Of a stretch of DNA of 64,000 bases, positions 1 through 64,000 are shown one piece after another. The notes below the pieces were generated by a model, which saw nothing but the letters and a program-made list of their open reading frames with translations, was not told the origin of the DNA and ran no database searches. This DNA is from Chloroflexota bacterium (GTDB lineage: Bacteria; Chloroflexota; Limnocylindria; Limnocylindrales; CSP1-4). The translations under genes were made by a program, and so were the position numbers. How positions within the stretch are numbered: position 1 is the stretch's first letter; every line of letters begins with the position of its first letter. The stretch is from positions 15,986 to 79,985 of the forward strand of contig JBJOLT010000018.1 of NCBI GenBank assembly GCA_046045415.1. Reading direction: 5' to 3'.

Positions 1-784
1 CGATCCCGACGACGAGGAGCGGGTCCGCGAGCGACGGTCGGAGTCGGGCCGCGACGAGGACGATCGCGGCGCCCGCTGCGAGCCGGACCGGGTAGGGGAC
101 GCCGAGGAAGGTCGAGACCTCGGTCGGCGCCCGGGTGAGGACCTCCCGGACGAACTCGAGCCACGCCGCGGGCGAGACGAGGATGCTCACTCCGAGGACC
201 GCGGCTCCGACGAGCGCCGCTCGAAGCGCCGCCCGTCGCGCGCCCCGGAGGAGCACGTGAGCGAGCGCGATCGCCGGACTCGCCTCGATCGCGGCGACGG
301 CGACCCAGGCGACCGGGCTCCGGCGGATCGCGAGGACGATGAGGACCGCGACGACGAGGTGGACGTTCCGGTAGCCGAGCTCGACCGCGACCGGGGGGAA
401 GGCCGCGAGCGCGAGACCGCCGAGGATGCTCCGGCCGCCGAGCCACCAGAGGCAGCCGAGCAGGAGGGCGATCCACGCGACCCCGAACGCCTCGGCCGGG
501 AGGAGGAGCGTCACCGGGGCGATCGCCTGGGCGAAGACCGGCGGGTACCAGTACCGGTAGAGGTCGCCGGGGTAGGAGGCGCCCTCGTAGATCGGGTCGC
601 CGACGGCGATCCGGCGTCCGGCGAGCCAGTAGGCGAGGTCGTCGCGCGGCTCCATCCACATCGGGGCCGCGTGGCCGAGGATGAACGTCGCGCCGACCGC
701 GGCGAGGAGGACGAGGAGTGGCGGCGGGAAGGTCCTGCCGCGGACGGTGACCGGACGGACGAGGTGCGAGCCGCCCGACCGCAT
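1..784 (-). CDS. Integral membrane protein, DUF2029/GT87-like polyprenyl-phosphate-mannose-type glycosyltransferase (partial; 3' end beyond window)
   Basis: Minus-strand translation from ATG at 784..782 gives MRSGGSHLVRP... with multiple TM segments and a D..Y..A....G.DPY....Y.YPP motif typical of the DUF2029/GT87 N-terminus. It has no stop within the window. Its start overlaps the stop of the downstream deacetylase (TGATG). Confidence 0.5.
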   Translation of the reverse strand, partial: MRSGGSHLVRPVTVRGRTFPPPLLVLLAAVGATFILGHAAPMWMEPRDDLAYWLAGRRIAVGDPIYEGASYPGDLYRYWYPPVFAQAIAPVTLLLPAEAFGVAWIALLLGCLWWLGGRSILGGLALAAFPPVAVELGYRNVHLVVAVLIVLAIRRSPVAWVAVAAIEASPAIALAHVLLRGARRAALRAALVGAAVLGVSILVSPAAWLEFVREVLTRAPTEVSTFLGVPYPVRLAAGAAIVLVAARLRPSLADPLLVVGI

Positions 785-1857
785 CAGACGGCGGTCGTCA
801 CCCAGTAGCGCTCCGCCGCGCCGGATCCGCCGCCGAGCGCGGCCGTCCTGGCCGCGAAGCCGCGGACCGCGGCCGCCATCTCGGTCCTGCCGCCGAAGAG
901 CCGGTCGATCTGGCTCGCGTAGAGGGAGATCCCGGCGATCTTCCGCTCGAGCTGGTCCTCGATGTCCGCGAGCTCGGCCGCGAGGGAGACGTCCTCGGGG
1001 AGCTCGCCGAAGGCGTGCGCCGGGAGGTCGTCGAGGCGGGCGAAGTCGTTCCACCACGCGTACGGGAAGTCCTCGTAGAAGACGACCCGCCCGGTCCACT
1101 CGGGTCCCGGCATCACCCACCGGCGCGACTCGGCGAGGAGCGCGATCCCGGCGGAGCGGGCGAGCTGGTGGTCGACGTGGTCGCCGATCCCGAGCGGCAG
1201 GTAGACCCGTTCCGGCTCATGGCGGGCGATCTCCTGGCGGAGGATCGCGAACGGGGCGCTGTCGTCGTCGCGCGGCATCCCGAGGAGCTGCCCGTCCCCC
1301 TCGTAGCCGCGGAAGACCGCGTCGGGGAGGTCGAGGAAGACGACCGACGCCTCGGCGAAGAAGGCGTACCGCTCGTCCTCGAGCCGCCGGGCCGCCATGA
1401 GGTCGCCCGCCGCCTCCGCCTCGACGAGCTCGGTCGTGAGGACCGGCCCCTGGTTCGCCTGGTCGTCGATGAGCGGCTGGCCGCCGAGCGGCCGGTTCCG
1501 GATCTCCGCGCGGCGGTACCACGACGAGCGCTGCCAGAAGCGCTTCGCCGCCGCATCCGCGTCCTCCTGCGTCGCCTCGAGCTGCGCCTCGGTCGCCGCC
1601 CATGGCGGGAGCGTCCCGCCCGCCGGATGGTCGTTCGCGAGGCTCGCGCGGTTGAACGCCTGGGTCGCCGGCCAGATCGTCTTCGAGCCGAAGCCGAGCG
1701 CCTCGCGCTGGTACGTCGTGAGCGCCCCCGGCTCGCCGGTCCCGGAGAAGACGGTGATGATCGTCACCTTCTGGCCGAGCTCGCGGAGGTTCGCGATCAG
1801 GCCGCCGCAGCTGAGGGCGACGTCGTCGGGGTGGGGGGCGACGAAGACGTGGGTCAT
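784..1857 (-). CDS. LmbE/PIG-L family N-acetylglucosaminyl deacetylase-like protein
   Basis: ORF 784..1920 trimmed to the internal ATG at 1857 (MTHVFVAPHPDDVALSCGG...). The HPDD zinc-binding motif and overall length fit the PIG-L/LmbE family. The upstream part of the tracked ORF is Arg-rich junk. Confidence 0.75.
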   Translation of the reverse strand: MTHVFVAPHPDDVALSCGGLIANLRELGQKVTIITVFSGTGEPGALTTYQREALGFGSKTIWPATQAFNRASLANDHPAGGTLPPWAATEAQLEATQEDADAAAKRFWQRSSWYRRAEIRNRPLGGQPLIDDQANQGPVLTTELVEAEAAGDLMAARRLEDERYAFFAEASVVFLDLPDAVFRGYEGDGQLLGMPRDDDSAPFAILRQEIARHEPERVYLPLGIGDHVDHQLARSAGIALLAESRRWVMPGPEWTGRVVFYEDFPYAWWNDFARLDDLPAHAFGELPEDVSLAAELADIEDQLERKIAGISLYASQIDRLFGGRTEMAAAVRGFAARTAALGGGSGAAERYWVTTAV

Positions 1858-1943
1858 CGCGGGCGAGTATACCGACCCGGTCGGCGATACTTGGAGCCCG
1901 CGGCGGCCTCGGGGCCCCACGGCGACGAACGAGGAGTGACGAG

Positions 1944-3428
1944 ATGACGACGCGAGCCGCCGATCCGGCGTCGCTCACCTTCCGGACCCGCGCCTTCATC
2001 GGCGGGGAGTTCACGGACGCCGCGAGCGGCCGTCGCTTCACCGTGGAGAACCCGGCGACCGGCAGGCGGATCGCCGAGGTCGCCGAGTGCGACGCCGGCG
2101 ACGTCGATCGCGCCGTCGCGGTCGCGCGCGCCGCCGCCCCGGGCTGGGCCGCGACCTCGCCCGCCGACCGGAAGGCGATCCTCGTCCGGTTCGCCGCCCT
2201 CCTCGACGCGCACGTCGAGGAGCTCGCGCTCACCGAGAGCCTCGATGCCGGGAAGCCGATCTCCGACACCCGCGCCCTCGACATCCCCGACTCGGCGGCG
2301 ACGATCCGCTGGCACGCCGAGGCGATCGACAAGCTCTACGGCGAGGTGGGGCCGACCGGTCCGGGAGCGGTCTCGATGATCGTCCGCGAGCCGGTCGGGG
2401 TCGTCGGGGCCGTCATCCCGTGGAACTACCCGCTCCAGATGGCGGCATGGAAGCTCGGGCCGATCCTCGCGACCGGGAACGCCGTCGTCATCAAGCCGGC
2501 GCAGCTCACCTCGCTCAGCCTCCTCCGCGCCGCCGAGCTCGCGGCCGAGGCCGGCGTCCCGGCGGGCGTCCTCAACGTCGTCCCGGGTCCCGGCGCCACG
2601 GTGGGGACCGCGATCGCCCGCCACCCCGGGATCGACGCCGTCGCCTTCACCGGCTCGACGGAGGTGGGACGGACCTTCCTCTCGCACGCCGCGGAGACGA
2701 ACCTGAAGCGCGTCGCGCTCGAGCTCGGCGGGAAGAGCCCCCAGATCGTCATGGCCGACGCCGGCGACCTCGACCGGGTCGCGGAGCGGGTCGCGGCGGC
2801 GATCTTCTGGAACATGGGCGAGAACTGCAGCGCCGGGAGCCGGCTCCTCGTCGACCGCCGGGTGAAGGGGGCGCTCCTCGAGCGACTCGTCGCGCACACC
2901 GAGCGCCACTGGGTCGTCGGGGACCCGCTCGACGAGGCGACCCGGATGGGGCCGCTCATCAGCGGCGGCCATCTCCAGCGGGTCCTCGGCTACGTCGAGG
3001 CGGGTCGCGCGGAGGGAGCCCGCCCGATCACCGGCGGCGGCCGCGTCCTCGAGGCGACCGGCGGCCACTTCCTCGCGCCGACGATCCTCGACGGGGCGAC
3101 GAACGCGATGCGGGTCGCGCGCGAGGAGATCTTCGGACCCGTCCTCACGGTGATCGAGTTCGACGGGGAGGCGGAGGCGATCGCGCTCGCGAACGACACC
3201 GACTACGGGCTCGCCGCCTCCCTCTACACCCGCGACGTCCGCGTCGCCCACCGGATGGCGCGGGCGATCCGGGCGGGGACGGTCGGCGTCAACTGCTACA
3301 GCGAGGGCGACCTCGCGACCCCCTTCGGCGGGTACAAGCAGTCGGGCTTCGGCGGGCACGACAAGAGCGTCCACGCGCACGACCAGTACACCGAGCTGAA
3401 GACGATCTGGCTCGACCTCGAGGGGTAG
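1944..3428 (+). CDS. NAD(P)+-dependent aldehyde dehydrogenase
   Basis: 494-aa ORF with ALDH hallmarks (FTGSTEVG, ELGGKSP, ENCSAGSRLLV catalytic Cys region, EEIFGPV). Full-length. Confidence 0.9.
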   Translation: MTTRAADPASLTFRTRAFIGGEFTDAASGRRFTVENPATGRRIAEVAECDAGDVDRAVAVARAAAPGWAATSPADRKAILVRFAALLDAHVEELALTESLDAGKPISDTRALDIPDSAATIRWHAEAIDKLYGEVGPTGPGAVSMIVREPVGVVGAVIPWNYPLQMAAWKLGPILATGNAVVIKPAQLTSLSLLRAAELAAEAGVPAGVLNVVPGPGATVGTAIARHPGIDAVAFTGSTEVGRTFLSHAAETNLKRVALELGGKSPQIVMADAGDLDRVAERVAAAIFWNMGENCSAGSRLLVDRRVKGALLERLVAHTERHWVVGDPLDEATRMGPLISGGHLQRVLGYVEAGRAEGARPITGGGRVLEATGGHFLAPTILDGATNAMRVAREEIFGPVLTVIEFDGEAEAIALANDTDYGLAASLYTRDVRVAHRMARAIRAGTVGVNCYSEGDLATPFGGYKQSGFGGHDKSVHAHDQYTELKTIWLDLEG

Positions 3429-3458
3429 CCGGACCGCGAGGGCGTCGGCTCGCGGCTA
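3425..3458. terminator. GC-rich interrupted hairpin between convergent genes (possible bidirectional terminator)
   Basis: gtagccg-gac-cgcgag [ggcgtcgg] ctcgcgg-ctac is an inverted repeat sitting exactly between the ALDH stop (3428) and the Ndt-like stop (3456). No U-tract, so weak as a classical intrinsic terminator. Confidence 0.3.
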
Positions 3459-3884
3459 CCCGCGTCGGAGCGAGGCGAGCGCGCCGAGGACCGTCGCGGC
3501 CACCGTCTCCATGTCCGCGATCGGCAGCTCGTAGCGGAGCGTCGCCGATCGGGTGAGCATCAGGTTGTACGGGTCGCCCGGCTCGCCCCACGAGCGGAAG
3601 TCGGTCCGGATCATCACGATCGGCTTCCCCTTCGCGTACGCATAGCCGACCTCCCAGCAGGTCCCCGAGTCCGGGTCCTCGCCGTCCATGATCGCGACGA
3701 GCGCCTCGGACCAGTCGACGTGGCGGACGTCGCTCTCGAAGGTCTGCTGCGGCGTCGTCGCGTCGAACTCCTGCTCCTGGGGGAGGAAGACCTCGTGGCC
3801 CGCGGCGACGAGCCGGTCCCGGAGCCGTTCGTTCCACTCCCGCTCCGCCGAGGTGAAGAGGGGACCGGCGAAGTAGATCCGCAT
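3456..3884 (-). CDS. Nucleoside 2-deoxyribosyltransferase-like protein (Ndt/DNPH1/MilB-BlsM family, PF05014)
   Basis: 142-aa product MRIYFAGPLFTSAEREWNERL...GEDPDSGTCWEVGYAYAKGKPIV matches the Ndt-like fold signature (N-terminal GPLF, DSGT.WE.GYA). Trimmed from tracked ORF 3456..4382, whose N-terminal 160 aa are Arg/Pro junk. There is a 2-nt gap to upstream ribokinase, suggesting co-transcription. Confidence 0.8.
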   Translation of the reverse strand: MRIYFAGPLFTSAEREWNERLRDRLVAAGHEVFLPQEQEFDATTPQQTFESDVRHVDWSEALVAIMDGEDPDSGTCWEVGYAYAKGKPIVMIRTDFRSWGEPGDPYNLMLTRSATLRYELPIADMETVAATVLGALASLRRG

Positions 3885-3886
3885 CG

Positions 3887-4819
3887 TCAGCTCCTGATCG
3901 AGGCAAGGAGGGCGGCCGCCGCGGCGCGATCGGCGAGCGAGCTCTGCGTCCCGTGGCGCGTGACGCTGTCCGCGGCCGACGCGCAGCCGAGCCGGGCGGC
4001 GTCGACCGGTGCGAGCCCGACGGCGAGGCCGACCGCGAAGGCACCGACGAACGCGTCGCCGGCGCCGGTCGTGTCGACGGCGGTGACCCGCGGCGCGGGG
4101 ACCCGGACGACCTCGAGCGACCCGCGGACGAGGAGCGCCGCGCCGCGCTCGCCGAGCGTCACCGCGACCGAACCCCCGGTCCGGGCGGCGAACGCCGCGA
4201 TCCGCGCGTCCTCCCCGGCCGGATCGCCGTCGAGCCTGCCGCCCCCGATCAGCTCGAACTCGTGCTCGTTCGGGACGAGCCAGTCGCTCAGGGCGAGGAG
4301 CTCCGGCTCGATCTGGGCGCCGGGCGCCGGGTTGAGGATCGTCGTCGCACCGATCGAGCGGGCGGCCCGGAAGCCGGCGCACGTCACCCGCTGCGGGACC
4401 TCGAACTGGCCGACGACGACGGCGGGGCGGAGCGTCCGGACCGCTTCCTCGGCGAGCGCGGGGGGCGTCGCGTCGTTCGCCCCCGGGACGACGATGATCC
4501 GGTTCATCCCGCTCGCGTCGACCCAGATCGGCGCGACGCCCGAGGACCCGGGGACGCGCCGGACGTACGTCGTGTCGACCCCCTGGACGCGGAGGTTCTC
4601 GAGCGTCTCGCCGCCGTACGCGTCCTCCCCGACCGCGTTGACGAGGGCGACGCGGGCGCCGAAGCGCGCTGCGGCGACCGCCTGGTTCGCGCCCTTGCCG
4701 CCGAAACCGGAGCGGAACTCACGCCCGATCAGCGTCTCGCCGGCCTCCGGGATCCGGTCGGCGTACGTGATCAGGTCGATGTTCGTGCTCCCGACCACGA
4801 CGATCGTCGGCTCGCCCAC
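3887..4819 (-). CDS. rbsK: Ribokinase
   Basis: PfkB-family motifs GGKGANQA and DTTGAGDAF. GTG start at 4819 preceded by GGAGGA. 310 aa; trimmed from ORF 3887..4990. Confidence 0.88.
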   Translation of the reverse strand: MGEPTIVVVGSTNIDLITYADRIPEAGETLIGREFRSGFGGKGANQAVAAARFGARVALVNAVGEDAYGGETLENLRVQGVDTTYVRRVPGSSGVAPIWVDASGMNRIIVVPGANDATPPALAEEAVRTLRPAVVVGQFEVPQRVTCAGFRAARSIGATTILNPAPGAQIEPELLALSDWLVPNEHEFELIGGGRLDGDPAGEDARIAAFAARTGGSVAVTLGERGAALLVRGSLEVVRVPAPRVTAVDTTGAGDAFVGAFAVGLAVGLAPVDAARLGCASAADSVTRHGTQSSLADRAAAAALLASIRS

Positions 4820-5004
4820 GCTCGCTCCTCCCGATTCCGTTCTCCGGCGAGGGGAATGGTGCCGCCTCGGCCGCCCGCGCGCACGTTGCCCGCGCACGCC
4901 GCCCGCGCACCCGCGTCGCGCGCGGCGAAGCGGAGTGCACGCCGCCCGCGTCCCCATCCCGTATCGTCTCCGTCGACGCCAGAAGGGCACGCTGAGGAGA
5001 CGCG

Positions 5005-6000
5005 ATGACGCAGAGCGCGTTCTGGGAGAGCCCGGTGATCGCCTCGACGATCCCGGTCGTGAAGGACTCGCGCTGGGTCCGGACGAACGCCGCCGCCGTC
5101 GACCGGGTCGCCGGCTGGATGGCCTACGAGGAGTTCGGCCTCCCGGACGGCGCCCAGATGTTCGACTTCGGGTCCGATCCGGACCTCCTCACCGACGTCA
5201 CGCTCTTCGTCAACTGCCTGAACTTCGCCTTCACCGACTTCGCCACGTCCCGCAAGTTCGAGCTCGAGTACCGCGGCCGGACCTGGTCCGACTCCGAGGC
5301 GATGGTCGCCGCGCTCCACCGTGCGCACGCCGCGGGCGAGCCGATCTTCACCGGCGCGTGGATGGCCGGCGTCACGAGGGCCGACCTCGAGCGGGTCTTC
5401 GCCGGTTCGATCGAGATGCCGATGCTCGACGAGCGGGTCGCGATCCTCCGCTCGGTCGGGGCGACGCTCGTCGACCGGTTCGACGGGAGCTTCCACGCCT
5501 GGGCCGCCGGCTGCGAGCCGGCGATGTACGCCGGCGGGAACGGGCTCCTGGAGCGGCTCGTCACGGACTTCCCGCGCTTCGAGGACTCGCACGTCTTCAA
5601 GGGGAGCCGCGTCCGGATCTACAAGCTCGCGCAGCTCGCGCTCTGGGGGCTCCACGCCATGTGGGTCCGCCAGGGGCGCGCCGGGATCCGCGACCTCGAC
5701 CGGATGTCCGCCTTCGCCGACTACATCGTCCCGGTCGCGCTCCGGGTGATGGGGATCTTCCAGTACGTCCCCGATCTGGAGCGGCGGATCATGGCCGGCG
5801 AGCCGATCGCGCGCGACAGCGAGGAGGAGATCGAGATCCGGGCCCACACGCTCTACGCGACGGCGCTCCTCACCGATGCCCTCAACGAGCTCCGCCCGCC
5901 GGAGCTCCGCCTCGTCATCCCGCAGGTCGACTACCGGCTCTGGAAGTCCTACCACGCGACGTTCCACCCGCATCACCTGACCGTCACGACGATGTACTGA
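5005..6000 (+). CDS. Queuosine-salvage protein, Qng1/DUF2419 family (queuosine / queuosine-5'-phosphate N-glycosylase-like)
   Basis: 331-aa product aligns block-by-block with eukaryotic QNG1 (C9orf64): LNFAFTDF, EYRGRTW, MPMLDERVAILRSVG..FDGSF, FKGSRVRIYKLAQL, AFADYIVPVALR, EEEIEIRAHTLYA. RBS GAGGAGA lies 5 nt upstream of the ATG at 5005. Divergent from rbsK. Confidence 0.8.
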   Translation: MTQSAFWESPVIASTIPVVKDSRWVRTNAAAVDRVAGWMAYEEFGLPDGAQMFDFGSDPDLLTDVTLFVNCLNFAFTDFATSRKFELEYRGRTWSDSEAMVAALHRAHAAGEPIFTGAWMAGVTRADLERVFAGSIEMPMLDERVAILRSVGATLVDRFDGSFHAWAAGCEPAMYAGGNGLLERLVTDFPRFEDSHVFKGSRVRIYKLAQLALWGLHAMWVRQGRAGIRDLDRMSAFADYIVPVALRVMGIFQYVPDLERRIMAGEPIARDSEEEIEIRAHTLYATALLTDALNELRPPELRLVIPQVDYRLWKSYHATFHPHHLTVTTMY

Positions 6001-6014
6001 GCGGGCGCCGACCC

Positions 6015-7223
6015 GTGGATCGTCCCCGCCTCGGCCCGTACCGGGAGCTCCTCGGCCACCCGGGGGCCCGGACGCTCGCGCTCTTCGGCCTCCTCGGGCG
6101 CGCCCCGATGGCGATGTTCCCCGTCGCGCTCGTCGCGGCGGCCGCGGGCGCGACGGGCGGCGGGGAGGGCTACGCGCTCGGCGGCGCGGCGGCCGGGGCG
6201 AGCGCCTTCGCCTCGGCGGTCGCCGCTCCGCCGATCGGCAGGCTCGTGGACCGGCACGGTCAGGGCGCCATCCCCCGGCTCCTCGCGCTCGTCTGCGCCG
6301 CCGCCGCGCTCGCGATCGTCGCCTCGCTCCTCGTCATCGGCGCGACCCCGCTCATCGTCCCGCTCGCGGCGATCGCCGGGGCGTCGCAGCCGGCGATCGG
6401 GACCCTCACCCGCGCCCGATGGATGGCGCTCCTCCACGGGACGCCGGCCGGCGACTCCGCCCAGGCGCTCGAGTCGATCAACGACGAGGTCTCGTTCCTC
6501 ATCGGGCCGTCGCTCGTCGCCATCCTCGCGACGGTCGGGTTCGTGGGCCTCCCGATCGTCGTCGGCTCGATCCTCCTCGTCTCGGGCGTCTTCGGGCTGA
6601 CGTCCCGCCGGAGCCTCCCGCCCCCGCCGCCCCACCCCCGCCTCGAGGGGGAGTCGCGCTGGCCCCCCTTCCCCGCGGGCCGCTCCGTCCTCCTCGCCAC
6701 CGGCCTCCTCGGGATCGCGCTCGGCTCGGTCCAGGTCGTCCAGCTCGCCTACTCCCGGTCGCTCGGCCTCGAGACGGGCGCCGCCCTCGTCTTCTTCGTC
6801 TACTCCGCGGCGAGCCTCACCGGTGCGATCGTCGTCGGGGCGATCTCGTGGCGGCAGCCGCCGCGCCGGCGGCTCGCCCTCTCGCTCCTCGTCTACGTCG
6901 CCGGCCTCCTCCCGAGCGCGCTCGTCTCCGGCTACCCCGCCTTCGTCGTCGCCTCGCTCCTCGCGGGCATCGCGATCGCGCCGACGTTCATCCAGGCGAA
7001 CGCGCTCGTCGCCGAGGCGACCCCCACCCGGTACCGGACCGGCGCGTTCGCGGTCCTCGGGTCGGCGACGATCCTCGGGATCGCCGCGGGGTCCGCGCTC
7101 ACCGGCGCCGCCGTCGACGCGCTCGGCGCGGATGCGGCGCGGTCGGTCCTCGTCCCGATGGCGGCGGCGGTCGGCCTCGCCGGCCTCCTCGTCGCCCGCT
7201 CCGGGGTCAGCCCGGGCGGCTGA
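6015..7223 (+). CDS. MFS transporter
   Basis: About 400 aa with 11-12 predicted TM helices, MFS-like charged loops, and a pre-TM1 YRELL...R.L motif. Start taken as GTG at 6015, 14 nt after the Qng1 stop; ATG at 6108 or 6114 are alternatives. The tracked ORF 3720..7223 is mostly spurious upstream. Confidence 0.72.
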   Translation: MDRPRLGPYRELLGHPGARTLALFGLLGRAPMAMFPVALVAAAAGATGGGEGYALGGAAAGASAFASAVAAPPIGRLVDRHGQGAIPRLLALVCAAAALAIVASLLVIGATPLIVPLAAIAGASQPAIGTLTRARWMALLHGTPAGDSAQALESINDEVSFLIGPSLVAILATVGFVGLPIVVGSILLVSGVFGLTSRRSLPPPPPHPRLEGESRWPPFPAGRSVLLATGLLGIALGSVQVVQLAYSRSLGLETGAALVFFVYSAASLTGAIVVGAISWRQPPRRRLALSLLVYVAGLLPSALVSGYPAFVVASLLAGIAIAPTFIQANALVAEATPTRYRTGAFAVLGSATILGIAAGSALTGAAVDALGADAARSVLVPMAAAVGLAGLLVARSGVSPGG

Positions 7224-8454
7224 GCGCGATGACGAGGTGCTCGTAGCCCCGGAACTGGAAGGTGGGGCGGCGGGCGGTCCCGGGGAGGACGTGGATCGCC
7301 TCCTCGGTCCTCGCGAGCTCGGTGAGCGTCGTCTCGAGCTCGAGCCGGGCGAGCGGGGCGCCGATGCAGAAGTGGATCCCGCCGCCGAGCGAGAGGTGGC
7401 TCGTGTCGGCGCGGGCGACGTCGAACCGGTCCGGGTCGGGGTGCTTGCGCGGATCCCGGTTCGCCGCGGCGAGGACGAGCGCGACCCGCCCGCCCTTCGG
7501 GATCTCCGTCCCGGCGATGACGACCCCGTCGTCGAGGACCCACCGCTCGAACCACTGGAGCGGCGGGTCCCAGCGGAGGACCTCCTCGATCGCGGCGCGC
7601 GGCGAGACGACGCCGTCCCGGACGAGCCGCCACTGGTCCGGGTGGGCGGCGAGCGCCGCGATCCCGTTCGACGAGGCGTTCACCGCCGCCTCGTGGCCGG
7701 CCATGAGGAGCACCATCGCGGTCGAGACGATCTGGTCGTCGGTGAGCCGCTCCCCGTCGACGGTCGCGCCGACGAGCGCGGTGAGGAGGTCGTCGCCCGG
7801 CCGGCGCCGCCGGTCGGCGACGAGCTCGAGGAGGTAGCGGCGGAAGTCGCCGGCGGCCCGGTTCGCCGTCGCCTGCTGCTCCTCGCTCGGCCCGGGCTCG
7901 TACATGCTGATCGTGTCGTCCGAGAGGCGGAGGATCGTCCAGCGGTCGCTCTCGGGGACGCCGATCAGGTCGCAGATGATCCCGAGCGAGTAGGCCTGCG
8001 CGTACGAGCCGACGAGGTCGATCGAGCCGGCCTCACGCCCCTCGTCGAGGAGGCGGACCGCCCGGTCGCGGATCGACGACCGGAGCCCCTCGACCGCCCG
8101 GGGCGTGAACGCCTCGGTCACGAGCCGGCGGAGCTTCGTGTGCTCCGGCGGCTCGAGGTTGAGGAGCTCCCACCGCTCGAACGCGTGGTAGTCGGTCCAG
8201 CGCGGGTCGCGCCACGTCGGGATCCCCGGCGAGACGCCGAGCTCCTCGGGCGTGTAGCGGTGGAGGAACGTCGTCCCGAGCCGGCGGTCGCGGAAGGCCG
8301 CGTGGACGTCCTCGTAGCGGGTCAGGTACCAGAGGTGGTCGCCCTCCGGGTGCCAGACCGGCGTCGTCTCCCGGACCCGGGCGTACGCGGGGTACGGGTC
8401 GGCGACGAAGCCGGGGTCGGCCGGGTCGAACGCAAGATCCGGCCGGACGGTCAC
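7207..8454 (-). CDS. Cytochrome P450
   Basis: 415 aa with heme-binding FxxGxHxCxG (LGGGIHFCIGAPLARLE), the EVLRWDPP (ExxR/PERF region) and the AGHEAAV I-helix. GTG start at 8454 overlaps the stop of upstream udp (GTGA). Confidence 0.9.
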   Translation of the reverse strand: MTVRPDLAFDPADPGFVADPYPAYARVRETTPVWHPEGDHLWYLTRYEDVHAAFRDRRLGTTFLHRYTPEELGVSPGIPTWRDPRWTDYHAFERWELLNLEPPEHTKLRRLVTEAFTPRAVEGLRSSIRDRAVRLLDEGREAGSIDLVGSYAQAYSLGIICDLIGVPESDRWTILRLSDDTISMYEPGPSEEQQATANRAAGDFRRYLLELVADRRRRPGDDLLTALVGATVDGERLTDDQIVSTAMVLLMAGHEAAVNASSNGIAALAAHPDQWRLVRDGVVSPRAAIEEVLRWDPPLQWFERWVLDDGVVIAGTEIPKGGRVALVLAAANRDPRKHPDPDRFDVARADTSHLSLGGGIHFCIGAPLARLELETTLTELARTEEAIHVLPGTARRPTFQFRGYEHLVIALSRPG

Positions 8455-9260
8455 CGCGCGGGAGCCGCGGCTGGGCCTCCGGTCGCCCGGTCGCGGGCGA
8501 TGAGGACCCGGAGCCCCTCGACCGCGGCGTCGATCACCGGGTCGATCGAGAAGTCCTTCATCGAGGCCTCCGCCTCCTCCCGGGTCATGTCCGGCGCGCC
8601 GGCGCAGACCATGATCCCGCCGGCGCGGACGCGCGCGATCGCGGCGACGATGAAGATCGCGGCCGCCTCCATCTCGGAGCTGACCGCGCCGCCCCGCACC
8701 CACGCCTTCCAGCGCGCCGCGAGCTCGTCGGCGATCGGCATCCGCTCCGGCTCCACCTCGCCGTAGAAGGAGTCCTTCGACTGGCTGACCCCGAGCCGCG
8801 CGAGGGCGCCGGTCCGGCGCGCCGCCTCGCGGAGCGCGTCGACGACGTCGATGTCCGCGAGCGCCGGGTACTCCATCGGGAGGTAGTGGCTCGTCGTCCC
8901 TTCGTCGCGGATCGCCGCCGTGATGATCGCCAGCTCGCCGGTCCGCATCCCCGGCTGCATCCCGCCGGACGTGCCGACGCGGATGAACGTGTCGGCTCCG
9001 CAGCGGATCAGCTCCTCGACCGCGATCGCCGCCGACGGGCAGCCGATCCCGGTGGAGGTGCACGAGACCGCCACCCCGTCGAGCTCGCCCGTCCACGTCA
9101 CGTACTCGCGGTTCCTCGCCACGAAGCGCGGGTTGTCGAAGCGCGACGCGATCCGCTCGACGCGCCCCGGGTCCCCGGGGAGGAGGACGTACCGGCCCAC
9201 GTCGCCCGGGCGGAGCGCGACGTGGTGCTGCGGCTCGCCCGTGGGCGCGGCCCAGGTCAT
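8451..9260 (-). CDS. udp: Uridine phosphorylase-like nucleoside phosphorylase (PNP/UDP family 1)
   Basis: Strong similarity to E. coli Udp: LPGDPGRVERIA, STGIGCPSAAIAVEEL, GVSQSKDSFYG, SEMEAAA. 269 aa. Confidence 0.8.
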   Translation of the reverse strand: MTWAAPTGEPQHHVALRPGDVGRYVLLPGDPGRVERIASRFDNPRFVARNREYVTWTGELDGVAVSCTSTGIGCPSAAIAVEELIRCGADTFIRVGTSGGMQPGMRTGELAIITAAIRDEGTTSHYLPMEYPALADIDVVDALREAARRTGALARLGVSQSKDSFYGEVEPERMPIADELAARWKAWVRGGAVSSEMEAAAIFIVAAIARVRAGGIMVCAGAPDMTREEAEASMKDFSIDPVIDAAVEGLRVLIARDRATGGPAAAPAR

Positions 9261-9273
9261 GCGGGCGCCGCTC

Positions 9274-10065
9274 TCAGGAGCCGAGCCGGCCGCTCGCGCG
9301 GTCGTTGCGGATGAGGACGCGGAGACCGGCGATCGCCGCGTCGATGACGCGCTCGACGTCGCCGAGCGCCTGCTCCTCGGGGGTCGGCGGCAGGTGGTCG
9401 AGGTTCTGGAAGAGGAGCATCACGCCACCCGCGCGGACGCGGAGCGTCGACGCGACGATGAAGAGCGCCGATGCCTCCATCTCCGAGGCGACCGCGCCGC
9501 CGGCCATCCACGCCTTCCACCGCTCGGCGAGCGCGTCGGCGACCGGCATCCGCTCCGGCTCGTGCTGGCCGTAGAACGAGTCCTTCGACTGCGCGACCCC
9601 CACGTGGACGCCGTAGCCCGTCGAGCGCGCGCCCTCCCGGAGGGCGAGCGTCACGTCGAGGTCCGCGACCGCGGGGAACTCGATCGGGAGGTAGTGGCGG
9701 CTCGTCCCCTCGTCGCGGATCCCGCCGGTCACGACCGCGATGTCGCCCGTCCGGATCCCCCGCTGGAGGGCGCCCGCGGTCCCGACGCGGATGAACGTGT
9801 CGACGCCGATCGCGGCCAGCTCCTCGACGGCGATCGCGGTCGACGGGCAGCCGATCCCGGTCGAGGTGCAGGAGACCGGGACGCCGTCGAGGCTCCCGGT
9901 CCACGTCACGTACTCGCGCTTCTCGGCGACGAAGCGCGGGTTCTCGAAGCGCCGCGCGATCCGCTCGACCCGGCCGGGGTCGCCCGGCAGGAGGACGTAT
10001 CGCCCGACGTCGCCCGGCCGGAGCGCGATGTGGTGCTGGCTGCCGTCGGGCTCGGTGAGGGACAT
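9274..10065 (-). CDS. udp: Uridine phosphorylase-like nucleoside phosphorylase, tandem paralogue
   Basis: 263 aa with the same motif set (LPGDPGRVERIA, STGIGCPSTAIAVEEL, GVAQSKDSFYG, SEMEASA). 13-nt gap to the downstream paralogue. Confidence 0.8.
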   Translation of the reverse strand: MSLTEPDGSQHHIALRPGDVGRYVLLPGDPGRVERIARRFENPRFVAEKREYVTWTGSLDGVPVSCTSTGIGCPSTAIAVEELAAIGVDTFIRVGTAGALQRGIRTGDIAVVTGGIRDEGTSRHYLPIEFPAVADLDVTLALREGARSTGYGVHVGVAQSKDSFYGQHEPERMPVADALAERWKAWMAGGAVASEMEASALFIVASTLRVRAGGVMLLFQNLDHLPPTPEEQALGDVERVIDAAIAGLRVLIRNDRASGRLGS

Positions 10066-10081
10066 CGCGGGTCGCCCTTTC

Positions 10082-10975
10082 TCAGACCGAGGCCATCGCC
10101 CGGATCGCGACGACGAAGACCCCGACGAAGACGACGAAGCCGACGAGGAAGATCGCGATCGCGACCTGCTCCGGGAAGACGAGGAAGGCGGAGGGATCGC
10201 GCCCCCAGTTGAAGATGCCGTAGACGAAGAGCGTCGTCATCGTCACGACCCCGATGATCCCGACGGCGACGTCGAGCGGGCCGCTCGGGACCCGCCGATA
10301 GGAGGTCTTCTGGCCGACCGACCCGAAGGCGCGCGCCTCGAGGCTGATCGCGAGCTGCTGGACGCGCTCGACGGCCCCGGCGGCGACCGGGACGAACGAC
10401 GGGATGATCGCGCCGAAGCCGGTCCCCTTCATCCCCCGCGAGCGCTGCGCCGCGATGACGAGCCCGACCTCGCGCTGGAGGACGGGGATGAGCTGGAGCG
10501 TCATCGCGATCATGAAGTTCGCGAGGTACGGGACCTTCATCCGGTGGAGCGATGCGAAGAGGTCCGACGGGTGGGTCGTCAGGAGGAGGGCGAAGCCGAT
10601 CACCTGGAAGGCGGTGACGCGGAGCAGGAGCGAGATCGCGTGCGAGAGCCCCTCGTTGTAGATGTTCAGCGGCCCGAGCTGGACCGGCGGGGTGCAGACG
10701 CCGCCGCAGATCGCCGGCGCGACACCCTGGATGACGATGATCGAGGCGTTCACCGGGATGAAGACGAGCATGATCCTCGCGAGCGGCTTCGCGATCCGCG
10801 CGCTCACGGCGACGACGATCCCGAAGAGGAGCGACATGAGGAGCGGGAGCGCCTCGTACGTCGTGAAGCAGAAGAAGGCGAACGGGATGACCCAGGCGAA
10901 CTTCGCGACCGGGTCGAGGCGATGGAGCCAGGACGACCCGCGGACGTGGGTGATCGAAAGCGTGCCGGTGTTCAT
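10082..10975 (-). CDS. ecfT: ECF transporter transmembrane (T) component, EcfT/CbiQ family
   Basis: 297-aa multi-TM protein with the conserved CbiQ-family A-R-G motif region (QRSRGMKGTGFGAI). ATG at 10975 overlaps the upstream ATPase stop (ATGA). Confidence 0.85.
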   Translation of the reverse strand: MNTGTLSITHVRGSSWLHRLDPVAKFAWVIPFAFFCFTTYEALPLLMSLLFGIVVAVSARIAKPLARIMLVFIPVNASIIVIQGVAPAICGGVCTPPVQLGPLNIYNEGLSHAISLLLRVTAFQVIGFALLLTTHPSDLFASLHRMKVPYLANFMIAMTLQLIPVLQREVGLVIAAQRSRGMKGTGFGAIIPSFVPVAAGAVERVQQLAISLEARAFGSVGQKTSYRRVPSGPLDVAVGIIGVVTMTTLFVYGIFNWGRDPSAFLVFPEQVAIAIFLVGFVVFVGVFVVAIRAMASV

Positions 10976-11802
10976 CGGGCGCTCCCCTTCCCGAGCTCGT
11001 CCGCGAGCTCCGCGACGCTGAGGGCCGCCGGCTTCCCCTTCCGGGAGGCGAGGCGGATCGAGATCTGGGTGACCTGCGGCGGGGTGAGGTGCGCGACCTT
11101 CATCACCTCGTCGTTCGCGAAGACCTCGCGGGCGGTCCCGTCGGCGAGGATCCCGGCATTCCACATGACGACGAGCCGGTCGGTGACGTCCGCGAGGAGC
11201 GGCATGTCGTGCGCGACGCAGACGATCGTCGCCCCGCGGTCGCGGAGCTTGTGGATCAGCCGGTTGATGACGGTCGTCGTCTGGTGGTCCTGCCCCGTCG
11301 TCGGCTCGTCGAGGATGAAGACCTTCGGGTGCATCGTGTAGATCGAGGCGATCCCGACGAGCTTGCGGAGCGGGAAGCTGAGCCGGTAGGGGTGGTCGGT
11401 CCGGTACTGCTTCAGGTCGAAGAACTCGAAGGCCTCCTCGACGCGGGCCTCGATCTCCTCCTTCGGGAGCCGGAGGTTCGTCGGGCCGAAGGCGAGCTCC
11501 GCCTGGACCGTCGTCGCGAAGAGCTGGTGGTTCGGGTTCTGGAAGACGTAGCCGATGCTCGACGCGAGCTGCTGGACGCTCAGCTTCGTCGCATCCTTCC
11601 CGTCCACCGTCACGGACCCCGAGGAGGGGCGGAGGAGGCCGTTGAGGAGCTTCGTCAGCGTCGTCTTCCCCGAGCCGTTCGGCCCGGCGATCCCGAGGGA
11701 CTGGCCCTCCGGGATGTCGATGCTCACGCTGTCGAGCGCGACGACGTTCCCGCGCGGGTAGACGTAGCGCGCGTCCTTGACGCTGATGATCGGGGCGCTC
11801 AT
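10972..11802 (-). CDS. ecfA: ECF transporter ATP-binding protein
   Basis: Walker A GPNGSGKTT, signature/Walker B (ILDEPTTGQD), and an EcfA-type C-terminus. ATG at 11802 overlaps the upstream ATPase stop (ATGA). Confidence 0.85.
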   Translation of the reverse strand: MSAPIISVKDARYVYPRGNVVALDSVSIDIPEGQSLGIAGPNGSGKTTLTKLLNGLLRPSSGSVTVDGKDATKLSVQQLASSIGYVFQNPNHQLFATTVQAELAFGPTNLRLPKEEIEARVEEAFEFFDLKQYRTDHPYRLSFPLRKLVGIASIYTMHPKVFILDEPTTGQDHQTTTVINRLIHKLRDRGATIVCVAHDMPLLADVTDRLVVMWNAGILADGTAREVFANDEVMKVAHLTPPQVTQISIRLASRKGKPAALSVAELADELGKGSAR

Positions 11803-12644
11803 CGGCGGGCCTCCAGCCACGTCACGGCCTCGTCCGTCGTCACCGGGAGGTTATTCGACCCCGGTCCCGCGAGCCGGAGCGCCAGCTCGGTCGCCTGCGG
11901 CGAGCGGAGGCCGATCGCGGTGAGCTCGTCGCCGCGCGAGAAGACCTCGGTCGGAGTGCCGACCATGACGATCCGGCCCTCGTGCAGGACGACGATCCGG
12001 TTCGCGAAGGTCGCGAGGACCTCGCTCTCGTGCTCGGCGACGATGACGGTCATCCCCTCGTCGCGGTTCAGCTTCCGCGCGAGCTCGAAGACCTCCTCCT
12101 TCCCGGTCGGGTCGAGGTTCGAGGTCGGCTCGTCCATGAAGAGGATCCTCGGCGACATGACGAGGACGGACGCGATCGCGAGCCGCTGCTGCTGGCCGCC
12201 CGAGAGGCCCATCGGGGAGCGCTCCTCGAAGCCGGCGAGGCCGACCTGCGCGAGCGCGTCGCTCACCCGGGGGATCATCTCCTCGGTCGGGACGCCGAGG
12301 TTCTCGAGCCCGAGAGCGACCTCCTCGGCCGCGCTCACCTGGCTCATCTGGAACTCCGGGTTGTCGAAGACGATCCCGACCCGCTTCGCCATCTCCCGGA
12401 CGGGGGTCGTCGCCGCGTCGAGCCCCTCGACCGTGACCTTCCCCTCGTAGAAGCCCATCGTCGACTGGGGGACGATCCCGTTGAGGCAGAGCCCGAGGGT
12501 CGTCTTGCCGGCGCCGTTGAGACCCATGATCCCGATGTATTCGCCGCGCTCGATCTCGAGGTTCACGTCGGTCAGCGCGGCCCGGCCGCCGGTCGCGTAC
12601 GTGAAGGTCAGCCCCTCGATCGAGATGACACGCTCACCAGGCAC
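11799..12644 (-). CDS. ecfA: ECF transporter ATP-binding protein (second ATPase)
   Basis: Walker A GLNGAGKTT, LSGGQQQRLAIA signature, Walker B LFMDEPTSNLD. GTG start at 12644 with GGAG 6 nt upstream. Confidence 0.85.
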   Translation of the reverse strand: MPGERVISIEGLTFTYATGGRAALTDVNLEIERGEYIGIMGLNGAGKTTLGLCLNGIVPQSTMGFYEGKVTVEGLDAATTPVREMAKRVGIVFDNPEFQMSQVSAAEEVALGLENLGVPTEEMIPRVSDALAQVGLAGFEERSPMGLSGGQQQRLAIASVLVMSPRILFMDEPTSNLDPTGKEEVFELARKLNRDEGMTVIVAEHESEVLATFANRIVVLHEGRIVMVGTPTEVFSRGDELTAIGLRSPQATELALRLAGPGSNNLPVTTDEAVTWLEARR

Positions 12645-12774
12645 GTGTGCTCCAACTCGTGACGCCTGCCGGGCGTCGGGGCCGTCCCCAGGGGGACGGG
12701 CCGAGAACGATACCGCCCGGCCGCGTCGTCCGACGCGACCGGGCGGTCGATTCGCTTGTCCGTGAAGCGAGCTG

Positions 12775-12993
12775 CTAGAGCTCCTTGAGCCGAAGGACCG
12801 CGATCCCCGCGAGGACCGTGAAGAGTCCGCCGAGGACGTTCATCGCCCAGAGGGTGATGTACGCGTTGTCGGGCTCGACGATGTTCACGATCGCGTTCGG
12901 GAGGAAGATCGTGAAGATCCCCATCGCGATGACGCCGACCGCGACCTGCTCCTTCGGACCGACGGTCGCGCCGCCGTTGCCGTTGCCTGCCAT
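12775..12993 (-). CDS. Small (72 aa) two-TM membrane protein of unknown function within the ECF operon
   Basis: ATG at 12993 preceded by GAGGAGAGG at 6 nt. Two hydrophobic helices. Lies 25 nt after the S-component stop and 130 nt before the ATPase. No family recognised. Confidence 0.45.
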   Translation of the reverse strand: MAGNGNGGATVGPKEQVAVGVIAMGIFTIFLPNAIVNIVEPDNAYITLWAMNVLGGLFTVLAGIAVLRLKEL

Positions 12994-13018
12994 TGGTGCC
13001 TCTCCTCAGTCTTCGGGA

Positions 13019-13714
13019 CTAGCTGCTGAGCGCCGGCGTGACGACGAAGACGCTGAGCAGGACGAGGATCACGCCGAGGACGACGCCCCCGACGATGAGC
13101 ATCAGGTTCTGCTGCCCCTCGGACTTCGGGAGCTCGATCCCGGCGGTGAGGCCGGGCGGGAGCGCGCGGAGGATCGCGAGGCCGACGAACGTGGCGATCA
13201 TCTTGTCCGCGATCGAGCCGGTGATGCCGGCGAGGAGCGAGGACGCGATGAGGCTGTTCCCCGCGGCGGCGAAGGCCGCGACGAGGGCGTCGGACGAGTG
13301 GCCGGTGGCGCCGCCGAAGACGAAGACGACGATCGGCGAGGCCATCAGCTGCACGAGGATCCCGCAGATGATGCCGAGGATGACGAGACGGGTCGCCGAG
13401 CGGCCCATCCCGAAGCTCCGGATGCCGTAGCCCCAGACGAGGGCGCCGACGACGTTGCAGAGCGCGAACGGGATCATCGTCGGGCTGATGACGAACGACG
13501 CCGCGGTGTTCGTGATGATGCCCGTGAGGGCGCCCCACCACGGGCCGAGGGCGACGGAGGCCACCATCGTCCCGATCATGTCGAGGAAGATCGGCAGCTT
13601 GAGCGTGCTGTTGATCCACCCGCCGACGATGTTCAGCGCGCCCATCGCGGGCACGAGAACCGCTACGTAGGCGACGGGTACCCGCGCCGCCTTCCCCATA
13701 CTGGCCGCCGTCAT
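13019..13714 (-). CDS. ECF transporter substrate-specific (S) component, specificity unknown
   Basis: 231-aa, 6-7 TM protein as the first gene of a dedicated S-A-A'-T module. ATG at 13714 with GGAGGAGGA about 8 nt upstream. Trimmed from ORF 13019..14077. Cannot be assigned to a named S-component family by eye. Confidence 0.6.
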   Translation of the reverse strand: MTAASMGKAARVPVAYVAVLVPAMGALNIVGGWINSTLKLPIFLDMIGTMVASVALGPWWGALTGIITNTAASFVISPTMIPFALCNVVGALVWGYGIRSFGMGRSATRLVILGIICGILVQLMASPIVVFVFGGATGHSSDALVAAFAAAGNSLIASSLLAGITGSIADKMIATFVGLAILRALPPGLTAGIELPKSEGQQNLMLIVGGVVLGVILVLLSVFVVTPALSS

Positions 13715-14069
13715 GGCTCTGGCTTCCTCCTCCACGACGGGTTCCGAGCCCCCGGTGGGCTCGTCTGCCCGTCCCCGGCGCCGACAGTGGCGCCATTCCA
13801 TTCCCGGGAGCGCGTCCGGCGGGTTCCCTCGACCCGTCGGGCCCTGGACAGGTCCGGGCCTCGCTCCCAGCGACACTCGCGTGCCGATGCGGGGAAGATA
13901 GCCCCGCGCGTCAAGTCCCCGGGACGGACGGTCGGCGATCCGCCCTCGCGGCGGTCCTGCCGGGGGCGCGGACCGGCGCCGGCCCCGACGGTACGGGGCG
14001 GACCGGTACCTTCGTGGGAGGTCGGACCCCTTGGTCCGCCACGGTGGGCTCTGGTAGATTCCCGGTCGC
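13715..14069 (-). promoter_or_regulatory. 355-nt GC-rich structured 5' leader / promoter region of the ECF-udp-P450 operon (riboswitch candidate, class unresolved)
   Basis: Long untranslated leader with several perfect hairpins (ggcgcc-actgtc-ggcgcc; gagccc-accgg-gggctc immediately upstream of the RBS). It has short blocks resembling TPP (GCUGGGA...GGACCUGUCC...CGAGGGAA) and cobalamin (GGGAA...CGCCACUGU) riboswitch cores, but neither consensus is complete. Confidence 0.3.
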
Positions 14070-14144
14070 GCCGACATAGCTCAGCGGTAGAGCAGCTGTT
14101 TCGTAAACAGCAGGTCCTCGGTTCAAATCCGAGTGTCGGCTCCA
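14070..14144 (+). tRNA. tRNA-Thr(CGT): tRNA-Thr (anticodon CGT)
   Basis: Cloverleaf: acceptor gccgaca/tgtcggc, D-arm gctc-agcggta-gagc, anticodon loop ttCGTaa, T-arm ctcgg-ttcaaat-ccgag, encoded CCA. TAGATT -10-like hexamer 11 nt upstream. Confidence 0.9.
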
Positions 14145-15976
14145 TCCGACCGATCAACGGACCCCGGCCCAGTGCCGGGGTTCGTCGTTCCCGCCGACCG
14201 CCCGCGGACGACGAGCCGGCGGAAACCCGTCGGGATCTCGACCCCGTCGACGAGGTGCCGATCGGCGACGAGCGCGTCGCGCCCCGCGCCCGGATCGAGC
14301 TCCAGGCCGGCGGGGGCCGCCTCGAGGAGTGCGTCGAGCATGGCGCGTCCCTCGAGGCGCGCGAGCGTCGCGCCGAGGCAGGCGTGGGCCCCGATGCCGA
14401 ACGCGAGATGGCCGCGCGGGTTCGGCCGGTCGAGGCGGATCTCCGCCGGCGCCGGGAACGCCGTCGCGTCGTGGTTCGCGGAGGGGAAGTCGAGCGCGAC
14501 ATGCGGCGCGATCGCCACGGGACGCCCGTCCGGTCCGCGGTCGATCCGTTCCATGACGAGGTCGGAGGTGAGGCGGAGGACCTCCTCGACGAAGCGGTCG
14601 CGCGCGTCGATCATCCCCTCCGAGGTGCCGCGGTCGCCCGTCGCGACGAGGAGCGGGACGAGGTCGGGCCGGGCGACGAGGCCCCAGCCGAGCCCTGCGA
14701 CGAGCCCGACGACCGTGTCCCGCCCGGCGGCGAGGAGGAGGCTGAGGATCCCGGTGAGCGTCTCCCGGTCGAGCGGCGCGCCGCCGACGGGCGTTGCCGC
14801 GAGCGCGCCGAGGACGCGCCCGGCATCGCCTCGCGCGCCCCGGTCGAGGAGCTCGTCGAGGAACGCGTGGAACGGGACTCCGTCCCGGCGCCCCTCGTGG
14901 TCCCCCCAGACCGAGAGGCCGAACGAGCGGAGGCGCGGCGCGTCGGCCTCGAGGTCGAGGACCCGGGCGATCGAGCCGACGACGAACGGGAGCGCGACCC
15001 CCTCGACGAGCTCGACCGAGTCGCCGGCCGCGAGCGGGCGGAGGAGCGTCGCGGCGTCGGCGCGGATCGCCTCGCGGTGCGGTTCGAGCGCGCCGCGCGA
15101 GAGGAACGGGACGAGCGCGCCGCGGAGCCCCGTGTGCTCGGGCGGATCGGACTCGAGCGGGAGCTGGCGGTACGTGCGGACGTCCTCGTCGCCGCGGTGG
15201 GCGGACGACCAGCGGCCCCAGTCGCGGCCCGCCGCCTTCACCGCGTCGTGACCCGCGACGCGCGGCAGGGCACGGACGCGGGCGGGTCCCACCGGCGCAT
15301 CGAGGCTGCCGGTGTAGCCCGCCCTGATCTCCCCGAAGCGGACTCGCCAGGGTCGTCCGCCGCGCCGGACCCGGCGGACGTGCTCCAGGACCTCCTCGCG
15401 CATCGCCCGCCAGTAGAGCGCCGCGACGAGCGCCGCCACGAGCGCCGCGAGGGCGTCGCCGCGAAGGGCGAGCGCCGGGACGAGCAGGAGCGTCCAGCTG
15501 TCGTACGTGACGAGCCGGTCCGCGACGACGAGCCCGACGAGCGCGGCCACGAGCAGGGCCGCCGCGAGTGCGAGCGGATCGACCACGAGGAAGGTCCCGA
15601 GGATCGGCGAGACGCCGTAGCCGCCCCGGAGGCCGTGCCAGATCGGGAAGACATGCCCGACGACCGCCGCGCCTCCCGCGAGGACCCCGGCCCCCGACCC
15701 GGGGAGGAGCGACTCGAAGGCGAGCGTCGGCAGCGCCGCCTTCGCGACGTCGAGGAGTGCGACGACGACCCCCCACCGCGTCCCGAGGAGGAGCCGGGCG
15801 TTCGTCGCCGACGCCCCGCCCGAGGGGACCGCCTCCCCGCCCGACCCGAACCGGATCGTCACCCTCCGCAGGTCGACGGCCGGGGCGACGAGCCGGCCGA
15901 CGACGACCGCGGCGGAGATCGATCCGGCGAGATAGCCGACGGCGAGCGCGCCGCCGAGGAGCAGGGGGTCGCTCAT
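14123..15976 (-). CDS. PlsY-like (DUF205/G3P acyltransferase family) membrane domain fused to a cytochrome P450 domain
   Basis: Single 617-aa ORF from the internal ATG at 15976. The N-terminal ~200 aa carry degenerate PlsY motifs (SGGASATNA; LLDVAKAALP; GHVFPIWHGLRGGYGVS). The C-terminal ~390 aa carry the P450 ExxR/PxRW region and heme loop FGIGAHACLGATLARLE. No stop separates the two domains. The 3' end overlaps tRNA-Thr by 22 nt on the opposite strand. Confidence 0.7.
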   Translation of the reverse strand: MSDPLLLGGALAVGYLAGSISAAVVVGRLVAPAVDLRRVTIRFGSGGEAVPSGGASATNARLLLGTRWGVVVALLDVAKAALPTLAFESLLPGSGAGVLAGGAAVVGHVFPIWHGLRGGYGVSPILGTFLVVDPLALAAALLVAALVGLVVADRLVTYDSWTLLLVPALALRGDALAALVAALVAALYWRAMREEVLEHVRRVRRGGRPWRVRFGEIRAGYTGSLDAPVGPARVRALPRVAGHDAVKAAGRDWGRWSSAHRGDEDVRTYRQLPLESDPPEHTGLRGALVPFLSRGALEPHREAIRADAATLLRPLAAGDSVELVEGVALPFVVGSIARVLDLEADAPRLRSFGLSVWGDHEGRRDGVPFHAFLDELLDRGARGDAGRVLGALAATPVGGAPLDRETLTGILSLLLAAGRDTVVGLVAGLGWGLVARPDLVPLLVATGDRGTSEGMIDARDRFVEEVLRLTSDLVMERIDRGPDGRPVAIAPHVALDFPSANHDATAFPAPAEIRLDRPNPRGHLAFGIGAHACLGATLARLEGRAMLDALLEAAPAGLELDPGAGRDALVADRHLVDGVEIPTGFRRLVVRGRSAGTTNPGTGPGSVDRSDGADTRI

Positions 15977-16692
15977 CCTCGACCCGCGTCGCCCGCGCTC
16001 GGGTCCTCGGCGGGCGGGCGGCCGCCCATGACGAAGGTGATCTCCGCGATCCGGCCGCGCCGGTCCTTCCGTGTCGCCCGCCGATGGGCGAGGTGGCGAC
16101 GGAGCTTCGGCAGCTCGGCCCACCAGAAGACGACGTTCGCGACGACCGCCATCGCGAGGAGCGCGGGCTCACCCCGCCAGAGCGCCCACGGGATGAGGAG
16201 GAGCGGCCAGACGTCGAACGCGACGAAGGCATCGGCGACGACGAGGCCGAGGCCGAGCCCGGCGCTCGGGAGCGCGACCGTGGCGAGGGGATCGAGGACG
16301 ACGAGCCCGCCGAGGAGCGGCGAGACGCCGTAGCCGCCCCGGAAGCGGTGCCAGATCGGGAGGACGTGACCGACGACCGCGCCCGTCGCGCAGGCGGCCG
16401 CGGCGATCCCGGTCGGGTCGGCGAGCCGGAAGGCGAGCGTCGGGACGAGCGCCTTCGCGATCTCGAGCGCCGCGGTGGCGCACCCGGCGCGAGGACCGGC
16501 ACGCTCGCGGATCGCCGACGGGCCGACCCGTTCGAGGGTCATCGTCGCCCCGGCGTCGTCGACGAGATAGGTCGTCGTCTCGACGTCGCGACCCGGGAGG
16601 AACCGTCGCGCGACGAGCCGGGCGAAGGAGACCGACCCGGCGAGGTAGCCGACGAGGGCGGCGGCGACGAGGAGCGGCGCCGGGACGTCCAC
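15973..16692 (-). CDS. PlsY-like (DUF205) membrane protein, divergent paralogue
   Basis: About 239 aa with LEIAKALVPTLAF and GHVLPIWHRFRGGYGVSPLLG motifs. Motif 1 is degenerate (DDAGATMT). Its stop overlaps the ATG of the PlsY-P450 fusion (ATGA). GTG start at 16692 is uncertain; the remainder of tracked ORF 15973..17169 is Arg-rich junk. Confidence 0.6.
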   Translation of the reverse strand: MDVPAPLLVAAALVGYLAGSVSFARLVARRFLPGRDVETTTYLVDDAGATMTLERVGPSAIRERAGPRAGCATAALEIAKALVPTLAFRLADPTGIAAAACATGAVVGHVLPIWHRFRGGYGVSPLLGGLVVLDPLATVALPSAGLGLGLVVADAFVAFDVWPLLLIPWALWRGEPALLAMAVVANVVFWWAELPKLRRHLAHRRATRKDRRGRIAEITFVMGGRPPAEDPSAGDAGRG

Positions 16693-16760
16693 GTCCCCAT
16701 CGTGGCGGTCGGACCGCGTCGGGCGCAAGCCCTCCCACCCGACCGGGTAGCATCGCGTCG

Positions 16761-18515
16761 ATGGGCGCGAAGAAGGAGGCGAGGCGCGGGGGGCAGGCGT
16801 CGGGCTCGGCAGCGGACGCCGCGCCCGGGTCGAGCGCCGTGCCCGGTTCGACCGCCGCGCCCGGTTCGGCCGACCGTCTCGCCTCCCGCGACCGCTCGAC
16901 CGGCAGGGTCCTCGGCTCCGTCCCGCGCTCCACCCCGGACGAGGTCCGCGCGGCGGTCGCCGCGGCCGGGGTCGCCGCCGCCGCATGGCGCGAGTCGTCG
17001 CTCCGCGAGCGGCTCGTCGTCCTCCGCCGGCTCCGCGGCCTCGTCCTCGACCGGGCCGACGAGCTCGCCGAGCTCGTCTCGGCCGAGACGGGGAAGACCG
17101 TGACCGAGGCGGTCCCGAGCGAGATCGCCGTCGTCCTCGAGACGGCCGCCTGGCTCGAGCGCGAGGCACCCCGCCACCTCGCCCCGATCGACGCCGGGAC
17201 GCGCCAGCTCTTCTTCCTCGGCCGATCCCACCGGCTCGTCCTCGAGCCGCTCGGGGTCGTCGCCGCGATCACGCCGTTCAACTACCCGCTCCCCGTCGCC
17301 TCGGCGGCGCTCCTCTTCAACCTCGTCGCGGGGAACGGCGTCGTCTGGAAGCCCTCGTCGCTCACGCCGCTCACCGCCGAGCGCTTCCGCGCGCTCCTCG
17401 TCGACGCGGGGGTCCCTGCCGATCTCGTCCCGACCGTCCACGGAGGGAGCGTCGTCGGCGAGGCGCTCGTGACCGCCCCGGGGATCGCGAAGGTCTTCTT
17501 CACCGGCTCGGAGGCCGTCGGCCGCCGGGTGATGGCGCTCGCGTCGGCCGCCCCGGTCGGGCCGCGGCCGGTCGTCCTCGAGCTCGGCGGGAAGGACGCG
17601 ATGCTCGTCCTCGCGGACGCCGACCTCGAACGGGCGGCGGGCGGCGCGCTCTGGGCCGGCTTCAACAACGCCGGCCAGACGTGCGCGAGCGTGAAGCGGC
17701 TCTACGTCGCGGAGTCCGTCGCCGCCGAGCTGGAGCGCCGGCTCGTCGCGCGGGCGATCCATCTCCGGCCCGGCGACCCCGGGCGGCCTGCGACGCAGCT
17801 CGGGACGATGGCCGACCGGTCGAGCCGGGACCGGGTCGTCGAGCTCGTGGAGGACGCCGTCGCCCGCGGAGGCCGGCTCGTCGTCGGCGGCTCGCCGCTC
17901 GATCCCGCCCACCCCGACCTCGCCGGCGCGTACGAGGCGACGATCCTCGCCGACGTCCCGCCGGACGCGCGGATCTGGCGTGAGGAGCTCTTCGGCCCCG
18001 TCATCACGCTCGCGCCGTTCCGGGACGAGGAGGAGGCGATCCGTCTCGCGAACGAGAGCGACTACGGGCTGACCGCCTCGGTCTGGAGCCGGGACCTCGA
18101 CCGCGCCCGGGCGATCGCCGCCCGGCTCGAGGCCGGCTCGGTGACGGTGAACGACCACCTCTCGTCGGCCGGGGCGAGCCAACTCGCGTGGGCCGGCCGG
18201 AAGGGGTCCGGCTTCGGGATGACCCGGAGCCGCTTCGGGCTCTGGGAGTGCTGCCACGTCAAGTCGGTCGCCGTGGACCCGGGCTGGTGGGATCCGCCGT
18301 GGTGGCACCCCTACGACGCGCACCTCCGGCGCGGCTTCCTCGCCGGGCTCGGGGCGCTCTACGCGCCGGGGCTCGGCGGCCGTCTCCGCTGGCTCGTTCG
18401 TGGGCTCCCGTCGCTTCTCGTCGTAGGAAGGCGACTCCTCCGGAGTGTCACTAGGGCACCTTCCCTACCCCCGGACCCCACCATCGGCTCTCGACGGGAC
18501 GACCCCGCGGCGTAG
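16761..18515 (+). CDS. Aldehyde dehydrogenase family protein with N- and C-terminal extensions
   Basis: ALDH core motifs (VLELGGKDA, NAGQTCASVKRLYV, EELFGPVI). Carries a ~40-aa low-complexity N-terminal and ~50-aa C-terminal extension; the true start may be downstream of 16761. Confidence 0.85.
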   Translation: MGAKKEARRGGQASGSAADAAPGSSAVPGSTAAPGSADRLASRDRSTGRVLGSVPRSTPDEVRAAVAAAGVAAAAWRESSLRERLVVLRRLRGLVLDRADELAELVSAETGKTVTEAVPSEIAVVLETAAWLEREAPRHLAPIDAGTRQLFFLGRSHRLVLEPLGVVAAITPFNYPLPVASAALLFNLVAGNGVVWKPSSLTPLTAERFRALLVDAGVPADLVPTVHGGSVVGEALVTAPGIAKVFFTGSEAVGRRVMALASAAPVGPRPVVLELGGKDAMLVLADADLERAAGGALWAGFNNAGQTCASVKRLYVAESVAAELERRLVARAIHLRPGDPGRPATQLGTMADRSSRDRVVELVEDAVARGGRLVVGGSPLDPAHPDLAGAYEATILADVPPDARIWREELFGPVITLAPFRDEEEAIRLANESDYGLTASVWSRDLDRARAIAARLEAGSVTVNDHLSSAGASQLAWAGRKGSGFGMTRSRFGLWECCHVKSVAVDPGWWDPPWWHPYDAHLRRGFLAGLGALYAPGLGGRLRWLVRGLPSLLVVGRRLLRSVTRAPSLPPDPTIGSRRDDPAA

Positions 18516-18663
18516 GATTGACGGAAGCGGCCGTCGGTCCGACCGGCGGTGCGGCGGGGCAACCGAACACGTCCGTCGGCGGTCCCGCCGATAGTCGGGC
18601 CCGGCACCCGGCTGTATAACTGAACCCTTGTCTCGCGTCTCCGACATCCGGAAGGGGTCCTCG

Positions 18664-19149
18664 GTGGTTCCGATCACGGTGGGGGTCGCCAGCCCGCGTG
18701 GCTCGATCGCCTACGACAGCCTCTCTCGTTCGCTCCTCGCGAGCCGCGGCGTCTACGCGGTCGTCGGCGTCAGCCCGGACACCGGGACGGTCGACGCGCA
18801 CCGCGGCGTCGCGGTGATCGTCGGCGTCGTCCTCGAGCGGACCGACGTCGCCTGGATCCGCCGGCTCCGCGGCAACGGCGACGCCACCCCGATCATCGCC
18901 GTCTGCCGCCCGAGCGTCGCCCGCTACGCGGTCGCCGCCGGCGCGACCGGCATCCTCGGGGTCGACGACGACCGGCTCGACCTCGAGCGCGCGGTCGCCG
19001 CCTGCGCCGTCGGTGGCCGGTGGATCCCCGCCGGCCTCGAGCGAGGCCCGGTGGTCGAGGAGGGCATCCCGGTCGCCGAGGTCGAGGAGGCCGACGGGGC
19101 CGAGATCGCCGAGATCGTCGCCCTCGCCCGGGCGCGCGCGAGCGCCTGA
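18664..19149 (+). CDS. Hypothetical protein with degenerate receiver (CheY-like)-type beta/alpha pattern
   Basis: Tracked ORF starts at TTG 18628. A GTG at 18664 has GGAAGGGG 6 nt upstream. Alternating hydrophobic beta-strand-like blocks (VVGV, VAVIVGVV, PIIAVC, GILGVDD). No confident family. Confidence 0.35.
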   Translation: MVPITVGVASPRGSIAYDSLSRSLLASRGVYAVVGVSPDTGTVDAHRGVAVIVGVVLERTDVAWIRRLRGNGDATPIIAVCRPSVARYAVAAGATGILGVDDDRLDLERAVAACAVGGRWIPAGLERGPVVEEGIPVAEVEEADGAEIAEIVALARARASA

Positions 19150-20168
19150 GCCAGGGGCCGCCGACGACCTCGCGCGTCGAGCTCCTCGAGATCGCGGGCC
19201 GGGAAGTCCGCGTCACCAATCCGGAGAAGGTCTTCTTCCCCCGGGCTGGGTACACGAAGCTCGACCTCGTCCACTACTACCTCGCCGTCGCCGACGGCGC
19301 GCTCCGGGGGGTCGCCGGTCGGCCGATGGCGCTGAAGCGCTACGTCGACGGCGCCGAGGGGGAGCCCTTCTTCCAGAAGCGCGCCCCCGCATCGCGCCCC
19401 GGCTGGACCGAGACGATCGAACTCTCCTTCCCCTCCGGCCGGACCGCGGACGAGATCGTCGTCCGCGACGCCGCGCAGCTCGTCTGGGTCGTCAATCTCG
19501 GCTGCATCGACCTCAACCCCCACCCGGTGCGCGCCGACGACCTCGACCACCCCGACGAGCTCCGGGTCGACCTCGATCCCGTGCCGGGCGTGGCGTGGCC
19601 GCAGATCCGGACCGTCGCCGGCGTCGTCCGCGAGGTCCTCGACGACGCCGGGCTCGTCGGCTGGCCGAAGACCTCGGGCTCGCGCGGGATCCACGTGAAC
19701 GTGCGGATCGAGCGGCGCTGGGGTTTCGGGGAGGTCCGCCGCGCCGCGGTCGCGCTCGCCCGGGAGGTCGAGCGCCGCGCCCCGTCCCTCGCCACCTCGA
19801 AGTGGTGGAAGGAGGAACGGCACGGCGTCTTCATCGACTACAACCAGAACGCGAAGGACCGGACGGTCGCCTCCGCCTACTCGGTCCGCCCGACCCCGGA
19901 CGCCCGGGTCTCGACGCCGTTCGCGTGGGCGGATCTCGACGCGATCGAGCCCGCCGACCTCACGCTCGCGACCGTCCCGGCGCGGTTCGCGGCGATCGGG
20001 GACCCCGCGGCCGGGATCGACCGGGCCGCCGGGTCGCTCGAGCGGCTCCTCGAGCTCGCCGAGCGTGACGAGGCGGCCGGCCTCGGCGACGCGCCATGGC
20101 CGCCGCAGTACGCGAAGGCGCCCGGCGAACCGCCGCGCGTCCAGCCGTCCCGACGCCGCGGGGCGTGA
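19146..20168 (+). CDS. NHEJ DNA polymerase/primase, LigD polymerase-domain protein (stand-alone PolDom)
   Basis: VRVTNPEKVFFPRAGYTKLDLVHYYLAVA...KRYVDGAEGEPFFQK...SGSRGIHVNVRI matches the LigD Pol domain. No ATG/GTG in frame near the conserved N-terminus. Either CTG at 19146 (overlapping the upstream stop as CTGA) or the far upstream ATG at 19020 with an Arg-rich extension. Start uncertain. Confidence 0.72.
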   Translation: MSQGPPTTSRVELLEIAGREVRVTNPEKVFFPRAGYTKLDLVHYYLAVADGALRGVAGRPMALKRYVDGAEGEPFFQKRAPASRPGWTETIELSFPSGRTADEIVVRDAAQLVWVVNLGCIDLNPHPVRADDLDHPDELRVDLDPVPGVAWPQIRTVAGVVREVLDDAGLVGWPKTSGSRGIHVNVRIERRWGFGEVRRAAVALAREVERRAPSLATSKWWKEERHGVFIDYNQNAKDRTVASAYSVRPTPDARVSTPFAWADLDAIEPADLTLATVPARFAAIGDPAAGIDRAAGSLERLLELAERDEAAGLGDAPWPPQYAKAPGEPPRVQPSRRRGA

Positions 20169-20199
20169 GCGGCGCCGGGATCGGGCACCGCCCGGCTCG

Positions 20200-21372
20200 T
20201 CAGGGACCCGTGCGGCCCAGCGGCGACGGGGGCGGGGCGGCGGCCGACGCCGCGATCCCGACAAGCTTCCCCACGATCCGGTCCGGCGACCAGCGCCACT
20301 GGTTCGTCGTCACCGCGATCGCGATGCCGAGCTCCGGGAAGTAGCGCATCGAGGCCCACGTCCCGACGAGCCGGCCGCTGTGGCCGACCGCCGCGAACCC
20401 GCCGAGCCGGTCCCGCCGGACGCCGAGACCGTAGACGCTCGTCACACCGCCGGTCGCGCTCGACGCGTCCTGCATCGCGGCGACGAGCTCGGTCGGCAGG
20501 ACCTCGCCGCCGAAGAGGGCCCGCGCCCACCGGGCGAGGTCCCAGGCGGAGGCAGCCATCGCGCCCGCCGCCCACGCCGCGGTCGTCACCGACGTGAAGG
20601 GGACGATCCCGCTCCCGTCCACCTGGTCCACCGCCGGTGCGCTTCGGAGCGTGGAGGCGAACGTGTACGCGTGCGCGACCGGGAGGCGCGGCGCCTCCGC
20701 CCCCTGGAGGACGACGCTCGAGAGCCTGAGCGGCTCGAGGAAGCGGTCCCGGAGGAGCGTCGCGAGGGGAAGGCCGGTCGCCCGCTCCGCGATCAGCCCA
20801 AGGAGGAGGTAGTTCGTGTTGGAGTAGGCCCAGCCGTTCCCGGGAAGGAAGTAGGGCGAGCGCGCGTACGAGAGCGCCCGCTCCGGCGTCCACGCCGTCC
20901 GCTTCGCGCTTCTGAGGGCGCGGTCGATCGCCGAGTTCGAGAAGTAGTCGTGGAGCCCGCTCGTGTGGCTGAGGAGCTGCCGGATCGTCACGGCGCCCGG
21001 GATCGTCAGCTCCGGGACCCACGGGGCGGCGGAGTCGTCGAGCGTCAGCCGCCCTTCCGCGACGAGCTGGAGGATCAGTGCCGCGACGAACGTCTTCGTG
21101 ACGCTCCCGACGGCGAACGGGGTCGAGCGGACCGGGCGGACCCGGCCGCGGAGGTCGGCGAACCCGCCGTTCGCGCTCCATGCCCGGCCGTCCGCGTAGA
21201 TGACCGCCGCCTGGATCCCCGGGATCCCGTACGCGGCCCGGAGCTCCTTCACCGCCGCGGTGAGCGCGGCGCTCGGGACCGGGACGAGGCCGTCCTCGGC
21301 GCGGGCCGTGGCTGCCGCACCCGGGAGGAGCGAGACGGCGAGGAGCGCTGCGAGGAGGGTGCGCCGCTTCAT
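20200..21372 (-). CDS. Secreted serine hydrolase, beta-lactamase/D-Ala-D-Ala carboxypeptidase (class C/PBP) family
   Basis: Signal peptide MKRRTLLAALLAVSLLPGAAA, S-x-x-K motif VGSVTKTF, YSNTNY, and a late HSG-like block. ATG at 21372 overlaps the ligase stop (ATGA). Trimmed from ORF 20200..22587. Confidence 0.85.
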   Translation of the reverse strand: MKRRTLLAALLAVSLLPGAAATARAEDGLVPVPSAALTAAVKELRAAYGIPGIQAAVIYADGRAWSANGGFADLRGRVRPVRSTPFAVGSVTKTFVAALILQLVAEGRLTLDDSAAPWVPELTIPGAVTIRQLLSHTSGLHDYFSNSAIDRALRSAKRTAWTPERALSYARSPYFLPGNGWAYSNTNYLLLGLIAERATGLPLATLLRDRFLEPLRLSSVVLQGAEAPRLPVAHAYTFASTLRSAPAVDQVDGSGIVPFTSVTTAAWAAGAMAASAWDLARWARALFGGEVLPTELVAAMQDASSATGGVTSVYGLGVRRDRLGGFAAVGHSGRLVGTWASMRYFPELGIAIAVTTNQWRWSPDRIVGKLVGIAASAAAPPPSPLGRTGP

Positions 21373-22457
21373 CGGCCGTCGCTCGCGGCGCGCCCGCCGA
21401 GGATCGCCGCGAGCTCGTACGGTGGCGTCGCCTCGAGCTGGTCGTAGCGGCAGTCGGCGGGGGAGCGGTCCGGTCGCCAGCGTCGGAACGTCGTCGCGTG
21501 GCGGAAGCGGTCGCCCTGGAGGTGGTCGTACGCGACCTCGCAGACCCGCTCCGGCCGGAGGGGCTCCCACGAGAGGTCGCGGTCCCGCGTCCAGCGGCTC
21601 GTCCCGCCCGGCACGCGGCCGCCCGTCGCCGCCGCCCCGTCGCCGAGCCACGGGTGGCCGGCCACCGCGCCATCCCGGAGCGGCGCCAGCTCCCCGGCGA
21701 GCGCCTCTCGCTCCGCGATCGAGAACGACGAGGTGACGCCGACGTGGTGGAGCGTCCCGGCCGCGTCGCGGAGCCCGAGGAGGAGCGAGCCGACGAGTCG
21801 CTCCGGCCCCTTCGCGTGCCAGCGGAAGCCGGCGACGACGCAGTCCGCGGTCCGGACATGCTTCACCTTCGTCATCGCCCGGGCGCCGGGCCGGTACGTG
21901 CCGTCGAGGCGCTTCGCGACGACCCCGTCGAGCCCCGCCCCCTCGAACCGCGAGAACCAGTCCGCGGCGACGGCGGGGTCCCGCGTCGCGGGGGTGAGAT
22001 GGACCGGCGGGCGCGCGTCGGAGAGGAGCGTCTCGAGCCGCTCGCGCCGCACCTCGAGCGGGCGGTCCGTCAGGTCCTCGTCGCCGAGCGCGAGGAGATC
22101 CCACGCGACGAACGCGGCCGGGGTCTCCGCCGCGAGCCGGGCGACCCGGGAGGCGGCGGGGTGGATCCGCGCGAGGAGGGCGTCGAAGTCGAGGCCGCGC
22201 GGGCCCGCGATGACGATCTCCCCGTCGAGGACGACACGCCCGGGGAGCGCGTCGCGGAGCGGTGCGCCGAGCTCCGGGAAGTAGCGGTCGAGCGGCTTGC
22301 GGTCCCGGCTCTGGAGGAGGAGCTCCTCGCCGTCCCGGAAGACGAGCGCCCGGAACCCGTCCCACTTCGGCTCGTAGAGCCAGCCGGGGCCGTCCGGGAT
22401 CGTCTCGGCGGGGGCGGCGAGCATCGGCTCGACCGGCGGGGCGATCGGGAGGCGCAT
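21369..22457 (-). CDS. ATP-dependent DNA ligase (LigD ligase-domain type)
   Basis: Adenylation motif I EPKWDGFRALV, motifs III/IV/V (DGEIVI, FVAWDLL, DGVVAK) and an OB-fold C-terminus. 362 aa. Confidence 0.85.
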   Translation of the reverse strand: MRLPIAPPVEPMLAAPAETIPDGPGWLYEPKWDGFRALVFRDGEELLLQSRDRKPLDRYFPELGAPLRDALPGRVVLDGEIVIAGPRGLDFDALLARIHPAASRVARLAAETPAAFVAWDLLALGDEDLTDRPLEVRRERLETLLSDARPPVHLTPATRDPAVAADWFSRFEGAGLDGVVAKRLDGTYRPGARAMTKVKHVRTADCVVAGFRWHAKGPERLVGSLLLGLRDAAGTLHHVGVTSSFSIAEREALAGELAPLRDGAVAGHPWLGDGAAATGGRVPGGTSRWTRDRDLSWEPLRPERVCEVAYDHLQGDRFRHATTFRRWRPDRSPADCRYDQLEATPPYELAAILGGRAASDGR

Positions 22458-22570
22458 CGGCGAGACGGTAGCATCGGGGGAACCGGAGCGGGTCCGCCGC
22501 CGTCATCCGCTTGTCGGCCATCGGAGCCGATGCCGCAGCCGACGCCGCAGCCGAACGAGGGGTGCACGAG

Positions 22571-23554
22571 ATGACAGAGCCGCTCATCCAGACCGAGGGC
22601 AGGCCCGCCCGGTCCGTCCCGGGGGTCCGCCCGGCGCGTCTCGCGGTCCTCGCCGCCGTCGTCGCGCTCCTCCTCGCCGCGTGCGGAGGTGCCGCGACGA
22701 TGGACCCGTCGGTCGGCGCGCCCGACGTGGGGACGGCACCGGAGGTCGCGCCCGTCGCCGAGGGCGGCGGGGCGGGGAGGCCGGCCGACGGGTCCGTGAC
22801 GACGGCCTACGACCCGGGTGGTGCCGGTGCCGAGCTGAAGGTGATCAAGACCGGCTCCGTGACGCTCGAGGTCGATTCGATCGAGGCGTCGGTCGAGGCC
22901 GCCCGGGTCGCGATCGACGGTCTCGGCGGCTACGTCGCGGCCACGCAGATCTCGAACAACCCCGGCTACACGTTCGCGTCCATCACCTACCGGATCCCGG
23001 CGGACCGCTGGGACGAGGCGCTCGCGGCGCTCCGCGGCATCGCGCGCGAGGTGCTCGACGAGCAGACCGGGATCGTCGAGGTGACCGCGCAGGTCGTCGA
23101 CCTCGAGGCGCGGCTCCGGAACCTGAAGGCGACGGAGACGCAGCTCCTCGCGATCCTCGAGAAGGCGACCCGGATCACCGACATCCTCGAGGTGCAGGTC
23201 CAGCTGACCGACGTCCGCGGCCAGATCGAGTCGCTCACCGCGGAGCTCGGCCGCCTCGAGGATCAGGTGGCGCTCGGGACGCTCACCGTCCAGTACACGC
23301 TCCCGGTCGTCGCCGTCGAGGAGGCGACCGAGGGGTGGGACGTCGGGAAGATCGTCGACGGAGCGGTCGCGGCGCTCATCGGGCTCGGGCAGGGGCTCGT
23401 CGCGCTCGCGATCTGGCTCGTCGTCGTCGCGCTTCCCGTCGTCGTCGTCGGGTCGCTCCTCCTCGCGGTCGCCGGCCGGGTCGGTCGCCGGCTCGGGATC
23501 CGGCTCCCGTCGCTCCGCCTCCCGTCGCTCCGGCGCCGGCCGCCCGCCGCGTAG
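22571..23554 (+). CDS. DUF4349 domain-containing lipoprotein-like protein
   Basis: Signal/lipobox LLLAACGG, a coiled-coil DUF4349-like middle (LEARLRNLKATETQLLAILEKA) and a C-terminal TM segment. ATG at 22571. Confidence 0.65.
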   Translation: MTEPLIQTEGRPARSVPGVRPARLAVLAAVVALLLAACGGAATMDPSVGAPDVGTAPEVAPVAEGGGAGRPADGSVTTAYDPGGAGAELKVIKTGSVTLEVDSIEASVEAARVAIDGLGGYVAATQISNNPGYTFASITYRIPADRWDEALAALRGIAREVLDEQTGIVEVTAQVVDLEARLRNLKATETQLLAILEKATRITDILEVQVQLTDVRGQIESLTAELGRLEDQVALGTLTVQYTLPVVAVEEATEGWDVGKIVDGAVAALIGLGQGLVALAIWLVVVALPVVVVGSLLLAVAGRVGRRLGIRLPSLRLPSLRRRPPAA

Positions 23555-23589
23555 CGGCACGCGTCCCGGCCGGTGGCACGATAGGCGCG

Positions 23590-24459
23590 ATGGGGACGAT
23601 CGCCGGCCGATACGACGCTGCCGCCGAGGCGTACGAGACCTGGTGGGCGCCGGTCCTCCGGCCGAGCGCCCTCTGCCTCCTCGACCTCGCCGAGCCGCTG
23701 CCGCGCGGCGGCACCGCGACGATCCTCGACGTCGGGACGGGGAGCGGCACGCTCGCGCTCGCGGCGATCCGACGGTGGCCGCGCGCACGCGCGGTCGGCA
23801 TCGACGGGTCGCGCGGGATGCTCGGGGCGGCCGAGGCCGCGGCGGCGTCGCTCCCCCCCGCCGACCGGCGCCGGCTCTCGCTCGTCGAGGGGCTCGCGGA
23901 GCGGATCCCGCTCGACGACGGGAGCGTCGACGTCGTCGTCTCGTCCTTCGTCCTCCAGCTCGTACCGAGCCGGGCGCGCGCCCTCGCGGAGGCGCGGCGG
24001 GTCCTCGTCCCCGGTGGGACGCTCGCGTTCGTGACGTGGCGCGCGACCGACGGGCCGGTCTTCGGGCCGGACGACGTCTTCTACGAGGTCCTCGACGACC
24101 TCGGCATCCCCGACGAGCTCGAGGCGGAGGAGGCCCGCACCGGGGATCCGGTGTCGGCCGCCGCGGCAGTCGCGCAGGTCCGGCGCGCCGGCTTCCGGGA
24201 CGTGACCGGCCACGAGGAGCTCCTCGTCCACCGGTACGACCCGGCGGCCTACCCGCGCTTCCTCGAGGAGTACGCGGAGCGCGAGACGTTCGAGGGGCTC
24301 GAGCCGGCGGTCGCCGCCGAGGTCCGTGCGCTCGCGACGGAGCGGCTCGCGGAGCTCGCACGCCGGGATCCGGACGCGTTCGTCTGGCGCTCGCCGATCG
24401 TGTACGTGCGGGGGACGAGACCCCCGGCGCCGCGTCCCGGACGCGGGGGCGGGCGCTAG
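23590..24459 (+). CDS. Class I SAM-dependent methyltransferase
   Basis: Motif I ILDVGTGSGTLAL and post-I acidic loop. 289 aa from ATG 23590; tracked ORF 22681.. is over-extended. Confidence 0.8.
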   Translation: MGTIAGRYDAAAEAYETWWAPVLRPSALCLLDLAEPLPRGGTATILDVGTGSGTLALAAIRRWPRARAVGIDGSRGMLGAAEAAAASLPPADRRRLSLVEGLAERIPLDDGSVDVVVSSFVLQLVPSRARALAEARRVLVPGGTLAFVTWRATDGPVFGPDDVFYEVLDDLGIPDELEAEEARTGDPVSAAAAVAQVRRAGFRDVTGHEELLVHRYDPAAYPRFLEEYAERETFEGLEPAVAAEVRALATERLAELARRDPDAFVWRSPIVYVRGTRPPAPRPGRGGGR

Positions 24460-25124
24460 CCCTCCTCGCCGCTCCCGCTCTCCGCCTCGGCGGTCGGCGC
24501 GGCCTCGGCGGCGGGGGCCGCCTCCGCGGGCGCCGCCTCGCCGGCGGCAGGCGCCTCCTCGACGCGCGGGGCGAGGACGTGGGCGAGCAGCTCGTCCGGG
24601 TCCGTGAGGAGCGTGACGCCGTCGGGGATCGCGAGGTCGCGGACGTGGAGCCGCGAGTCGAAGTCGACGAGCGAGTCGATCGAGATCTCGATCGACTGCG
24701 GCAGCCGGTCGGGGAGCGCCTTCACCTTCACCGACTCGATCGGATGGGCGAGCGTCCCGCCGTTCCGGGCGACGGCGAGCGACTCGCCGGTGAAGGCGAT
24801 CGGCACGTCGACCGTCAGCTCCTCGGACATCCGGACCTGGAAGAGGTCGACGTGGAGCGGCTTCCGGGTCACCGGGTTGACGCCCACCCCGTGGATGAGG
24901 ACCGGCGTCGCCTTCCCGCCGTCGACCGAGAGGTCGATGAGGGCGTTCGGTCCGACCTTTCGGCGGAGGAGCTCGAACTCGTGCGTGTCGAGCGCGACCG
25001 GCCGCGAGTCGACGCCGTGTCCGTAGACGACGCCGGGGAGCCGGCCGTCGCGGCGGAGGTGGGCGACCTTCTTGCCCGTGACCGTGCGGGCGGTCGCGGC
25101 GAGGGTGGGGCGGGTGCTCGACAC
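24456..25124 (-). CDS. rplY: 50S ribosomal protein L25 / general stress protein Ctc
   Basis: TVTGKKVAHLRRDGRLPGVVYGHG N-terminus, L25 beta-barrel core, and a long Ala/Glu-rich C-terminal tail typical of the actinobacterial Ctc form. GTG at 25124 with AGAGGA 5 nt upstream. Confidence 0.82.
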   Translation of the reverse strand: MSSTRPTLAATARTVTGKKVAHLRRDGRLPGVVYGHGVDSRPVALDTHEFELLRRKVGPNALIDLSVDGGKATPVLIHGVGVNPVTRKPLHVDLFQVRMSEELTVDVPIAFTGESLAVARNGGTLAHPIESVKVKALPDRLPQSIEISIDSLVDFDSRLHVRDLAIPDGVTLLTDPDELLAHVLAPRVEEAPAAGEAAPAEAAPAAEAAPTAEAESGSGEEG

Positions 25125-25303
25125 GTCGTGATCCTCTGGTTCGCGGCCGGACGGAAGCCCGGCTGGTGGTCCCGCAGCTCGTCGCTGCGGCCGGTCGCGG
25201 CGGCCGTCGTCGGCGGCGCGCGCCCGCTGGATGGAGCCGGAGGGTACCACGCGCCGCGCCCGCGCCGGAAGGGGCGGGCGACCCGGTGTAGCATCCTCGC
25301 GCC

Positions 25304-26002
25304 ATGGCCGCCACCGTCCTCATCGTCGAAGACGAGTTCGCCGTCGCGCGCGGGATCCAGTACGCGCTCCAGCAGGAGGGCTACGAGGTCGCGGTCGCCC
25401 GCTCCGGCGAGGAGGGGCTCGAGTTCGCCACGAGCCAGGCGCCGGACCTGATCGTCCTCGACGTCCGCCTCCCCGGGATCGACGGCTTCGAGGTCCTCCG
25501 ACGCCTCAGGAGCGCCGGCTCGAAGTCGCCGGTCCTCATGCTCACCGCGCGCGACGACGAGGTGGACAAGGTGATCGGGCTCGAGCTCGGCGCGGACGAC
25601 TACCTGACGAAGCCGTTCGGCCTCCGCGAGCTGATGAGCCGGATCAAGGCGCTGATCCGCCGCGCCTACGGCGACCTCGCCGACGCGGCCGGCGGACGGG
25701 TGATCCGCCACCGGGACCTCGTCATCGACCTCGAGCGCCGTCGCGTCCAGCGCGGCCAGCGCCGGATCGCGCTGACGGCGACCGAGTTCGAGATCCTCCG
25801 TCATCTCGCGAGCCGACCCGGCCGGGTCTACTCGCGGCGCGAGCTCCTCGAGCTGCTCCGCGACTACGAGGCGCTCGACCAGGACGAGAAGACGATCAAC
25901 GTCCACGTCAGCCACCTGCGCGACAAGATCGAGGACGACCCGTCGAGCCCGGCGTTCGTCCTCACGGTCAGGGGAGCGGGCTACGCCTTCGCCGAGCGCT
26001 GA
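25304..26002 (+). CDS. OmpR/PhoB-family response regulator (MprA/CseB-like)
   Basis: Receiver domain (LIVLDVRLPGIDG, phospho-acceptor D) plus a winged-helix effector (INVHVSHLRDKIE...VRGAGYAF). Confidence 0.92.
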   Translation: MAATVLIVEDEFAVARGIQYALQQEGYEVAVARSGEEGLEFATSQAPDLIVLDVRLPGIDGFEVLRRLRSAGSKSPVLMLTARDDEVDKVIGLELGADDYLTKPFGLRELMSRIKALIRRAYGDLADAAGGRVIRHRDLVIDLERRRVQRGQRRIALTATEFEILRHLASRPGRVYSRRELLELLRDYEALDQDEKTINVHVSHLRDKIEDDPSSPAFVLTVRGAGYAFAER

Positions 26003-26138
26003 CCCCGTCGCCCCGGGGCCGGCCGAGGGAGGCGAGCCCGCGGGTGCGCCGGCGCGGCGCGGACGCCGGCCCTTCGCGTGGCTCATCCCACGCTCCTACC
26101 AGGCGCGGCTGACGGTCGCCTTCGTCCTCCTCGTCGCG

Positions 26139-27590
26139 GTGATCCTCCTGCTCGTCGAGGTCGTCGCCGTCAACCGGATCGACGACTACTTCGCGGTCCA
26201 GGAGCAGCAGAACCTCGAGAGCCGGGCCTCGGCGGTCGGGAACATCCTCCGGGTCTTCGTCGAGCGCGAGGCCGGGAGCGACCCCGTCGTCTCGCGGACC
26301 GACCGCGTCGACCCCGACGTCGTCTCGCTCCTCTCGAACGAGGCGTTCGTCGGTGCGCTCGCCCGGATCGGCGGCGCGGACCTCGAGCTCCGGCTCGGGC
26401 GCGAGGCGGTCCGCACCGCGACCGGCGAGCGACGCCTCGTCCCGGGGTCGGCGGGGCCGTGGACCGCGCGCTACGAGGGCGCCCCGCTCGCCGGCCAGAC
26501 CCGCCAGGCGATCTCGCGGACCTTCATCGTCGAGATCGACGCCGCGGACGAGCCGTGGGCGATGGCGATCACGCTCTCGGGTCCCTACTCGTACCGGACG
26601 ACCTCGATCGCCGACCTGACGCTCGTCCTCGCGATCGTCGCCCTCGTCGCACTCGCGCTCGCGTTCCTCCTCGGCGGCCTGATCGCCCGCCGCTCCGCGA
26701 CGTCGCTCCGGCGGCTCACGGAGGCGTCACGCGTCATCGCCGAGGGCGACCTGACGGCGCGCGTCCCCACCGACGAGGGCGAGCCGGTCGAGTTCCGCTC
26801 GCTCTCGCGCCAGTTCAACCGGATGGCCGCGCAGCTCGAGGAGAGCGTGGAGTTCATCCGCCGCGACCGCGACCGGAGCCGGGACTTCCTCGCCGACGTC
26901 TCGCACGAGCTCCGGACGCCGATCGCGGCGCTCCGCACCTTCAACGAGCTCCTCAGGGAGGGGGCCGCCGCGGACCCCGCGACCCGGGACGAGTTCCTCG
27001 AGGCGAGCGCCGGTCAGCTCGAGCGGCTCGACTGGCTCGCGCTCAACCTGCTCGAGCTCTCGAAGCTCGACAGCGGGCTCGTCCTCCTCGACCTCCGGCC
27101 GGACGACCTGCGGACGTCGGTCGAGTCGGCGGTCGAGCAGGCGGAGGCCGTCGCCGCCCGCCGCGGGATCGAGCTGACGATGACGCTCCCCGAGCGGCCC
27201 GTCCGGATCCGCCACGACCCGCAGCGGATCGCCCAGGTGGTCGCCAACCTCGTCTCGAACGGCCTGAAGTTCACGCCACGCGGCGGGAGCGTCCGGGTGG
27301 AGCTCGAGGCGCAGCGCGACGGCGCGCGGATCCGCGTGACGGACACCGGGGTCGGGATCGACGCCGCCGAGCTCCCGCGGATCTTCGAGCGCTTCTACCG
27401 GGGCTCGCGCGCGAACGAGGCGCGCGGCAGCGGGAGCGGCCTCGGCCTCGCGATCGCCCGCTCGATCGTGGAGATGCACGAGGGAAGGATCGCCGTCGCG
27501 AGCCAGCTGGGCGAGGGGGCCACCTTCACGGTCTTCCTCCCGAAGGATCCCCGCGCCGTCTCGGAGGCGCGCCGCGAGGGGGGTGCCTGA
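26139..27590 (+). CDS. Sensor histidine kinase (MprB/CseC-like); true start probably upstream of the first canonical start
   Basis: HAMP, HisKA H-box HELRTPIAALRTF, N, G1 (DTGVGI) and G2 (GSGLGLAI) boxes. The first GTG at 26139 lies inside predicted TM1 (LTVAFVLLVAVILLLVEVVAV continues in frame upstream). N-terminus likely mis-placed. Confidence 0.85.
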   Translation: MILLLVEVVAVNRIDDYFAVQEQQNLESRASAVGNILRVFVEREAGSDPVVSRTDRVDPDVVSLLSNEAFVGALARIGGADLELRLGREAVRTATGERRLVPGSAGPWTARYEGAPLAGQTRQAISRTFIVEIDAADEPWAMAITLSGPYSYRTTSIADLTLVLAIVALVALALAFLLGGLIARRSATSLRRLTEASRVIAEGDLTARVPTDEGEPVEFRSLSRQFNRMAAQLEESVEFIRRDRDRSRDFLADVSHELRTPIAALRTFNELLREGAAADPATRDEFLEASAGQLERLDWLALNLLELSKLDSGLVLLDLRPDDLRTSVESAVEQAEAVAARRGIELTMTLPERPVRIRHDPQRIAQVVANLVSNGLKFTPRGGSVRVELEAQRDGARIRVTDTGVGIDAAELPRIFERFYRGSRANEARGSGSGLGLAIARSIVEMHEGRIAVASQLGEGATFTVFLPKDPRAVSEARREGGA

Positions 27591-27745
27591 CGGTCCCCGG
27601 GCCCGCGTCGTCGACGGTGGCGCCGGCGGCAGCGACGCGTCGGTGGCGAATCCTTCACCTCCCTCCCGCTCGCCCCTGAATCGGCGCGGCGGGATACTCT
27701 CCTCGTCCCGGCGGCCCCGGCCGCCCCGAACCCCTGATCAGCCCG

Positions 27746-29077
27746 ATGAACGGTGACCGCATGAACGACGAGCAGGAGCGACGAGACGAGTGGGGCCCCG
27801 CCGACGGGGGCTTCTCCCCGCCGCCCGCCGCCCCGCCGAGCTGGGTCCGTCCGACCCCCGACGAGCGGGTCGGACCGACCCCGGAGTCGTGGTTCGAGCC
27901 CGCTCCCGCGCCGGTCGCCGCCGTCGCCACGCGGCGCGGGCCGTCCGCCGGCGTCCTCGTCGTCACCGCCGCGCTCCTCTCCGCGATCCTCGCCTCCTCG
28001 GGCACGTACCTCGCGCTCAGCGCGAGCGGCGCGCTCGACCGCGCGCCGGCCCCGACCGGCTCGACCGCGCTCGGCTCCACCTCGACGACCTCGGCGCCGC
28101 TCGCTCCGGTCGCGGACGGGACGGTGGTCGCGGTCGCCCGGAGCGCGAGCCCCGCGGTCGTCACGATCGTCACCGACGGCGGGGAGGCGAGTGCGCTCGA
28201 CCCCTTCGAGATCCCCGACTCGGGCGTCGGGTCGGGCGTCATCTACGACCCGCGCGGCTGGATCCTCACGAACCGCCACGTCGTCGACGGGAACGGGACG
28301 CTCACCGTCCGGCTCGCCGACGGCCGCCGCTTCGACGGCGAGGTCTACGGGATCGACACGCTCACCGACCTCGCGATCGTCAAGGTCGAGGCGACGGGCC
28401 TCCCGACGGCGCGGATCGGCGACTCCTCGTCGATCCAGGTCGGCCAGGTCGCCGTCGCGATCGGGAGCCCGCTCGGGACCTACACGGGCTCCGTGACGGC
28501 GGGGATCGTCTCGGCGCTCGGGCGGAGCATCACCGTCTCGAACGGCACGATCAACAACCTCATCCAGACCGACACGGCGATCAACCCCGGGAACAGCGGC
28601 GGCCCGCTCCTCGACGCGACCGGTGCGGTCATCGGCGTCAACACCGCGATCGCCCAGGGCGGCGAGGGGATCGGCTTCGCGATCCCGATCAACATCGCGC
28701 GGCCGATCATGGAGCAGGCGCTCGCCGGCGAGAAGCTCGCCCGGCCGTGGATCGGGATCCGCTACCAGATGATCACGCTGGAGCTCCAGGCCGAGGAGAA
28801 CCTCCCGGTCGAGAGCGGGGCGTGGATCGCCGGCGGTCGCGGCGCGAACGGGGCGGCCCAGGACGCGATCGTCGACGGGAGCCCCGCCGAGCGCGCCGGC
28901 CTCCGGGAGGGGGACATCATCGTGAGCGTCGACGGGACCCCGATCGATGCCGCGCACCCGCTCGACGCGATCCTCACGCAGTTCGCCCCCGGCCGGACCG
29001 TGACGCTCGAGGTGCTTCGCGACGGCGTCATGGAGACGATCGAGCTGACGCTCGGGACGCGGCCCGCGAACCTGTAG
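27746..29077 (+). CDS. HtrA/DegP-family trypsin-like serine protease with C-terminal PDZ domain (PepD-like)
   Basis: N-terminal TM anchor, catalytic triad context (TNRHVV, DLAIVKV, GNSGGPL) and a PDZ domain (GAWIAG...GLREGDIIVSVDG). Confidence 0.9.
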   Translation: MNGDRMNDEQERRDEWGPADGGFSPPPAAPPSWVRPTPDERVGPTPESWFEPAPAPVAAVATRRGPSAGVLVVTAALLSAILASSGTYLALSASGALDRAPAPTGSTALGSTSTTSAPLAPVADGTVVAVARSASPAVVTIVTDGGEASALDPFEIPDSGVGSGVIYDPRGWILTNRHVVDGNGTLTVRLADGRRFDGEVYGIDTLTDLAIVKVEATGLPTARIGDSSSIQVGQVAVAIGSPLGTYTGSVTAGIVSALGRSITVSNGTINNLIQTDTAINPGNSGGPLLDATGAVIGVNTAIAQGGEGIGFAIPINIARPIMEQALAGEKLARPWIGIRYQMITLELQAEENLPVESGAWIAGGRGANGAAQDAIVDGSPAERAGLREGDIIVSVDGTPIDAAHPLDAILTQFAPGRTVTLEVLRDGVMETIELTLGTRPANL

Positions 29078-29087
29078 GCCCGGCGGG

Positions 29088-29456
29088 CTACGCCGGACGC
29101 CGCTCGCGGACGATCTCGACGCCGGCCCACTCGAACCGGCCCGGGAGCGGCGCCTTCGGCTTCCTGACCCGGACGACGACGCGGTCCGCCGGGTGCTCGA
29201 TGAGGAGCTCGTGGGCGATCGCCTCGGCGAGCGCCTCGATGAGCCGGTAGCTCGTCGACTCGACGATCCGCCGGACCTCCTCGAAGACCCGGCCGTAGTC
29301 GATCGTCCGCGTCAGGTCGTCGGCGACCCCGGCGGGCTGGAGGTCGACATGGAGCTCGACGTCGATCTCGAACGGCTGGGCGTCCCGCTGCTCCTCGGGC
29401 AGGACGCCGTGCCGGCCGAGGAAGGTCATCGCGCGGATCTCGATCCGGTCGCTCAT
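29088..29456 (-). CDS. folB: Dihydroneopterin aldolase
   Basis: MSDRIEIRAMTFLGRHGVLPEEQ...FEIDVEL... is typical FolB. ATG at 29456 overlaps the folP stop (ATGA). Confidence 0.85.
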   Translation of the reverse strand: MSDRIEIRAMTFLGRHGVLPEEQRDAQPFEIDVELHVDLQPAGVADDLTRTIDYGRVFEEVRRIVESTSYRLIEALAEAIAHELLIEHPADRVVVRVRKPKAPLPGRFEWAGVEIVRERRPA

Positions 29457-30337
29457 CCCGCCCATCCCCTCACGATCGCGTCCGCGACGCGCGCCGCCCG
29501 TGCGTTCGCGCGGACGTCATGGACCCGGACGATATCCGCTCCGGCGGCGATCCCGAGCGCCGTCGTCGCGAGCGTCCCTTCGAGCCGCTCCCCGGGGGGC
29601 AGGTCGAGGATCCGGCCGATCGTCGACTTCCTCGACGTGCCGAGGAGGATCGGCCGCCCGAGCGCCGTCAGCGCGTCGAGGTCCCGGAGGAGCACGACGT
29701 TCTGCTCGGCCGTCTTGCCGAAGCCGATCCCCGGGTCGACGAGGAGGTCGCTCTCCCGCGCCCCGGCGGCGAGCGCCCGCTCGATCGCGGCGGCGAGGTC
29801 GGCGACGACCTCGGCGACGAGGTCCCGGTAGACCGGCTCGGCGCGGTTGTGCATGAGGACGATCGGGACGCCGCGGCCGGCCGCGAGCGGCGCGAGCGAC
29901 CCGGCCCCGACGCCCCAGACGTCGTTGACGAGCGAGGCGCCCGCGTCGAGCGCCGCCTCGGCGACGGCCGGCTTCGTCGTGTCGATGCTCAGCGGGACCT
30001 CGGGGAGCCGCTCGCGGAGCGCGGCGACGACCGGGACGACCCGCGCGAGCTCCATCGCCTCGGAGACGGGGGCGTGGCCGGGCCGCGTCGACTCCCCGCC
30101 GACGTCGAGGAGGTCAGCCCCCTCCTCGACCATCCGGAGCGCCCGCTCGACCGCTGCGTCGACCGCGGCGTCGACCGCGGACCCGGTCGCTGGGCCGGCC
30201 GAGCCCGAGAGGAGCCCGTCGCCCGAGAACGAGTCCGGGGTCACGTTCAGGATCCCCATCACGTAGGTCCGCTCGCCCCAGCGGAAGGTCCGCGGGCCGA
30301 TCCTCGTCTCGCCCCCGGCGCGGGTCGTCGCGCTCAT
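29453..30337 (-). CDS. folP: Dihydropteroate synthase
   Basis: GILNVTPDSFSDGG, VGGESTRPG, SIDT, NDV and HNRAE motifs. Start overlaps the folC stop (ATGA). Confidence 0.9.
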   Translation of the reverse strand: MSATTRAGGETRIGPRTFRWGERTYVMGILNVTPDSFSGDGLLSGSAGPATGSAVDAAVDAAVERALRMVEEGADLLDVGGESTRPGHAPVSEAMELARVVPVVAALRERLPEVPLSIDTTKPAVAEAALDAGASLVNDVWGVGAGSLAPLAAGRGVPIVLMHNRAEPVYRDLVAEVVADLAAAIERALAAGARESDLLVDPGIGFGKTAEQNVVLLRDLDALTALGRPILLGTSRKSTIGRILDLPPGERLEGTLATTALGIAAGADIVRVHDVRANARAARVADAIVRGWAG

Positions 30338-31707
30338 GCGGCCGCTTCGGCGGGATCGCGGAGGAGCGGGTCGTCGACGAGCCGTCCCCGCACGAAGCCG
30401 ACGAGATAGAGCGAGCCGGCGACGACGATCGGGCCGGGTGCGTCGCGGAGGACCGCCTCGAGCGCCGCATCCGGGTCGGCGATCGCGCGGGCCGTCAGGC
30501 CCGTCGCCCGCCAGCGGGCCGCGAGCTCGTCGGCCGGGAGGGAGCGGGGGAGGCCGAGATCGGTGGCGACGACGGTCGCCCCACGGAGCGCGCCCGAGCG
30601 CGCGAGTCCCTCGACGACCCCGGCCGCGTCCTTGTCGGCCATCATCGCCGTGAGGAGCGTGAGCGGCCTGTCCGAGGGGAACAGGTGCGGCCGGAGGTCC
30701 TCGAGCGCGAGGGCGAGCACGGCGGCGCCGGCCGGGTTATGGGCGCCGTCGAGGAGGAGGTCGCGACCCGCACCCCCACCGGCAGCACCCGGCGCGAGCA
30801 GCTCGAGCCTCCCGGGCCACCGCGCCGCTTCGTAGCCGCGCCGTCGCGCCTCGACGGGGATCGTCGCGATCCCGGCCGCCTCGAGCCCGTCGAGGAGCGC
30901 GTCCGCGACGGCGACGTTCGCGGCCTGGTGGCGGCCGCGGAGCCCGACCCGGACCGGCGCCGGGCCGAGCCGGGGGAGCTCGACGAGGATCCCGTCGCGG
31001 TCCCACCCCACGAGGCGGGCCGGTGTCGCCTCCACGAGCGGCACGCCGATCCGCCGGGCGCGGCGGCGGACCACGTCGAGCGCCGCCCCCGTCGCGCCGG
31101 TCACCGCCCGGTCGCCGCGGACGATGATCGCCGCCTTCTCGCGGGCGATCGCCTCCACCGTCGGGCCGAGCCGGTCCATGTGGTCGAGGTCGACGTTCGT
31201 CACGACGGCGACGCCGCCGTCCCATGCGTGCGTCGCGTCGAGCCGGCCCCCGAGGCCGACCTCGACGAGCGCGACGGCGGGCCGCTGCTCCGCGAACCAG
31301 CGGAAGACGATGGCGGTGAGGATCTCGAACTCGGTCGGGTCCCCGTGGCGCCGGGCGACCCGGTCGGCGACGGGGAGGACCTCGGCGACGAGGCGCGCGA
31401 AGTCCCCGGGGGAGATCGGCCGTCCATCGACCTGGAGCCGCTCCCGGTAGGAGACGAGGTGCGGCTTCGGCGTCTCGCCGACCCTGATCCCGGCTGCCCG
31501 GACGGCGCTCGCGGCGAGCGCGAGGACGCTCCCCTTCCCGTTCGTCCCGGCGACGAGCGCGCCGCGGAGGTCCCGCTCCGGGTTCCCGAGCGCCCGGAGG
31601 ATCGCCCGGGTCCGGCCGAGGCCGAGGTGGATCCCGAAGCGGCCGCGCTCGCCGAGCGCCCGGACCGCCGCGTGGTAGTCGAGCGCGACGGCGTCGCCCC
31701 CGTTCAT
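30334..31707 (-). CDS. folC: Dihydrofolate synthase / folylpolyglutamate synthase
   Basis: Mur-ligase family P-loop AGTNGKGS and FolC-type DGAHNP motif. ATG at 31707 overlaps the stop of the upstream small ORF (ATGA); the alternative start is 31740. Confidence 0.88.
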   Translation of the reverse strand: MNGGDAVALDYHAAVRALGERGRFGIHLGLGRTRAILRALGNPERDLRGALVAGTNGKGSVLALAASAVRAAGIRVGETPKPHLVSYRERLQVDGRPISPGDFARLVAEVLPVADRVARRHGDPTEFEILTAIVFRWFAEQRPAVALVEVGLGGRLDATHAWDGGVAVVTNVDLDHMDRLGPTVEAIAREKAAIIVRGDRAVTGATGAALDVVRRRARRIGVPLVEATPARLVGWDRDGILVELPRLGPAPVRVGLRGRHQAANVAVADALLDGLEAAGIATIPVEARRRGYEAARWPGRLELLAPGAAGGGAGRDLLLDGAHNPAGAAVLALALEDLRPHLFPSDRPLTLLTAMMADKDAAGVVEGLARSGALRGATVVATDLGLPRSLPADELAARWRATGLTARAIADPDAALEAVLRDAPGPIVVAGSLYLVGFVRGRLVDDPLLRDPAEAAA

Positions 31708-32060
31708 GAGGTCTCGAGCCCGTCCTCGTAGAAGACGCACTGGTTGAAGCGAGGCGTCATGCAGACGTCGCCGACGTAGCCGCTATCGAGGTGGACGCCG
31801 CCACGGAGCTGGCAGCGGGAGACGTTCCGCTCCTGGCGGAGGAGCGCCTTCAGGAGGTGCGGCGCCTGGATCGGGACGGCACCCCGCGGGCCGGTGACGT
31901 AGAAGTGGGGGCAGACGTTCCGCCGGAGGTTGGGGATCGTCGCCACCCGGCTCGCGATCGCGGGCGGGTAGGCCACGCGGGTCGGGACCGGGGCTCCGGT
32001 CCCCCGGAGCGGGATGAAGCCGGTCGCCCGGCTCGCGATCGACCCGGGGACCGGCGCCAT
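31704..32060 (-). CDS. Hypothetical small protein, Cys-containing C-terminal domain (start uncertain)
   Basis: Only the last ~70 aa of tracked ORF 31704..33935 look protein-like (…NVCPHFYVTGPRG…RCQLRGGVHLDSGYVGDVCMTPRFNQCVFYEDGLETS). Local GC is lower, and its stop overlaps the folC start (ATGA). Upstream of the ATG at 32060 the frame is antisense to an Ig-like gene. Confidence 0.35.
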   Translation of the reverse strand: MAPVPGSIASRATGFIPLRGTGAPVPTRVAYPPAIASRVATIPNLRRNVCPHFYVTGPRGAVPIQAPHLLKALLRQERNVSRCQLRGGVHLDSGYVGDVCMTPRFNQCVFYEDGLETS

Positions 32061-32423
32061 CGCCGGAACCGGCGGGACGGGCCGGCCGCGGAGCGCGGCG
32101 GGCGGGGCGCCTGCGGCGGGTCGAGCGGAGGACGAGTCGGTGCCGGCCCCGCGTCCACTCCCGGTCCCGCGAGGGGGAAGCGGTCCAGGGGTCCGGGCCC
32201 GGCCGGCCGGCGGCGGACCTGACGGCCGGGGAGCGGCCCCCGTCCCGCCCGGCGGACGGGAGGGGATGTGCCGGATCGCGGGCCGGGTGACGGGTCGGAC
32301 GGTCGTCCGGCGCGGCCCCTCGCGTTCCTCCACCTGCACCTCGGCTGCGGTCCCTCGTCGGGGGCAGCGTACAACGGGAGCGCCGGCGAGGGTCCGACGA
32401 CGCGGCGTGGGAGAATGCCCGCG

Positions 32424-33629
32424 ATGCCGCGCGATCGCCAGCCGAACCGATCCTCCGGCCGCGGTGGGTACGGCGGCCGCTCCTCCACCCCGCCGCTCCC
32501 GCGCCGCCGGATCGAGCCGCGCACGGCCGGTCGCGAGCGGATCGCCGGCCGCGGCGTCCGCCGCTCGAGCGGGCTCCCGCTCCCGACCCGGCTCCTCCTC
32601 GTCGCCTCGATCGTCCTCCTCGGCGCCGGTGCCGTCGGCGTCGCGGCGGGTGGGCTGAGCGACGTGCTCGCGGGGCTGGGCCGGACCGTCGGGTCGACCC
32701 TCGACCTCGCCGACTCGACCGCGACCCCGAGCCCGGCACCGAGCGGCCCGCTCGGCATCCCGATGCTGACGGCGCCCCCCGAGGCGTACACGAACGATCC
32801 CGAGGTCGACGTCTCGGGGCAGCTCCCCGCGGCGGCCGTCGGCCAGGCCGGCTACCGGATCCGCCTCTATCTCGCCGGGACCGACGGGACGTCGACGCTC
32901 GTCGGCGAGATCGGCGTCCCCACGACCGCCTTCTTCACGATCCCCGCGGTGCCGCTCGCCAAGGGAGCGAACGAATTCAGCGCCACGGTCGTCGACGCCG
33001 CCGGGAACGAGGGCGAGCCGTCGGTCCCGGTGCGGTACGTCCTCGACACCTCGGTCCCGAAGATCCAGCTCTCGAGCCCCGAGCCGGACGCGCTCGTCGC
33101 CGGCGAGACGATCGAGCTGCTCGGCAAGACGCAGAGTCGGAGCAGGATCGTCGCCGCGAACGCCGCGAACGGGTCGACGGCGTCCGCCACGGCCGCGGGC
33201 GACGGGACCTTCCGGATCGCCCTGCCCATCGAGCCCGGCCGGAACGTGATCACGCTCGTCCCCACCGACCCCGCCGGGAACGCCGGCACCTTCGAGATCG
33301 CGGTGATCCGCGGCGGCGAGGGGATCGCCGCGACGCTCCGCGCCTCGGTCTACCGCTTCGTCGCGGCCGAGCTCCCGAAGGCGCTGACGCTCACCGCCTC
33401 CGCCACCGATCCGACCGGGGCGCCGCTCGTCGGCGCGACCGTCACCTTCTCCGTGAGCATCCCCGGTCTCCCGGTGATCACCGGCGAGCTCCTCACCGAC
33501 GACGCCGGCCTCGCGGTCTTCCAGACGACCGTCCCGCTCGGGGCGACCCCCGGGTCGGGCCCCGCGAGCGTCTTCATCTCGAGTCCGTACGGGACGGCGT
33601 CGGCGCAGACCGTCATCACGATCGAGTAG
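32424..33629 (+). CDS. Membrane-anchored/secreted protein with tandem Ig-like (BIG-type) beta domains
   Basis: Arg-rich cytoplasmic N-terminus, one TM (LLLVASIVLLGAGAVGVAAGG), then repeated beta-rich modules (VPVRYVLDTSVPKIQLSSPEP...; FRIALPIEPGRNVITLVPTDPAGNAGT...; ATVTFSVSIPGLP...). ATG at 32424 with GGGAGA at 9 nt. Confidence 0.55.
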   Translation: MPRDRQPNRSSGRGGYGGRSSTPPLPRRRIEPRTAGRERIAGRGVRRSSGLPLPTRLLLVASIVLLGAGAVGVAAGGLSDVLAGLGRTVGSTLDLADSTATPSPAPSGPLGIPMLTAPPEAYTNDPEVDVSGQLPAAAVGQAGYRIRLYLAGTDGTSTLVGEIGVPTTAFFTIPAVPLAKGANEFSATVVDAAGNEGEPSVPVRYVLDTSVPKIQLSSPEPDALVAGETIELLGKTQSRSRIVAANAANGSTASATAAGDGTFRIALPIEPGRNVITLVPTDPAGNAGTFEIAVIRGGEGIAATLRASVYRFVAAELPKALTLTASATDPTGAPLVGATVTFSVSIPGLPVITGELLTDDAGLAVFQTTVPLGATPGSGPASVFISSPYGTASAQTVITIE

Positions 33630-33715
33630 CGCCGCCCACGGGGCGCGCGGGACCGGGACGAGCTGCCGTCGTGGTGCCGGATGACACCGGCCCCGCTCGC
33701 AGCTACCATCCGGGT

Positions 33716-34201
33716 ATGCCGCTCTGGCGCTGTCCGCACTGCGGGACCCCCCAGGCCGAGGCCGCCCGCTGCTGGGTCTGCCGACGGTCGAGCACGACGT
33801 GCGGCACCTGCCGGAACTACCGTCACGCGATCGCCGGCAACTTCGGCTTCTGCGGCCTCGATCGATCCCGCTCCCCGCTCCTCGGCGACGAGGTGAAGGG
33901 CTGCTGGGAGGCGGCGCTCCCGCCCGTGCAGGCACCCCTCCTGCCGGGGCCAGCGCCGGTCGCGACCGGGGCGGCGCGGAGCTGGACCGAGGTGGCGGCC
34001 CCGTCCCCGGCGGCGGCCCCCGCCGGCCCGGCGGTCGCCGTCGCGACGCCCCCTGGTTCGAACGGACGTTCCGATGCCGCGACGCGCCCGGCCGCGCGTC
34101 GGACCCGGGCTCGCGGCGCCTTCAGGTCGTCGGAGCGCGCCGCGGCCCGGCGGCTCCTCGACGGCCCGCCGGTCGGGCTCTGGGGCGAGATCGAGTCGTA
34201 G
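33716..34201 (+). CDS. Hypothetical zinc-ribbon protein
   Basis: MPLWRCPHCGTPQAEAARCWVCRRSSTTCGTCRNYRHAIAGNFGFCGL has three CxxC pairs. The C-terminal half is Ala/Pro-rich. Could be spurious. Confidence 0.4.
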   Translation: MPLWRCPHCGTPQAEAARCWVCRRSSTTCGTCRNYRHAIAGNFGFCGLDRSRSPLLGDEVKGCWEAALPPVQAPLLPGPAPVATGAARSWTEVAAPSPAAAPAGPAVAVATPPGSNGRSDAATRPAARRTRARGAFRSSERAAARRLLDGPPVGLWGEIES

Positions 34202-34228
34202 GCCGGTCCGGCCGGGCGACCCCGCCGA

Positions 34229-36079
34229 TCAGGGGCAGGGCTGGGTCGGCGCGATGAGCGTCAGCCGGAACTCCGTCCCCGCCGGCCTCGCCTCCCCGGG
34301 CGAGGGAAGCTGCGCCTGGACGAGCCAGGTCCCGTCCCACGTCCCGCCGAGCGGGTTCGTGGAGACGACCCCGAGGATGAAGCCGGCCGCGGTCAGCTCC
34401 CCGGTCGCCGCCTCGAGCGTCAGGCAGCGGTAGTCGCCGACGGCGACGAGCGGGGCGGACGGGGAGGGCGACGTCCCGCCGCTCCCGTCACCGGTCGTGC
34501 TCGGCACGGGGCTCGGGGTGGGGCTCGGGGCGGGGCCGAGCGAGACCGTGTAGGCGATCGGCGTCCCCTTCCCGACCTGCGAGCCCGGCGCGACCCCCTG
34601 CTCGACGATCAGGCCGGCGCCGACGACCGGGTCGTAGGCCTCGAGCCGGCTTCCGTTCGTCAGGCCGGCGGCGAAGATCGCGGCGAGCGCGGCCGTCTCG
34701 TTCAGCCCGCGGATCTCGGGCACCGCGACGGTCGCCGTCCCCGTCGCGACCGCCACGCGGATCGTCGCGCCCCGCTCCACGACGCTCTCCGGCGCCGGGA
34801 CCTGCGAGAGCACCGTCCCGATCGGTCGCCCCGGGGCCTCCTCCGGCGTCGCCTCGAGGACGAGTCCGAGCGACTCGATCTCGGTCCGCGCGGCCTCGAG
34901 CTCGAGTCCGACGACGTTCGGCACCGGGACCGCGCCCGTCGGCGTCCCGGAGAGCCCGGTGAGGACGCGAAGGACGACGAACGCGACGAGCGCCAGCACG
35001 GCGAGACCGGCGATCCCCGCGACCCAGCTCCACGGACTCGAACGGCCGCGATCGCCACCGGCGGGCTCCGGGTCGAAGCCGCCGTACGTCATGCCGGCGC
35101 CGTCGTCCCCCGGCTCGCGGATCCCGCCCGGACCGGCGACGCCGGGTCGGGTCCGGACCGGGAGCTCCTCCACCTGCGGCACGTCCGGCGCGGATCCCGG
35201 CGCCCCTCCCGTCCCCGGCGCGGGCGACTCGCCGGGCGCGCCGGACAGCGACGGGCTCGTCGCCGCGAGGAACGCCTCGAGCGCGGTCGCGAGGTCGTTC
35301 GCGGAGGCGAACCGGTCGGCCGGGTCGTGGGCGAGCGCGGTCCTGACGATCCGGTCGAGCTCGGCCGGGACCGCGACGAGGTCGGCCGGGCCGGGGATCG
35401 GCCCGCTGAGGCGTGCGACGGCGACGGCCGCCGCCGTGTCGCCCTCCCACGGTCGTCGCCCGGTGAGCGTCTCGAAGAGGACGATCCCGAGCGAGAAGAG
35501 GTCCGACGCGGGAACGGCCCCGAGGCCGCGGACCTGCTCGGGCGCTAGGTAGTGGACCGAGCCCATCGTCGTCCCCGGGAGCGTCAGCTGGGCGTCGGCG
35601 ACGGCGCGGGCGATCCCGAAGTCGGTGACCTTCACCCGTCCGTCGGTCGCGATCAGGACGTTCGCCGGCTTCACGTCGCGGTGGACGATCCCCCGACCGT
35701 GGGCCGCGGAGAGCGCCCGGGCGACCTCGATCCCGATCCGCGCCGCCTGGCGCGGCCCGAGCGGCCCGTTCCGCTTCAGGAGCGACGCGAGGTCCTCGCC
35801 GGGGACGTACTCCATGACGATGAATGGGCCGGCGGCGTCCTTCCCGATGTCGTGGACGGCGACGACGTTCGGGTGGTTCAGCGAGGCGACCGCCTGCGCC
35901 TCCTGCCGGAACCGCGCGAGGAAGTCGGCGTCGCGGCCGTACTCGGGGCGGAGGACCTTGATCGCGACGTCGCGCCCGAGCTGCGTGTCCAGGCCGCGGT
36001 AGATCGTCGCCATCCCGCCATGGCCGAGGATCGCCGCGACCCGATAGCGTCCTCCGAGGAGGCTCCCGATCTCGACCAC
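34229..36079 (-). CDS. pknB: Ser/Thr protein kinase with C-terminal PASTA repeats (PknB-like)
   Basis: Kinase subdomains (GGMATIYRG, AIKVL, HRDVKPANVL, DFGIA, GSVHYLAPE), a TM segment, and 3 PASTA-like repeats. Confidence 0.9.
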   Translation of the reverse strand: MVEIGSLLGGRYRVAAILGHGGMATIYRGLDTQLGRDVAIKVLRPEYGRDADFLARFRQEAQAVASLNHPNVVAVHDIGKDAAGPFIVMEYVPGEDLASLLKRNGPLGPRQAARIGIEVARALSAAHGRGIVHRDVKPANVLIATDGRVKVTDFGIARAVADAQLTLPGTTMGSVHYLAPEQVRGLGAVPASDLFSLGIVLFETLTGRRPWEGDTAAAVAVARLSGPIPGPADLVAVPAELDRIVRTALAHDPADRFASANDLATALEAFLAATSPSLSGAPGESPAPGTGGAPGSAPDVPQVEELPVRTRPGVAGPGGIREPGDDGAGMTYGGFDPEPAGGDRGRSSPWSWVAGIAGLAVLALVAFVVLRVLTGLSGTPTGAVPVPNVVGLELEAARTEIESLGLVLEATPEEAPGRPIGTVLSQVPAPESVVERGATIRVAVATGTATVAVPEIRGLNETAALAAIFAAGLTNGSRLEAYDPVVGAGLIVEQGVAPGSQVGKGTPIAYTVSLGPAPSPTPSPVPSTTGDGSGGTSPSPSAPLVAVGDYRCLTLEAATGELTAAGFILGVVSTNPLGGTWDGTWLVQAQLPSPGEARPAGTEFRLTLIAPTQPCP

Positions 36080-36088
36080 GACGGCGCG

Positions 36089-36973
36089 TCAGAGCTCGAG
36101 CGTGCGGAGGTAGTCGCGGAACTCGGTCGCGAGGTCCGGTCGCGTGAGCGCGAGCTCGACCGACGCGCGGAGCCAGCCCATCGTCGTTCCGGCGTCGTGG
36201 CGGATCCCCTCGAACTCGTAGGCGAAGACGGCCTGCTCCTGCATGAGGGCCTGGATCGCGTCCGTCAGCTGGATCTCGCCGCCGGCGCCGCGCTGCGTCT
36301 GCTCGAGCTTGTCGAAGATCTTCGGCGTCAGGACGTACCGGCCGATCACCGCGAGATCGGACGGCGCCTCGCCCGCCGGCGGCTTCTCGACGACGCGGGC
36401 GACCTTCCGAAGCCGGACGTCGGACGCCGCCGGCGCCGACTCGTCGACGCCGATCACCCCGTAGCGGCGCGTCTCCTCCTCGGGGACCCGCATGACGGCG
36501 ACGACCGACGAATGCGTCTCGTGGTACGCGTGGATGAGCTGTCCGATGCACGGCCGGTCCGCGACGACGACGTCGTCCGAGAGGATCACCGCGAACGGCT
36601 CGTGGCCGACGAGCTCCTTCGCCATGAGGACCGCGTGGCCGAGGCCGAGCTGCTCCTTCTGGCGGACGTACGCGACCTGGGCGAGGTCGCTGATCCGGCG
36701 GATCTGGCGGAGCATCTCGATGTCGCCCCGCTCCTCGAGCAGGCGCTCGAGCTCGTACGACATGTCGAAGTGGTCCTCGATCGCCCGCTTCTGGCTGCTC
36801 GTGACGATGATCACCTGCTCGATCCCGGCGGCGACCGCCTCCTCGACGGCGTACTGGATCACCGGCTTGTCGACGAGCGGGAGCATCTCCTTCGGCTGGG
36901 CCTTGGTCGCCGGGAGGAACCGGGTCCCCCAGCCGGCCGCGGGGAGGACCGCCTTGCGGACGCGCACACGCAC
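36089..36973 (-). CDS. galU: UTP--glucose-1-phosphate uridylyltransferase
   Basis: KAVLPAAGWGTRFLPATKAQPKEMLPLVDKPVIQY N-terminus and a GalU-specific C-terminus. GTG start near 36967-36973. Trimmed from 967-aa tracked ORF. Confidence 0.88.
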   Translation of the reverse strand: MRVRVRKAVLPAAGWGTRFLPATKAQPKEMLPLVDKPVIQYAVEEAVAAGIEQVIIVTSSQKRAIEDHFDMSYELERLLEERGDIEMLRQIRRISDLAQVAYVRQKEQLGLGHAVLMAKELVGHEPFAVILSDDVVVADRPCIGQLIHAYHETHSSVVAVMRVPEEETRRYGVIGVDESAPAASDVRLRKVARVVEKPPAGEAPSDLAVIGRYVLTPKIFDKLEQTQRGAGGEIQLTDAIQALMQEQAVFAYEFEGIRHDAGTTMGWLRASVELALTRPDLATEFRDYLRTLEL

Positions 36974-37032
36974 CTCGGGATCGTTCGGGACGGGTGACGG
37001 CGAGTATACCGCCGGCCGTTCCCCGCTCCCGC

Positions 37033-38022
37033 TCAGCCGACCGGGGGGAGCGGCTCCTGTCCGACCGCGTCCCGGCGGACGCCCGTCCCGGGATGGTTGC
37101 TCCGCACCGGGATCCGCTGGACGACGACCGCCGCCGCGATGACGAGCGCGCCCCCGGCGAGGCCGACCCCGGTGAGCCGCTCGCCGAGGATGACCGCGGC
37201 AAGGACGATCGCGACGACCGGGTCGAAGAGCGAGAGGATCCCGCCGAGGAGCGGCCCGATCAGGCGGATCCCGACGACGAAGAGGAAGGTCGAGAGCGCC
37301 GCCGTCACGAGGCCGAGGTAGGCGACGAGCGCGAACGCGTCCGGCGAGCGGAACGGGATGAGGAGCGCCTCGAGCTGGCCGGTGAGCGCGGAGCTCGTCC
37401 AGAAGACGACCGCCATCCCGCCGAGGATCCCCGCCGTCGCGTGCGCGCTCGGGATCGAGCGGAAGCCGCTCCGGGTGACGAGGGAGAGCCCGGTCTGAGC
37501 GACCGCCGCGCCGAGCGCGAGCGCGAGGCCGAGCACGTCGACCCGGAGGCCGGTCGCTGGGTCGATCCCGCCGAGGACGACGAGCGCGGTCCCGGCGACC
37601 GCGAGGGCGAGGGCCGCGAGCCGGACCCGGTCGAGCGGCTCGCCGAGGAAGAGCGCGCCGACGACGCCGATGATCACCGGGTACGTGTAGAAGGCGAGGA
37701 GGACGAGGGCGACCGGCATCAGCTCCAGCCCCCCGAAGATCCCGACGTTCACGAGCGCGCCGAGGAGCGCCGCGGCGCCGAGCATCGCGACCTCGCGCCT
37801 GCCGACCCCCGTCGGGACGATCGCCCGTCCGCCCGCGATCCCGGTCGCGACGATGATCGTCCCGAGCCCGAGCGTCCCGAGTGCCGCCCGCCAGCCTGCG
37901 AGGGTCGTCGGCGTCAGGCCCGCGTCGTACGCGAAGCGCGTGACGACCCCGAGAGTGCCGAAGGCGACCGCCGCCCCGATGATCGCGAGGCTCCCGAGGA
38001 GGAGGGTCCGCTCGTCGCGCAT
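37033..38022 (-). CDS. EamA/DMT-superfamily transporter
   Basis: 10-TM protein with duplicated EamA-like halves. Confidence 0.8.
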   Translation of the reverse strand: MRDERTLLLGSLAIIGAAVAFGTLGVVTRFAYDAGLTPTTLAGWRAALGTLGLGTIIVATGIAGGRAIVPTGVGRREVAMLGAAALLGALVNVGIFGGLELMPVALVLLAFYTYPVIIGVVGALFLGEPLDRVRLAALALAVAGTALVVLGGIDPATGLRVDVLGLALALGAAVAQTGLSLVTRSGFRSIPSAHATAGILGGMAVVFWTSSALTGQLEALLIPFRSPDAFALVAYLGLVTAALSTFLFVVGIRLIGPLLGGILSLFDPVVAIVLAAVILGERLTGVGLAGGALVIAAAVVVQRIPVRSNHPGTGVRRDAVGQEPLPPVG

Positions 38023-38043
38023 CGGGCGATCGTAGCGGTCGGA

Positions 38044-39066
38044 TCAGGCCGCGGTCGGGTCCGCCGGTCGATGCGCCGGGCCCGGCTCCGGCCTGCCGGT
38101 CCCGGTCGCGAGGACGAAGCCGAGGAAGAGGAGGCCGATCCCCGCGACGAGCCCCGCCGCGTGGAAGGCCGGCTCCCCGAGGCGCGACATCGCGGTGTCG
38201 GCGAGCGCCGGGACGAGCCCGCCGAACGCGATGAGGATCGTCGCCGGGACGCGCCGGTTCAGCTCCCCGGCGAGGAGCGCGCGGAGGGCTCCCGGGAGCG
38301 ACGCGACGAGGTTCACCGCGAGCGCGACCGGCGCGATGAGCAGGTTGAAGAGGAACTGGTCGCCGGTCTGCGTCGGGTCGAGCGAGTACGGGAGGACGCG
38401 CCGCTTCGGCATGAACTCGTACGCCGAGAAGGTGGCGCCGAGGACGAGCGTCACCGCACCGACCACGTTCGTGAACGGGACGAGGAGGCGGAGCGGGGTC
38501 GGGAAGCCCGACGCGTCGGGCAGGCCGGTCGCGCCGTCGACGAGCGACCCCGTCGCGGCCGGGGCGGTCGCAGCGAGGGCGATCGCGAGGACCGTCGCCC
38601 CGCCGATCGCGACGAGGCCGACGCGCGGCCAACGGCTCCCCGCGAAGTAGGTCTCCGTCGCGACGACGAGCGCGAGCGCGATCGCGGTGAGGCCGTACGC
38701 GAGGTGGAGCGCACCCGCGTCCTCGAACCGCCGCCCGGTCGCGATCGTCACGATCCCGCCGAGCGCGAGCGCGAACGCGAACGAGTACCCGAAGCGGGTC
38801 CGGGCGAGGAGGAAGGCGGTCCCGAGGCCGAGCCAGCCCGCCGTCGCGACCGCGCCGCTCACGTACCAGATGCGGGCGAGCGGCGGGCTCCAGTCGCCGG
38901 CCGCTGCGAGCGCCTCCACTGCCGCCCCGAGCGCGAATGCCGCGACCCCGATCGCCCAGACGAGCTGGAAGTCGCGTCGCCGCCCGCGCCACTGGACGAG
39001 GAGCGCGACGGTGAAGGCGGCGCCGAGGACGGCCGCGAGCGCGGGGAGGAGCACGCCCTGCTGCAC
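38044..39066 (-). CDS. Hypothetical polytopic membrane protein
   Basis: 340 aa with about 10 hydrophobic helices. No recognised motifs. Confidence 0.55.
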   Translation of the reverse strand: MQQGVLLPALAAVLGAAFTVALLVQWRGRRRDFQLVWAIGVAAFALGAAVEALAAAGDWSPPLARIWYVSGAVATAGWLGLGTAFLLARTRFGYSFAFALALGGIVTIATGRRFEDAGALHLAYGLTAIALALVVATETYFAGSRWPRVGLVAIGGATVLAIALAATAPAATGSLVDGATGLPDASGFPTPLRLLVPFTNVVGAVTLVLGATFSAYEFMPKRRVLPYSLDPTQTGDQFLFNLLIAPVALAVNLVASLPGALRALLAGELNRRVPATILIAFGGLVPALADTAMSRLGEPAFHAAGLVAGIGLLFLGFVLATGTGRPEPGPAHRPADPTAA

Positions 39067-39088
39067 GGATGCGCGCGGCCCCGCCGGC

Positions 39089-39532
39089 TCAGCGGACGGT
39101 GACCGTCACCTCGTACGTCCAGACGCCCTTCTCGCCGCCCTCCCACGGGCGGCTGTAGGCGACCGTCACGGTCGACGTCCCCGCGGCGAGCGCCTCGAGG
39201 ACGATCTCCTGGCTCCCCGCGGCGCCGACGACCGGCTCGTCCGAGGTCGGCTCGACGTACGTCGAGCCGGTGACGGCGACGACGGCCGGATCGCCGACGA
39301 TCGGCTCCTCCCAGAGGAAGCCGGTCGTCTGGTTCGAGCAGAGGACGATCGTCAGCTCGCCGCCGACCGCGAGCTCCGCAGTCGCGGCGACGTTCGGGGT
39401 CGCGGCGAAGTCGTCGCACGTCGCCTCGAGCGTCGCCGGAGCGGTGCCTCCGCCCGAGCAGGCGGCGACGAGCGCGGCGACGGCGATCGTCGCGACGGCG
39501 ATCGGGGAGGCTCGGTTGATCCGCGTGCGCAT
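39089..39532 (-). CDS. Chagasin-family (I42) cysteine-peptidase inhibitor-like lipoprotein
   Basis: Lipobox LVAACSGG. SNQTTGFLWEE matches the chagasin NxTTGxxW loop; beta-rich, 147 aa. Confidence 0.6.
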   Translation of the reverse strand: MRTRINRASPIAVATIAVAALVAACSGGGTAPATLEATCDDFAATPNVAATAELAVGGELTIVLCSNQTTGFLWEEPIVGDPAVVAVTGSTYVEPTSDEPVVGAAGSQEIVLEALAAGTSTVTVAYSRPWEGGEKGVWTYEVTVTVR

Positions 39533-39623
39533 CTCGGCTCCTTCGGGACGCTCATCCGGTTCGTGACGGGCACCCGTAGGACGCCCCGCGGGCCGCGCCG
39601 GTTCCCCGGCCCGGCGCCCGTCG

Positions 39624-39980
39624 TCAGGCGGGGACGAACTCGTGGTCGTCGCGATGGATGCCGTCGCAGAGACCGATCCGCGCCGCCCCGCCGACCGGGA
39701 CGAGGACCGGCCGCATGATCTCGCGCATGCTCGAGCGGCGGCAGAGGAGGTGGCCCCGCTTCGCCATCCAGGCGCGGACGTGGGCCGGGTCCGAGTGGAA
39801 CTCGAACGGACCCGGGTTGATCGCGGCGTGGTCGGTCCACGACGCGGCCTTCTCCGGCGCGACGATGTCGAGGAGGTTGATCCGCCACGGGGTCCCCTCG
39901 ATCGGCTCGAGGCATCCCTCGCAGCGGGCTGCGACGTTGTCGGCGACGATCGTCCGGATCGTCACGCCCTGGATCTCCAT
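39624..39980 (-). CDS. Hypothetical protein
   Basis: Tracked ORF 39624..40064 trimmed to the internal ATG at 39980 because its 5' end overlaps tRNA-Glu. The sequence is protein-like (…SWTDHAAINPGPFEFHSDPAHVRAWMAKRGHLLC…). No family recognised. Confidence 0.4.
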   Translation of the reverse strand: MEIQGVTIRTIVADNVAARCEGCLEPIEGTPWRINLLDIVAPEKAASWTDHAAINPGPFEFHSDPAHVRAWMAKRGHLLCRRSSMREIMRPVLVPVGGAARIGLCDGIHRDDHEFVPA

Positions 39981-40027
39981 CGATCCGATCGTAGCAGGTC
40001 GCCCCGCGCGGGCGACTGCCGGAGGCG

Positions 40028-40104
40028 TGGTACCCCCAACCGGATTCGAACCGGTGATCTCCACCTTGAAAGGGTGGCGTCCTAGGCCGCTAGACGATGG
40101 GGGC
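40028..40104 (-). tRNA. tRNA-Glu(TTC): tRNA-Glu (anticodon TTC)
   Basis: Minus-strand gcccccatcgtctagcggcctaggacgccaccctTTCaaggtggag...ggttcgaatccggttgggggtacca folds as a canonical cloverleaf with a tRNA-Glu-like D-loop and encoded CCA. Confidence 0.9.
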
Positions 40105-40157
40105 AGGCCGCGAGTCTAGCCGACGCGCCGGGCATTCCCCTCGTGCGCCGGGTCCCC

Positions 40158-40544
40158 TCACCCGGCGCCGAGGAGGAGCGAGAGGACGATCGCGAGACCG
40201 AAGCTCCCGGCGGCGACGACGAGCGCGAGCCCGCCGAGGAGCGCCGCGGCGAAGGCGCGCCCGCCCTCGCCGGCGCGGGCCGCCCGGAGCGTCGCCGAGA
40301 GCCCCGCGATCGCGAGGGCGCTGAAGACGAGCCCGTAGACGGCGAGCCCGGCGGCGAGCGTCGGGATCTGCGTCGCGTCGCGGGCGACGAGCCCCCAGAC
40401 GACGAAGAGCGTCGACCCGCCGAGCGCGACCGCGAGGAGCGTCCGGCCGGGGCCGGCGAGCGGCGACCGCCTCCCGCCCCGTCGCGTCGCCGACCGGCGC
40501 GGCGTCCGCGTGGCGAGGGGGCGACCGGAGCGGGACGGGGGCAT
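40158..40544 (-). CDS. Possible small membrane protein (3 TM), weak call
   Basis: ORF with three hydrophobic helices after an Arg-rich N-terminus. No RBS assessed; could be spurious in this GC-rich background. Confidence 0.3.
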   Translation of the reverse strand: MPPSRSGRPLATRTPRRSATRRGGRRSPLAGPGRTLLAVALGGSTLFVVWGLVARDATQIPTLAAGLAVYGLVFSALAIAGLSATLRAARAGEGGRAFAAALLGGLALVVAAGSFGLAIVLSLLLGAG

Positions 40545-40553
40545 GGCCGGAGT

Positions 40554-41192
40554 CTAGGCGCCGCGTCCGGCGGCCGTCCGGTGGTAGGCGGCGACCTTCC
40601 AGTGGATCCCGGGGCCGCGGACCTCGCCGGAGCCGGGGACCGCGCCGGAGCCGATCTCCCCGGCGAGGAGCGCGGCGAGCGCCGACGGCCCGGCGACCGC
40701 GATCCGCGCGTGGAGGACGCGGAGCTTCCAGCCGCCGCGGAGGTACGGTCCGCCGTGGCGGCTCCAGCTCGCGATCTCCGGCCGGTCCGTGCCGAGGAGC
40801 GGCGCGACCTCGTCCCTCCCGTAGTCGTGGAGGACCACGATCCGGCCTCCCGGGCGGAGGAGTCGCTCGCACGCCGCCAGCTCCGGTGCCTCGGTCCCCC
40901 GGAGGACGCCCCACCCGCCGACGACCGCGTCGAATACGCCGGCCGGGAGCGCCCCGCCGACCGGGTCGTCCGCCCCCGCCGTCGCCGTCACGCCGAGACG
41001 CTCGAGCCGCGGGACGAGCCACCGCGCCCCGCCGAGGATGACGGCCGGACTCCCGGCCGAACTCCCGCCGAGCCCGGCGAGCCGGACGATGCCGCGCGCG
41101 AGGCGATCCTCCGGATCGAGTGCGAGGGACAGCTCGTCGGCGCGTGCCGGGTCACGGAGCGCGAACGGCAGGTCGCCCGGCCGGCAGGACAT
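40554..41192 (-). CDS. Methyltransferase-domain protein (class I SAM-MTase-like)
   Basis: 212 aa from ATG 41192, with Rossmann-like VILGGARW...GGRIVVLHDYGRDE blocks. Trimmed from the 1130-aa tracked ORF. Confidence 0.55.
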   Translation of the reverse strand: MSCRPGDLPFALRDPARADELSLALDPEDRLARGIVRLAGLGGSSAGSPAVILGGARWLVPRLERLGVTATAGADDPVGGALPAGVFDAVVGGWGVLRGTEAPELAACERLLRPGGRIVVLHDYGRDEVAPLLGTDRPEIASWSRHGGPYLRGGWKLRVLHARIAVAGPSALAALLAGEIGSGAVPGSGEVRGPGIHWKVAAYHRTAAGRGA

Positions 41193-41212
41193 CCCCGCCC
41201 CGCCCGGCGCCG

Positions 41213-42751
<1,539 letters not shown>

Positions 42752-42827
42752 CGGTACCTCGCGTGACCCCCGCCGCGAGTGTAGGGCCGGAGCCGGCGGG
42801 CCGCCGCGGCGGGGCTAGACTCGGCCG

Positions 42828-44594
42828 GTGACCCGCCACCGCTCGCGACCCGTCCCGACTCCCCGGCGATCGCTCGCCCTCGTCGTCCTCGCCCTCGTCG
42901 TCCTCGCGCCCGTCGTCGCGGGATGCGCACCCGGGGGCGCCACGCCCGCCCCGACGCCCCCGCCGAGCGTCCCGGCCGCCGCCTCGCCCACCGCCCCCTC
43001 GATCGCGTGCGAGCCGGCGACGACGCCGGCCGCCGACGACTGGAACGAGCGCGTCTGGTACGAGGTCTTCGTCCGCAGCTACGCCGACTCCGACGGCGAC
43101 GGGATCGGCGACCTCCGCGGCCTGACCGCGCGGCTCGACCACCTGAACGACGGCGATCCCGCGACGACCGACGACCTCGGTGTCGGCGGGCTCTGGCTCA
43201 TGCCGATCGCCGAGTCGGTCAGCTACCACGGCTACGACGTCACCGACTACCGGGCGGTCGAGCCGGACTACGGGACGCTCGAGGACCTCCGGGCGCTCCT
43301 CGACGCCGCGCACGCGCGGGGGATGCGCGTGATCGTCGACTTCGTCCCGAACCACAGTTCGAGCGAGCACCCGTGGTTCCGCGAGGCGCTCGTCCCCGGC
43401 TCGCCCCGCGACCCGTGGTACGTCTGGTCCGACGAGTTCCCGGGCTGGGGCGGCCCCGGCGGCGAGGTCGTCTGGCGGGAGGGCGGCGACCGCTGGTACT
43501 ACGCCTACTTCTCCGAGTCGATGCCGGAGCTCGACCTGACCGACCCGGAGGTCACCGCGGAGTTCCGCGAGATCGCCCGCTACTGGGTCGAGGAGGTGGG
43601 CGTCGACGGCTTCCGCATCGACGCGGCGAAGCACCTGATCGCGACGGGCAAGGATGCGCAGGTGAACACCCCCGAGACGCTCGCGTGGCTCGCGGGCCTC
43701 CGCGAGTCCCTCGGCGGCACGCTCCCGGACGGCGGCGACCCGCTCCTCGTCGGCGAGGTCTGGGACCTCGCGGTCGTCGCCGGGGCGTACGTCCCCGACT
43801 CGCTCGACCTGACCTTCGACTTCGGCCTCGCGACCGGCGTCAGGCTCGGGCTGGAGAACGGCCGGGCCGGGCCGCTCCGGACCGCGCTCCTCGACACCGT
43901 CCGCTGGTGGCCGCCGAATCGGAACGCCACCTTCCTCTCGAACCACGACCAGGACCGGATCGCGAGCTCGCTCCGCGGCGACGGCGACGCGCTCCGCCTC
44001 GGCGCCTTCCTCCTGATGACGCTCCCCGGCGTGCCCTTCCTCTACTACGGCGAGGAGATCGGGCTGACGGGCCGCAAGCCGGACGAGCGGATCCGGACGC
44101 CGCTCCAGTGGAGCGAGGAGCGGCCGGGCGCCGGCTTCACCTCGGGGACGCCGTGGGAGCCGCTCGCCGAGATGCCGGCGGGGACGAGCGTCGCCGCACA
44201 GCGGGCGGACCCGACGAGCCTCCTCGCCGCGTACCGGACGCTCATCGCGGCCAGGGCGGCGGAGGCACCGCTCCGGACCGGCGGGACGGCCGTCCTCGAG
44301 ACCGGGAGCGAGTCGGTGGCGGCGTGGCTCCGGACGACCGCCGGGCGGACGCTCCTCGTCGTCGCGAACCTCGGGGAGGAGCCGGTCGGCGACTACGCGC
44401 TCCGGCTCGACGCGGGGCCCGTCTGCGGCCCCGTCGTCCCGTCGCTCGTCACCTCGGTCGGCGCCGTGGCCGGGACCGCCGGCCTCGCGGCCCCGTCGCT
44501 CACCGCCTCCGGGGGACTCGACGGCTATCGGCCCCTCCCCGTCCTCCCCCCGCGGAGCGGCCTCGTCATCGCGCTGGAGCCGGCGGCTCCCTGA
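42828..44594 (+). CDS. Secreted GH13 alpha-glucosidase/alpha-amylase-family lipoprotein
   Basis: Lipobox VVAGCAP, GH13 regions (DFVPNH, GFRIDAAKH, EVW, FLSNHDQ), 588 aa. Confidence 0.88.
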   Translation: MTRHRSRPVPTPRRSLALVVLALVVLAPVVAGCAPGGATPAPTPPPSVPAAASPTAPSIACEPATTPAADDWNERVWYEVFVRSYADSDGDGIGDLRGLTARLDHLNDGDPATTDDLGVGGLWLMPIAESVSYHGYDVTDYRAVEPDYGTLEDLRALLDAAHARGMRVIVDFVPNHSSSEHPWFREALVPGSPRDPWYVWSDEFPGWGGPGGEVVWREGGDRWYYAYFSESMPELDLTDPEVTAEFREIARYWVEEVGVDGFRIDAAKHLIATGKDAQVNTPETLAWLAGLRESLGGTLPDGGDPLLVGEVWDLAVVAGAYVPDSLDLTFDFGLATGVRLGLENGRAGPLRTALLDTVRWWPPNRNATFLSNHDQDRIASSLRGDGDALRLGAFLLMTLPGVPFLYYGEEIGLTGRKPDERIRTPLQWSEERPGAGFTSGTPWEPLAEMPAGTSVAAQRADPTSLLAAYRTLIAARAAEAPLRTGGTAVLETGSESVAAWLRTTAGRTLLVVANLGEEPVGDYALRLDAGPVCGPVVPSLVTSVGAVAGTAGLAAPSLTASGGLDGYRPLPVLPPRSGLVIALEPAAP

Positions 44595-44639
44595 GCCGGG
44601 GCGGGCGGGCAGCCGCTCGTCGGCGACACCCCGCGGGCG

Positions 44640-45593
44640 TCAGCCCTTCACGGCCCCGATCGCGAGACCGGACGTGATGTAGCGCTGCGCGAAGAAGTAG
44701 ACGATCGCGGGCGGGACCGCGAAGAGGATCGCGAAGGCGGAGAAGATCGACCACGGGGTCGTCGTGAACTGGCCCTGCATCGCGTAGAGCGCCATCGCGA
44801 GCGTCTGGTCCGACGCCTTGTTGAGGAACATCCACGAGAAGTAGAACTCGGTCCAGCCGCTGACGAAGCCGAGGAACGCGGTGACCGCGAGGGCCGGCAG
44901 CGCGAGCGGGAGGACGATGAGCCGGAACGTCTGGTTCGTCGAGGCGCCGTCCACCCAGGCCGCCTCCTCGAGGTCGCGCGGGATCGTGTCGAGGTAGCCC
45001 TTCAGGTTCCAGATCGCGAACGGCAGGAGCCCGGAGATGATCGCGAAGCCGACCCCGAGGAGCGAGTTCCGGAGGTTGAACTCGCCGATGACGGGGAGCG
45101 TCAGCTGGACCTGGTTGAGGAGGACGAAGAGCGGCGTGAGCGTCGCGACCGCCGGGAGCATGAGCACCCCGAGGATGACGAGCATCAGCACCTCCCGGCC
45201 GCGGAACCGGAGCCGGGAGAAGGCGTAGGCGGCGAGGACGCCGATGAGGACGCTGAGGACCGACGAGCCGACGGAGATCTTCAGGCTGTTGATCGCGAGA
45301 TCGACGAAGCCGATCGGATTGTTCGTCGGCTGGCGGATCACCTGCTCGTACGCGTCGAACGTCGCGCCCGACGGGATGATGTTCAGCCCCTCGGGTCGGG
45401 AGCGGTTCAGCGGGTCGAGCGAGAGGCTGAAGACCCAGATCACCGGGAAGATCACCGTCAGGAGGACCCCGACGGCGATCGCCTGGAGCAGCGCCTGACG
45501 GACGAGGCTCGGCCGGCCACGGCGGCTCCGGAAGAAGGAGATCCCCTCGCGCGACGGCGCGGCGGCGGGACGGGTCGTCGAGAGCGTCGTCAT
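44640..45593 (-). CDS. Carbohydrate ABC transporter permease (MalG-like)
   Basis: 6 TM, EAA loop (EAAWVDGAS...FRLIVLP). Confidence 0.9.
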   Translation of the reverse strand: MTTLSTTRPAAAPSREGISFFRSRRGRPSLVRQALLQAIAVGVLLTVIFPVIWVFSLSLDPLNRSRPEGLNIIPSGATFDAYEQVIRQPTNNPIGFVDLAINSLKISVGSSVLSVLIGVLAAYAFSRLRFRGREVLMLVILGVLMLPAVATLTPLFVLLNQVQLTLPVIGEFNLRNSLLGVGFAIISGLLPFAIWNLKGYLDTIPRDLEEAAWVDGASTNQTFRLIVLPLALPALAVTAFLGFVSGWTEFYFSWMFLNKASDQTLAMALYAMQGQFTTTPWSIFSAFAILFAVPPAIVYFFAQRYITSGLAIGAVKG

Positions 45594-45602
45594 CGCCGCC
45601 TC

Positions 45603-46631
45603 CTAGAGGTCGCTCGCGGCGGTCGCCCGCGCGAGCCGGTTCGTCACGAGGGTGATCGCGAGGAGGATGAAGAACATGACGACGGCGAACGCGGCGCCGA
45701 CGCCGTAGAGCCGCTGGTCGTTCACGAGCCGGTACGCCTGCGTCACGAGGAGCTCCGTCTGGCCGAACGGACCGCCCGCCGACATGAAGTAGGCGAGGTG
45801 GAAGAGGTTGAACGTGACGACGAAGCCGTAGATCGCGTACGGGATCATCGCCGGCTTGAGGTAGACGAGCGTCACGTTCCGGAACTTCTGCCACCAGCTC
45901 GCGCCGTCCATCTCGGCCGCCTCGTAGAGCTCCTGCGGGACCGACTGGAGCGCGCCGGTCGCGACGACGGCGTTCAGCGGCCACCCGAGCCACGTGTTCG
46001 TCAGGAGCATCGCGAAGAACGCGAGCGGGAGGATCTCGAGGAACGGGAACGGCGGCTCGACCTGCCGGAGCCAGTCGATCTGGAACATCTCCGGGGGGAG
46101 CCCGATCACCTTGCCCGCCCCGGCGAGCATCAGGTTGATCGCGCCGTCCTGGGGGTCGTACATGTTCTTCCAGACGGTCGCGACGATGATCGGCGGGATG
46201 ACGACCGGGATGATGAAGACCGCCCGGTAGAACCGCTTGAACCAGAAGCCCTTGACGTTCAGGAGCAGCGCGATCCCGACGCCGAGGACGACGTGGATGG
46301 CGACGTTCGTGAACGCCCAGATCAGGTTGTACGTGATGAGCCGGAGGAAGTAGTAGTTCGGGATCGCGAGCTCGCTCAGGAGGATCTGGACGTAGTTCTG
46401 GATCCCGACGAAGTTCGGCGGCGCCGAACCGGACCGGAGGTTCTGGATCCCGAAGTCCGTGAAGGACATCCAGACCTGGAAGGCGAGCGGGTAGAGCGTG
46501 ATGATCCCCATCACGAGGAAGGCGGGGAGGAGGTAGAGGTAGGCGATCCGCTTCCCGCGACCGCTCGGCCGGCGCGGGCGCCGGGTCGCGGTGGCGGTCG
46601 CGGCTCCCGCCGTCGTCGCGGCAGAGGTCAT
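45603..46631 (-). CDS. Carbohydrate ABC transporter permease (MalF-like)
   Basis: 6 TM, EAA loop (EAAEMDGASWWQKFRNVTLVYLKP). Confidence 0.9.
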   Translation of the reverse strand: MTSAATTAGAATATATRRPRRPSGRGKRIAYLYLLPAFLVMGIITLYPLAFQVWMSFTDFGIQNLRSGSAPPNFVGIQNYVQILLSELAIPNYYFLRLITYNLIWAFTNVAIHVVLGVGIALLLNVKGFWFKRFYRAVFIIPVVIPPIIVATVWKNMYDPQDGAINLMLAGAGKVIGLPPEMFQIDWLRQVEPPFPFLEILPLAFFAMLLTNTWLGWPLNAVVATGALQSVPQELYEAAEMDGASWWQKFRNVTLVYLKPAMIPYAIYGFVVTFNLFHLAYFMSAGGPFGQTELLVTQAYRLVNDQRLYGVGAAFAVVMFFILLAITLVTNRLARATAASDL

Positions 46632-46707
46632 CGTCCCTCCCTGGGGTGGTGGGCCGGCCGGGGCCCCGACGGAGCCCCGGCCGGCGAGCTGTCAGGACGA
46701 GGGGCGG

Positions 46708-47949
46708 CTACTTGCCGTTCGCCGCGTCCATGTCGGCGCACGCCTTCGCGACCGCCGTGGCCGGATCGGTCCCCTTGTCGAGGACCTCGCGCCACGCGTT
46801 CCCGAAGTTGCCCCAGTAGTTGTTCATCTCCGCACCCTGCGGGCGAGCCATCCCGAGCGCGAACGCGTCCGAGAACTGCTTCACGAGCGGGTCGATGATC
46901 GCGATGTTCTTGTTCGCCGGGACGTGGCCGGCGACGTCGACGTAGATCGTCTGCGCCGCCTGGTCGACCATCGCCTCGGCGACCGCGATCGCGAGGTCCT
47001 TGTTCGCGCTCGCCGCGTTGATGTAGTAGCCGTCGACGCCGACGAGCGGCGAGCCGTTCCCGCCCGGGCCGGCCGGGACCGGCGCGACCTGGACCGCGGC
47101 GCGAGCCGCCTTGTAGTCGCCGAGCGTCCAGTTCCCGTTGAAGATCGCGTCGATCTCGCCGTTCTTGAACGCATCGTTGACCTTGCCGTAGTCGAAGTCG
47201 ACGAGGGCGCCCGCCGCCTTCAGGTCGGCGACGAACTTCATCGCGTCCGCCACGCCGCTGTTCGCGGTCGCGGCGCACTTGCCGGTCTCGTCGAAGATCT
47301 TGCCGCCGAACGAGCCGTAGAAGCCCCAGCCGAAGTACTCGCCGGCGATGAGGCCGACCTTCGCGCCGCCCTTGACCGCGGCGAGGAGCTCATCGGTCGT
47401 GGCCGGCGGGGTCGGGATCTTCTCCGAGTCGTAGTACATCTCGACGGCCTTCAGGCTCTCCGGGACCATGTAGAGCTTCCCGTCGACCTTGCTGCCCGAG
47501 ACCGAGACGTCGGTCGAGTTCGCCAGGGTCGTGTCGATCTTGCCGTCGAGGACCTCGAGGAAGGCGCCGCGCGCCTGCGACCCGAGGCTGTCGTTCGGGG
47601 CGATGAAGAGGTCGGGGCCGCCGCCCGCGGCGGACTCCGTCTCGAACTTCTTGAAGATGTCGCCGAAGGGGACGTCGAGCGCCTCGATCTCGAGGCCCGG
47701 GTTCGCCGCCTTCACCTGCTCGAGGATCCGGCTGAACGCCTTGAACTCGGCGCCGCCGCCCGACGAGCCGTACGAGTGCCAGAGGACGAGCTTCCCGGTG
47801 AGGGTCGCCGGGGCCGCGTCGGTCGGGGCCGCGGTCGGCGCAGCCGACGGCGCCTCGGTCGGCGCGGGGGTCGCGGCGCCGCCGGTGCACGCGGCGACGA
47901 GGATCGCCGTCGCTCCGAGGAGCGCGAGCGAGCGGGAGATGGACTTCAT
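46708..47949 (-). CDS. Carbohydrate ABC transporter substrate-binding lipoprotein (maltose/maltodextrin-binding MalE-like)
   Basis: Lipobox LVAACTGG and type-2 periplasmic binding fold (LVLWHSY, GGPDLFIAPNDSLG). Confidence 0.88.
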   Translation of the reverse strand: MKSISRSLALLGATAILVAACTGGAATPAPTEAPSAAPTAAPTDAAPATLTGKLVLWHSYGSSGGGAEFKAFSRILEQVKAANPGLEIEALDVPFGDIFKKFETESAAGGGPDLFIAPNDSLGSQARGAFLEVLDGKIDTTLANSTDVSVSGSKVDGKLYMVPESLKAVEMYYDSEKIPTPPATTDELLAAVKGGAKVGLIAGEYFGWGFYGSFGGKIFDETGKCAATANSGVADAMKFVADLKAAGALVDFDYGKVNDAFKNGEIDAIFNGNWTLGDYKAARAAVQVAPVPAGPGGNGSPLVGVDGYYINAASANKDLAIAVAEAMVDQAAQTIYVDVAGHVPANKNIAIIDPLVKQFSDAFALGMARPQGAEMNNYWGNFGNAWREVLDKGTDPATAVAKACADMDAANGK

Positions 47950-48081
47950 CGCGAAACGGTCTCCTTCATCGATGGTTCCTGTCCCCGGCCGGCACTCGCC
48001 GGTCGGGAGCCGCCGGATCGGCGGCCGCGTCGTTCGCCAGGTCTGCGATCCCGGACGAAGCGTCGGGGCTCGCCTGCTCCG

Positions 48082-49167
48082 CTATCGGGCCGTCGTCACC
48101 TCCTGCCGGCGAGCCGGCACGGGGCCGCTCGAGCCGCGGATGACGAGCCGCGTCTCGAGCCGCAGATGCTCCGCTCGCGCGGGCTCCTGCCCGTCGACGA
48201 GGGAGAGCAGGATCCGGACCGCCTCCTCGCCCTTCCGGGCGATCGGCTGGTGGATCGTCGTGAGTGGCGGGTTCGCGTAGCGGCCGAGCTCGATCCCGTC
48301 GAAGCCGACGACGCTCAGGTCGCCCGGTACCGCGAGGCCGAGTCGCCCGGCCGCCCGGAGGACGCCGAGCGCCATCGCGTCGCTCATCGCGAGGACCGCG
48401 GTCGGCCGGAGCCCGTCCTCCCAGGCACGCTCGAAGGCCGCAAGGCCTCCCTCCGGATCGGCCGGGCCGAAGACGACCCGCGAGTCCGGGAGGTCGATCC
48501 CGGCCGCGGCGAGCGCCGCCCGGTAGCCCCGGAGCCGCGTCCCGAAGATCCCCTCGGAGCCCGGGATCCCCGCCGGGAGCGGCGGCTCGAACCCGACGAC
48601 GAGGAAGTCCCGGTGCCCGAGCCCGAGGAGGTGCTCCGCGGCGGCCCGGGCCGACCCCTCGTCGTCGATGTCGATGCTCGAGACGTCGGGGAGGGCGGCG
48701 GAGTCGACGAGGACGAGCGGCAGGCCGGCGCGGCGGATCTCCTCGACCTCCGGGTGGTCCGCGGCGAGCCCGATCGCGACGACCCCGTCGACGATCGCGC
48801 GGCCGACCGCGTTCGCGAGGGAGCCGTGGAGCGGCGAGATGAGGCTGACGCTCAGGCCGGACGCCTCGGCGGCCCGTCCGACGCCCACCGTGAACTCCGC
48901 GTAGAACGGGTTCGCGAAGACCGCGGCGAGCTGGCGCGGCGTGAGGATCCCGATCGACATCGTCCGCGCCTGCGTCATGAGCCGTGCGACCGGGTCCGGC
49001 CGGTACCCGAGGCTGTCGGCGACCTCGCGGATCCGGGTCGCGGTCTCGCTGTTCAGACGGTCCGGGCTGTTGAACGCGAACGAGACGGCGGTCTTCGACA
49101 CGCCCGCCTCGCGCGCGACGTCGGCGATCCGCGTCCGCCTCGTCCGGTTCCCGCTCGCCTTCGTCAC
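48082..49167 (-). CDS. LacI-family transcriptional regulator
   Basis: HTH TRIADVAREAGVSKTAVSFAFN plus a periplasmic-binding-fold effector domain. Confidence 0.9.
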   Translation of the reverse strand: MTKASGNRTRRTRIADVAREAGVSKTAVSFAFNSPDRLNSETATRIREVADSLGYRPDPVARLMTQARTMSIGILTPRQLAAVFANPFYAEFTVGVGRAAEASGLSVSLISPLHGSLANAVGRAIVDGVVAIGLAADHPEVEEIRRAGLPLVLVDSAALPDVSSIDIDDEGSARAAAEHLLGLGHRDFLVVGFEPPLPAGIPGSEGIFGTRLRGYRAALAAAGIDLPDSRVVFGPADPEGGLAAFERAWEDGLRPTAVLAMSDAMALGVLRAAGRLGLAVPGDLSVVGFDGIELGRYANPPLTTIHQPIARKGEEAVRILLSLVDGQEPARAEHLRLETRLVIRGSSGPVPARRQEVTTAR

Positions 49168-49231
49168 CCGGGCGACCCCTCCTGCCGTCGGCCTGCGCGC
49201 CGTGACGGAGGCGCAGCATCGGCTTCGGCAT

Positions 49232-49260
49232 AAACCGGTTTTATCAACCGTTTTAGCACG
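49232..49260. promoter_or_regulatory. Candidate LacI-family operator: perfect 10-bp palindrome AAACCGGTTT plus adjacent AACCGTTTT half-site in an AT-rich divergent promoter region
   Basis: Local GC drop (cataaaccggttttatcaaccgttttagcac) between lacI (minus) and the downstream plus-strand genes. CG-centred palindromes are typical LacI/GalR-family operators. Confidence 0.4.
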
Positions 49261-49348
49261 GTAGGGCGCGCGCCGGGGCGTGTCAAGCCCCGGGCGCGGG
49301 CGCGCTCGGGGCGGTCCCGGGCGGCGAGGCCCGTGGGAGAATGCGGGG

Positions 49349-49729
49349 GTGAGCGCGCCGGTCGAGCCCGCCCCTGCGATGCCCTTCGGGATCCGCTTCT
49401 TCCTCGGCTACGCGTTCCTCATCCTCGCGGCGATCGGCCTCTCGCTCCGCTGGGTCGTCGACCTTGCGATCGAGAGCCCGGTCTCGCCGATCGGGATCGT
49501 CTGGATGGGGCTCCTCGCGTACGTGATCTTCACGATCACGCTCGTCCTCCAGCGGAAGGAGGCGGGGCGGAACCTCGCGCTCGGCCTCTCCACGCTCACG
49601 ATCCCGGCGGTCCCGCTGCTCCTCCTCGCGGGCGTCCTGCCCGCCGCCGCCGGGGTCGCGGTCGTCGGCGCCGCCCTCTTCCGCGGCCTCACCCGTCCCG
49701 CCGTCCGCACCTGGCTCGCCGAGCAGTGA
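49349..49729 (+). CDS. Small membrane protein (3-4 TM), unknown function
   Basis: GTG at 49349 with GGGAGA 8 nt upstream. Hydrophobic helices (FFLGYAFLILAAIGL; GIVWMGLLAYVIFTITLVL; LLLLAGVLPAAAGVAVV). Confidence 0.5.
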   Translation: MSAPVEPAPAMPFGIRFFLGYAFLILAAIGLSLRWVVDLAIESPVSPIGIVWMGLLAYVIFTITLVLQRKEAGRNLALGLSTLTIPAVPLLLLAGVLPAAAGVAVVGAALFRGLTRPAVRTWLAEQ

Positions 49730-49739
49730 GGGAAGGTCG

Positions 49740-50747
49740 ATGCGCCTGATCGGTCATCGCGACGATCGCGGCCGCCCCGTCGTCGGGGTCCTCCGCGACG
49801 AGCGGGTCCTGACGCTCGATGCGCTCGTCGACGCCGGCCTCCTCCCGCCCGAGCGCCGCGGGCGCGACCTCGGGGGGCTCCTCGCCGACGACCCCGGGCT
49901 CGCCGGCCTCGCGGCCGCCGTCGCCGCCTCCGGGACCGGCGGCCGTCCGCTCCCGTCGCTCCCGCTCGCGACCCTCCGGCCGGCCCCCGCGGTCGCCCGG
50001 CCGGGGAAGATCGTCTGCATCGGGCTGAACTACCGGGAGCACATCGCCGAGCAGAAGGCGGAGATCCCGGACCGGCCGCTCCTCTTCGCGAAGTTCGCGA
50101 ACACCGTCGCCGCCGACGGGGAGCCGGTCGTCCGGCCGTCGGGGACGACGAAGCTCGACCTCGAGGCGGAGCTCGGCGTCGTGATCGGCCGGACCGCCCG
50201 CCGCGTCCGGGCCGCCGACGGCTGGGATCACGTCGCCGGCTTCGTCGCCGTGAACGACGTCTCCGCGCGCGACTGGCAGGGGAACAAGGTCGCGCTCGAG
50301 CCCGGCGAGCGGGGTGACGGCCAGTGGCTCCGGGCGAAGGGCTCGGACACGTTCCTCCCGATGAGCGCCACCTTCGTCACCCTCGACGAGATCGGCCGCG
50401 ACCGCTCGCTCGCCGTCCGCTCCTGGCTCACCCGCGCGATCGGGCCGGACGCGGGCCGCCCGATCCCGATGCAGGACGGCCGGACCGCCGACCTCCTCTT
50501 CGACGTCCCGGCGCTCATCCAGTACGTCAGCGCGGTGATCACGCTCGAGCCGGGCGACCTCATCTCGACCGGGACGCCGTCCGGCGTCGGGGTCTTCCGC
50601 GACCCGCCGGTCTACCTCATGCCCGGCGACGTCGCGAAGGTCGAGGTCGAGGGGGTCGGCGCGGTGGAGAGCCCGATCGTCGACGCGGACGGGGCGGCGC
50701 CTCCCGGGACTCCCGCGGCCCGCCTCATCGCGGCCCGGCGCGGCTGA
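49740..50747 (+). CDS. Fumarylacetoacetate hydrolase (FAH) family protein
   Basis: FAH-fold motifs ([40 protein letters not shown]). Confidence 0.85.
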
Positions 50748-50758
50748 GGGTCCGTCCG

Positions 50759-51787
50759 ATGCTCGCGCTCGTGAAGCAGGCAGCCGGACCCGGGCTCTCG
50801 CTCGAGACCGTCCCGGATCCGGCGATCGGGATCAACGACGTGCTGATCCGGGTCATGAAGACCGGGATCTGCGGGACCGACCTCCACATCGCGTCGTGGG
50901 ACGCGTGGGCGGCTCGGACGATCGTCCCGCCGCTCATCGTCGGCCACGAGTTCGTCGGCCAGGTCGTGGAGGTGGGTGCGAACGTCGCCGGCTTCGCGCC
51001 CGGCGACCTCGTGAGCGGCGAGGGTCACGTCGTCTGCGGCCGGTGCCGCCACTGCCTCGCCGGGCGCCGGGAGCTCTGCGCGAACACCGTCGGGCTCGGC
51101 GTGAACCGGGACGGCGCCTTCGCCGAGTACGTCGCGCTCCCGATGACGAACGTCTGGCACCACGGTGCCGGGATCGACGCCGAGATCGGGGCGATCTTCG
51201 ACCCGTTCGGCAACGCGGTCCACACGGCGCTCGCCTTCCCGGTCCTCGGCGAGGACGTCCTCGTCAGCGGGGCCGGACCGATCGGCCTGATGGCGGTGGC
51301 GGTCGTCCGCCATGCCGGGGCGCGCCACGTCGTCGTCACCGAGCCGAACCGCTTCCGGCGCGACCTCGCGACCCGGATGGGCGCGACGCTCGTCGTCGAT
51401 CCGACGGAACGCGACCTCGCCGACGTGCAGCGCGAGCTCGGGATGGTGGAGGGGTTCGACATCTGCCTCGAGATGTCGGGGAGCGCCGTCGCGCTCCGGT
51501 CGGCGATCTCGTCGATGGCGCACGGCGGCCGGATCGCCCAGCTCGGGATCCCGACCGGCGAGGTCTCGCTCGACCTGAACGAGGTGATCTTCAAGATGCT
51601 GACGATCCGGGGGATCTACGGCCGGGAGATGTTCGAGACCTGGTACAAGATGACGGTCCTCGTGCAGTCGGGGCTCGACATCCGGCCGGCGATCACCCAC
51701 CGCTACTCGTTCCGCGACCACGAGGCCGCCTTCGCCGCCGCCCGGACGGGCGAGTCGGGGAAGGTGATCATGGACTGGACGGCATGA
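50759..51787 (+). CDS. tdh: L-threonine 3-dehydrogenase
   Basis: Zn-ADH family: [21 protein letters not shown] structural-zinc Cys cluster, and GAGPIGL NAD site. ATG at 50759. Confidence 0.9.
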
Positions 51788-51791
51788 CGCG

Positions 51792-53024
51792 ATGACGACG
51801 ACCCGACGGGCGACCGGCGACCCGCTCGCCTTCCTCGCCGACGAACTCGAGGAACTGAAGCGACGGCACCTCTACCGGCCGCTCCGCATCCTCTCGACGA
51901 TGCAGGGGCCGGAGTGCACGGTCGACGGCCGGACGGTCATCAGCCTCGCCTCTAACGACTACCTCGGGCTGACGCACCACCCGCGGATGGTGCGGGCCGC
52001 CGCGGAGGCCGCGACCCGCTTCGGTGCCGGGAGCGGCGCGGTCCGGACGATCGCCGGGACGATGTCGCTCCACGAGGAGCTCGAGGCGGCGCTCGCGCGG
52101 TTCAAGGAGACCGAGGCGGTCCTCACGTTCCAGTCCGGGTTCACCGCGAACACGGGCGTCATCCCGGTCGTGACGGGCGAGGCGGACCTCATCGTCTCCG
52201 ACGCGCTGAACCACGCCTCGATCATCGACGGGATGCGCCTCTCGAAGGCGCCGCGCCTCGTCTACCCGCACGCGGACGTCGAGGCGCTCCGCGGGATCCT
52301 CCGCACGGCGGCGGCCGAGGGTCGGCCGGACGGCGCCGGACCCTACCGGCTCATCCTCGTCGTCACGGACGGCGTCTTCTCGATGGACGGCGACATCGCG
52401 CCGCTCCCCGGGATCGTCGAGGCGGCCGAGGAGGTCGGCGCGGCCGTCATGGTCGACGACGCCCACGCCTCGGGCGTCCTCGGGCGGCACGGACGCGGGA
52501 CCGTGGACCACTTCGGGCTGAAGGGCCGCGTCGCGATCCAGATCGGGACGCTCTCGAAGGCCGTCGGCGTCCTCGGCGGCTACGTCGCGGGATCGCAGGT
52601 CCTCCGCGAGCTGCTCACCCAGCGGGCGCGCCCCTTCCTCTTCTCGTCGTCGCACCCGCCGGCCGTCGCGGCCGCATGCCTCGAGGCGATCAGGATCTTC
52701 GAGGACGAGCCGGCGCTCCACGAGCGGCTCTGGGCGAACACCCGTCGCTTCAAGGCCGAGCTCACCCGGCTCGGGTTCGACACCGGCGCCTCGGAGACCC
52801 CGATCACGCCGGTGATCGTCGGCGATCCCACGACGGCGATCCGCTTCAGCGACCGGCTCTTCGAGGCGGGCGTCTTCGCGACCTCGGTCGTCTTCCCGAC
52901 CGTCGCCCTCGACCGCGCCCGCCTCCGGACGATCGTGACCGCCGGCCACACCGACGCCCAGCTCGACCGGGCGCTCGAGGCGTTCGCGACGGTCGGACGC
53001 GAGCTCGGCGTCCTCGGCGGGTGA
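51792..53024 (+). CDS. kbl: Glycine C-acetyltransferase (2-amino-3-ketobutyrate CoA ligase)
   Basis: Class-II aminotransferase/AOS family. PLP-lysine region GTLSKAVG and DDAHASGVLG. Confidence 0.9.
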   Translation: MTTTRRATGDPLAFLADELEELKRRHLYRPLRILSTMQGPECTVDGRTVISLASNDYLGLTHHPRMVRAAAEAATRFGAGSGAVRTIAGTMSLHEELEAALARFKETEAVLTFQSGFTANTGVIPVVTGEADLIVSDALNHASIIDGMRLSKAPRLVYPHADVEALRGILRTAAAEGRPDGAGPYRLILVVTDGVFSMDGDIAPLPGIVEAAEEVGAAVMVDDAHASGVLGRHGRGTVDHFGLKGRVAIQIGTLSKAVGVLGGYVAGSQVLRELLTQRARPFLFSSSHPPAVAAACLEAIRIFEDEPALHERLWANTRRFKAELTRLGFDTGASETPITPVIVGDPTTAIRFSDRLFEAGVFATSVVFPTVALDRARLRTIVTAGHTDAQLDRALEAFATVGRELGVLGG

Positions 53025-53926
53025 CCGAGCCGGACCCGACGGGCGGGAGCGCGCCGCCCGTCGTCGGGCAGGCCCGGGACCTCCCGCTCGACGCCCATCT
53101 CCACACCGACCGCTCGAGCGACAGCCGCGTCCCGATCGACGTCTACGCCGCCGCCGCGGTCGCCCGCGGGATCCGCGAGATCGCGATCACCGACCACATC
53201 GACTTCTCGCCGGGGCTCCCGAACCTCGCGCCCGACGTCGGCGCCCGCGAACGGGAGGTCCGGGAGGCGGCGGAGCGCTGGGGGCCGCTCGGCGTCGAGA
53301 TCCGGTTCGGCGTCGAGGTCTCGTTCGAAGCGCACCGGGAGGCGGAGATCCGCGAGCACCTCGCGCGGACCCCGTACGACTACGCGATCGGGTCGGTCCA
53401 CGTCGGGCCCGACTCGCCGTACCACGCCTCGCGCGTCGAGCGCTGGGTCGACGGCAGGCGGATCGACGAGATCGTCGCGCCGTACTTCGCCGAGGTCGAG
53501 CGGGCGATCCGGAGCGGCTGCTTCGACACCGTCGGCCACCTCGACTTCGTCAAGCGCTACCTCGTCCCGCTCGTGCCGACCGCGGCGCTCGCCGCCGCCC
53601 CGGAGCTCTACGAGCCGATGCTCCGCGCGCTCGTCGAGACCGGCACGGCGCTCGAGGTCAACGTCAGCGGCCTCCGTCAGCGCGCCGCGGAGACGTATCC
53701 CTCGCCGGCGATCGTCGCCCGCTTCAGGGAGCTCGGCGGCACCAGGATCGTCACCGGGTCGGACGCGCACCTCGCCGACTCGTTCGCCTGGGGGCTCGAG
53801 GAGGGGTATCGGGCGGTCGCGGAGGCCGGCTTCGAGGAGCTGGCATTCCGGCGGCGGCCCGGCGGCGATCGGGTCGCGGTCGCGCTCCCGCCGCGCTACG
53901 GCGGCCCCGCGGCGCGATGGAGCTGA
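53021..53926 (+). CDS. PHP-domain (histidinol-phosphatase-like) metal-dependent phosphoesterase
   Basis: DAHLHTDRS...ITDHIDFSP...GSVH...GSDAH PHP histidine/aspartate ladder. GTG at 53021 overlaps the kbl stop (GTGA). Confidence 0.75.
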   Translation: MTEPDPTGGSAPPVVGQARDLPLDAHLHTDRSSDSRVPIDVYAAAAVARGIREIAITDHIDFSPGLPNLAPDVGAREREVREAAERWGPLGVEIRFGVEVSFEAHREAEIREHLARTPYDYAIGSVHVGPDSPYHASRVERWVDGRRIDEIVAPYFAEVERAIRSGCFDTVGHLDFVKRYLVPLVPTAALAAAPELYEPMLRALVETGTALEVNVSGLRQRAAETYPSPAIVARFRELGGTRIVTGSDAHLADSFAWGLEEGYRAVAEAGFEELAFRRRPGGDRVAVALPPRYGGPAARWS

Positions 53927-54666
53927 CCGTCGTCGGTGCGGGCCCCGCCTGGTCCGATCGACCGGGCGCCGTCGGCGCGTGCTACCTCGTCCGGACCGGG
54001 GGCACCTCGATCGTCCTCGACCTCGGCCACGGCGCGTACGCCGGTCTCGCGGGTCTCGTCGAGCCGAGCGCGATCGACGCGGTCGTCGTCAGCCACCTCC
54101 ATCCCGACCACTTCGTCGACCTCGTGCCGCTCCGGCACTACCTGCGCTTCGGCTGCACGCCACCGCGCCGCGGCCGGGTCCTCGGTCCGGCCGGCCTCGC
54201 GACCCGGCTCGACGCGCTCCATGGCGAACCGGGGTTCGCGGCGGCCTCGCTCGACATCGAGCCGCTCGCCGTCGGCGTCGCGACGGTGGGCGAGCTCTCG
54301 CTCGAGTCGCGGCTCGTGACGCACACCGCCGAGAGCTACGGGTTCCGGGTCGCCCCGGCCGGGAGGCCGGCCCCGGGGCTCGTCTACTCCGGTGACTGCG
54401 GCAGGGACGAGGATCTCGACCCGCTCGTCCGTCCGGGCGACGCCGTCCTCGTCGAGGCGTCGTTCGGACCGGGGCCGGTCGATCCCGGCGCCCTCCATCT
54501 CGACGGCGGGAGCGCCGGCCGCCTCGCGGCCCGGACCGGTGCCCGCGAGCTCCTCCTCACCCACCTGCTCGACTGGCGTGCGGCCGATGCGACGATCGCC
54601 GCGGCCCGGCGCGGCTTCGACGGCCCGATCCGGCTCGTCTCGCCCGGGGATCGCGTCGCGATCTGA
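53917..54666 (+). CDS. MBL-fold metallo-hydrolase
   Basis: HxHxDH motif (SHLHPDHF) and later His/Asp ligands. Overlaps the PHP gene by 10 nt. Confidence 0.75.
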   Translation: MELTVVGAGPAWSDRPGAVGACYLVRTGGTSIVLDLGHGAYAGLAGLVEPSAIDAVVVSHLHPDHFVDLVPLRHYLRFGCTPPRRGRVLGPAGLATRLDALHGEPGFAAASLDIEPLAVGVATVGELSLESRLVTHTAESYGFRVAPAGRPAPGLVYSGDCGRDEDLDPLVRPGDAVLVEASFGPGPVDPGALHLDGGSAGRLAARTGARELLLTHLLDWRAADATIAAARRGFDGPIRLVSPGDRVAI

Positions 54667-54798
54667 CCGGCCGGGCACCCGGCTGGTTCGAGGCCGCGGC
54701 GCGCCGGAATCAGAAAGCGCACCCCGAGGGGTGCGCTTCCCGTTCGATCCCGCTGACCCGGTCCGGCGGCGTGCCCCGCCGTGGCCGGGTCCGGTCGA

Positions 54799-55587
54799 CT
54801 AGCGTCGGATCCGCTTCGTCGCCGGGGTGAGGAGGCCGAGCGTCCCGGCGATCGCCGCCAGGATGAGGAGGACGAGCCCGAAGGTGGGGGCACTCGAACC
54901 GGCCTGGCCGAGCGCGTCCGTCGGCGGGGTCGTCGCCGCGGGCCGCGACGTCACGCCGGCCACCGAGGCATCCGGGGACGGCGGGGTGGTCGGGGGCGTC
55001 GTCGGCGGGGTGGTCGGGGGCGTCGTCGGCGGGGTGGTCGTCGCCGTGTGGCGCCCGACGTTGAAGCACGCCCGGTTCTTCGGGGCGCCCGAGCCGGACG
55101 CCGCCGAGATCATCGCGGTGACGCAGACCTCGCTCCCGATCGGGAAGCCGGCGAGGGCCGTCTGGCCGAAGAAGACGCCCGTCGTGGTGTCGAGGTCGTT
55201 CCCCTTCTTGTCGCCGATCGGCTCCTGGTCGACGAGGACGCACCAGATGTCCGACCCGCTGAACTCGCCGGAGGTGACGACGAACTCGATCGCCGTCGGC
55301 GCGAGGTTGGCGTCGGCCGGGCCCGAGGCGACCGTGTAGAACTTGCCGGTCGTCGGGTTGTAGTAGATCCCGCTCCCGTCGGCGGCGATCGAGAGGTTCG
55401 TGAAGTTGATCTGGATCCGGTCCGCGGTGGGCGGGTTGTACGTCGCGTTGCAGGATGCGAGCGCGAAGACGCGCTCCGGCCTGACCGCGGAGGTCGTGAC
55501 GGTCGCGAAGGACGCGAGGAGCGCCGCCACCGCGACCAGGATGAGCGTCCGCCTCGCTCCGAGCGAGAGGGTCGTCACGCGTGACAT
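54799..55587 (-). CDS. Secreted, C-terminally membrane-anchored protein with TTPP-repeat linker
   Basis: ATG at 55587 with GGAGG 8 nt upstream. Signal peptide, a Cys-containing beta-rich domain, (TTPP)x5, a hydrophobic helix and a KRIRR tail. Confidence 0.6.
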   Translation of the reverse strand: MSRVTTLSLGARRTLILVAVAALLASFATVTTSAVRPERVFALASCNATYNPPTADRIQINFTNLSIAADGSGIYYNPTTGKFYTVASGPADANLAPTAIEFVVTSGEFSGSDIWCVLVDQEPIGDKKGNDLDTTTGVFFGQTALAGFPIGSEVCVTAMISAASGSGAPKNRACFNVGRHTATTTPPTTPPTTPPTTPPTTPPSPDASVAGVTSRPAATTPPTDALGQAGSSAPTFGLVLLILAAIAGTLGLLTPATKRIRR

Positions 55588-55876
55588 CCGATTTGCCTCC
55601 AGATCCCGGCGGCCGACCGGTGGTCCCGACCCCCGATAGAGGGGTCCCCGAACCACCTGGGCACGTATGGTCGCACCCCGAGTGGTGGCATCGTACAAGG
55701 TGGTCTGCCGTTTCGCCAACCCCCAAGGTTTCAGTTGGCCGGGTCCCGTGAACCTGTCCGATGCGCCGCGGCACCGGGATCTGCGCAGGCGAGCCGCGAT
55801 GGGTGCCGGTGGGTGGCCGGGCAGGGCGGCCGGAGACGCCCGGCGGCCGCGGCTCGCGCGACCCCCGGGAGCTGGT

Positions 55877-57061
55877 TCAGCGGCGGACCCGGCGGGTCCG
55901 GAGCGTCGGGAGGACGATCATCCCGGCGGCGAGGCTGACGAGGGCGACGAGCGCGAGCGCGAGACCGCTCTCGGTCGCACCCGCATCCCTCGCGAGGTCG
56001 GTCGGCGGCAGGCTCGCCCGCGGCGGGCTCGTGACGCCGGCGACGGCGCCGTCGGGCGTCGGGGTCGGCCCCGCCGGCGGGTTCGTCGGCGGGCTGGTGG
56101 GCGGACTGGTGGGCGGGTTCGTCGGCGGGTTCGTCGGCGCCCCGCCGACGGTGAACGTCTCGTTCGCCCCGCCGTCCCGCGACGGGTTGTACGGCTCGTT
56201 CCTCGCCGGCTCGTACTCGGCGCGGAAGGTGTAGGTCCCCGCCGGCCGCGTCACGGGCGGCGAGACGACCGTCGCGACGTAGCCGTGCGGCGACTTGTGG
56301 ATCGTCCGCTCCCCGACGAGCGTGCCGCCGGTCGGGCAGGTCGCACCGGTGCAGAGGTAGAAGGAGACGGTCCCCGCCGGGATGCCCGCGTGGGCGTTAC
56401 CGACGACGATCGCGGTGTCGGTCACGGTCCCCCCGATCGCGACGCTCGACGCGGAGACCTGCGTCGTCGTCACGGTCGAGAAGTGGACCTTGAAGTTGTC
56501 GCTCTTCTCGTCGTTCGAGCCGCAGAACCTGAAGGCCGTCGATCCGGGCGCGTAGCCCGGGCAGCTCGTCACCGACGCCGCCGTCGCGATCGTCAGCTTG
56601 TATTCGCCCCCGTTGTTCGTCGTGTCCAGGAACGGGACGAGCTGGATCGTGTAGCCGGTCTCGCCCGGGCAGGCGATGGCGTGAAGCGGATGCGTCCCGC
56701 TCGTCGCGGCGATGAAGCCGTTCGCCCCGACGGTGAAGCCGCGGTTCCCGATGGCGTCGGTCGAGAGGAGCTCGTGCGTGCTCGGGTCGGAGATCTCCCA
56801 GTAGTACGCCCCGGGCGCGAGGTGCGACCCGCCCTGGCAGGGGCCGCCGGTCAGGTGGACGTCGGACTTCAGCGCGTACCCGGTGTTCTCGTTCACCTCC
56901 GTCCCGTCGGCGTTGCTCGTGTAGATCGCGCCGTGCGTCGCGGCGACCGGCGGGGCCGCGCCCGGCAACCCGCTCGCGAGGAGGAGCGAGAGGGCGAACC
57001 CGCCGGCCCAACCGATCGCGCCCCACCGGGACGAGGACCCCGTTTGCCCGTGCGCTCTCAT
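55877..57061 (-). CDS. Secreted, C-terminally membrane-anchored protein with PTNPP/PTSPP-repeat linker (architectural paralogue of the previous gene)
   Basis: ATG at 57061 with GGAGGTGGG 7 nt upstream. Signal peptide, a beta-rich Cys-containing domain, a Pro/Thr repeat linker, a hydrophobic helix and an RTRRVRR tail. Confidence 0.6.
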   Translation of the reverse strand: MRAHGQTGSSSRWGAIGWAGGFALSLLLASGLPGAAPPVAATHGAIYTSNADGTEVNENTGYALKSDVHLTGGPCQGGSHLAPGAYYWEISDPSTHELLSTDAIGNRGFTVGANGFIAATSGTHPLHAIACPGETGYTIQLVPFLDTTNNGGEYKLTIATAASVTSCPGYAPGSTAFRFCGSNDEKSDNFKVHFSTVTTTQVSASSVAIGGTVTDTAIVVGNAHAGIPAGTVSFYLCTGATCPTGGTLVGERTIHKSPHGYVATVVSPPVTRPAGTYTFRAEYEPARNEPYNPSRDGGANETFTVGGAPTNPPTNPPTSPPTSPPTNPPAGPTPTPDGAVAGVTSPPRASLPPTDLARDAGATESGLALALVALVSLAAGMIVLPTLRTRRVRR

Positions 57062-57357
57062 CAGACCCACCTCCGTCTTCATCGCCGGGCCCCCGCCCGG
57101 ACACGACGCGGGCGTTCCGTCTTCGAGCCGAGCGTAGGAGGCCGGCCCGGGCGCCGGAAGGGTCGGAGGGGGTGAAGGGACGGGACCGGTCGGTCCGTTC
57201 GGATCGGGGCGGCGGACGACGGCGATGCGGGTCTCGATGGCCGCGACCCCGGCCGCCGCGACTCGCTACGATGCCCGCGTCCGCCACCACCGCCGATCGC
57301 GCCCCCGGCATGGGGGCGCCGCGCGCTCGGGGGCGCCGACCCGAGGAGCCGCCACGG

Positions 57358-59070
57358 ATGTCCCGAGCCGATCACCCCGCCGCGTCCGCCACGGGCCTCG
57401 CGCCGATCCGGACCGGGGTCCGCGAGGCGGTCGCGGCCGCGTGGGCGAGCGCGGTCGCGGCCGGCGCGGTACCGCCGCTCCCGGACGGCGAGACGGTGGC
57501 CGTCGAGGTCGACCGGCCGGCGAACCCGGCCCATGGCGACTTCGCGACGAACCTCGCGCTCCGCCTCGCGAAGCCGTGCCGCCGCGCCCCGCTCGAGATC
57601 GCGCGGGCGCTCGCGTCGGCGCTCGAGGAGGCGGCTCGCCGGGATCCGGCCCGGTCCGTCGTCGGCTCGGTGGAGGCGGTCGCCCCCGGGTTCGTCAACC
57701 TCCGGCTCTCGGACGCCGTCCTCGAGCGGACGATCGACGCGATCGACGCCGCTCCCGCCGGGTGGGGCCGGCTCGGCACCGATCGCCCCCGCCGCGTGAA
57801 CGTCGAGTTCGTCTCCGCCAACCCGACCGGCCCGCTCCACATCGGGAACGCCCGTGGCGCCTTCGTCGGCGACCTCCTCTGCCGCGTCCTCGACGCGGCC
57901 GGCCACGTCACGACCCGCGAGTACTACTTCAACGACTTCGGCGCCCAGGTCCGGAACCTCGGCGCGTCGGTCTGGGCGCGGGCGACCGGCATCCCGGTGC
58001 CCGAGGACGGCTACCGCGGGGCCTACGTCGCCGATCTCGCCGCCGCCCTTCCGCCCCAGCTCCGGGTCACCGCGGAGGGGGCCGACGACCCGGCGTGGGT
58101 CGTCGGTGCGTGGGCCTCGGAGCAGGTCCGCGCGGGGATCGAGGCGAGCCTCGCGCGGCTCGGCGTCCGCTTCGACGTCTGGAAGACCGAGGGTTCGCTC
58201 CACGAGGAGGGCTGGGTCGAGCGGGCGATCGAGCGGCTCCGGGCGGCCGGCCACGTCTACGAGGAGGAGGGGGCGACCTGGTTCCGCTCCACGGCCTTCG
58301 GCGACGACAAGGACCGGGTCATCCGGAAGTCGAACGGGGACTACACGTACTTCGCCTCGGACATCGGCTACGTCACGGAGAAGTTCAGCCGCGGGTTCGA
58401 CCGGCTCGTCTACATCTGGGGGGCCGATCACCACGGGACGGTGGCCCGCGTGCGGAACGCCGCCGAGGCGATGGGGTACGAGAAGGACCGTGTCGAGATG
58501 CTCCTCGTCGCGTGGGTCCGTTTCGTCCGCGACGGGACCGAGGTCTCGATGTCGAAGCGGAGCGGGGAGTTCATCACGCTCGACGAGCTCCTCGAGGAGG
58601 TCGGCGTCGACGCCGCGCGCTGGTTCTTCGCCTCCCGCGGGACGACGAGCGGCATCGACTTCGACATCGAGCTCGCGAAGACGCAGTCGAACGAGAACCC
58701 CGTCTACTACGTCCAGTACGCCCACGCCCGGGTCGCGTCGATCCTCCGGAAGGCGGCGGAGGCGGGTCTCGCGCCCGCCGCGACGGTCGCCGGGTCGCTC
58801 GGCGGCGGCCCCGAGGCGGCGCTCGCGCGGGCCGTCGCCCGCTTCCCCGAGGTCGTGGAGGACGCCGCGGCCGCGGAGGAGACGCAGGGGATCACGGCCT
58901 ACGCGACCGAGCTCGCGACGACCTTCCACGCCTTCTACCGGGACGCGCGGGTCGTCGATCCCGACGATCCGGAGCGGTCGCGAGCGCGGCTCGCGCTCGT
59001 CGCGGCCGCGAGGACGACCCTGGCGAACGCGCTCGCCCTCCTCGGGATCTCCGCCCCCGAGTCGATGTAG
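57358..59070 (+). CDS. argS: Arginine--tRNA ligase
   Basis: Class-I HIGH motif (PTGPLHIGNARG), KMSK-equivalent MSKRSG, and a DALR anticodon-binding C-terminus. ATG 57358 with GAGGAG 8 nt upstream. Tracked ORF over-extended to 57172. Confidence 0.92.
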   Translation: MSRADHPAASATGLAPIRTGVREAVAAAWASAVAAGAVPPLPDGETVAVEVDRPANPAHGDFATNLALRLAKPCRRAPLEIARALASALEEAARRDPARSVVGSVEAVAPGFVNLRLSDAVLERTIDAIDAAPAGWGRLGTDRPRRVNVEFVSANPTGPLHIGNARGAFVGDLLCRVLDAAGHVTTREYYFNDFGAQVRNLGASVWARATGIPVPEDGYRGAYVADLAAALPPQLRVTAEGADDPAWVVGAWASEQVRAGIEASLARLGVRFDVWKTEGSLHEEGWVERAIERLRAAGHVYEEEGATWFRSTAFGDDKDRVIRKSNGDYTYFASDIGYVTEKFSRGFDRLVYIWGADHHGTVARVRNAAEAMGYEKDRVEMLLVAWVRFVRDGTEVSMSKRSGEFITLDELLEEVGVDAARWFFASRGTTSGIDFDIELAKTQSNENPVYYVQYAHARVASILRKAAEAGLAPAATVAGSLGGGPEAALARAVARFPEVVEDAAAAEETQGITAYATELATTFHAFYRDARVVDPDDPERSRARLALVAAARTTLANALALLGISAPESM

Positions 59071-59382
59071 CCCGCGGCGGCCGGCGTCGGCCCGCACGGC
59101 GAGCGTGGCGCGCCCCGCGGTCGCTCCCGGGAGGTGGCGATTTCTTCACCGTTCGCCCGCTCGTCTTTTCACGCACCGTCCCTATCGTCATGGACGGAAG
59201 ACGCGGCTGTCCCTCCACCCCCCAGGCGCGTCACTCCTCCCTCCCTCGACCGGAGGTGCCGATGGGCCGGCGCCTCCGGTCGTTCTTTCCCCCCGGACGA
59301 TCCCGGCCCCCCACAGCGCCGGGCGCGCCTGGCGCCGCGGAGCGGAGCGCGCCGGACGAGCGGGCTGTGTCAGAATCCGGTC

Positions 59383-60057
59383 ATGGAGCTCACCTGGTAC
59401 GGACGCTCGTGCATCCGCCTCAAGGGGAAGGACGCCGTCGTCGTCGCCGACCCCTATCAGGCCGTGGTCGGCCCGACCGGACGGGGGATCACCGGCGAGA
59501 TCGTCACCTTCAGCCACCCCGACGACACGCCGCTGCCGAAGGCGAAGGGCGTCCCCTCGCGCGACGGCGGCTCACTCCTCCCGACGAGCCTCGAGGAGGC
59601 GTTCGTGCTCGACGGGCCGGGCGAGTACGAGGTCCGGCACATCCTCGTCACCGGCGTCCGGACCTATCGCGACGATGAGCGGGGCGCGCGCCGCGGTCGC
59701 AACCTCGCGTTCGTCTACGAGATCGACAACCTCCACGTCATCCATCTCGGCGACATCGGCCACCTCCTGTCGGAGGAGAAGCTCGGCGAGATCGGCCCCA
59801 TCGACATCGCGTGCGTCCCGATCGGGGGCTCGCTCACGGCGAGCCGGGCGGTCGAGCTGATCGCGCAGCTCGAGCCGAAGATCGTCGTCCCGATCGCGGT
59901 CGACGACGACGAGGCGGCGTTCGACGAGGCGCTCGGCCGCTTCTTCCACGAGATGGGCGCGAGCCGGCCGGCGCTCCAGCCGAAGCTCGCGATGATGCCG
60001 TCCGGGCTCCCGGACGAGGTCACGACCGTCCTGCTCGAGTCGCGCGGCAAGGTCTGA
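59383..60057 (+). CDS. MBL-fold metal-dependent hydrolase (UlaG-like beta-lactamase-fold protein)
   Basis: MELTWYGRSCIRLKGKD...FSHPDD...HLGDIGH pattern of the Lactamase_B_3 family. ATG 59383 after a 312-nt gap. Confidence 0.75.
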   Translation: MELTWYGRSCIRLKGKDAVVVADPYQAVVGPTGRGITGEIVTFSHPDDTPLPKAKGVPSRDGGSLLPTSLEEAFVLDGPGEYEVRHILVTGVRTYRDDERGARRGRNLAFVYEIDNLHVIHLGDIGHLLSEEKLGEIGPIDIACVPIGGSLTASRAVELIAQLEPKIVVPIAVDDDEAAFDEALGRFFHEMGASRPALQPKLAMMPSGLPDEVTTVLLESRGKV

Positions 60058-60102
60058 TCGGCCGCGCGGCGGGCCGCCGGCCCGCTCGCATCCGGTGCCG
60101 GG

Positions 60103-61467
60103 TCAGCCGAGCTCGAGGACGATCCGGCCGCGCTTGACGACGGTCCTGACGAGGTTCGCCCCGGGCCAGTAGGGGAGCTGGCTGGCGGTCGGGACCCGCC
60201 AGACGACGAGGTCCGCCGCCTTGCCCGGCTCGAGCGACCCGATCTCATCGCCGAGCCCGAGCGCGTGCGCCGCGTTCACGGTGACGGCCGCGAGCGTCTC
60301 GGCCGGGCTCATCCGGAGCGAGAGGCAGGCGACGGTCATCGCGAGCGGGAGGCTCGCGGTCGGCGACGTCCCCGGGTTGAAGTCCGTCCCGAGCGCGACC
60401 GGGACGCCCGCGTCGATCAGCCGCCGGGCGGGGGCGACGTGGTCGGTCATGAGGAACCAGGTCGTCGTCGGGAGGAGCGTCGCGACGACCGGACGGCCCG
60501 CGTCCGCCGCTGCCGCGAGCGCGGCGACACCCTCGTCGGAGGGTGCCGCCAGGTGATCGGCGGAGAGCGCGCCGATCTCCGCCGCGAGTTCGGCGCCGCC
60601 GGACGGGGCGAGCTCGTCCGCGTGGAGCCGCGGGACGAGCCCGAGGCGCCGCCCGGCCTCGAGGATCCTCCGGCTCTGGTCGGCGCTGAAGACGCCCGCC
60701 TCGCAGAAGACGTCGCAGAAGCGGGCCCGACCCTGCGCGGCGATCCCGGGGAGCTGCTCCTCGATGACCGCGCGGACGTAGGCCTCCGTGCCGTCGGGGC
60801 GGGAGCGGTACTCGGGCGGGACGGCGTGGGCCCCCAGGAAGGTCGGGAGGACATCGATGGGCCCCTCGGCGCCGAGTCGGTGGGCCGCCTCGACGAGCTT
60901 CAGCTCCGTCGCGAGGTCGAGCCCGTAGCCTGACTTCGCCTCCACCGTCGTCACGCCGTGCGCGAGCATCTCGTCGAGCCACCGGCGCCCGTGCGCGAGC
61001 AGGTCGTCGAGGCTCGCCGCGCGCGTGGCCGAGACCGTCGAGAGGATCCCACCGCCCGCGGCGAGGATCTCGAGATAGCCGGCGCCTCCCTGACGGAGCA
61101 CGAGCTCGCGCTCGCGCGACCCCGCGAAGCAGAGGTGGGTGTGCGGGTCGACGAGGCCCGGGGTGACGAGCCCGCCGCCCGCGTCGAGGCGGGCGAAGCG
61201 CTCGAGCGGGAGTCCCGCTCCCGCGAGCTGCCGCTCCACGTCCTCGCGCCCCCCGACCGCGACGATCCTCCCCTCCCAGGCGGCGACCGCCGGGGCGCCG
61301 GGCGCCTCCGTCCCGCCGGCGTCCGCGGCGCTCAGCGCGCCGATCTCGCCCTGGGACCGGCCGCGGTGGATCCCCCCGGCGAGCGTCGCGACCTCGGCCG
61401 CCCCGACGACGAGGAGCCCCGGCGGCTCGCCGCCGGTCCGGCCCCCCTCGATCACCCGGAGCGTCAC
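60103..61467 (-). CDS. hutI: Imidazolonepropionase
   Basis: Amidohydrolase fold with HutI motifs (GLVDPHTHL, ...LHADEL..., TDFNPG). GTG start at 61467. The N-terminal part of the tracked ORF is junk. Confidence 0.88.
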   Translation of the reverse strand: MTLRVIEGGRTGGEPPGLLVVGAAEVATLAGGIHRGRSQGEIGALSAADAGGTEAPGAPAVAAWEGRIVAVGGREDVERQLAGAGLPLERFARLDAGGGLVTPGLVDPHTHLCFAGSRERELVLRQGGAGYLEILAAGGGILSTVSATRAASLDDLLAHGRRWLDEMLAHGVTTVEAKSGYGLDLATELKLVEAAHRLGAEGPIDVLPTFLGAHAVPPEYRSRPDGTEAYVRAVIEEQLPGIAAQGRARFCDVFCEAGVFSADQSRRILEAGRRLGLVPRLHADELAPSGGAELAAEIGALSADHLAAPSDEGVAALAAAADAGRPVVATLLPTTTWFLMTDHVAPARRLIDAGVPVALGTDFNPGTSPTASLPLAMTVACLSLRMSPAETLAAVTVNAAHALGLGDEIGSLEPGKAADLVVWRVPTASQLPYWPGANLVRTVVKRGRIVLELG

Positions 61468-61474
61468 GGCCCGG

Positions 61475-62437
61475 TCAGCCCCGCCCGGCTGCCGCGAGGC
61501 GGAGCTCGAGCGCCATGAGCGGGTCGAAGTCCCGCAGCCGCAGGTAGGCGGCGGCCGCGGCGAGCCGCGCCTCGACCGGATCGGTCGCGGGGGCGCCCGC
61601 ATGGTCGGCGACCGCGAGGAAGGCGGCGAGCGGCATCAGGCCGATCAGCTCCGACTCGAGCGGCTCCACCCCGGCCTCCCGGGCGGCCGCGACGATCGCC
61701 TCCCAGACGCGCCAGACCGGCGTCACGGTGAAGTCGAGGAGGTTCATGGAGACCTGGGCGACCCCGAGCTCGTCGATCCAGAAGCCCTTCGCCTGGACCC
61801 TGGGGAAGCCGCCGCTCGACTCGCGGATCCCCCGCGCGATCGCGTCCGCGAGCTTCACCTCGCGCGAGGCGAGGTTCACGTTCCAGGCGATGAGGAAGGG
61901 GCGGGCGCCGACCGCGACGGCACCGGCGCGCGGATGGAGCCGCGCGGGGCCGAAGTCGGGCCGCCGCTCCGGGGTGGCGATCTCCTGCCGGAGCCCCTCG
62001 TACTCGCCGCGGCGGACGTCGGCGAGGCGCACGCGGTCCGGCCGGGTCGCGGCCTCGGCGTAGAGGTAGACCGGGAGGCCGAAGCGTTCGGCGACCGTCG
62101 CCCCGAACCGGTTCGCGAGCTCGACGCACTCGGCCATCGTCGTCTCGCCGAGCGGGACGAACGGGACGACGTCGACCGCGCCGATCCGCGGGTGCTCGCC
62201 CGTCTGCGTCGTCATGTCGATCTCGGCGATCGCCCCCTCGACGAGCCGCTCGAGCGCCTCGAGGACGGCCGGCGCCTCGCCGGCGAGCGTCAGGACGCTC
62301 CGGTTGTGGCTCGCGTCGCTCGTCCGGTCCAGCAGGTGGACCCCGGGGACGGACGCGACGGCGGCCGCGAGCCGGTCGACCACCTCGGGGCGGCGACCCT
62401 CGCTCACGTTCGGGACGGACTCGACGAGCTTGGTCAC
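61475..62437 (-). CDS. Glutamate formimidoyltransferase (FtcD N-terminal-domain type)
   Basis: MTKLVESVPNVSEGRR...HPRIGAVDVVPFVP is the formiminotransferase-domain signature. 320 aa. Confidence 0.85.
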   Translation of the reverse strand: MTKLVESVPNVSEGRRPEVVDRLAAAVASVPGVHLLDRTSDASHNRSVLTLAGEAPAVLEALERLVEGAIAEIDMTTQTGEHPRIGAVDVVPFVPLGETTMAECVELANRFGATVAERFGLPVYLYAEAATRPDRVRLADVRRGEYEGLRQEIATPERRPDFGPARLHPRAGAVAVGARPFLIAWNVNLASREVKLADAIARGIRESSGGFPRVQAKGFWIDELGVAQVSMNLLDFTVTPVWRVWEAIVAAAREAGVEPLESELIGLMPLAAFLAVADHAGAPATDPVEARLAAAAAYLRLRDFDPLMALELRLAAAGRG

Positions 62438-62470
62438 CGGACTATCGTGACAGGTGGGCGGGCCGGGTCG

Positions 62471-64000
62471 CTACCCCTCGAGCATCGGGATCCGGACGCC
62501 CCGCTCCCGAGCGACCTCGATCGCCCGCGCGTAGCCGGCGTCGGCGTGCCGGATCACCCCCATCCCCGGGTCGGTCGTGAGAACGCGCTCGAGCTTCTCG
62601 GCGGCGAGCGGCGTCCCGTCGGCGACGACCACCATCCCAGCGTGCTGGCTGTAGCCGATCCCGACGCCGCCACCGTGGTGGAGCGAGACCCACGTCGCGC
62701 CGGACGCGGTCGTCGCGAGGGCGTTGAGGAGCGGCCAGTCGGCGATCGCGTCGGAGCCGTCGGCCATCGCCTCGGTCTCGCGGTTCGGCGAGGCGACCGA
62801 GCCGGAGTCGAGGTGGTCCCGCCCGATGACGATCGGCGCCGAGACCTCGCCGGTCCGGACGAGCTCGTTGAACGCGAGCCCGGCCCGCGCCCGCTCGCCG
62901 TACCCGAGCCAGCAGATCCGCGCCGGGAGGCCCTGGAACGGCACCTTCGCCTCCGCCATCTCGATCCAGCGGCGGAGCCCCGCGTCGTCCGGGAAGAGCT
63001 CGAGGATCGCGCGGTCCGTCCGGAGGATGTCGGCCGGGTCGCCGGAGAGCGCGGCCCACCGGAACGGGCCCCGGCCCTCGCAGAACTGCGGGCGGATGAA
63101 GGCGGGGACGAAGCCCGGGAAGTCGAAGGCGTTCTCGACGCCGGCCTGCTGCGCCTGGGCCCGGATGTTGTTCCCGTAGTCGAAGACGATCGCCCCGGCC
63201 GCCTGCATGTCGAGCATCGCGCGGACGTGGCGGGCCATCCCGGCCATCGAGTGCCGGACGTAGACGTCGGGCTGCGTCGCGCGAAGCGTCAGCGCGTCCG
63301 CGAGGGTGATCTCCCCGGGGACGTAGCCGTTCAGCGCGTCGTGGGCCGACGTCTGGTCGGTGACCGCGTCGAAGCGGACGCCCCGCCGCACGAGCTCGGG
63401 GTGGGTGTCGGCTGCGTTCCCGACGAGCGCGATCGAGAGCGGGAGCCCGGCGTCGGCCGCCTCCCGCGCCCACCGGAGCGCCTCGTCGAGGTCGTGGGTG
63501 AGCCGGTCGACGTAGCCGATCTCGAGCCGCCGGCGCGCCCGCGCCTCGTCGACCTCGACCGCGACGACGACCCCCTCGTTCATCGTCACGGAGAGCGGCT
63601 GGGCGCCGCCCATGCCGCCAAGCCCCGCCGTGAGGACGATCCGCCCGCGGAGCGTCCCGCCGAAGTGCCGGCGGGCGAGTTCGGCGAACGTCTCGTACGT
63701 CCCCTGGAGGATCCCCTGGGTCCCGATGTAGATCCAGGAGCCGGCCGTCATCTGGCCGTACATCGTGAGACCCGCACGCTCCAGCTCGCGGAAGACGTCC
63801 CACGTCGCCCAGCGACCGACGAGGTTCGAATTCGCGATGAGGACGCGCGGCGCCCACCGATGGGTCCGGAAGACGCCGACCGGCTTCCCCGACTGGATGA
63901 GGAGCGTCTCGTCGTCCTCGAGGCGGCGGAGCTCCCGGACGATCGCGTCGAACGCCTCCCAGCTCCGGGCCGCGCGACCCGTGCCGCCGTAGACGACGAG
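62471..64000 (-). CDS. hutU: Urocanate hydratase (partial; 5' end beyond window)
   Basis: [25 protein letters not shown] and downstream HutU blocks. The in-frame protein-like sequence continues upstream of the first tracked M at 63763 to the window edge. Confidence 0.9.

Follow-up and report, generated by a model that had tools for sequence, protein, structure and literature searches.

Positions 3456-13714 of the window, the 64,000-nucleotide stretch of DNA analysed here, carry a group of genes that we read, with moderate confidence, as a modular nucleoside-scavenging island composed of two linked units for import and ribosyl-base cleavage. The first unit is divergent: a ribokinase-like PfkB kinase and then an Ndt-like N-glycosyl enzyme lie on one side, with a Qng1-fold N-glycosidase and then a major facilitator superfamily (MFS) permease on the other. 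The second is a single operon for a dedicated ECF transporter (components S, A, A′ and T, with a small membrane protein as accessory), two different phosphorylases and a cytochrome P450. The substrate is probably a modified nucleoside, which need not be queuosine, since the Qng1-like protein, one of the phosphorylases, the S component and the P450 all belong to uncharacterised subfamilies. The original prediction of a nucleoside island is upheld, while its leaning towards queuosine as substrate is not supported.

Organization of the island

Gene coordinates are based on ORF calls and GC3 frame analysis across 3456-13714, where all the genes previously listed were recovered and their family assignments held in Pfam and NCBIfam searches. 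The source is a Chloroflexota metagenome-assembled genome (locus tags RL338_368-377) and not the actinobacterium that had been supposed, and the deposited tags RL338_368 (Qng1), RL338_370 (P450) and RL338_377 (S) fit a ten-gene run from Qng1 to S. The predicted minus-strand polycistron is borne out by operon-like packing, with start and stop codons overlapping at UdpB/P450 (GTGA), EcfA′/EcfT and EcfA/EcfA′. Its one 130-nt gap, an intercistronic spacer (12645-12774, minus strand), contains a very stable 16-bp G+C hairpin and folds with a minimum free energy of −88.3 kcal/mol, compared with −72.4 for shuffled sequences (z −3.6). A tRNA-Thr(CGU) gene (14070-14144, plus strand; Rfam 72.6 bits, also called by ARAGORN) bounds the island at the upstream edge of the ECF operon.

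The kinase (310 aa; 3887-4819, minus strand; PF00294, 8e-58) scores 278 bits against the NCBIfam ribokinase model TIGR02152, under the cut-off of 299.65, and its best solved relatives are ribokinases only (E 5e-49). It is transcribed divergently from the Qng1-like gene here and together with the ECF module at loci that lack Qng1. Two nucleotides separate its stop codon from the start of the Ndt-like gene (nucleoside 2-deoxyribosyltransferase family, 142 aa; 3456-3884, minus strand; PF05014, 1.2e-25), whose product retains the Glu-containing motif and has the small type-II enzymes 7M5H and 6EVS as best solved relatives. The MFS gene (402 aa; 6015-7223, plus strand; PF07690, 2.5e-20), earlier described as a flank, lies directly downstream of the Qng1-like gene, 14 nt away. 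An aldehyde dehydrogenase gene (1944-3428, plus strand; PF00171, E 1e-169) is convergent with the Ndt-like gene, and its homologues (41-44% identity) stand beside a DeoC-like aldolase in 17 of 80 Qng1-centred loci; it is a possible accessory of the island, of uncertain membership.

The divergent intergenic region between the kinase and Qng1-like genes (4820-5004, no strand assigned), presumed from its position to hold promoters, shows neither a palindrome nor a sigma-70 consensus nor a motif in common with the region upstream of the ECF operon. Across the window, no regulator, shared operator or riboswitch connecting both promoter regions was found, which would suit chance proximity of unrelated genes. 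This explanation is nevertheless hardly credible, as the same families recur, in varied order and strand, in several Chloroflexota classes and in Actinomycetota, and the recurrence is seen alike in searches centred on Qng1, on the S component and on the P450.

Conservation of the neighbourhood

A scan for Qng1 homologues, limited to one genome per species, turned up no fewer than 451 loci, and 80 of them were retained. Counts of neighbours within 10 kb of the homologue, which are lower bounds given the many short contigs, were 57/80 for PfkB, 41/80 for MFS, 38/80 for IU-nucleoside hydrolase, 35/80 for Udp (two copies in 25), 27/80 for a nucleoside ABC importer of the Bmp/PnrA type, 23/80 each for P450 and Ndt-like genes, 21/80 for LacI and 17/80 each for DeoC and aldehyde dehydrogenase. 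An ECF module lies near the Qng1 homologue at 13 of the 80. The gene order of the window is repeated at three loci (L006, L014 and L027), and a collinear version exists at a fourth (L004). The near-universal partner of the ECF module is Udp, far commoner than Qng1: among 24 metagenome contigs with a complete module, Udp lies alongside in 23 and in two copies in 17. Elsewhere the module is accompanied by PfkB alone (L087, L142).

In Actinomycetota, the ECF module is replaced by a Bmp/PnrA nucleoside ABC importer. One actinomycetotal locus (L080) encodes a PnrA-like binding protein and ABC transporter, then Qng1, Ndt, MFS and nucleoside hydrolase, followed by two Udp genes, P450, DeoC and aldehyde dehydrogenase. 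The grouping is therefore real and widely conserved, the same parts being rearranged in Chloroflexota and Actinomycetota, as expected of a coupled island for nucleoside import and ribosyl-base cleavage. Within the window, the ECF genes are nearest to Limnocylindria versions, and Qng1, PfkB, MFS and P450 to those of another Chloroflexota type; this mosaic ancestry implies that the combination of genes has been selected for.

The ECF transporter

The S component (231 aa; 13019-13714, minus strand) matches PF12822 weakly and reaches 113 bits, under the cut-off of 180, against NCBIfam NF045596, the ‘CD3073 family ECF S component’; a profile of its family gave a FolT match at 5e-5 only, and QueT (PF06177) is absent among the matches listed. 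Its structural model has a six-helix core with an additional C-terminal helix and compares with the folds of FolT, RibU and ThiT at TMt 0.62-0.70 and 12-17% identity. On these matches, it represents an uncharacterised family outside the vitamin families, consistent with the novel nucleoside S-unit that had been proposed as one option, and is neither QueT nor a QrtT-like (CD1683) protein.

The ORF at 12775-12993 (minus strand; 72 aa) encodes a small membrane protein with two helices and has no match in Pfam or NCBIfam searches. A gene of 66-78 aa follows the S component at L004, L086, L087, L088, L089-L091 and the Limnocylindria loci, so that the small protein is always paired with an S component of the present type. 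The module is completed by the ATPases EcfA (276-281 aa, depending on the choice of GTG start; 11799-12644; PF00005, 5e-28), which is 81-82% identical to Limnocylindria versions, and EcfA′ (276 aa; 10972-11802; PF00005, 4e-29), and by the T component EcfT (297 aa; 10082-10975; PF02361, 7e-24), all on the minus strand.

Two phosphorylases and a P450

The two tandem Udp paralogues (both PF01048, minus strand) are present as predicted, but they are not equivalent. The first, the ‘Q-type’ UdpA (263 aa; 9274-10065), scores 283.4 bits against the NCBIfam uridine phosphorylase model TIGR01718, over the cut-off of 280.3, and matches the uridine phosphorylase of Streptococcus pyogenes (UP2 subfamily, 3QPB) at E 1e-83. 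Its motif SKDSFYG-Q-H-EPERMP equals K162, Q168 and H169 of the streptococcal enzyme, and by these matches it can be taken as a canonical UP2-type uridine phosphorylase. Tran et al. 2011 reportedly assigned roles to K162 and H169, whose numbering was checked in this analysis. The second, the ‘E-type’ UdpB (269 aa; 8451-9260), stays under the same cut-off (270.9 bits; 3QPB, E 4e-76) and reads SKDSFYG-E-V-EPERMP, with Glu in place of Q168 and Val in place of H169; the SEME ribose motif is retained. Wherever both motifs of a pair are legible, in every lineage, one is streptococcal-like Q-H and the other E-[VIL]. UdpB, a predicted nucleoside phosphorylase, has both uracil-contact residues altered and forms a separate conserved lineage.

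The P450 (CYP107-like, 415 aa; 7207-8454, minus strand; PF00067) is the last gene of the operon and begins with a GTG that overlaps the stop codon of UdpB. Its closest solved structure, matched over the full length (8YHN, E 1e-104), is CYP107P2 of Streptomyces avermitilis, an orphan P450 with no known physiological substrate, with which it shares an Ala following the I-helix Glu, a position occupied by Thr in most P450s. No redox partner is encoded among the island genes, a point against the working proposed below. Its orthologues share 70-78% identity and fill more than 120 clusters, and in the three contexts sampled they always lie beside the ECF module, in the order ECF-P450-PfkB. Translational coupling to UdpB and these ECF-adjacent orthologues tie the P450 to the nucleoside system, as had been proposed.

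Because PfkB resembles a standard ribokinase and UdpA a standard uridine phosphorylase, canonical nucleosides could be all that the island serves, in bulk catabolism of uridine via Udp, guanosine or GMP via the Qng1-like enzyme and ribose via ribokinase, with the P450 as an unrelated passenger. The UdpA active-site motif, the match of PfkB to ribokinases alone among solved structures, and the Actinomycetota versions with their standard Bmp importer, IU-nucleoside hydrolases, DeoC and aldehyde dehydrogenase all agree with this, but we judge it unlikely. Against it, the P450 is coupled to UdpB, is more conserved than Qng1 (58-68% identity) and, at three independent loci with neither Udp nor Qng1 (L089-L091), is flanked by EcfT and PfkB; a URO-D-family gene takes its place after the ECF module in five P450-less loci, and every lineage retains the second phosphorylase, in which the two uracil contacts have changed.

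The Qng1-like enzyme and the queuosine question

The Qng1-like N-glycosidase (331 aa; 5005-6000, plus strand; PF10343, 3e-52) has a model (pLDDT 89.8) that matches Sphaerobacter thermophilus Qng1 (StQng1; 7U07, 7U91) at TM 0.84-0.87; only Qng1 is near its fold among solved families. StQng1 and human QNG1 (DUF2419, PF10343) are queuosine-5′-monophosphate N-glycosidases (Hung et al. 2023, PMC9881137). The present protein, just 30-35% identical, shares their fold and length, the catalytic Asp and the Lys of the HhH motif, the ribose-stacking Phe and Tyr, the C-terminal Tyr and the Asp and Trp holding the deazaguanine ring, keeping K207, D239, Y240, D309, W313 and Y331. Residue mapping by sequence alignment at this identity indicates, however, that W48, H53, D69, W76, Y93, W94 and D207 of StQng1 are all replaced. 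In this mapping, the aromatic residues that enclose the cyclopentenediol-aminomethyl group give way to Gly (W48), Ser (Y93) and Glu (W94), with Asp for H53, and the aspartates D69 and D207 of the proposed proton relay are lost. The replacements hold throughout the subfamily, whereas human QNG1 and StQng1 have the original set in common. Within the subfamily the catalytic and guanine-edge positions do not vary, nor does its own signature D96, W214, H217, H317, H323 and H324 (106-107 of 107 sequences), and the protein defines a PF10343 subfamily of its own (‘class C’). The guanine-edge Asp is also compatible with the canonical substrates considered above, as are the acidic D96 and E98, gained at the presumed site of the 7-substituent, from which they could supply a proton to N7 of an unmodified purine.

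Salvage of queuosine (Q) or a derivative would have the ECF transporter import Q, PfkB make Q-5′MP or capture ribose, the Qng1-like enzyme, perhaps with the E-type phosphorylase, free queuine, and the P450 process that base, perhaps taking it to preQ1 through oxidative N-dealkylation. Beyond the fold and the retained nucleophile, ribose contacts and guanine-edge Asp, several observations fit: StQng1 prefers Q-5′MP, whose kinase is unknown, and PfkB adjoins Qng1 at most loci; ECF importers are usually micronutrient carriers, so a vitamin-like compound such as queuosine fits better than bulk nucleosides; Q salvage in Clostridioides difficile uses QrtT, QueK and QueL, and a P450 could stand in for the oxygen-sensitive radical-SAM QueL. 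We nonetheless regard queuosine as doubtful. Besides the altered pocket and relay, the S component has ‘CD3073 family’ as its best named model, whereas QrtT is CD1683 and QueT CD2097, and the ECF module is much more commonly accompanied by the Udp pair than by Qng1. A preQ1 riboswitch was looked for and not found, and tgt, queA and queC motifs are absent from the window and 88 loci; for tgt, the related loci searched amount to about 1.5 Mb. According to a figure legend (Figure S5), an Acidobacteriota Qng1 homologue, which may belong to another PF10343 subfamily, failed in Q salvage in Escherichia coli.

Proposed working

For the preferred modified-nucleoside island, we infer both the substrates and the order of steps. 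The ECF transporter would import a ribonucleoside. Phosphorolysis of uridine would fall to UdpA, and that of a nucleoside whose base is different or substituted to UdpB; the P450 may oxidise or dealkylate a substituent, carried either by the compound taken up or by its released base. The Qng1-like enzyme would hydrolyse a guanine-type nucleoside or 5′-nucleotide whose 7-position region is unlike that of queuosine, PfkB would phosphorylate released ribose or convert a nucleoside into the 5′-phosphate substrate, and the MFS protein may move base or nucleoside across the membrane.

Comparison with known systems

Like those Group I (dedicated) ECF transporters that have a small accessory subunit, for example CbiMNQO, the island encodes S, A, A′ and T in one operon, with a small two-helix membrane protein directly after the S component; unlike them, its S component, of the vitamin-type six-helix fold plus one added helix, and its small protein are unrelated in sequence to CbiM and CbiN. 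In Bmp/PnrA operons of Actinomycetota and Acidimicrobiia, a Qng1-like gene lies inside a set comprising LacI, Bmp, an ATPase, two permeases, nucleoside hydrolase and PfkB; compared with such operons, which join the importer to nucleoside hydrolase and ribokinase, Chloroflexota have an ECF-type importer instead. No described case of an ECF importer linked to a nucleoside phosphorylase was found in the literature searched. The claim that no such composition had been described is nearly right: a related Candidatus Aquidulcis neighbourhood with P450, one PNP_UDP, an ECF module, Qng1 and MFS is tabulated, as an ABC-transporter candidate listed untested, by Quaiyum et al. 2024 (Table S3).

The indirect queuine salvage system of C. 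difficile, QueL-QrtT-QueK (CD1682-CD1684; Yuan et al. 2019, cited via PMC11130926), likewise groups the genes for an ECF S component, an N-glycosidase acting on nucleosides and an enzyme that processes the base. Its glycosidase is of the IU-nucleoside-hydrolase family and not PF10343, its base-processing enzyme is a radical-SAM lyase where the island has a P450, and its S component is QrtT, whereas that of the island scores best, among named models, with the ‘CD3073 family’. Beyond these parts, the island has two phosphorylases and a kinase, and carries A, A′ and T genes of its own.

Gene content and boundaries of the island

Because the window is about 74% G+C, gene calling combined open reading frames with the G+C content at third codon positions. 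This yielded twelve genes at 3456-13714, all of which the original prediction had already placed there, and every gene family was confirmed by Pfam and NCBIfam. An Ndt-like gene (3456-3884) and a PfkB kinase gene (3887-4819) lie on the minus strand and are followed on the plus strand by the genes for a Qng1-like protein (5005-6000) and an MFS transporter (6015-7223). The remaining genes, read in the order of transcription on the minus strand, encode an S component (13019-13714), a 72-aa membrane protein (12775-12993), EcfA (11799-12644), EcfA′ (10972-11802), EcfT (10082-10975), two uridine phosphorylase paralogues, UdpA (9274-10065) and UdpB (8451-9260), and a P450 (7207-8454). The minus-strand genes form a tight operon. 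At three junctions the start codon of one gene overlaps the stop codon of the gene before it (as GTGA at UdpB/P450), and a single spacer of 130 nt (12645-12774) separates the small-protein gene from ecfA. This spacer has a very stable fold with a 16-bp G+C stem (z -3.6), a hairpin through which the S component and the ECF module might be expressed at different levels. The deposited locus tags run from RL338_368 to RL338_377, of which RL338_368, RL338_370 and RL338_377 are named 'hypothetical protein' by NCBI. Exact-sequence matches and these tags identify the host as a Chloroflexota metagenome-assembled genome, and not as the actinobacterium that had been assumed.

A tRNA-Thr gene (14070-14144), on the strand opposite to the ECF operon, closes the island. 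An Rfam E-value search of 1-30000 returned this tRNA and two chance-level matches, with no known RNA upstream of the S component. The two promoter regions share no word of 9 nt or longer that could represent a common operator, and only one short palindrome was seen; scans for sigma-70 promoters and intrinsic terminators found none, and are uninformative for Chloroflexota sequence of 74% G+C. Beyond the tRNA, a gene at 14123-15976 (minus strand) encodes a PlsY-like (PF02660) N-terminal membrane domain fused to a P450-like C-terminal domain with an intact heme motif, FGIGAHACLG, and is followed by a second PlsY-like gene at 15973-16986 (minus strand). Related loci yield cross-matches to the P450 domain only and no PlsY part, so the fusion seems to lie outside the island. 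Further out, translation identifies a second aldehyde dehydrogenase-like gene at 16839-18515 (plus strand), and genes of the ALDH family thus bracket the island (1944-3428 and 16839-18515).

Conservation of the grouping

The cluster was examined from three independent starting points, namely the Qng1 homologue, the S component and the P450. The Qng1 survey, with one genome per species, gave at least 451 loci, of which the best 80, each with flanks of 10 kb, were retained. All 80 come from uncultured genomes, and they belong to Chloroflexota (Anaerolineae, Limnocylindria and Chloroflexia), Acidimicrobiia, many of them sponge-associated, freshwater Nanopelagicales and a few other groups. The window's proteins were mapped onto these loci, and, since the contigs are often short, the resulting counts within 10 kb of Qng1 are minimum values: PfkB occurs in 57 of the 80 loci, MFS in 41, an IU-nucleoside hydrolase in 38, at least one Udp in 35 and two in 25, a Bmp/PnrA-type ABC importer in 27, the P450 and the Ndt-like protein in 23 each, a LacI-type regulator in 21, a DeoC-like aldolase and an ALDH in 17 each, and an ECF module of the window's type in 13. 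The gene order of the window recurs in three related loci (L006, L014 and L027); in another (L004), all parts stand on one strand with a LacI regulator ahead of them, and Limnocylindria loci carry the same parts in a rearranged order.

From the S component, a metagenome scan provided 24 contigs with a complete ECF module and room beyond it. A Udp gene adjoins the module in 23 of these, and two do so in 17; Qng1 is found in only 10, the P450 in 10 and PfkB in 6. Orthologues of the P450, at 70-78% identity, fall into more than 120 sequence clusters, and three long contigs containing them carry, on one strand, S, the small protein, A, A′, T, P450 and PfkB, with no Qng1 or Udp within 10 kb. The grouping noted in the original prediction recurs from all three starts, and its parts are therefore linked by selection, in modules. 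One module consists of PfkB and Qng1, with or without MFS, and the other of the ECF transporter and the Udp pair; the ECF module also has the P450 and PfkB as direct partners.

The island of the window is a mosaic. Its ECF genes are closest to Limnocylindria versions (EcfA is 81-82% identical), and its Qng1, PfkB, MFS and P450 are closest to the type found in L006, at 68, 69, 61 and 75% identity, respectively. G+C is about 0.69 across the ECF genes (10000-13000) versus 0.74-0.77 on either side, and this dip, together with the differing closest relatives, suggests that the ECF module was exchanged. In seven Chloroflexia loci (L001, L002, L086, L087 and L089-L091), three genes (CN_hydrolase, NAD_synthase and TP_methylase) stand immediately upstream of the ECF module or, where it is missing, of the P450; this may be simple housekeeping synteny.

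A distinct subfamily of Qng1-like proteins

The Qng1-like protein matches PF10343 at 3e-52. Its structural model (mean pLDDT 89.8) matches the solved Qng1 structures 7U07, 7U91 and 7UGK at TM 0.81-0.87, with values of 0.84-0.87 against the Sphaerobacter thermophilus enzyme (StQng1) and 0.79-0.84 against the human one, and the next best matches are DNA glycosylases at TM below 0.46. The protein thus has the two-lobe HhH-type Qng1 fold. Functional residues, as described for the solved enzymes (Hung et al. 2023, PMC9881137), were mapped through profile alignments of the window protein to both enzymes. The catalytic core is kept: the nucleophile D231 and the HhH lysine K199 of StQng1 correspond to D239 and K207 in the window, the ribose contacts F75 and Y232 to F76 and Y240, and the deazaguanine-ring contacts D298 and W302 to D309 and W313, while the aliphatic lid I203, a base contact, is L211 and the C-terminal tyrosine is kept as Y331. 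All eight window residues are invariant or nearly so among 107 sequences of the subfamily.

In contrast, the pocket that receives the queuine side chain in StQng1 (W48, Y93, W94 and W299, with P46 and H53), of which the W, Y, W set is common to the human and Sphaerobacter enzymes, is not found in the window protein. W48, H53, Y93 and W94 are replaced by G49, D54, S97 and E98; of the aromatic pocket, P47 and Y310 alone are retained. The proposed proton relay is altered as well, with D69 replaced by N and D207 by G, although N72 is kept as N73. Among 1.8 billion representative proteins, 2192 relatives were found (1112 at E 1e-10 or better), and the best 150 of the 2192 show three residue patterns: the canonical one, common to the Sphaerobacter and human enzymes; that of a large group with a residue set of its own; and that of the window's protein, here called class C. 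In class C (107 sequences), the D69 position varies (N, T, S or A), and G, S or T stands at that of D207. D96, W214 and H217 occur without exception, E98 is found in 82% of the sequences, and H317, H323 and H324 are present in all 106 sequences that cover them. An invariant aspartate and four invariant histidines (positions 96, 217, 317, 323 and 324), three of them in the C-terminal tail, thus stand in class C, and canonical enzymes lack most of these residues, which might form a phosphate-binding or metal-binding site. Judged from its residues, class C is a distinct subfamily of PF10343 that probably still cleaves a guanine-type ribonucleoside or ribonucleotide, with the recognition of the 7-position region apparently rebuilt.

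An Acidobacteriota homologue of Qng1 is recorded, in the legend of Figure S5 of Quaiyum et al. 2024 (PMC11130926), as giving no queuosine salvage in Escherichia coli, and the ureide-permease-type transporter encoded beside it as carrying preQ0 and preQ1. Family membership alone therefore does not predict activity on queuosine, and the result hints that further PF10343 subfamilies likewise have substrates other than queuosine.

Two uridine phosphorylase paralogues

UdpA is the canonical paralogue. It passes the cut-off of TIGR01718 (283.4 versus 280.3 bits), matches the uridine phosphorylase of Streptococcus pyogenes (3QPB) at E 1e-83 and shares its motif, SKDSFYG-Q-H-EPERMP (K162, Q168, H169). 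K162 and H169 are reportedly active-site residues, according to work by Tran et al. in 2011, and the chain numbering of 3QPB fits these positions. UdpB falls just under the same cut-off (270.9 bits) and carries SKDSFYG-E-V-EPERMP, hence K-E-V in place of K-Q-H; as its SEME ribose motif is intact, UdpB probably has phosphorylase activity, with a preference for another base. In tandem pairs with both motifs readable, in Chloroflexota and Actinomycetota, there is always one Q-H and one E-[V/I/L] copy. In Limnocylindria, the E-type Udp and the P450 remain with the ECF module, and the Q-type Udp is grouped with PfkB and a nucleoside hydrolase. One Chloroflexia locus (L086, 7025-8890) encodes, just upstream of its ECF module, a 621-aa fusion of PfkB and PNP_UDP_1 domains, the PfkB part of which goes undetected by tblastn with the window's PfkB at a query coverage of at least 50%.

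The ECF transporter and its S component

EcfT belongs to PF02361, and EcfA and EcfA′ both belong to PF00005, with overlapping coding sequences. A six-helix S fold, a T component and two ATPases in one operon make this a group I (dedicated) ECF transporter. The S component matches the broad PF12822 family weakly, its sole specific NCBIfam match, to the 'CD3073 family', is below the cut-off, and its family profile reaches FolT only at E 5e-5. The model combines the S fold with one extra C-terminal helix and aligns with FolT, RibU and ThiT at probability 1.00, TMt 0.62-0.70 and 12-17% identity. Assignment to one of these solved vitamin families was rejected, the similarity being only remote, and the firm placement in a vitamin family that would run against the original prediction is therefore not seen. 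Among the matches listed for the S component and 18 relatives, none is to PF06177, which we take to be the QueT family. In the supplement of Quaiyum et al. 2024 (PMC11130926), QueT is listed as IPR010387 (Dataset S3), and QrtT and QueT as CD1683 and CD2097, respectively. A literature search on 'CD3073', or on an ECF S component for nucleosides or uridine, found nothing relevant. Most of the related loci inspected encode a two-helix protein of 66-78 aa just after the S component.

The genomic partners suggest that the substrate is a nucleoside, because the constant neighbour of the ECF module is a nucleoside phosphorylase pair and because, in Actinomycetota, a PnrA-like nucleoside ABC importer stands in its place.

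PfkB kinase, Ndt-like protein and P450

PfkB scores 278 bits against TIGR02152, under the equivalog cut-off of 299.65, with the next family far lower at 88 bits, and its close solved relatives are all ribokinases; it is therefore best described as ribokinase-like, and a role as a nucleoside kinase is possible. In loci with no glycosidase nearby, PfkB lies directly behind the ECF module, and it might thus phosphorylate the imported compound itself. The Ndt-like protein (PF05014, 1.2e-25) aligns with 7M5H and 6EVS across the catalytic Glu motif and resembles the small type-II deoxyribosyltransferases.

The P450 (PF00067, 6e-23) has the heme-thiolate motif LGGGIHFCIG in translation and is a CYP107 member, whose closest solved structure, matched over its full length, is that of the orphan CYP107P2 (8YHN). 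Its I helix reads AGHEAA, with Ala after Glu in place of the usual Thr, as in EryF and CYP107P2. In P450 EryF, a hydroxyl group of the substrate takes over the role of the missing threonine. Five related loci (L088, L117, L119, L129 and L147) have no P450 and carry instead one or two genes of the URO-D family (PF01208) after the ECF-Udp-Udp-MFS unit, for example at 13476-14549 in L088 and 16552-18896 in L119. As P450 and URO-D families often act on small substituents, a substituted base is hinted at as the substrate.

Proposed pathway and the queuosine question

Gene families and neighbourhoods support an island for nucleoside uptake and disassembly, the general interpretation put forward in the original prediction. 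The canonical steps would be carried out by UdpA and the ribokinase-like kinase, to which relatives add nucleoside hydrolases, DeoC and ALDH; class C Qng1, the E-type Udp and the P450 would be the specialised enzymes, and the ECF module a dedicated high-affinity importer. Specialised enzymes combined with a dedicated importer indicate that the substrate is probably a modified nucleoside.

Queuosine, the candidate proposed from the sequence, is possible but is not favoured, with the side-chain pocket and the relay aspartates replaced and no preQ1 riboswitch found upstream of the S component in the Rfam search of 1-30000. No TGT, queA or queC motif turned up beside the cluster, either in the window or across 88 loci with lengths of up to 21 kb, although this is a weak negative. 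Literature searches on a queuosine kinase, on DUF2419 with ribokinase and on queuosine in Nanopelagicales found nothing relevant.

A bolder reading, which we consider improbable, is that a modified nucleoside derived from RNA would be taken apart by an oxygen-dependent route that recovers its substituted purine or pyrimidine, with a dedicated CYP107-type P450 removing or oxidising the substituent. Its sharpest version would be, by analogy, an aerobic counterpart of the QrtT-QueK-QueL pathway of Clostridioides difficile: the ECF transporter would import queuosine, the adjacent PfkB would be the long-sought queuosine kinase, class C Qng1 would release queuine, and the P450 would N-dealkylate it to preQ1. 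In a parallel version, a methyl group would be removed from a methylated nucleoside, and URO-D-family proteins would perform the equivalent step in P450-less, possibly anaerobic lineages.

Significance and relation to known systems

Taken as an island for the uptake and disassembly of a probably modified nucleoside, the cluster is common in very abundant, poorly cultured aquatic bacteria, including freshwater Limnocylindria, acI/Nanopelagicales and sponge-associated Acidimicrobiia, whose recycling of nucleic-acid degradation products is relevant to the turnover of carbon and nitrogen. It offers four testable enzyme problems: a subfamily of Qng1-fold glycosidases with a putatively rebuilt specificity pocket; a conserved second phosphorylase with altered base contacts; an ECF S component for which the neighbouring genes indicate a nucleoside as substrate; and a P450 that is strongly conserved and linked to nucleoside genes, also in lineages whose genomes are reportedly very small. 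PfkB adjoins the Qng1-family gene in most genomes and is therefore a concrete candidate for the step that makes the 5′-phosphate substrate of a Qng1-type enzyme. 'Queuosine salvage protein' annotations of class C members may be wrong.

The original prediction knew of no described system with this composition, which is nearly correct. No description was found of the PF10343 subfamily split, of the Q-type/E-type phosphorylase pair, of the Udp pair's linkage to the ECF module or of the P450 association. Table S3 of Quaiyum et al. 2024 (PMC11130926) does, however, tabulate a related neighbourhood of Candidatus Aquidulcis with most of the same genes; in that table, the transporter figures only as a candidate 'ABC transporter', and neither the S component nor the small protein is annotated. 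The closest known systems are the solved Qng1 enzymes, the QueL-QrtT-QueK cluster of C. difficile, the Bmp-type nucleoside operons and the UP2 uridine phosphorylases.

Follow-up and report, generated by a model that had tools for sequence, protein, structure and literature searches.

In a Chloroflexota bacterium, we identified a CYP107P-like cytochrome P450 gene at the downstream end of an apparent nucleoside-scavenging operon within a larger salvage island, and we propose, with somewhat more conviction than doubt, that the best reading of this arrangement is an oxidative step that de-modifies nucleosides or bases taken up by scavenging. The window, i.e. the whole stretch of DNA analysed, comprises 64,000 nt of the MAG GCA_046045415.1 (contig JBJOLT010000018.1, positions 15,986-79,985). 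A dedicated ECF importer would bring nucleosides in, the P450, translationally coupled to the Udp genes, would perform an O2-dependent dealkylation of the scavenged nucleoside or of the released base by C-H hydroxylation beside a nitrogen or oxygen, after which the alkyl group is lost, and the product would enter normal salvage through phosphorylases/hydrolases, the Qng1-like and NDT-like glycosidases and a ribokinase-like kinase. The most specific candidate substrate, and our first preference, is queuosine/queuine, of which the cyclopentenediol side chain would be removed, leaving a preQ1-type base; the main alternative is a methylated nucleoside (2'-O-methyl or N-methyl).

We found no published description of this P450/nucleoside-salvage arrangement in the literature, and it suggests an undescribed oxidative step in modified-nucleoside recycling. 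The same concept, an oxygenase stripping a modification from a free nucleoside for re-entry into salvage, is seen in the FJS/PHYHD1 2-oxoglutarate dioxygenases, which oxidatively demethylate free 2'-O-methyl nucleosides (PMC12709175) but belong to a superfamily unrelated to the P450, for which reaction type, substrate and even the very involvement with nucleosides or bases are inferred.

Organization of the locus

The operon is encoded on the minus strand in the order ECF importer (S component, small transmembrane protein, EcfA and EcfA', EcfT), Udp-2, Udp-1 and P450 (Table 1). The spacings given in the preliminary description are all present: 16 nt separate the EcfT stop (TGA, 10084-10082) from the Udp-2 ATG at 10065, 13 nt separate the end of the Udp-2 stop (9274) from the Udp-1 ATG at 9260, and the Udp-1 TGA (8453-8451) overlaps the P450 GTG (8454-8452) as GTGA. 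Gene boundaries were identical in an independent gene call on a public contig, domain calls were concordant (P450, PF00067; both Udp proteins, PF01048; EcfT, CbiQ; plus two ABC ATPases), and the P450 start is backed by homologues, which are 411-420 aa long, and by conserved N-termini. The P450 is, as previously described, embedded in a nucleoside phosphorylase/transporter operon, with which it is co-oriented, and the genes assigned to 7207-10065 are correct, although this interval covers only part of the functional unit (approximately 3456-13714), which also includes an MFS transporter, a Qng1-like gene of the queuosine-salvage family, a ribokinase-like PfkB gene and an NDT-like gene. The MFS gene is convergent with the P450 gene, their 3' ends overlapping by 17 nt.

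Table 1 Features of the nucleoside-salvage island (window coordinates)
Feature	Coordinates	Strand	Supporting match or remark
ECF transporter S (substrate-specific) component, 231 aa	13019..13714	-	weak PF12822 match; NF045596 113 bits
Conserved small membrane protein, 72 aa, between S component and EcfA'	12775..12993	-	position kept in related loci
EcfA' ATPase	11799..12644	-	PF00005; TIGR04520 259 bits
EcfA ATPase, 276 aa	10972..11802	-	PF00005; TIGR04521 224 bits
EcfT transmembrane component	10082..10975	-	PF02361 CbiQ
Udp-2, 263 aa, SpUP-type (UP-2 class) uridine phosphorylase	9274..10065	-	TIGR01718 283.4 bits; 3QPB
Udp-1, 269 aa, Udp-2 paralogue with base-contact switch	8451..9260	-	TIGR01718 270.9 bits
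CYP107P-like cytochrome P450, 415 aa, GTG start	7207..8454	-	PF00067
MFS transporter	6015..7223	+	PF07690
Qng1-like nucleotide N-glycosylase	5005..6000	+	PF10343 Q_salvage/DUF2419; StQng1 structures 1.5e-37
Ribokinase-like PfkB kinase	3887..4819	-	TIGR02152 278 bits; best PDB matches are ribokinases
Nucleoside 2-deoxyribosyltransferase-family protein, 142 aa	3456..3884	-	PF05014; PDB 7M5H 2.4e-13

The S component is 100% identical to a 231-aa NCBI MAG protein and, by profile comparison, resembles the 'CD3073 family putative ECF S component' (NF045596, below its cutoff of 180 bits) rather than the QrtT/QueT type. The small membrane protein has no Pfam match; tblastn matches share 33-62% identity with it, and a gene of 66-88 aa occupies its position in related loci (L033, L035, L036, L037, L119 and L120). 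The PfkB protein scores below the TIGR02152 cutoff (299.65), and the NDT-like protein carries the D..G...E.G motif.

The Udp paralogues differ at the base contacts

Both Udp proteins, which are 67% identical, fall in the same branch as the UP-2 class uridine phosphorylase of Streptococcus pyogenes (3QPB). Udp-2 has this enzyme as its best PDB match (approximately 250 aligned residues, 284 bits), passes the TIGR01718 cutoff of 280.3 bits, which Udp-1 does not reach, and keeps the uracil contacts Lys162, Gln168 and His169 in the Streptococcus-type motif SKDSFYGQH. The corresponding Udp-1 motif, SKDSFYGEV, has Glu at 168 and Val at 169. Comparing 51 sequences of the former (QH) type with 61 of the latter (E) type, these two base-contact positions are the sole clean discriminators: E-type proteins always combine Gln to Glu with His to Val, Ile or Leu, while phosphate and ribose residues are unchanged, and R91, T94, G96, F162 and E196-M197-E198 (numbered as in E. 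coli) do not vary in either group. The QH/E pair is widespread, also without any P450, and we found no characterised Udp carrying the Glu/Val motif.

This comparison of active-site residues, recommended in the preliminary description, provides far stronger evidence for sub-functionalisation than the motif difference cited there (STGIGCPSAA in Udp-1, STGIGCPSTA in Udp-2), itself genuine. Judged from their sequences, the two paralogues really are sub-functionalised: Udp-2 looks like a plain, conventional SpUP-type uridine phosphorylase, and Udp-1 is predicted to be an active phosphorylase with a re-tuned base pocket, in which Glu and an aliphatic residue would fit a base with two adjacent hydrogen-bond donors, such as a guanine-like or 7-deazaguanine-like base. 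The earlier suggestion of a non-canonical nucleoside as substrate is plausible, given the Qng1-like gene in the island.

The P450 belongs to a CYP107P-like clade

The P450, with heme ligand Cys363 in FCIGAPLA and an I-helix (AGHEAA) lacking the conserved Thr, could be assigned to a family, as had been proposed: it is CYP107P-like. Its closest PDB entry is the orphan CYP107P2 of Streptomyces avermitilis (8YHN; 44% identity, 354 bits), which is likewise by far the best match of the P450s of the freshwater acI Actinomycetota (346 bits; any other entry at most 235 for either), and the latter, only 34-37% identical to the window P450, form one clade with it. All clade members compared share the AGHEA I-helix. 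The orphan CYP107P2 also shares the MYE motif and the reported heme-proximal residues (PMC11214959), which are hydrophobic and conserved here, so that the pocket by itself does not suggest a polar nucleoside substrate. The Chloroflexota P450s differ from CYP107P2 by an extra invariant B-C-loop segment, PxWRDPRW, and unlike the window P450, CYP107P2 and its orthologues (at least 89% identical across Streptomyces) lack nucleoside genes in their surroundings. The window P450 has neither a ferredoxin nor a reductase gene as a neighbour.

Conservation among relatives and in other lineages

The P450 was found in 31 Limnocylindria-type genome loci, with three recurring arrangements: ECF-Udp(QH)-Udp(E)-P450 (10/31), ECF-P450-PfkB without Udp genes, hereafter type B (13/31), and P450|Qng1|PfkB (2/31). 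Four loci, including a 3.2-kb contig, have none of these partners within 10 kb. The Udp(QH)-Udp(E)-P450 order is kept with overlaps or short gaps in nine complete and one partial related loci; type-B loci read S-small-EcfA-EcfA-EcfT-P450-PfkB, with EcfT/P450 gaps of 10-13 nt and P450/PfkB gaps of 0-2 nt. These arrangements occupy at least three chromosomal backbones, flanked by unrelated housekeeping genes. Since the order recurs in ten related loci and an E-type Udp-P450 pair in a distant lineage, the linkage is more than chance, part of it reflecting shared ancestry because the 31 genomes include many that are closely related. Far from never being linked to udp in relatives, the P450 keeps its linkage to the operon noted in the preliminary description, but the Udp pair is not its most constant partner; that is PfkB (about 23 of 31 loci). 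The partnerless loci and the standalone Streptomyces orthologues indicate that the clade is not obligately tied to nucleoside genes. Overall, the earlier interpretation is partly supported, the function of the P450 remaining inferred.

Nucleoside-salvage islands with members of this P450 clade recur in two phyla. In freshwater Chloroflexota, the order S-ECF-Udp(E)-P450 (P450 56-58% identical) is accompanied by adjacent MFS-Qng1 and PfkB-Udp(QH)-nucleoside hydrolase genes. The genome-streamlined acI lineage ('Ca. Planktophila') has an operon cdd-add-P450-IU_nuc_hydro in an island that also holds a Bmp/PnrA nucleoside ABC importer, Qng1-like, NDT-like (adjoining Qng1-like), MFS, Udp(E), Udp(QH) and DeoC genes. 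A Qng1-like gene is found in the P450's island in all three lineages, and among the metagenomic loci that carry an E-type Udp and span 10 kb or more (n = 29), P450 presence tracks Qng1 (counts 6/2/1/20, Fisher p = 4e-4), the test spanning two lineages only and both exceptions being contigs that end where Qng1 would sit.

Candidate substrates and alternative explanations

A strictly queuosine-specific pathway, which we regard as possible though rather unlikely, would have Udp-1 (in acI, the adjacent IU-type hydrolase) free queuine and the P450 serve as the functional counterpart, under aerobic conditions, of the radical-SAM queuine lyase QueL, hydroxylating the carbon beside the side-chain nitrogen so that the carbinolamine collapses to preQ1 and a cyclopentenone. 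The co-occurrence with Qng1 favours this, as does the position of the P450 next to IU_nuc_hydro in acI and Udp(E) in Chloroflexota. Glu for Gln is a classical reader of the guanine N1-H/2-NH2 edge, a role that the Qng1 paper gives to D298. The I-helix without the conserved Thr recalls EryF, in which a substrate hydroxyl helps catalysis.

The architecture also parallels the Clostridioides difficile queK (nucleoside hydrolase)-qrtT (ECF S component)-queL (queuine lyase) operon of importer, glycosidic-bond cleaver and side-chain remover (PMC11477304). As far as the work of Yuan et al. (2019) is recounted in PMC11477304 and PMC11130926, an ECF-type importer is there too clustered with a glycosidic-bond-cleaving enzyme and a second enzyme whose proposed substrate is the freed base, with a queuosine-salvage signature gene in the same neighbourhood. 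The island differs in its CD3073-like instead of QrtT S component, an argument against queuosine, in having UP-2-class phosphorylases, Qng1-like and NDT-like enzymes instead of QueK, and in having no radical-SAM QueL but the P450 in the corresponding position; queuosine is only a candidate substrate here. Also counting against queuosine, searches for a preQ1 riboswitch or any further Rfam element were negative, and a motif scan of the window and of the P450/Qng1 cluster loci yielded neither tgt nor queA nor any further que gene, bar one QueF-like motif in L083, located approximately 6 kb from an unclassified Udp.

The Qng1-like protein itself points both ways. It shares with Qng1/DUF2419 proteins the catalytic Lys/Asp, the ribose-stacking Phe/Tyr, the 7-deazaguanine-binding Asp/Trp and the C-terminal Tyr, and is directly followed by an MFS gene, a pairing kept in related loci and known for Qng1 (PMC9881137, PMC11130926). 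The adjacent PfkB would be the queuosine kinase feeding Qng1, the kinase that forms Q-5'MP being still unidentified, and de novo Q synthesis is missing in a related member of the Chloroflexota, Sphaerobacter (PMC9881137). However, at approximately 35% overall identity to StQng1, the cyclopentenediol-pocket residues are mostly replaced (W48, H53 and Y93/W94 are absent, in a lobe where the alignment is uncertain), so that the accepted nucleotide may differ from Q-5'MP. Moreover, the 13 type-B loci have a P450 but no Qng1 within 10 kb, and cdd and add in acI indicate general nucleoside catabolism.

That acI context, with its general Bmp/PnrA importer, DeoC and several hydrolases, forms a broad catabolic island and would suit oxidative demethylation by the P450 of ribose- or base-methylated nucleosides, e.g. 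2'-O-methyl or N6-methyladenosine, which resist ordinary phosphorylases, hydrolases and deaminases and would yield formaldehyde and a canonical nucleoside. To this explanation we likewise attach a low probability. The type-B P450s partnered only by a transporter and a ribokinase-like kinase, the FJS/PHYHD1 precedent, the small hydrophobic heme-proximal pocket and the O-dealkylation of 7-ethoxycoumarin by CYP107P3 (PMC11214959) would be in line with it, but it leaves the Qng1-like co-occurrence unexplained, no formaldehyde-detoxification genes are adjacent, and the ALDH nearby in acI is accounted for by DeoC.

Finally, it is improbable that the P450 is a functionally unrelated gene placed by chance at the end of an operon with two redundant pyrimidine-salvage Udp enzymes: it does stand alone in some related genomes and throughout Streptomyces, its synteny is largely among related MAGs and orphan genes are common among bacterial P450s, but the same clade sits in nucleoside operons on different backbones in two phyla, including streamlined acI, it overlaps stop to start with Udp-1 and, in type-B loci, with PfkB, and the base-contact switch of Udp-1 is kept across all 61 E-type sequences.

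Organization of the salvage locus

The cytochrome P450 and the uridine-phosphorylase-like paralogues Udp-2 and Udp-1 share one operon with a complete ECF module, consisting of two EcfA ATPases, EcfT and an S component. Reading of the minus strand confirmed the tight gene packing reported in the preliminary description: 16 nt separate the end of EcfT from the Udp-2 ATG (10065), 13 nt separate the end of Udp-2 from the Udp-1 ATG (9260), and the Udp-1 stop overlaps the P450 GTG start as GTGA (8454-8451). The Udp, P450 and ECF gene calls are consistent with the Pfam and NCBIfam assignments. The window derives from a Chloroflexota MAG. In NCBI, the P450 is MFM2105338.1, labelled 'hypothetical protein RL338_370', and Udp-1 is MFM2105339.1, labelled 'Uridine phosphorylase'. 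According to the gene calls of the public contig, an MFS transporter gene and a Qng1-like gene (PF10343 'Q_salvage', Qng1/DUF2419) converge with the P450, and a PfkB kinase gene and a nucleoside-deoxyribosyltransferase-family gene diverge from these two. A tRNA-Thr gene forms the border of the ECF-Udp-P450 operon. Since salvage and transport genes span 3456-13714 and the genes beyond (GT87, PIG-L, ALDH, PlsY-like, LigD) are unrelated, the functional unit exceeds the interval 7207-10065.

Consensus scans of the operon for promoters and terminators returned no match and are uninformative at the 74% GC of the window. The 3' ends of the convergent P450 and MFS genes share 17 nt (7207-7223), and no terminator-like structure was detected at this overlap. 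The small membrane protein between the S component and EcfA' (66-88 aa, no Pfam match) is kept at this place across Chloroflexota loci and may be an extra subunit of the ECF system.

Features of the salvage locus and its surroundings, in window coordinates
Feature	Position	Strand	Remark
Nucleoside-deoxyribosyltransferase-family gene	3456-3884	-	public-contig gene call
PfkB kinase	3887-4819	-	public-contig gene call
Qng1-like gene (PF10343)	5005-6000	+	public-contig gene call
MFS transporter	6015-7223	+	public-contig gene call
P450	7207-8454	-	GTG start
Udp-1		-	ATG at 9260
Udp-2	9274-10065	-	
EcfA	10972-11802	-	upstream of the Udp/P450 genes
EcfA'	11799-12644	-	upstream of the Udp/P450 genes
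Conserved membrane protein	12775-12993	-	72 aa
ECF S component	13019-13714	-	
Leader of the S-component gene	~13715-14069	-	355 nt, from tRNA-Thr
Leader hairpin	~13745-13763		
PlsY-P450 fusion ORF	14123-15976	-	617-666 aa
Stand-alone PlsY-like gene	15973-16728	-	
LigD primase-polymerase	19326-20168	+	
Beta-lactamase-family gene	20200-21372	-	
ATP-dependent DNA ligase	21369-22457	-	

The P450 belongs to the CYP107 family

The P450 matches PF00067 with 81.7 bits (gathering cutoff 22.8) and possesses the heme-thiolate signature FxxGxxxCxG (LGGGIHFCIGAPLA, ligand Cys363), which is invariant in 15 homologues and across the CYP107P-like clade, together with the K-helix motif ExxR (E291-x-x-R294), also invariant in the homologues. 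The acid-alcohol pair of the I-helix is absent: in the motif AGHEAA, Glu255 is kept and the Thr is replaced by Ala256, an alanine that is invariant throughout the clade. A few active P450s, EryF among them, also lack this Thr. The closest solved structure is CYP107P2 of Streptomyces avermitilis (8YHN; 354 bits, 44% identity), any other PDB entry reaching at most 235 bits. P450 nomenclature places proteins with more than 40% identity in the same family and those with more than 55% in the same subfamily; the enzyme therefore falls within CYP107 and outside subfamily P, which supplies the family assignment that the preliminary description had proposed to make. More than 120 homologues share 70-96% identity with it, all from metagenomes or MAGs, and the nearest named relatives are 'Candidatus Limnocylindrales'.

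No physiological role is reported for CYP107P2 (PMC11214959). With a CYP107P2 sequence rebuilt from the PDB alignment, we found orthologues at least 89% identical across Streptomyces (more than 100 proteins), a conservation that is unusual for an orphan P450. No nucleoside genes adjoin the orthologue in the two Streptomyces loci inspected (L117 and L118), which is a mild argument against an obligate link between the P450 and nucleosides, and this neighbourhood was dropped as a functional clue. In S. avermitilis, purA lies ~5.5 kb downstream of CYP107P2, and one Limnocylindria clade carries purA-purD-purB-purC a few kb downstream of its P450, possibly a coincidence.

A two-residue switch separates the Udp paralogues

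Udp-1 and Udp-2 are 67% identical, match PF01048 (139 and 130 bits) and have the uridine phosphorylase of Streptococcus pyogenes (SpUP, 3QPB) as their best solved relative. In the 2011 work of Tran et al., SpUP reportedly contacts uracil via Lys162, Gln168 and His169 (SpUP numbering). Udp-2 passes the TIGR01718 equivalog model (283.4 bits, cutoff 280.3) with an intact SKDSFYGQH motif (QH type); Udp-1 misses it (270.9 bits) and reads SKDSFYGEV, with Gln replaced by Glu and His by Val (E type). Glu followed by Val, Ile or Leu is kept in 61 E-type sequences. When these and 51 QH-type sequences from genomes and metagenomes were compared, only the two base-contact positions discriminated cleanly between the groups. 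Residues that bind phosphate and ribose (numbered as in the E. coli enzyme, EcUP: R91, G96, F162 and E196-M197-E198) vary little or not at all in either group, T94 is replaced by Ser in 3 E-type sequences out of 61, and both window proteins carry the 5'-OH His (HH motif). As the switch is conserved at two positions with the phosphate and ribose residues unchanged, the sub-functionalisation suggested in the preliminary description appears real, and the active-site comparison proposed there narrows it to these two contacts.

The gene order QH and then E occurs in all 10 related loci with a Udp pair, and the same ordered pair is present in Anaerolineae and other Chloroflexota without a P450. After clustering of a sequence library at 50% identity, QH was the most frequent motif, with E plus an aliphatic residue as a sizeable minority. 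A rough NJ tree shows no monophyly of the E type, so that we rejected it as a single clade; in this tree, cluster-linked copies of the QH and E types pair as closest relatives, hence the switch may have arisen more than once. Most simply, Udp-2 would be a uridine phosphorylase and Udp-1 an active phosphorylase for another base. The Glu in place of an amide would suit a base with two neighbouring donors, such as the N1-H/2-NH2 edge of guanine or 7-deazaguanine; in Qng1, contact with this edge is assigned to Asp298 (PMC9881137). E-type proteins appear to form a uridine-phosphorylase subfamily of wide distribution, marked by a specificity switch at two residues.

Linkage of the P450 in related genomes

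A scan of one genome per species yielded 31 P450 loci, all in Limnocylindria-type MAGs, whose synteny was mapped by tblastn and clustering. Ten loci (type A) show the order S-ECF-Udp(QH)-Udp(E)-P450, usually with a convergent MFS-Qng1 pair and a PfkB gene; the embedding of the P450 in a phosphorylase/transporter operon, which the preliminary description had pointed out as unusual, recurs in these loci. Another 13 (type B) have the order S-small-EcfA-EcfA-EcfT-P450-PfkB without Udp, as Pfam labels confirm, with 0-2 nt between P450 and PfkB. P450, Qng1 and PfkB occur without ECF in two loci, P450-PfkB only in two, and the P450 stands alone in four, one of these on a 3.2-kb contig. The most constant partner of the P450 is the ribokinase-like PfkB (about 23 of the 31). 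The flanks consist of housekeeping genes (NAD synthase, RsmI, SSB, GGDEF, pur genes) that differ between sub-lineages, which means that the salvage block is kept on at least three backbones. The adjacency of NAD synthase/CN-hydrolase was rejected as a hint to nicotinamide riboside, because these genes belong, with RsmI, SSB, GGDEF and purA-D-B-C, to the chromosomal backbone of a single clade and are missing from other backbones.

Islands without a P450 have the same S-ECF-Udp-Udp-MFS core plus either Qng1 and PfkB or an IU-type hydrolase; two alternative means of queuine release are known from the literature, the Qng1 route and the IU-type hydrolase (PMC11130926). In four such Udp(QH)/Udp(E) clusters, URO-D-family genes adjoin the MFS gene (L033, 10234-11457; L045, 12311-14507; L046; L047). 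The URO-D family includes corrinoid methyltransferases, and no corrinoid protein was seen near these genes in the four clusters.

Recurrence in other lineages

A metagenome scan with the E-type Udp alignment retrieved 79 loci and revealed two further lineages with a P450. Freshwater Chloroflexota (61-64% GC) carry, in this order, PfkB-Udp(QH)-IU_nuc_hydro, MFS-Qng1 and S-small-ECF-Udp(E)-P450, and their P450 is only 56-58% identical to that of the window. The second lineage is formed by freshwater acI Actinomycetota (46-48% GC; cluster members named Actinomycetota and 'Ca. Planktophila'), which are genome-streamlined bacteria. Their island comprises LacI, a Bmp/PnrA-type nucleoside ABC importer, Qng1-like, NDT-like, MFS, IU_nuc_hydro, Udp(E) and Udp(QH), and on the opposite strand an operon of cytidine deaminase, adenosine deaminase, P450 and IU_nuc_hydro, with DeoC and ALDH interposed in some contigs. 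ALDH was rejected as a remover of P450-derived aldehyde, since in acI it follows the acetaldehyde-making DeoC and in the window it is a flank gene.

The acI P450 is 34-37% identical to the window P450, shares its AGHEA I-helix and has CYP107P2 as outstanding PDB match (346 bits vs 226 for the next). With CYP107P2 as best match of both the acI and the window enzyme, one P450 clade thus resides in nucleoside-scavenging islands of two phyla. Of the 29 loci that reach 10 kb or more and have an E-type Udp, six carry both P450 and Qng1, two the P450 alone, one Qng1 alone and 20 neither gene (Fisher p = 4e-4, over two lineages only and uncorrected for kinship); in both P450-only loci the contig stops where Qng1 would stand.

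The Qng1-like protein and its neighbouring kinase

The Qng1-like protein matches the Sphaerobacter Qng1 structures at 1.5e-37. Judged by the residue roles in PMC9881137, it keeps the catalytic residues (Lys199, Asp231), the ribose-stacking ones (Phe75, Tyr232), those contacting 7-deazaguanine (Asp298, Trp302) and the C-terminal Tyr. Of the aromatics that line the cyclopentenediol pocket, W48, H53 and Y93/W94 have no conserved counterpart and W299 is Tyr, in an alignment that is weak over the N-lobe; most replacements are small or polar. These changes suggest a different or bulkier 7-substituent, and the protein qualifies as a good candidate nucleotide glycosylase of the 7-deazaguanine type, not certainly specific for queuosine. 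The PfkB protein has ribokinases as best PDB matches, scores 278 bits against TIGR02152 (cutoff 299.65) and is encoded divergently from or next to the Qng1-like gene in the window and in four further loci (L035, L041, L048, L076). Because the kinase forming Q-5'MP, the Qng1 substrate, is reported as unidentified (PMC9881137), this PfkB is a candidate for it.

Proposed function of the P450

Salvage of nucleosides and queuosine is thought to involve transporters, enzymes cleaving the glycosidic bond, kinases and, in anaerobes, a radical-SAM lyase. The present islands are of this known kind and include three components with putative functions, namely the P450, an E-type Udp and the ribokinase-like kinase. 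The 15 best-ranked of 67 papers on P450s and queuosine or Qng1 draw no link between the two, searches combining P450s with nucleoside hydrolases and modified nucleosides or with acI nucleoside metabolism gave nothing relevant, and a transporter survey of Q-salvage neighbourhoods mentions neither P450s nor phosphorylases. The presence of one P450 clade in salvage islands, including those of acI, points to an unrecognised oxidative step in the recycling of modified nucleosides. We lean slightly towards a pathway in which the ECF system serves for nucleoside import, Udp-2 acts on uridine and Udp-1 on another base, and the P450 carries out an O2-dependent dealkylation or hydroxylation of a modified nucleoside or base, the product of which would pass to the other island enzymes.

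Two versions of this de-modification seem about equally likely. The P450 might remove the queuine side chain as an aerobic analogue of the radical-SAM lyase QueL, in a system parallel to queK-qrtT-queL of Clostridioides difficile (PMC11477304), where QueK is a nucleoside hydrolase. The co-occurrence with Qng1, the adjoining glycosidic-bond-cleaving enzyme and the Glu switch in Udp-1 favour side-chain removal; against it speak the altered pocket of the Qng1-like protein, the lack of Qng1 in type-B loci and the S component, which fits an NCBIfam family other than the known Q-precursor transporters (no QrtT/QueT or QPTR was found) and stays under the curated cutoffs (PF12822, 21 bits vs 30.7; NF045596, 113 vs 180). 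In addition, Rfam detected only tRNAs in the window (gathering and E-value thresholds) and in nine related loci (gathering threshold), hence no preQ1 riboswitch, and riboswitches were dropped as a ligand clue; six-frame translations of the window and of all loci (10-kb flanks), scanned for motifs, contained no relevant tgt or que genes, the sole que-type match being a QueF-like motif in one comparison locus (L083). Alternatively, the P450 might demethylate methylated nucleosides, analogous to the FJS/PHYHD1 dioxygenases (PMC12709175), a version favoured by the broadly catabolic setting in acI and by the operons of transporter, P450 and kinase.

It is doubtful, though worth stating, that all parts of a queuosine pathway hold together, with the CYP107P-like P450s as O2-dependent counterparts of QueL, the E-type Udp as queuosine (7-deazaguanosine) phosphorylase and PfkB as queuosine kinase feeding Qng1. 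The P450s of aerobic Chloroflexota and acI would then remove the cyclopentenediol of salvaged queuine or queuosine and so regenerate preQ1, and such a pathway would explain aerobic reuse of queuine without the oxygen-sensitive QueL. That the P450 is a mere passenger of the operon is unlikely in view of the stop/start overlaps and the recurrence across phyla, even though the clade also stands alone, particularly in Streptomyces. Three orphan enzymes are directly testable: the CYP107P-like P450, the E-type Udp subfamily and the ribokinase-like kinase beside the Qng1-like gene.

Other elements in the window

The leader between tRNA-Thr and the S-component gene matched no Rfam family. Leaders were considered in the window and in L006, L007, L010, L011, L014, L016, L018 and L027; in type-A loci, a stem-loop is conserved immediately before the Shine-Dalgarno sequence, compensatory changes occur at four of its pairs, and conserved blocks lie further upstream. 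The leader may represent a cis-regulatory RNA of an unknown kind. In type-B loci, a promoter-like TTGTAC-17 nt-TGTAGATT and a nearly leaderless start are seen instead.

The ORF at 14123-15976 combines an N-terminal PlsY-like glycerol-3-phosphate acyltransferase domain (PF02660) with a C-terminal P450-like domain carrying the Cys-ligand motif FGIGAHACLG, an unusual fusion, and directly next to it lies a second, stand-alone PlsY-like gene. Further on, the LigD primase-polymerase and the ATP-dependent DNA ligase represent components of non-homologous end-joining, with the beta-lactamase-family gene between them.

Follow-up and report, generated by a model that had tools for sequence, protein, structure and literature searches.

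The question raised by this locus is whether the GC-rich region in front of an ECF transporter operon is an RNA that senses a ligand. The window (the whole 64-kb stretch of DNA that was analyzed) comes from a Chloroflexota lineage akin to Ca. Limnocylindrus and Aquidulcis. Within it, positions 13715 to 14069 make up the entire gap between the ATG of an ECF S-component gene (13714, minus strand) and a tRNA-Thr(CGU) gene (14070 to 14144, plus strand), and GC content reaches 0.77 in this gap. The initial annotation took all 355 nt as a structured 5′ UTR of the S-component gene and saw in it partial TPP and cobalamin riboswitch blocks. Our analysis identifies the leader as a lineage-specific structured 5′ UTR, which is a known kind of element, and not as a TPP or cobalamin riboswitch. 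The parts of the gap that lie outside the leader, with the operon promoter, are as follows.

14070 to 14144, plus strand: tRNA-Thr, anticodon CGU, the divergent neighbor (ARAGORN; Rfam tRNA model, 72.6 bits)
14031 to 14060, plus strand: putative tRNA-Thr promoter, TTGGTC-N18-TAGATT (read from the sequence; in a block 97% identical to the related locus L032)
13917 to 13986, no strand: GC-rich, poorly conserved spacer between the two promoters (60 to 65% identity to L032)
13895 to 13914, minus strand: promoter-like elements of the ECF operon, TTGACG (13914-13909) and TATCTT (13900-13895), recognized by identity to L032 and by the layout of orthologs

Comparison with L032, a locus with the same divergent tRNA-Thr and an S protein 80% identical to that of the window, revealed that the gap is not conserved uniformly. 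Identity was 97% over 14106-13987 (tRNA gene and promoter with the DNA upstream), 60 to 65% over 13986-13909, and 93 to 97% over 13908-13629, a block that includes the first ~85 coding nucleotides. Because the last block continues ~85 nt inside the coding sequence, its high identity may reflect recombination rather than selection on the leader. In the alignment, CTTGACG (13915-13909) is common to L032 and the window and is followed by an 8-nt spacer and TATCTT. The resulting spacing, TTGACG-N8-TATCTT, is noncanonical, and a consensus scan of the gap for promoters and terminators returned neither. The leaders of other orthologous operons, which we sorted into types A to E, offer a comparison: a canonical TTGACA-N16-TAACCT/TAGGGT is found in types A and B, and a TAnnnT box lies ~6 to 8 nt ahead of a homologous 5′ hairpin in types A, B, C1, and C2. 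From this spacing, and from the resumption of L032 identity at CTTGACG/TATCTT, we infer that transcription of the ECF operon starts near 13888, which would give a 5′ UTR of ~175 nt. These comparisons indicate that only the ~175 to 200 nt adjoining the S gene would be leader or promoter, so that the proposed 355-nt 5′ UTR is probably about half as long as first thought and its distal part consists of the poorly conserved spacer and the tRNA promoter. The proposed tRNA promoter on the opposite strand is plausible: TAGATT (14055-14060) lies 9 nt ahead of tRNA-Thr and, with TTGGTC, falls within the block that is 97% conserved with L032; a strict scan for consensus promoters passed it over.

A coding reading of the leader, based either on in-frame upstream ATGs (MEWRHC...) or on an antisense 62-aa ORF (13713-13901), was rejected. 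L032 carries a 1-nt deletion at 13800 and an A-to-G change at 13796, and both upstream in-frame ATGs are thereby gone; the N-terminal extension is not conserved, and we conclude that the leader is not coding.

The elements of the leader, in the 5′-to-3′ direction of the transcript, are listed here.

13871 to 13886, minus strand: P1, a 5′-terminal hairpin CGGCAC-GCGA-GUGUCG, followed by CUGGGAG (pairing probability, 0.84 to 0.99)
13804 to 13870, minus strand: long-range helix of CUGGGAGCG (13870-13862) with CGCUCCCGG (13812-13804), present in the minimum free energy (MFE) structure (pairing probability, 0.93 to 1.0)
13803-13795, minus strand: linker GAAUGGAAU
13777 to 13794, minus strand: P2, a perfect 6-bp hairpin, GGCGCC-ACUGUC-GGCGCC
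13736 to 13773, minus strand: P3, a two-tier stem-loop with outer GACGGG/CCCGUC and inner CGAGCCC-ACCGG-GGGCUCG (covariance model R2, RNAalifold)
13725 to 13733, minus strand: Shine-Dalgarno sequence GGAGGAGGA (read from the sequence)
13714, minus strand: start codon AUG

All of the leader helices were predicted with pairing probabilities of 0.7 to 1.0. In P1, both of the L032 substitutions preserve pairing on the minus strand only (C-G to U-G and G-U to G-C), and a hairpin homologous to P1, followed by YUGG, occurs downstream of the −10-like box in other leader types. The long-range helix encloses an irregular hairpin (13857-13816) that holds the TPP-like blocks. This helix is invariant across the three available sequences, so no covariation signal is possible either way, and the part that it encloses is absent from the sister E-type leader. 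The two hairpins singled out by the initial annotation both exist: the first is P2 (13794-13777), and the second, GAGCCC-ACCGG-GGGCUC just 5′ of the ribosome binding site (RBS), is the inner tier of P3 (13762-13746; 7 bp at 13763-13745), in which one G-C pair is A-U in L032. The 3′ end of P3 (13736) is separated from the Shine-Dalgarno sequence by the 2-nt GU dinucleotide, and the Shine-Dalgarno sequence itself has a predicted mean unpaired probability of 0.71 when the transcript start is taken as 13888.

Folding energy does not distinguish this region from chance. The MFE of the 355 nt was −193.5 kcal/mol, compared to −189.4 ± 6.4 kcal/mol for shuffled sequences (z = −0.65), and the halves behaved similarly (proximal z, −0.95; distal z, −0.34). 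The gap contains five distinct perfect hairpins of at least 6 bp (six hits, two of them overlapping); dinucleotide shuffles contained 2.1 ± 1.8 hits, and the gap's count was reached by 5% of shuffles and by 9% of the 355-nt windows taken elsewhere on the contig. Over the whole gap, perfect hairpins are thus only marginally in excess of chance. The substitutions in L032 separate the hairpins by position. The distal perfect hairpins (14038-14022 and 13999-13981) are broken, with pairs lost, whereas all seven variable columns within the proximal helices keep or gain pairing, among them a G-C pair exchanged for A-U and several G-U changes that pair only as minus-strand RNA. With three sequences this test has no statistical power alone, and 157 of 500 shuffles equaled it.

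Stronger evidence came from the E-type leader, which belongs to loci (L030 and L031) whose S protein is 94% identical to that of the window and whose leader sequence has nevertheless diverged. A covariance model (R2) of P2-P3 and the Shine-Dalgarno sequence, built from the window and L032 only, matched the E-type leader at the expected position, immediately ahead of the Shine-Dalgarno sequence there (22.2 bits; E, ~8e−4; 283 kb searched). In the resulting alignment, 7 of the 19 P2-P3 pairs are changed on both sides, six of them in P3, and 98% of cells pair. The P2-P3 covariation score was reached by none of 500 shuffles, and controls with slid partners gave 0 to 2 double-changed pairs. In an independent run with MAFFT and RNAalifold, P3 was recovered with five compensatory pairs. 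P2 reads GGUCCC-ACCA-GGGGCC in the E-type leader; in the alignment guided by the model, this counts as a compensatory change at one pair and a wobble change at another. The placement of R2 on the E type, the double-sided changes, and the RNAalifold recovery show, as far as so tiny a comparison (three D-type sequences that differ from one another and a single E-type sequence) allows, that the nearest lineages preserve the RNA structure of P2 and P3 even as sequences and loops change. This bears out the initial view of a structured, GC-rich leader on the S gene, both of its named hairpins being kept via compensatory changes in related lineages. Loops and junctions differ between the D and E types (ACUGUC versus ACCA, ACCGG versus AGAUC, and CAGA versus UGAA), which weakens an aptamer reading, since loops and internal loops of P2-P3 that formed a ligand pocket should have been kept. 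More generally, a riboswitch is poorly matched by unpaired P2-P3 positions that vary, by the lack of a terminator, and by a Shine-Dalgarno sequence predicted to be mostly unpaired, although the sample is small and this is a weak test.

We then considered the riboswitch-like blocks. All of them are literally present, the TPP-like ones as GCUGGGA (13871-13865), GGACCUGUCC (13855-13846), and CGAGGGAA (13831-13824) and the cobalamin-like ones as GGGAA (13805-13801) and CGCCACUGU (13792-13784). Rfam 15 was searched at three scales (64 kb at the gathering threshold; 801 nt and 201 nt at an E value of ≤10), and at all three the tRNA was the sole real match; no TPP, cobalamin, preQ1-I, -II, or -III, or other riboswitch was found in the leader. 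On the leader strand, everything else stayed below 15 bits. The weak matches were treated as noise: RT-13 (17 bits, opposite strand), SNORA7, mgtE, and Actinomyces-1 (14.4 bits; E, 5; many noncanonical pairs). T-box and attenuator ideas were dropped as well, there being no Rfam match and no U-tract.

In the cobalamin riboswitch consensus, the B12 box is expected 3′ of GCCACUG. AGGGAA and GCCACUG both occur in the window leader, but its sole B12-box-like string, GGACCUGUCC, lies 5′ of GCCACUG. Moreover, GCCACUG is here part of the P2 arm and loop and is CCCACCA in the E type. With the order wrong, GCCACUG not conserved, and no RF00174 match, a cobalamin riboswitch was rejected, even though the blocks themselves are real.

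The TPP resemblance is rarer and less trivial than expected. The leader precedes an ECF S-component gene as its 5′ UTR and presents the order hairpin, CUG(A/G)GA, ACCUG, hairpin, AGGGAA; its order and spacing (hairpin, GCUGGGA, 11 nt, ACCUG, hairpin, CGAGGGAA) resemble those of E. coli thiM. We wrote a simplified descriptor (hairpin, CUGAGA allowing a single mismatch, ACCUG, hairpin, AGGGA), which E. coli thiM and Arabidopsis thiC satisfy. In 1.1 Mb of real sequence the descriptor matched D-type leaders only, and it matched 1 of 20,000 shuffles; these frequencies are biased because the descriptor was written after the sequence had been seen. A degenerate or variant TPP (thi-box) aptamer is further favored by L032 substitutions that preserve the P3-like and P5-like hairpins. 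Relative to the TPP P4/P5 arm (ACCUGAUC...GCGNAGGGA), the window has ACCUG, a hairpin, and CGAGGGAA in order, with J5/4 2 nt shorter and no UAAU-type loop. Nevertheless, there was no RF00059 match in either the 801-nt or the 201-nt search, and the descriptor fails once a P2 helix of at least 4 contiguous pairs is required, the candidate CCCCGC/GCGAGG having a C-A mismatch. The near-invariant CUGAGA of TPP is CUGGGA in the window and UUGGGA, CUGGGU, or CUGAAG in sister leaders. ACCUG...AGGGAA, within a stretch of ~60 nt, is absent from the E-type leader despite the 94% identical S protein. Whichever of the two inferred transcription starts applies, the transcript would begin downstream of the 5′ strands of a TPP P1 and P2. 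CD3073 and FolT, rather than ThiT or YkoE, are the families closest to the S component, and the operon has nucleoside phosphorylases and no thiamine genes. We therefore regard a TPP variant as highly improbable: the quoted blocks exist, but they are neither recognized as RF00059 nor conserved in sister leaders. The CUGGGA variants of sister leaders and the lack of ACCUG...AGGGAA in the E type indicate instead that the TPP-like pattern arises from an ancestral "hairpin plus CUGGGA" module beside a lineage-specific insertion.

The genes of the operon, with one nearby gene of interest, are as follows.

13019 to 13714, minus strand: ECF S-component, which opens the operon (231 aa; product 100% identical to database protein P0001)
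12993-12775, minus strand: conserved membrane ORF, 72 aa, also present in related loci
12644-11799 and 11820-10972, minus strand: two ABC ATPases (Pfam, NCBIfam)
11164-10082, minus strand: EcfT/CbiQ, ORF as listed (Pfam, NCBIfam)
10065-9274 and 9260-8451, minus strand: two uridine-phosphorylase-like genes (Pfam, NCBIfam)
5005-6000: Qng1/DUF2419 "queuosine salvage" gene

Downstream of the S gene, the remainder of the operon spans 8451 to 12993, and gene order is the same in related loci. The true start of EcfT is probably downstream of 11164, since the listed ORF overlaps the second ABC ATPase. The S component scored 113 bits against the NCBIfam CD3073-family model, below the cutoff of 180, and weakly against Pfam ECF_trnsprt; its closest solved relative is FolT (E, 0.01). 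A literature search on CD3073 found nothing relevant. The two uridine-phosphorylase-like genes and Qng1/DUF2419, which in types A and B is directly divergent from the S gene, make a role in nucleoside or queuosine salvage the context to which the genes point.

This context is one argument for a new riboswitch, or ligand-responsive RNA, that would control translation of the ECF operon in response to a nucleoside or queuosine-related compound, with P1 plus CUGGGAG, the long-range helix, and CGCUCCC as switching parts. There is a precedent in Clostridioides difficile, where a preQ1-I riboswitch lies upstream of queK-qrtT-queL, which includes a queuosine-salvage ECF S-component (PMC11477304); furthermore, QrtT-type S components cluster with Qng1, and transporters for the queuosine salvage pathway are still being sought (PMC11130926). 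The C. difficile system resembles the window in that a cis leader precedes an ECF S-component gene and the context is queuosine salvage. It differs in that the window leader is GC-rich, matches none of preQ1-I, -II, and -III, and has no A-rich tail or H-type pseudoknot, and in that the window S component is only a sub-threshold CD3073 relative. A 5′ hairpin followed by YUGG is common to most leader types, and CUGGGAG, CUCCC, and GGAGG could form an anti-anti-SD/anti-SD/SD triad; the anti-SD-to-SD duplex is, however, weak (−6.8 kcal/mol). Taken with the lack of conserved unpaired nucleotides between the D and E types, leaders that differ over most of their length between orthologs with 94% identical S proteins, covariance models that do not transfer between leader types, no terminator, and an MFE no better than that of shuffles, this leaves a new riboswitch in the window very unlikely.

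The broader set of orthologs points the same way. Leaders at ~100 orthologous loci fall into at least five sequence types, and blastn of the window leader against 29 orthologous loci gave no match upstream of the orthologs. In type A (Limnocylindrus/Aquidulcis), the leader is 105 nt long with three hairpins and has covariation of its own (26 pairs, 8 changed on both sides, 97% paired). A model built from type A (R1) found type B at ~50 bits; against the window leader it gave no match with default filters and, with filters off, at best 2.9 bits on generic hairpins. One R1 match at 16511-16610 (16.5 bits; E, 0.03) lies off the leader and was treated as probable noise. Type A leaders had no match in Rfam, preQ1 classes included. 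Conversely, a model of the D and E types (R3) detected none of the A, B, and C leaders, and types C1 to C3 differ again. The contigs retrieved for P0004 and P0006 added nothing but copies of types B and C1. The A/B leaders resemble that of the window in belonging to the same orthologous operon, in their order (a −10 box, a 5′-terminal hairpin plus UGG, and two hairpins that end before the Shine-Dalgarno sequence), and in the covariation support for their hairpins; they differ in that R1 and R3 do not cross-match and that the window leader is ~70 nt longer. The leader types share a layout and nothing more: a −10-like box, a hairpin at the 5′ end with YUGG after it, and hairpins that end just before the Shine-Dalgarno sequence. 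The initial annotation proposed to judge its claim by an Rfam hit and by leader conservation: there is no such hit, the leader is not conserved at most orthologous loci, and only the two Shine-Dalgarno-proximal hairpins are kept, in only the nearest lineages. It is conceivable, but very improbable, that a single undescribed riboswitch or RNA regulator underlies the Limnocylindria leaders, each of them a rapidly evolving version of it; it would sense queuosine, queuine, or another salvaged nucleoside, with the ~175-nt leader of the window as an expanded member and CUGGGAG, CGCUCCC, and GGAGG as the switch of that member.

With moderate confidence, we favor the view that the gap is an ordinary divergent intergenic region in three parts whose lineage-specific structured 5′ UTR is generic rather than ligand binding. 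The tRNA side (~14069-13987) would hold the tRNA promoter and conserved upstream DNA, the middle (~13986-13917) would be a fast-evolving GC-rich spacer, and the transporter side would hold a promoter (~13914-13895) and the 5′ UTR of ~175 nt (~13888-13715). The UTR is predicted to fold into P1, the long-range helix closing an irregular hairpin, P2, and P3, with an exposed Shine-Dalgarno sequence 2 nt on. P1 might protect or cap the 5′ end, and P2 and P3 might lock up G/C-rich upstream sequence such that the RBS stays single-stranded and is translated at a fixed level. The E. coli ompA mRNA has stabilizing 5′-terminal hairpins. The window leader is like such ompA-type stem-loops in having a hairpin at the extreme 5′ end and stable stem-loops upstream of an exposed RBS, with structure kept without sequence; by this analogy, its stem-loops would act in stability or translation, as generic leader architecture and not as a ligand-binding aptamer. 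A riboswitch is unlikely, given how rapidly the leader turns over between close relatives and given that no unpaired positions are conserved. Regulation of the operon, if there is any, would more likely act at the promoter or via a protein, by analogy with the Anaerolineae orthologs, in which a GntR/UTRA (GntR/HutC-type) regulator is encoded divergently and the promoter bears a perfect palindrome, TAGACGTATATATACGTCTA, as a putative operator. If the transcript started upstream of 13907, CUAUCUUCCCC could pair with the Shine-Dalgarno region (−13.7 kcal/mol), and a switch would then be possible. We rejected CUAUCUUCCCC as an anti-Shine-Dalgarno element, since it needs that upstream transcription start and has no counterpart in the E type.

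Two further readings were weighed against this generic 5′ UTR. Formally, the gap could contain promoters only, its hairpins being functionless by-products of 77% GC. The whole-region z score of −0.65, a hairpin count reached by 5 to 9% of controls, and the lack of leader sequence conservation across most orthologs all fit this reading; however, it does not account for the seven P2-P3 pairs changed on both sides between the D and E types (0 to 2 in slid-partner controls) or for proximal hairpins surviving the L032 substitutions when distal ones do not, and we consider it rather unlikely. Alternatively, P1 or P2-P3 could be binding sites for a regulatory protein, either an RNA-binding repressor or one that recognizes a DNA operator, that controls the operon. 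Types A, B, and C have the same 5′ hairpin stem sequence, ACGGC/GCCGU, with variable loops, and the Anaerolineae orthologs have protein-based control. On the other hand, no regulator gene adjoins the operon among the ORFs scanned in the annotated part of the window, and a DNA operator at P1 was rejected on two grounds: the half-sites lie anywhere from 3 to 13 nt apart, and G-U pairs make the hairpins strand specific. A protein-binding site is thus quite unlikely.

The result is a routine one in that it removes a TPP- or cobalamin-like riboswitch lead and trims the "355-nt leader" to ~175 nt. It also documents lineage-specific, covariation-supported stem-loops directly upstream of the RBS in one uncultured freshwater Chloroflexota lineage, where they front an uncharacterized ECF transporter whose Qng1/DUF2419 and uridine-phosphorylase-like neighbors suggest salvage of queuosine or another nucleoside. 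If any such leader did respond to a ligand, it would represent a new riboswitch class for a micronutrient. The leader of the window is a founding member of the D/E-type leaders, in which P2 and a two-tier P3 with compensatory changes end 2 to 3 nt before the Shine-Dalgarno sequence.

In Ca. Limnocylindrus/Aquidulcis, a canonical promoter (TTGACA-N16-TAACCT) is followed by a 105-nt leader of types A/B, two of the sequence classes of leaders at orthologous loci, and then by the ortholog of the ECF S-component gene (the S gene). Three hairpins in this leader show covariation, with both-side changes in 8 pairs; the linkers UUUGGUUGUAAA and GAAACAG are conserved, as is a GUU loop. A search of the leader against Rfam gave no match, and it is therefore a candidate undescribed cis-regulatory RNA. 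This and two other leader regions are located as follows.

L004:3860-3970, L006:3860-3970, L003:3884-3985 and about 30 more loci: 105-nt type A/B leader of Ca. Limnocylindrus/Aquidulcis
L018-L027 and L062-L083 (e.g., L021:3752-4001): operon orthologs in Anaerolineae
13889-13907 of the window, minus strand: perfect hairpin GCGGGG-CUAUCUU-CCCCGC, overlapping the inferred -10 box

The Anaerolineae orthologs have an AT-rich leader containing GGAGGTG, a perfect palindrome (TAGACGTATATATACGTCTA) that covers the -10 region, and a divergent gene for a GntR/UTRA (HutC-type) regulator. At the type C3 loci (L099-L101) the leader is just ~60 nt long, and the upstream neighbor is co-directional with the S gene; by eye, the end of that neighbor resembles a methylmalonyl-CoA mutase C terminus. 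The window's own hairpin contains CUAUCUUCCCC, whose complementarity to the Shine-Dalgarno region (-13.7 kcal/mol) would matter only if transcription started further upstream.

Compared with L032, a relative with the same leader type, the window (12184-14106) shows a mosaic of identity along the S gene, in which stretches at 93 to 97% alternate with stretches at 68 to 80%. The L030 lineage has a different leader even though its S protein is 94% identical to that of the window. Taken together, these sequence comparisons suggest recombination within and around the S-gene locus.

Features of the operon and its surroundings in the window are as follows.

12775-12993, minus strand: 72-aa ORF that follows the S gene and precedes the first ABC ATPase gene
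8451-10065, minus strand: tandem pair of uridine-phosphorylase-like genes (283 and 271 bits against TIGR01718)
~7207-8400, minus strand: second P450 domain (Pfam)
5005-6000, plus strand: Qng1/DUF2419 queuosine-salvage gene, about 2.5 kb beyond the operon end
14150-14185, plus strand: GC-rich hairpin ACCCCGGC-CCAGU-GCCGGGGU after tRNA-Thr, with no clear U-tract

The 72-aa ORF is conserved at >60 loci, Anaerolineae among them, with identities of 35 to 89%. It had no match in Pfam or NCBIfam and appears by eye to have two hydrophobic segments; its product is perhaps an accessory subunit of this ECF system that has so far gone undescribed. The uridine-phosphorylase-like pair forms the last genes of the operon, the Qng1/DUF2419 gene lies nearby, and a DUF2419 gene is the divergent neighbor of the S gene in types A/B, which together suggest a queuosine or nucleoside salvage cluster. 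A convergent ORF has its 3' end facing the hairpin after tRNA-Thr; this ORF looks cytochrome P450-like by eye and is without a family match.
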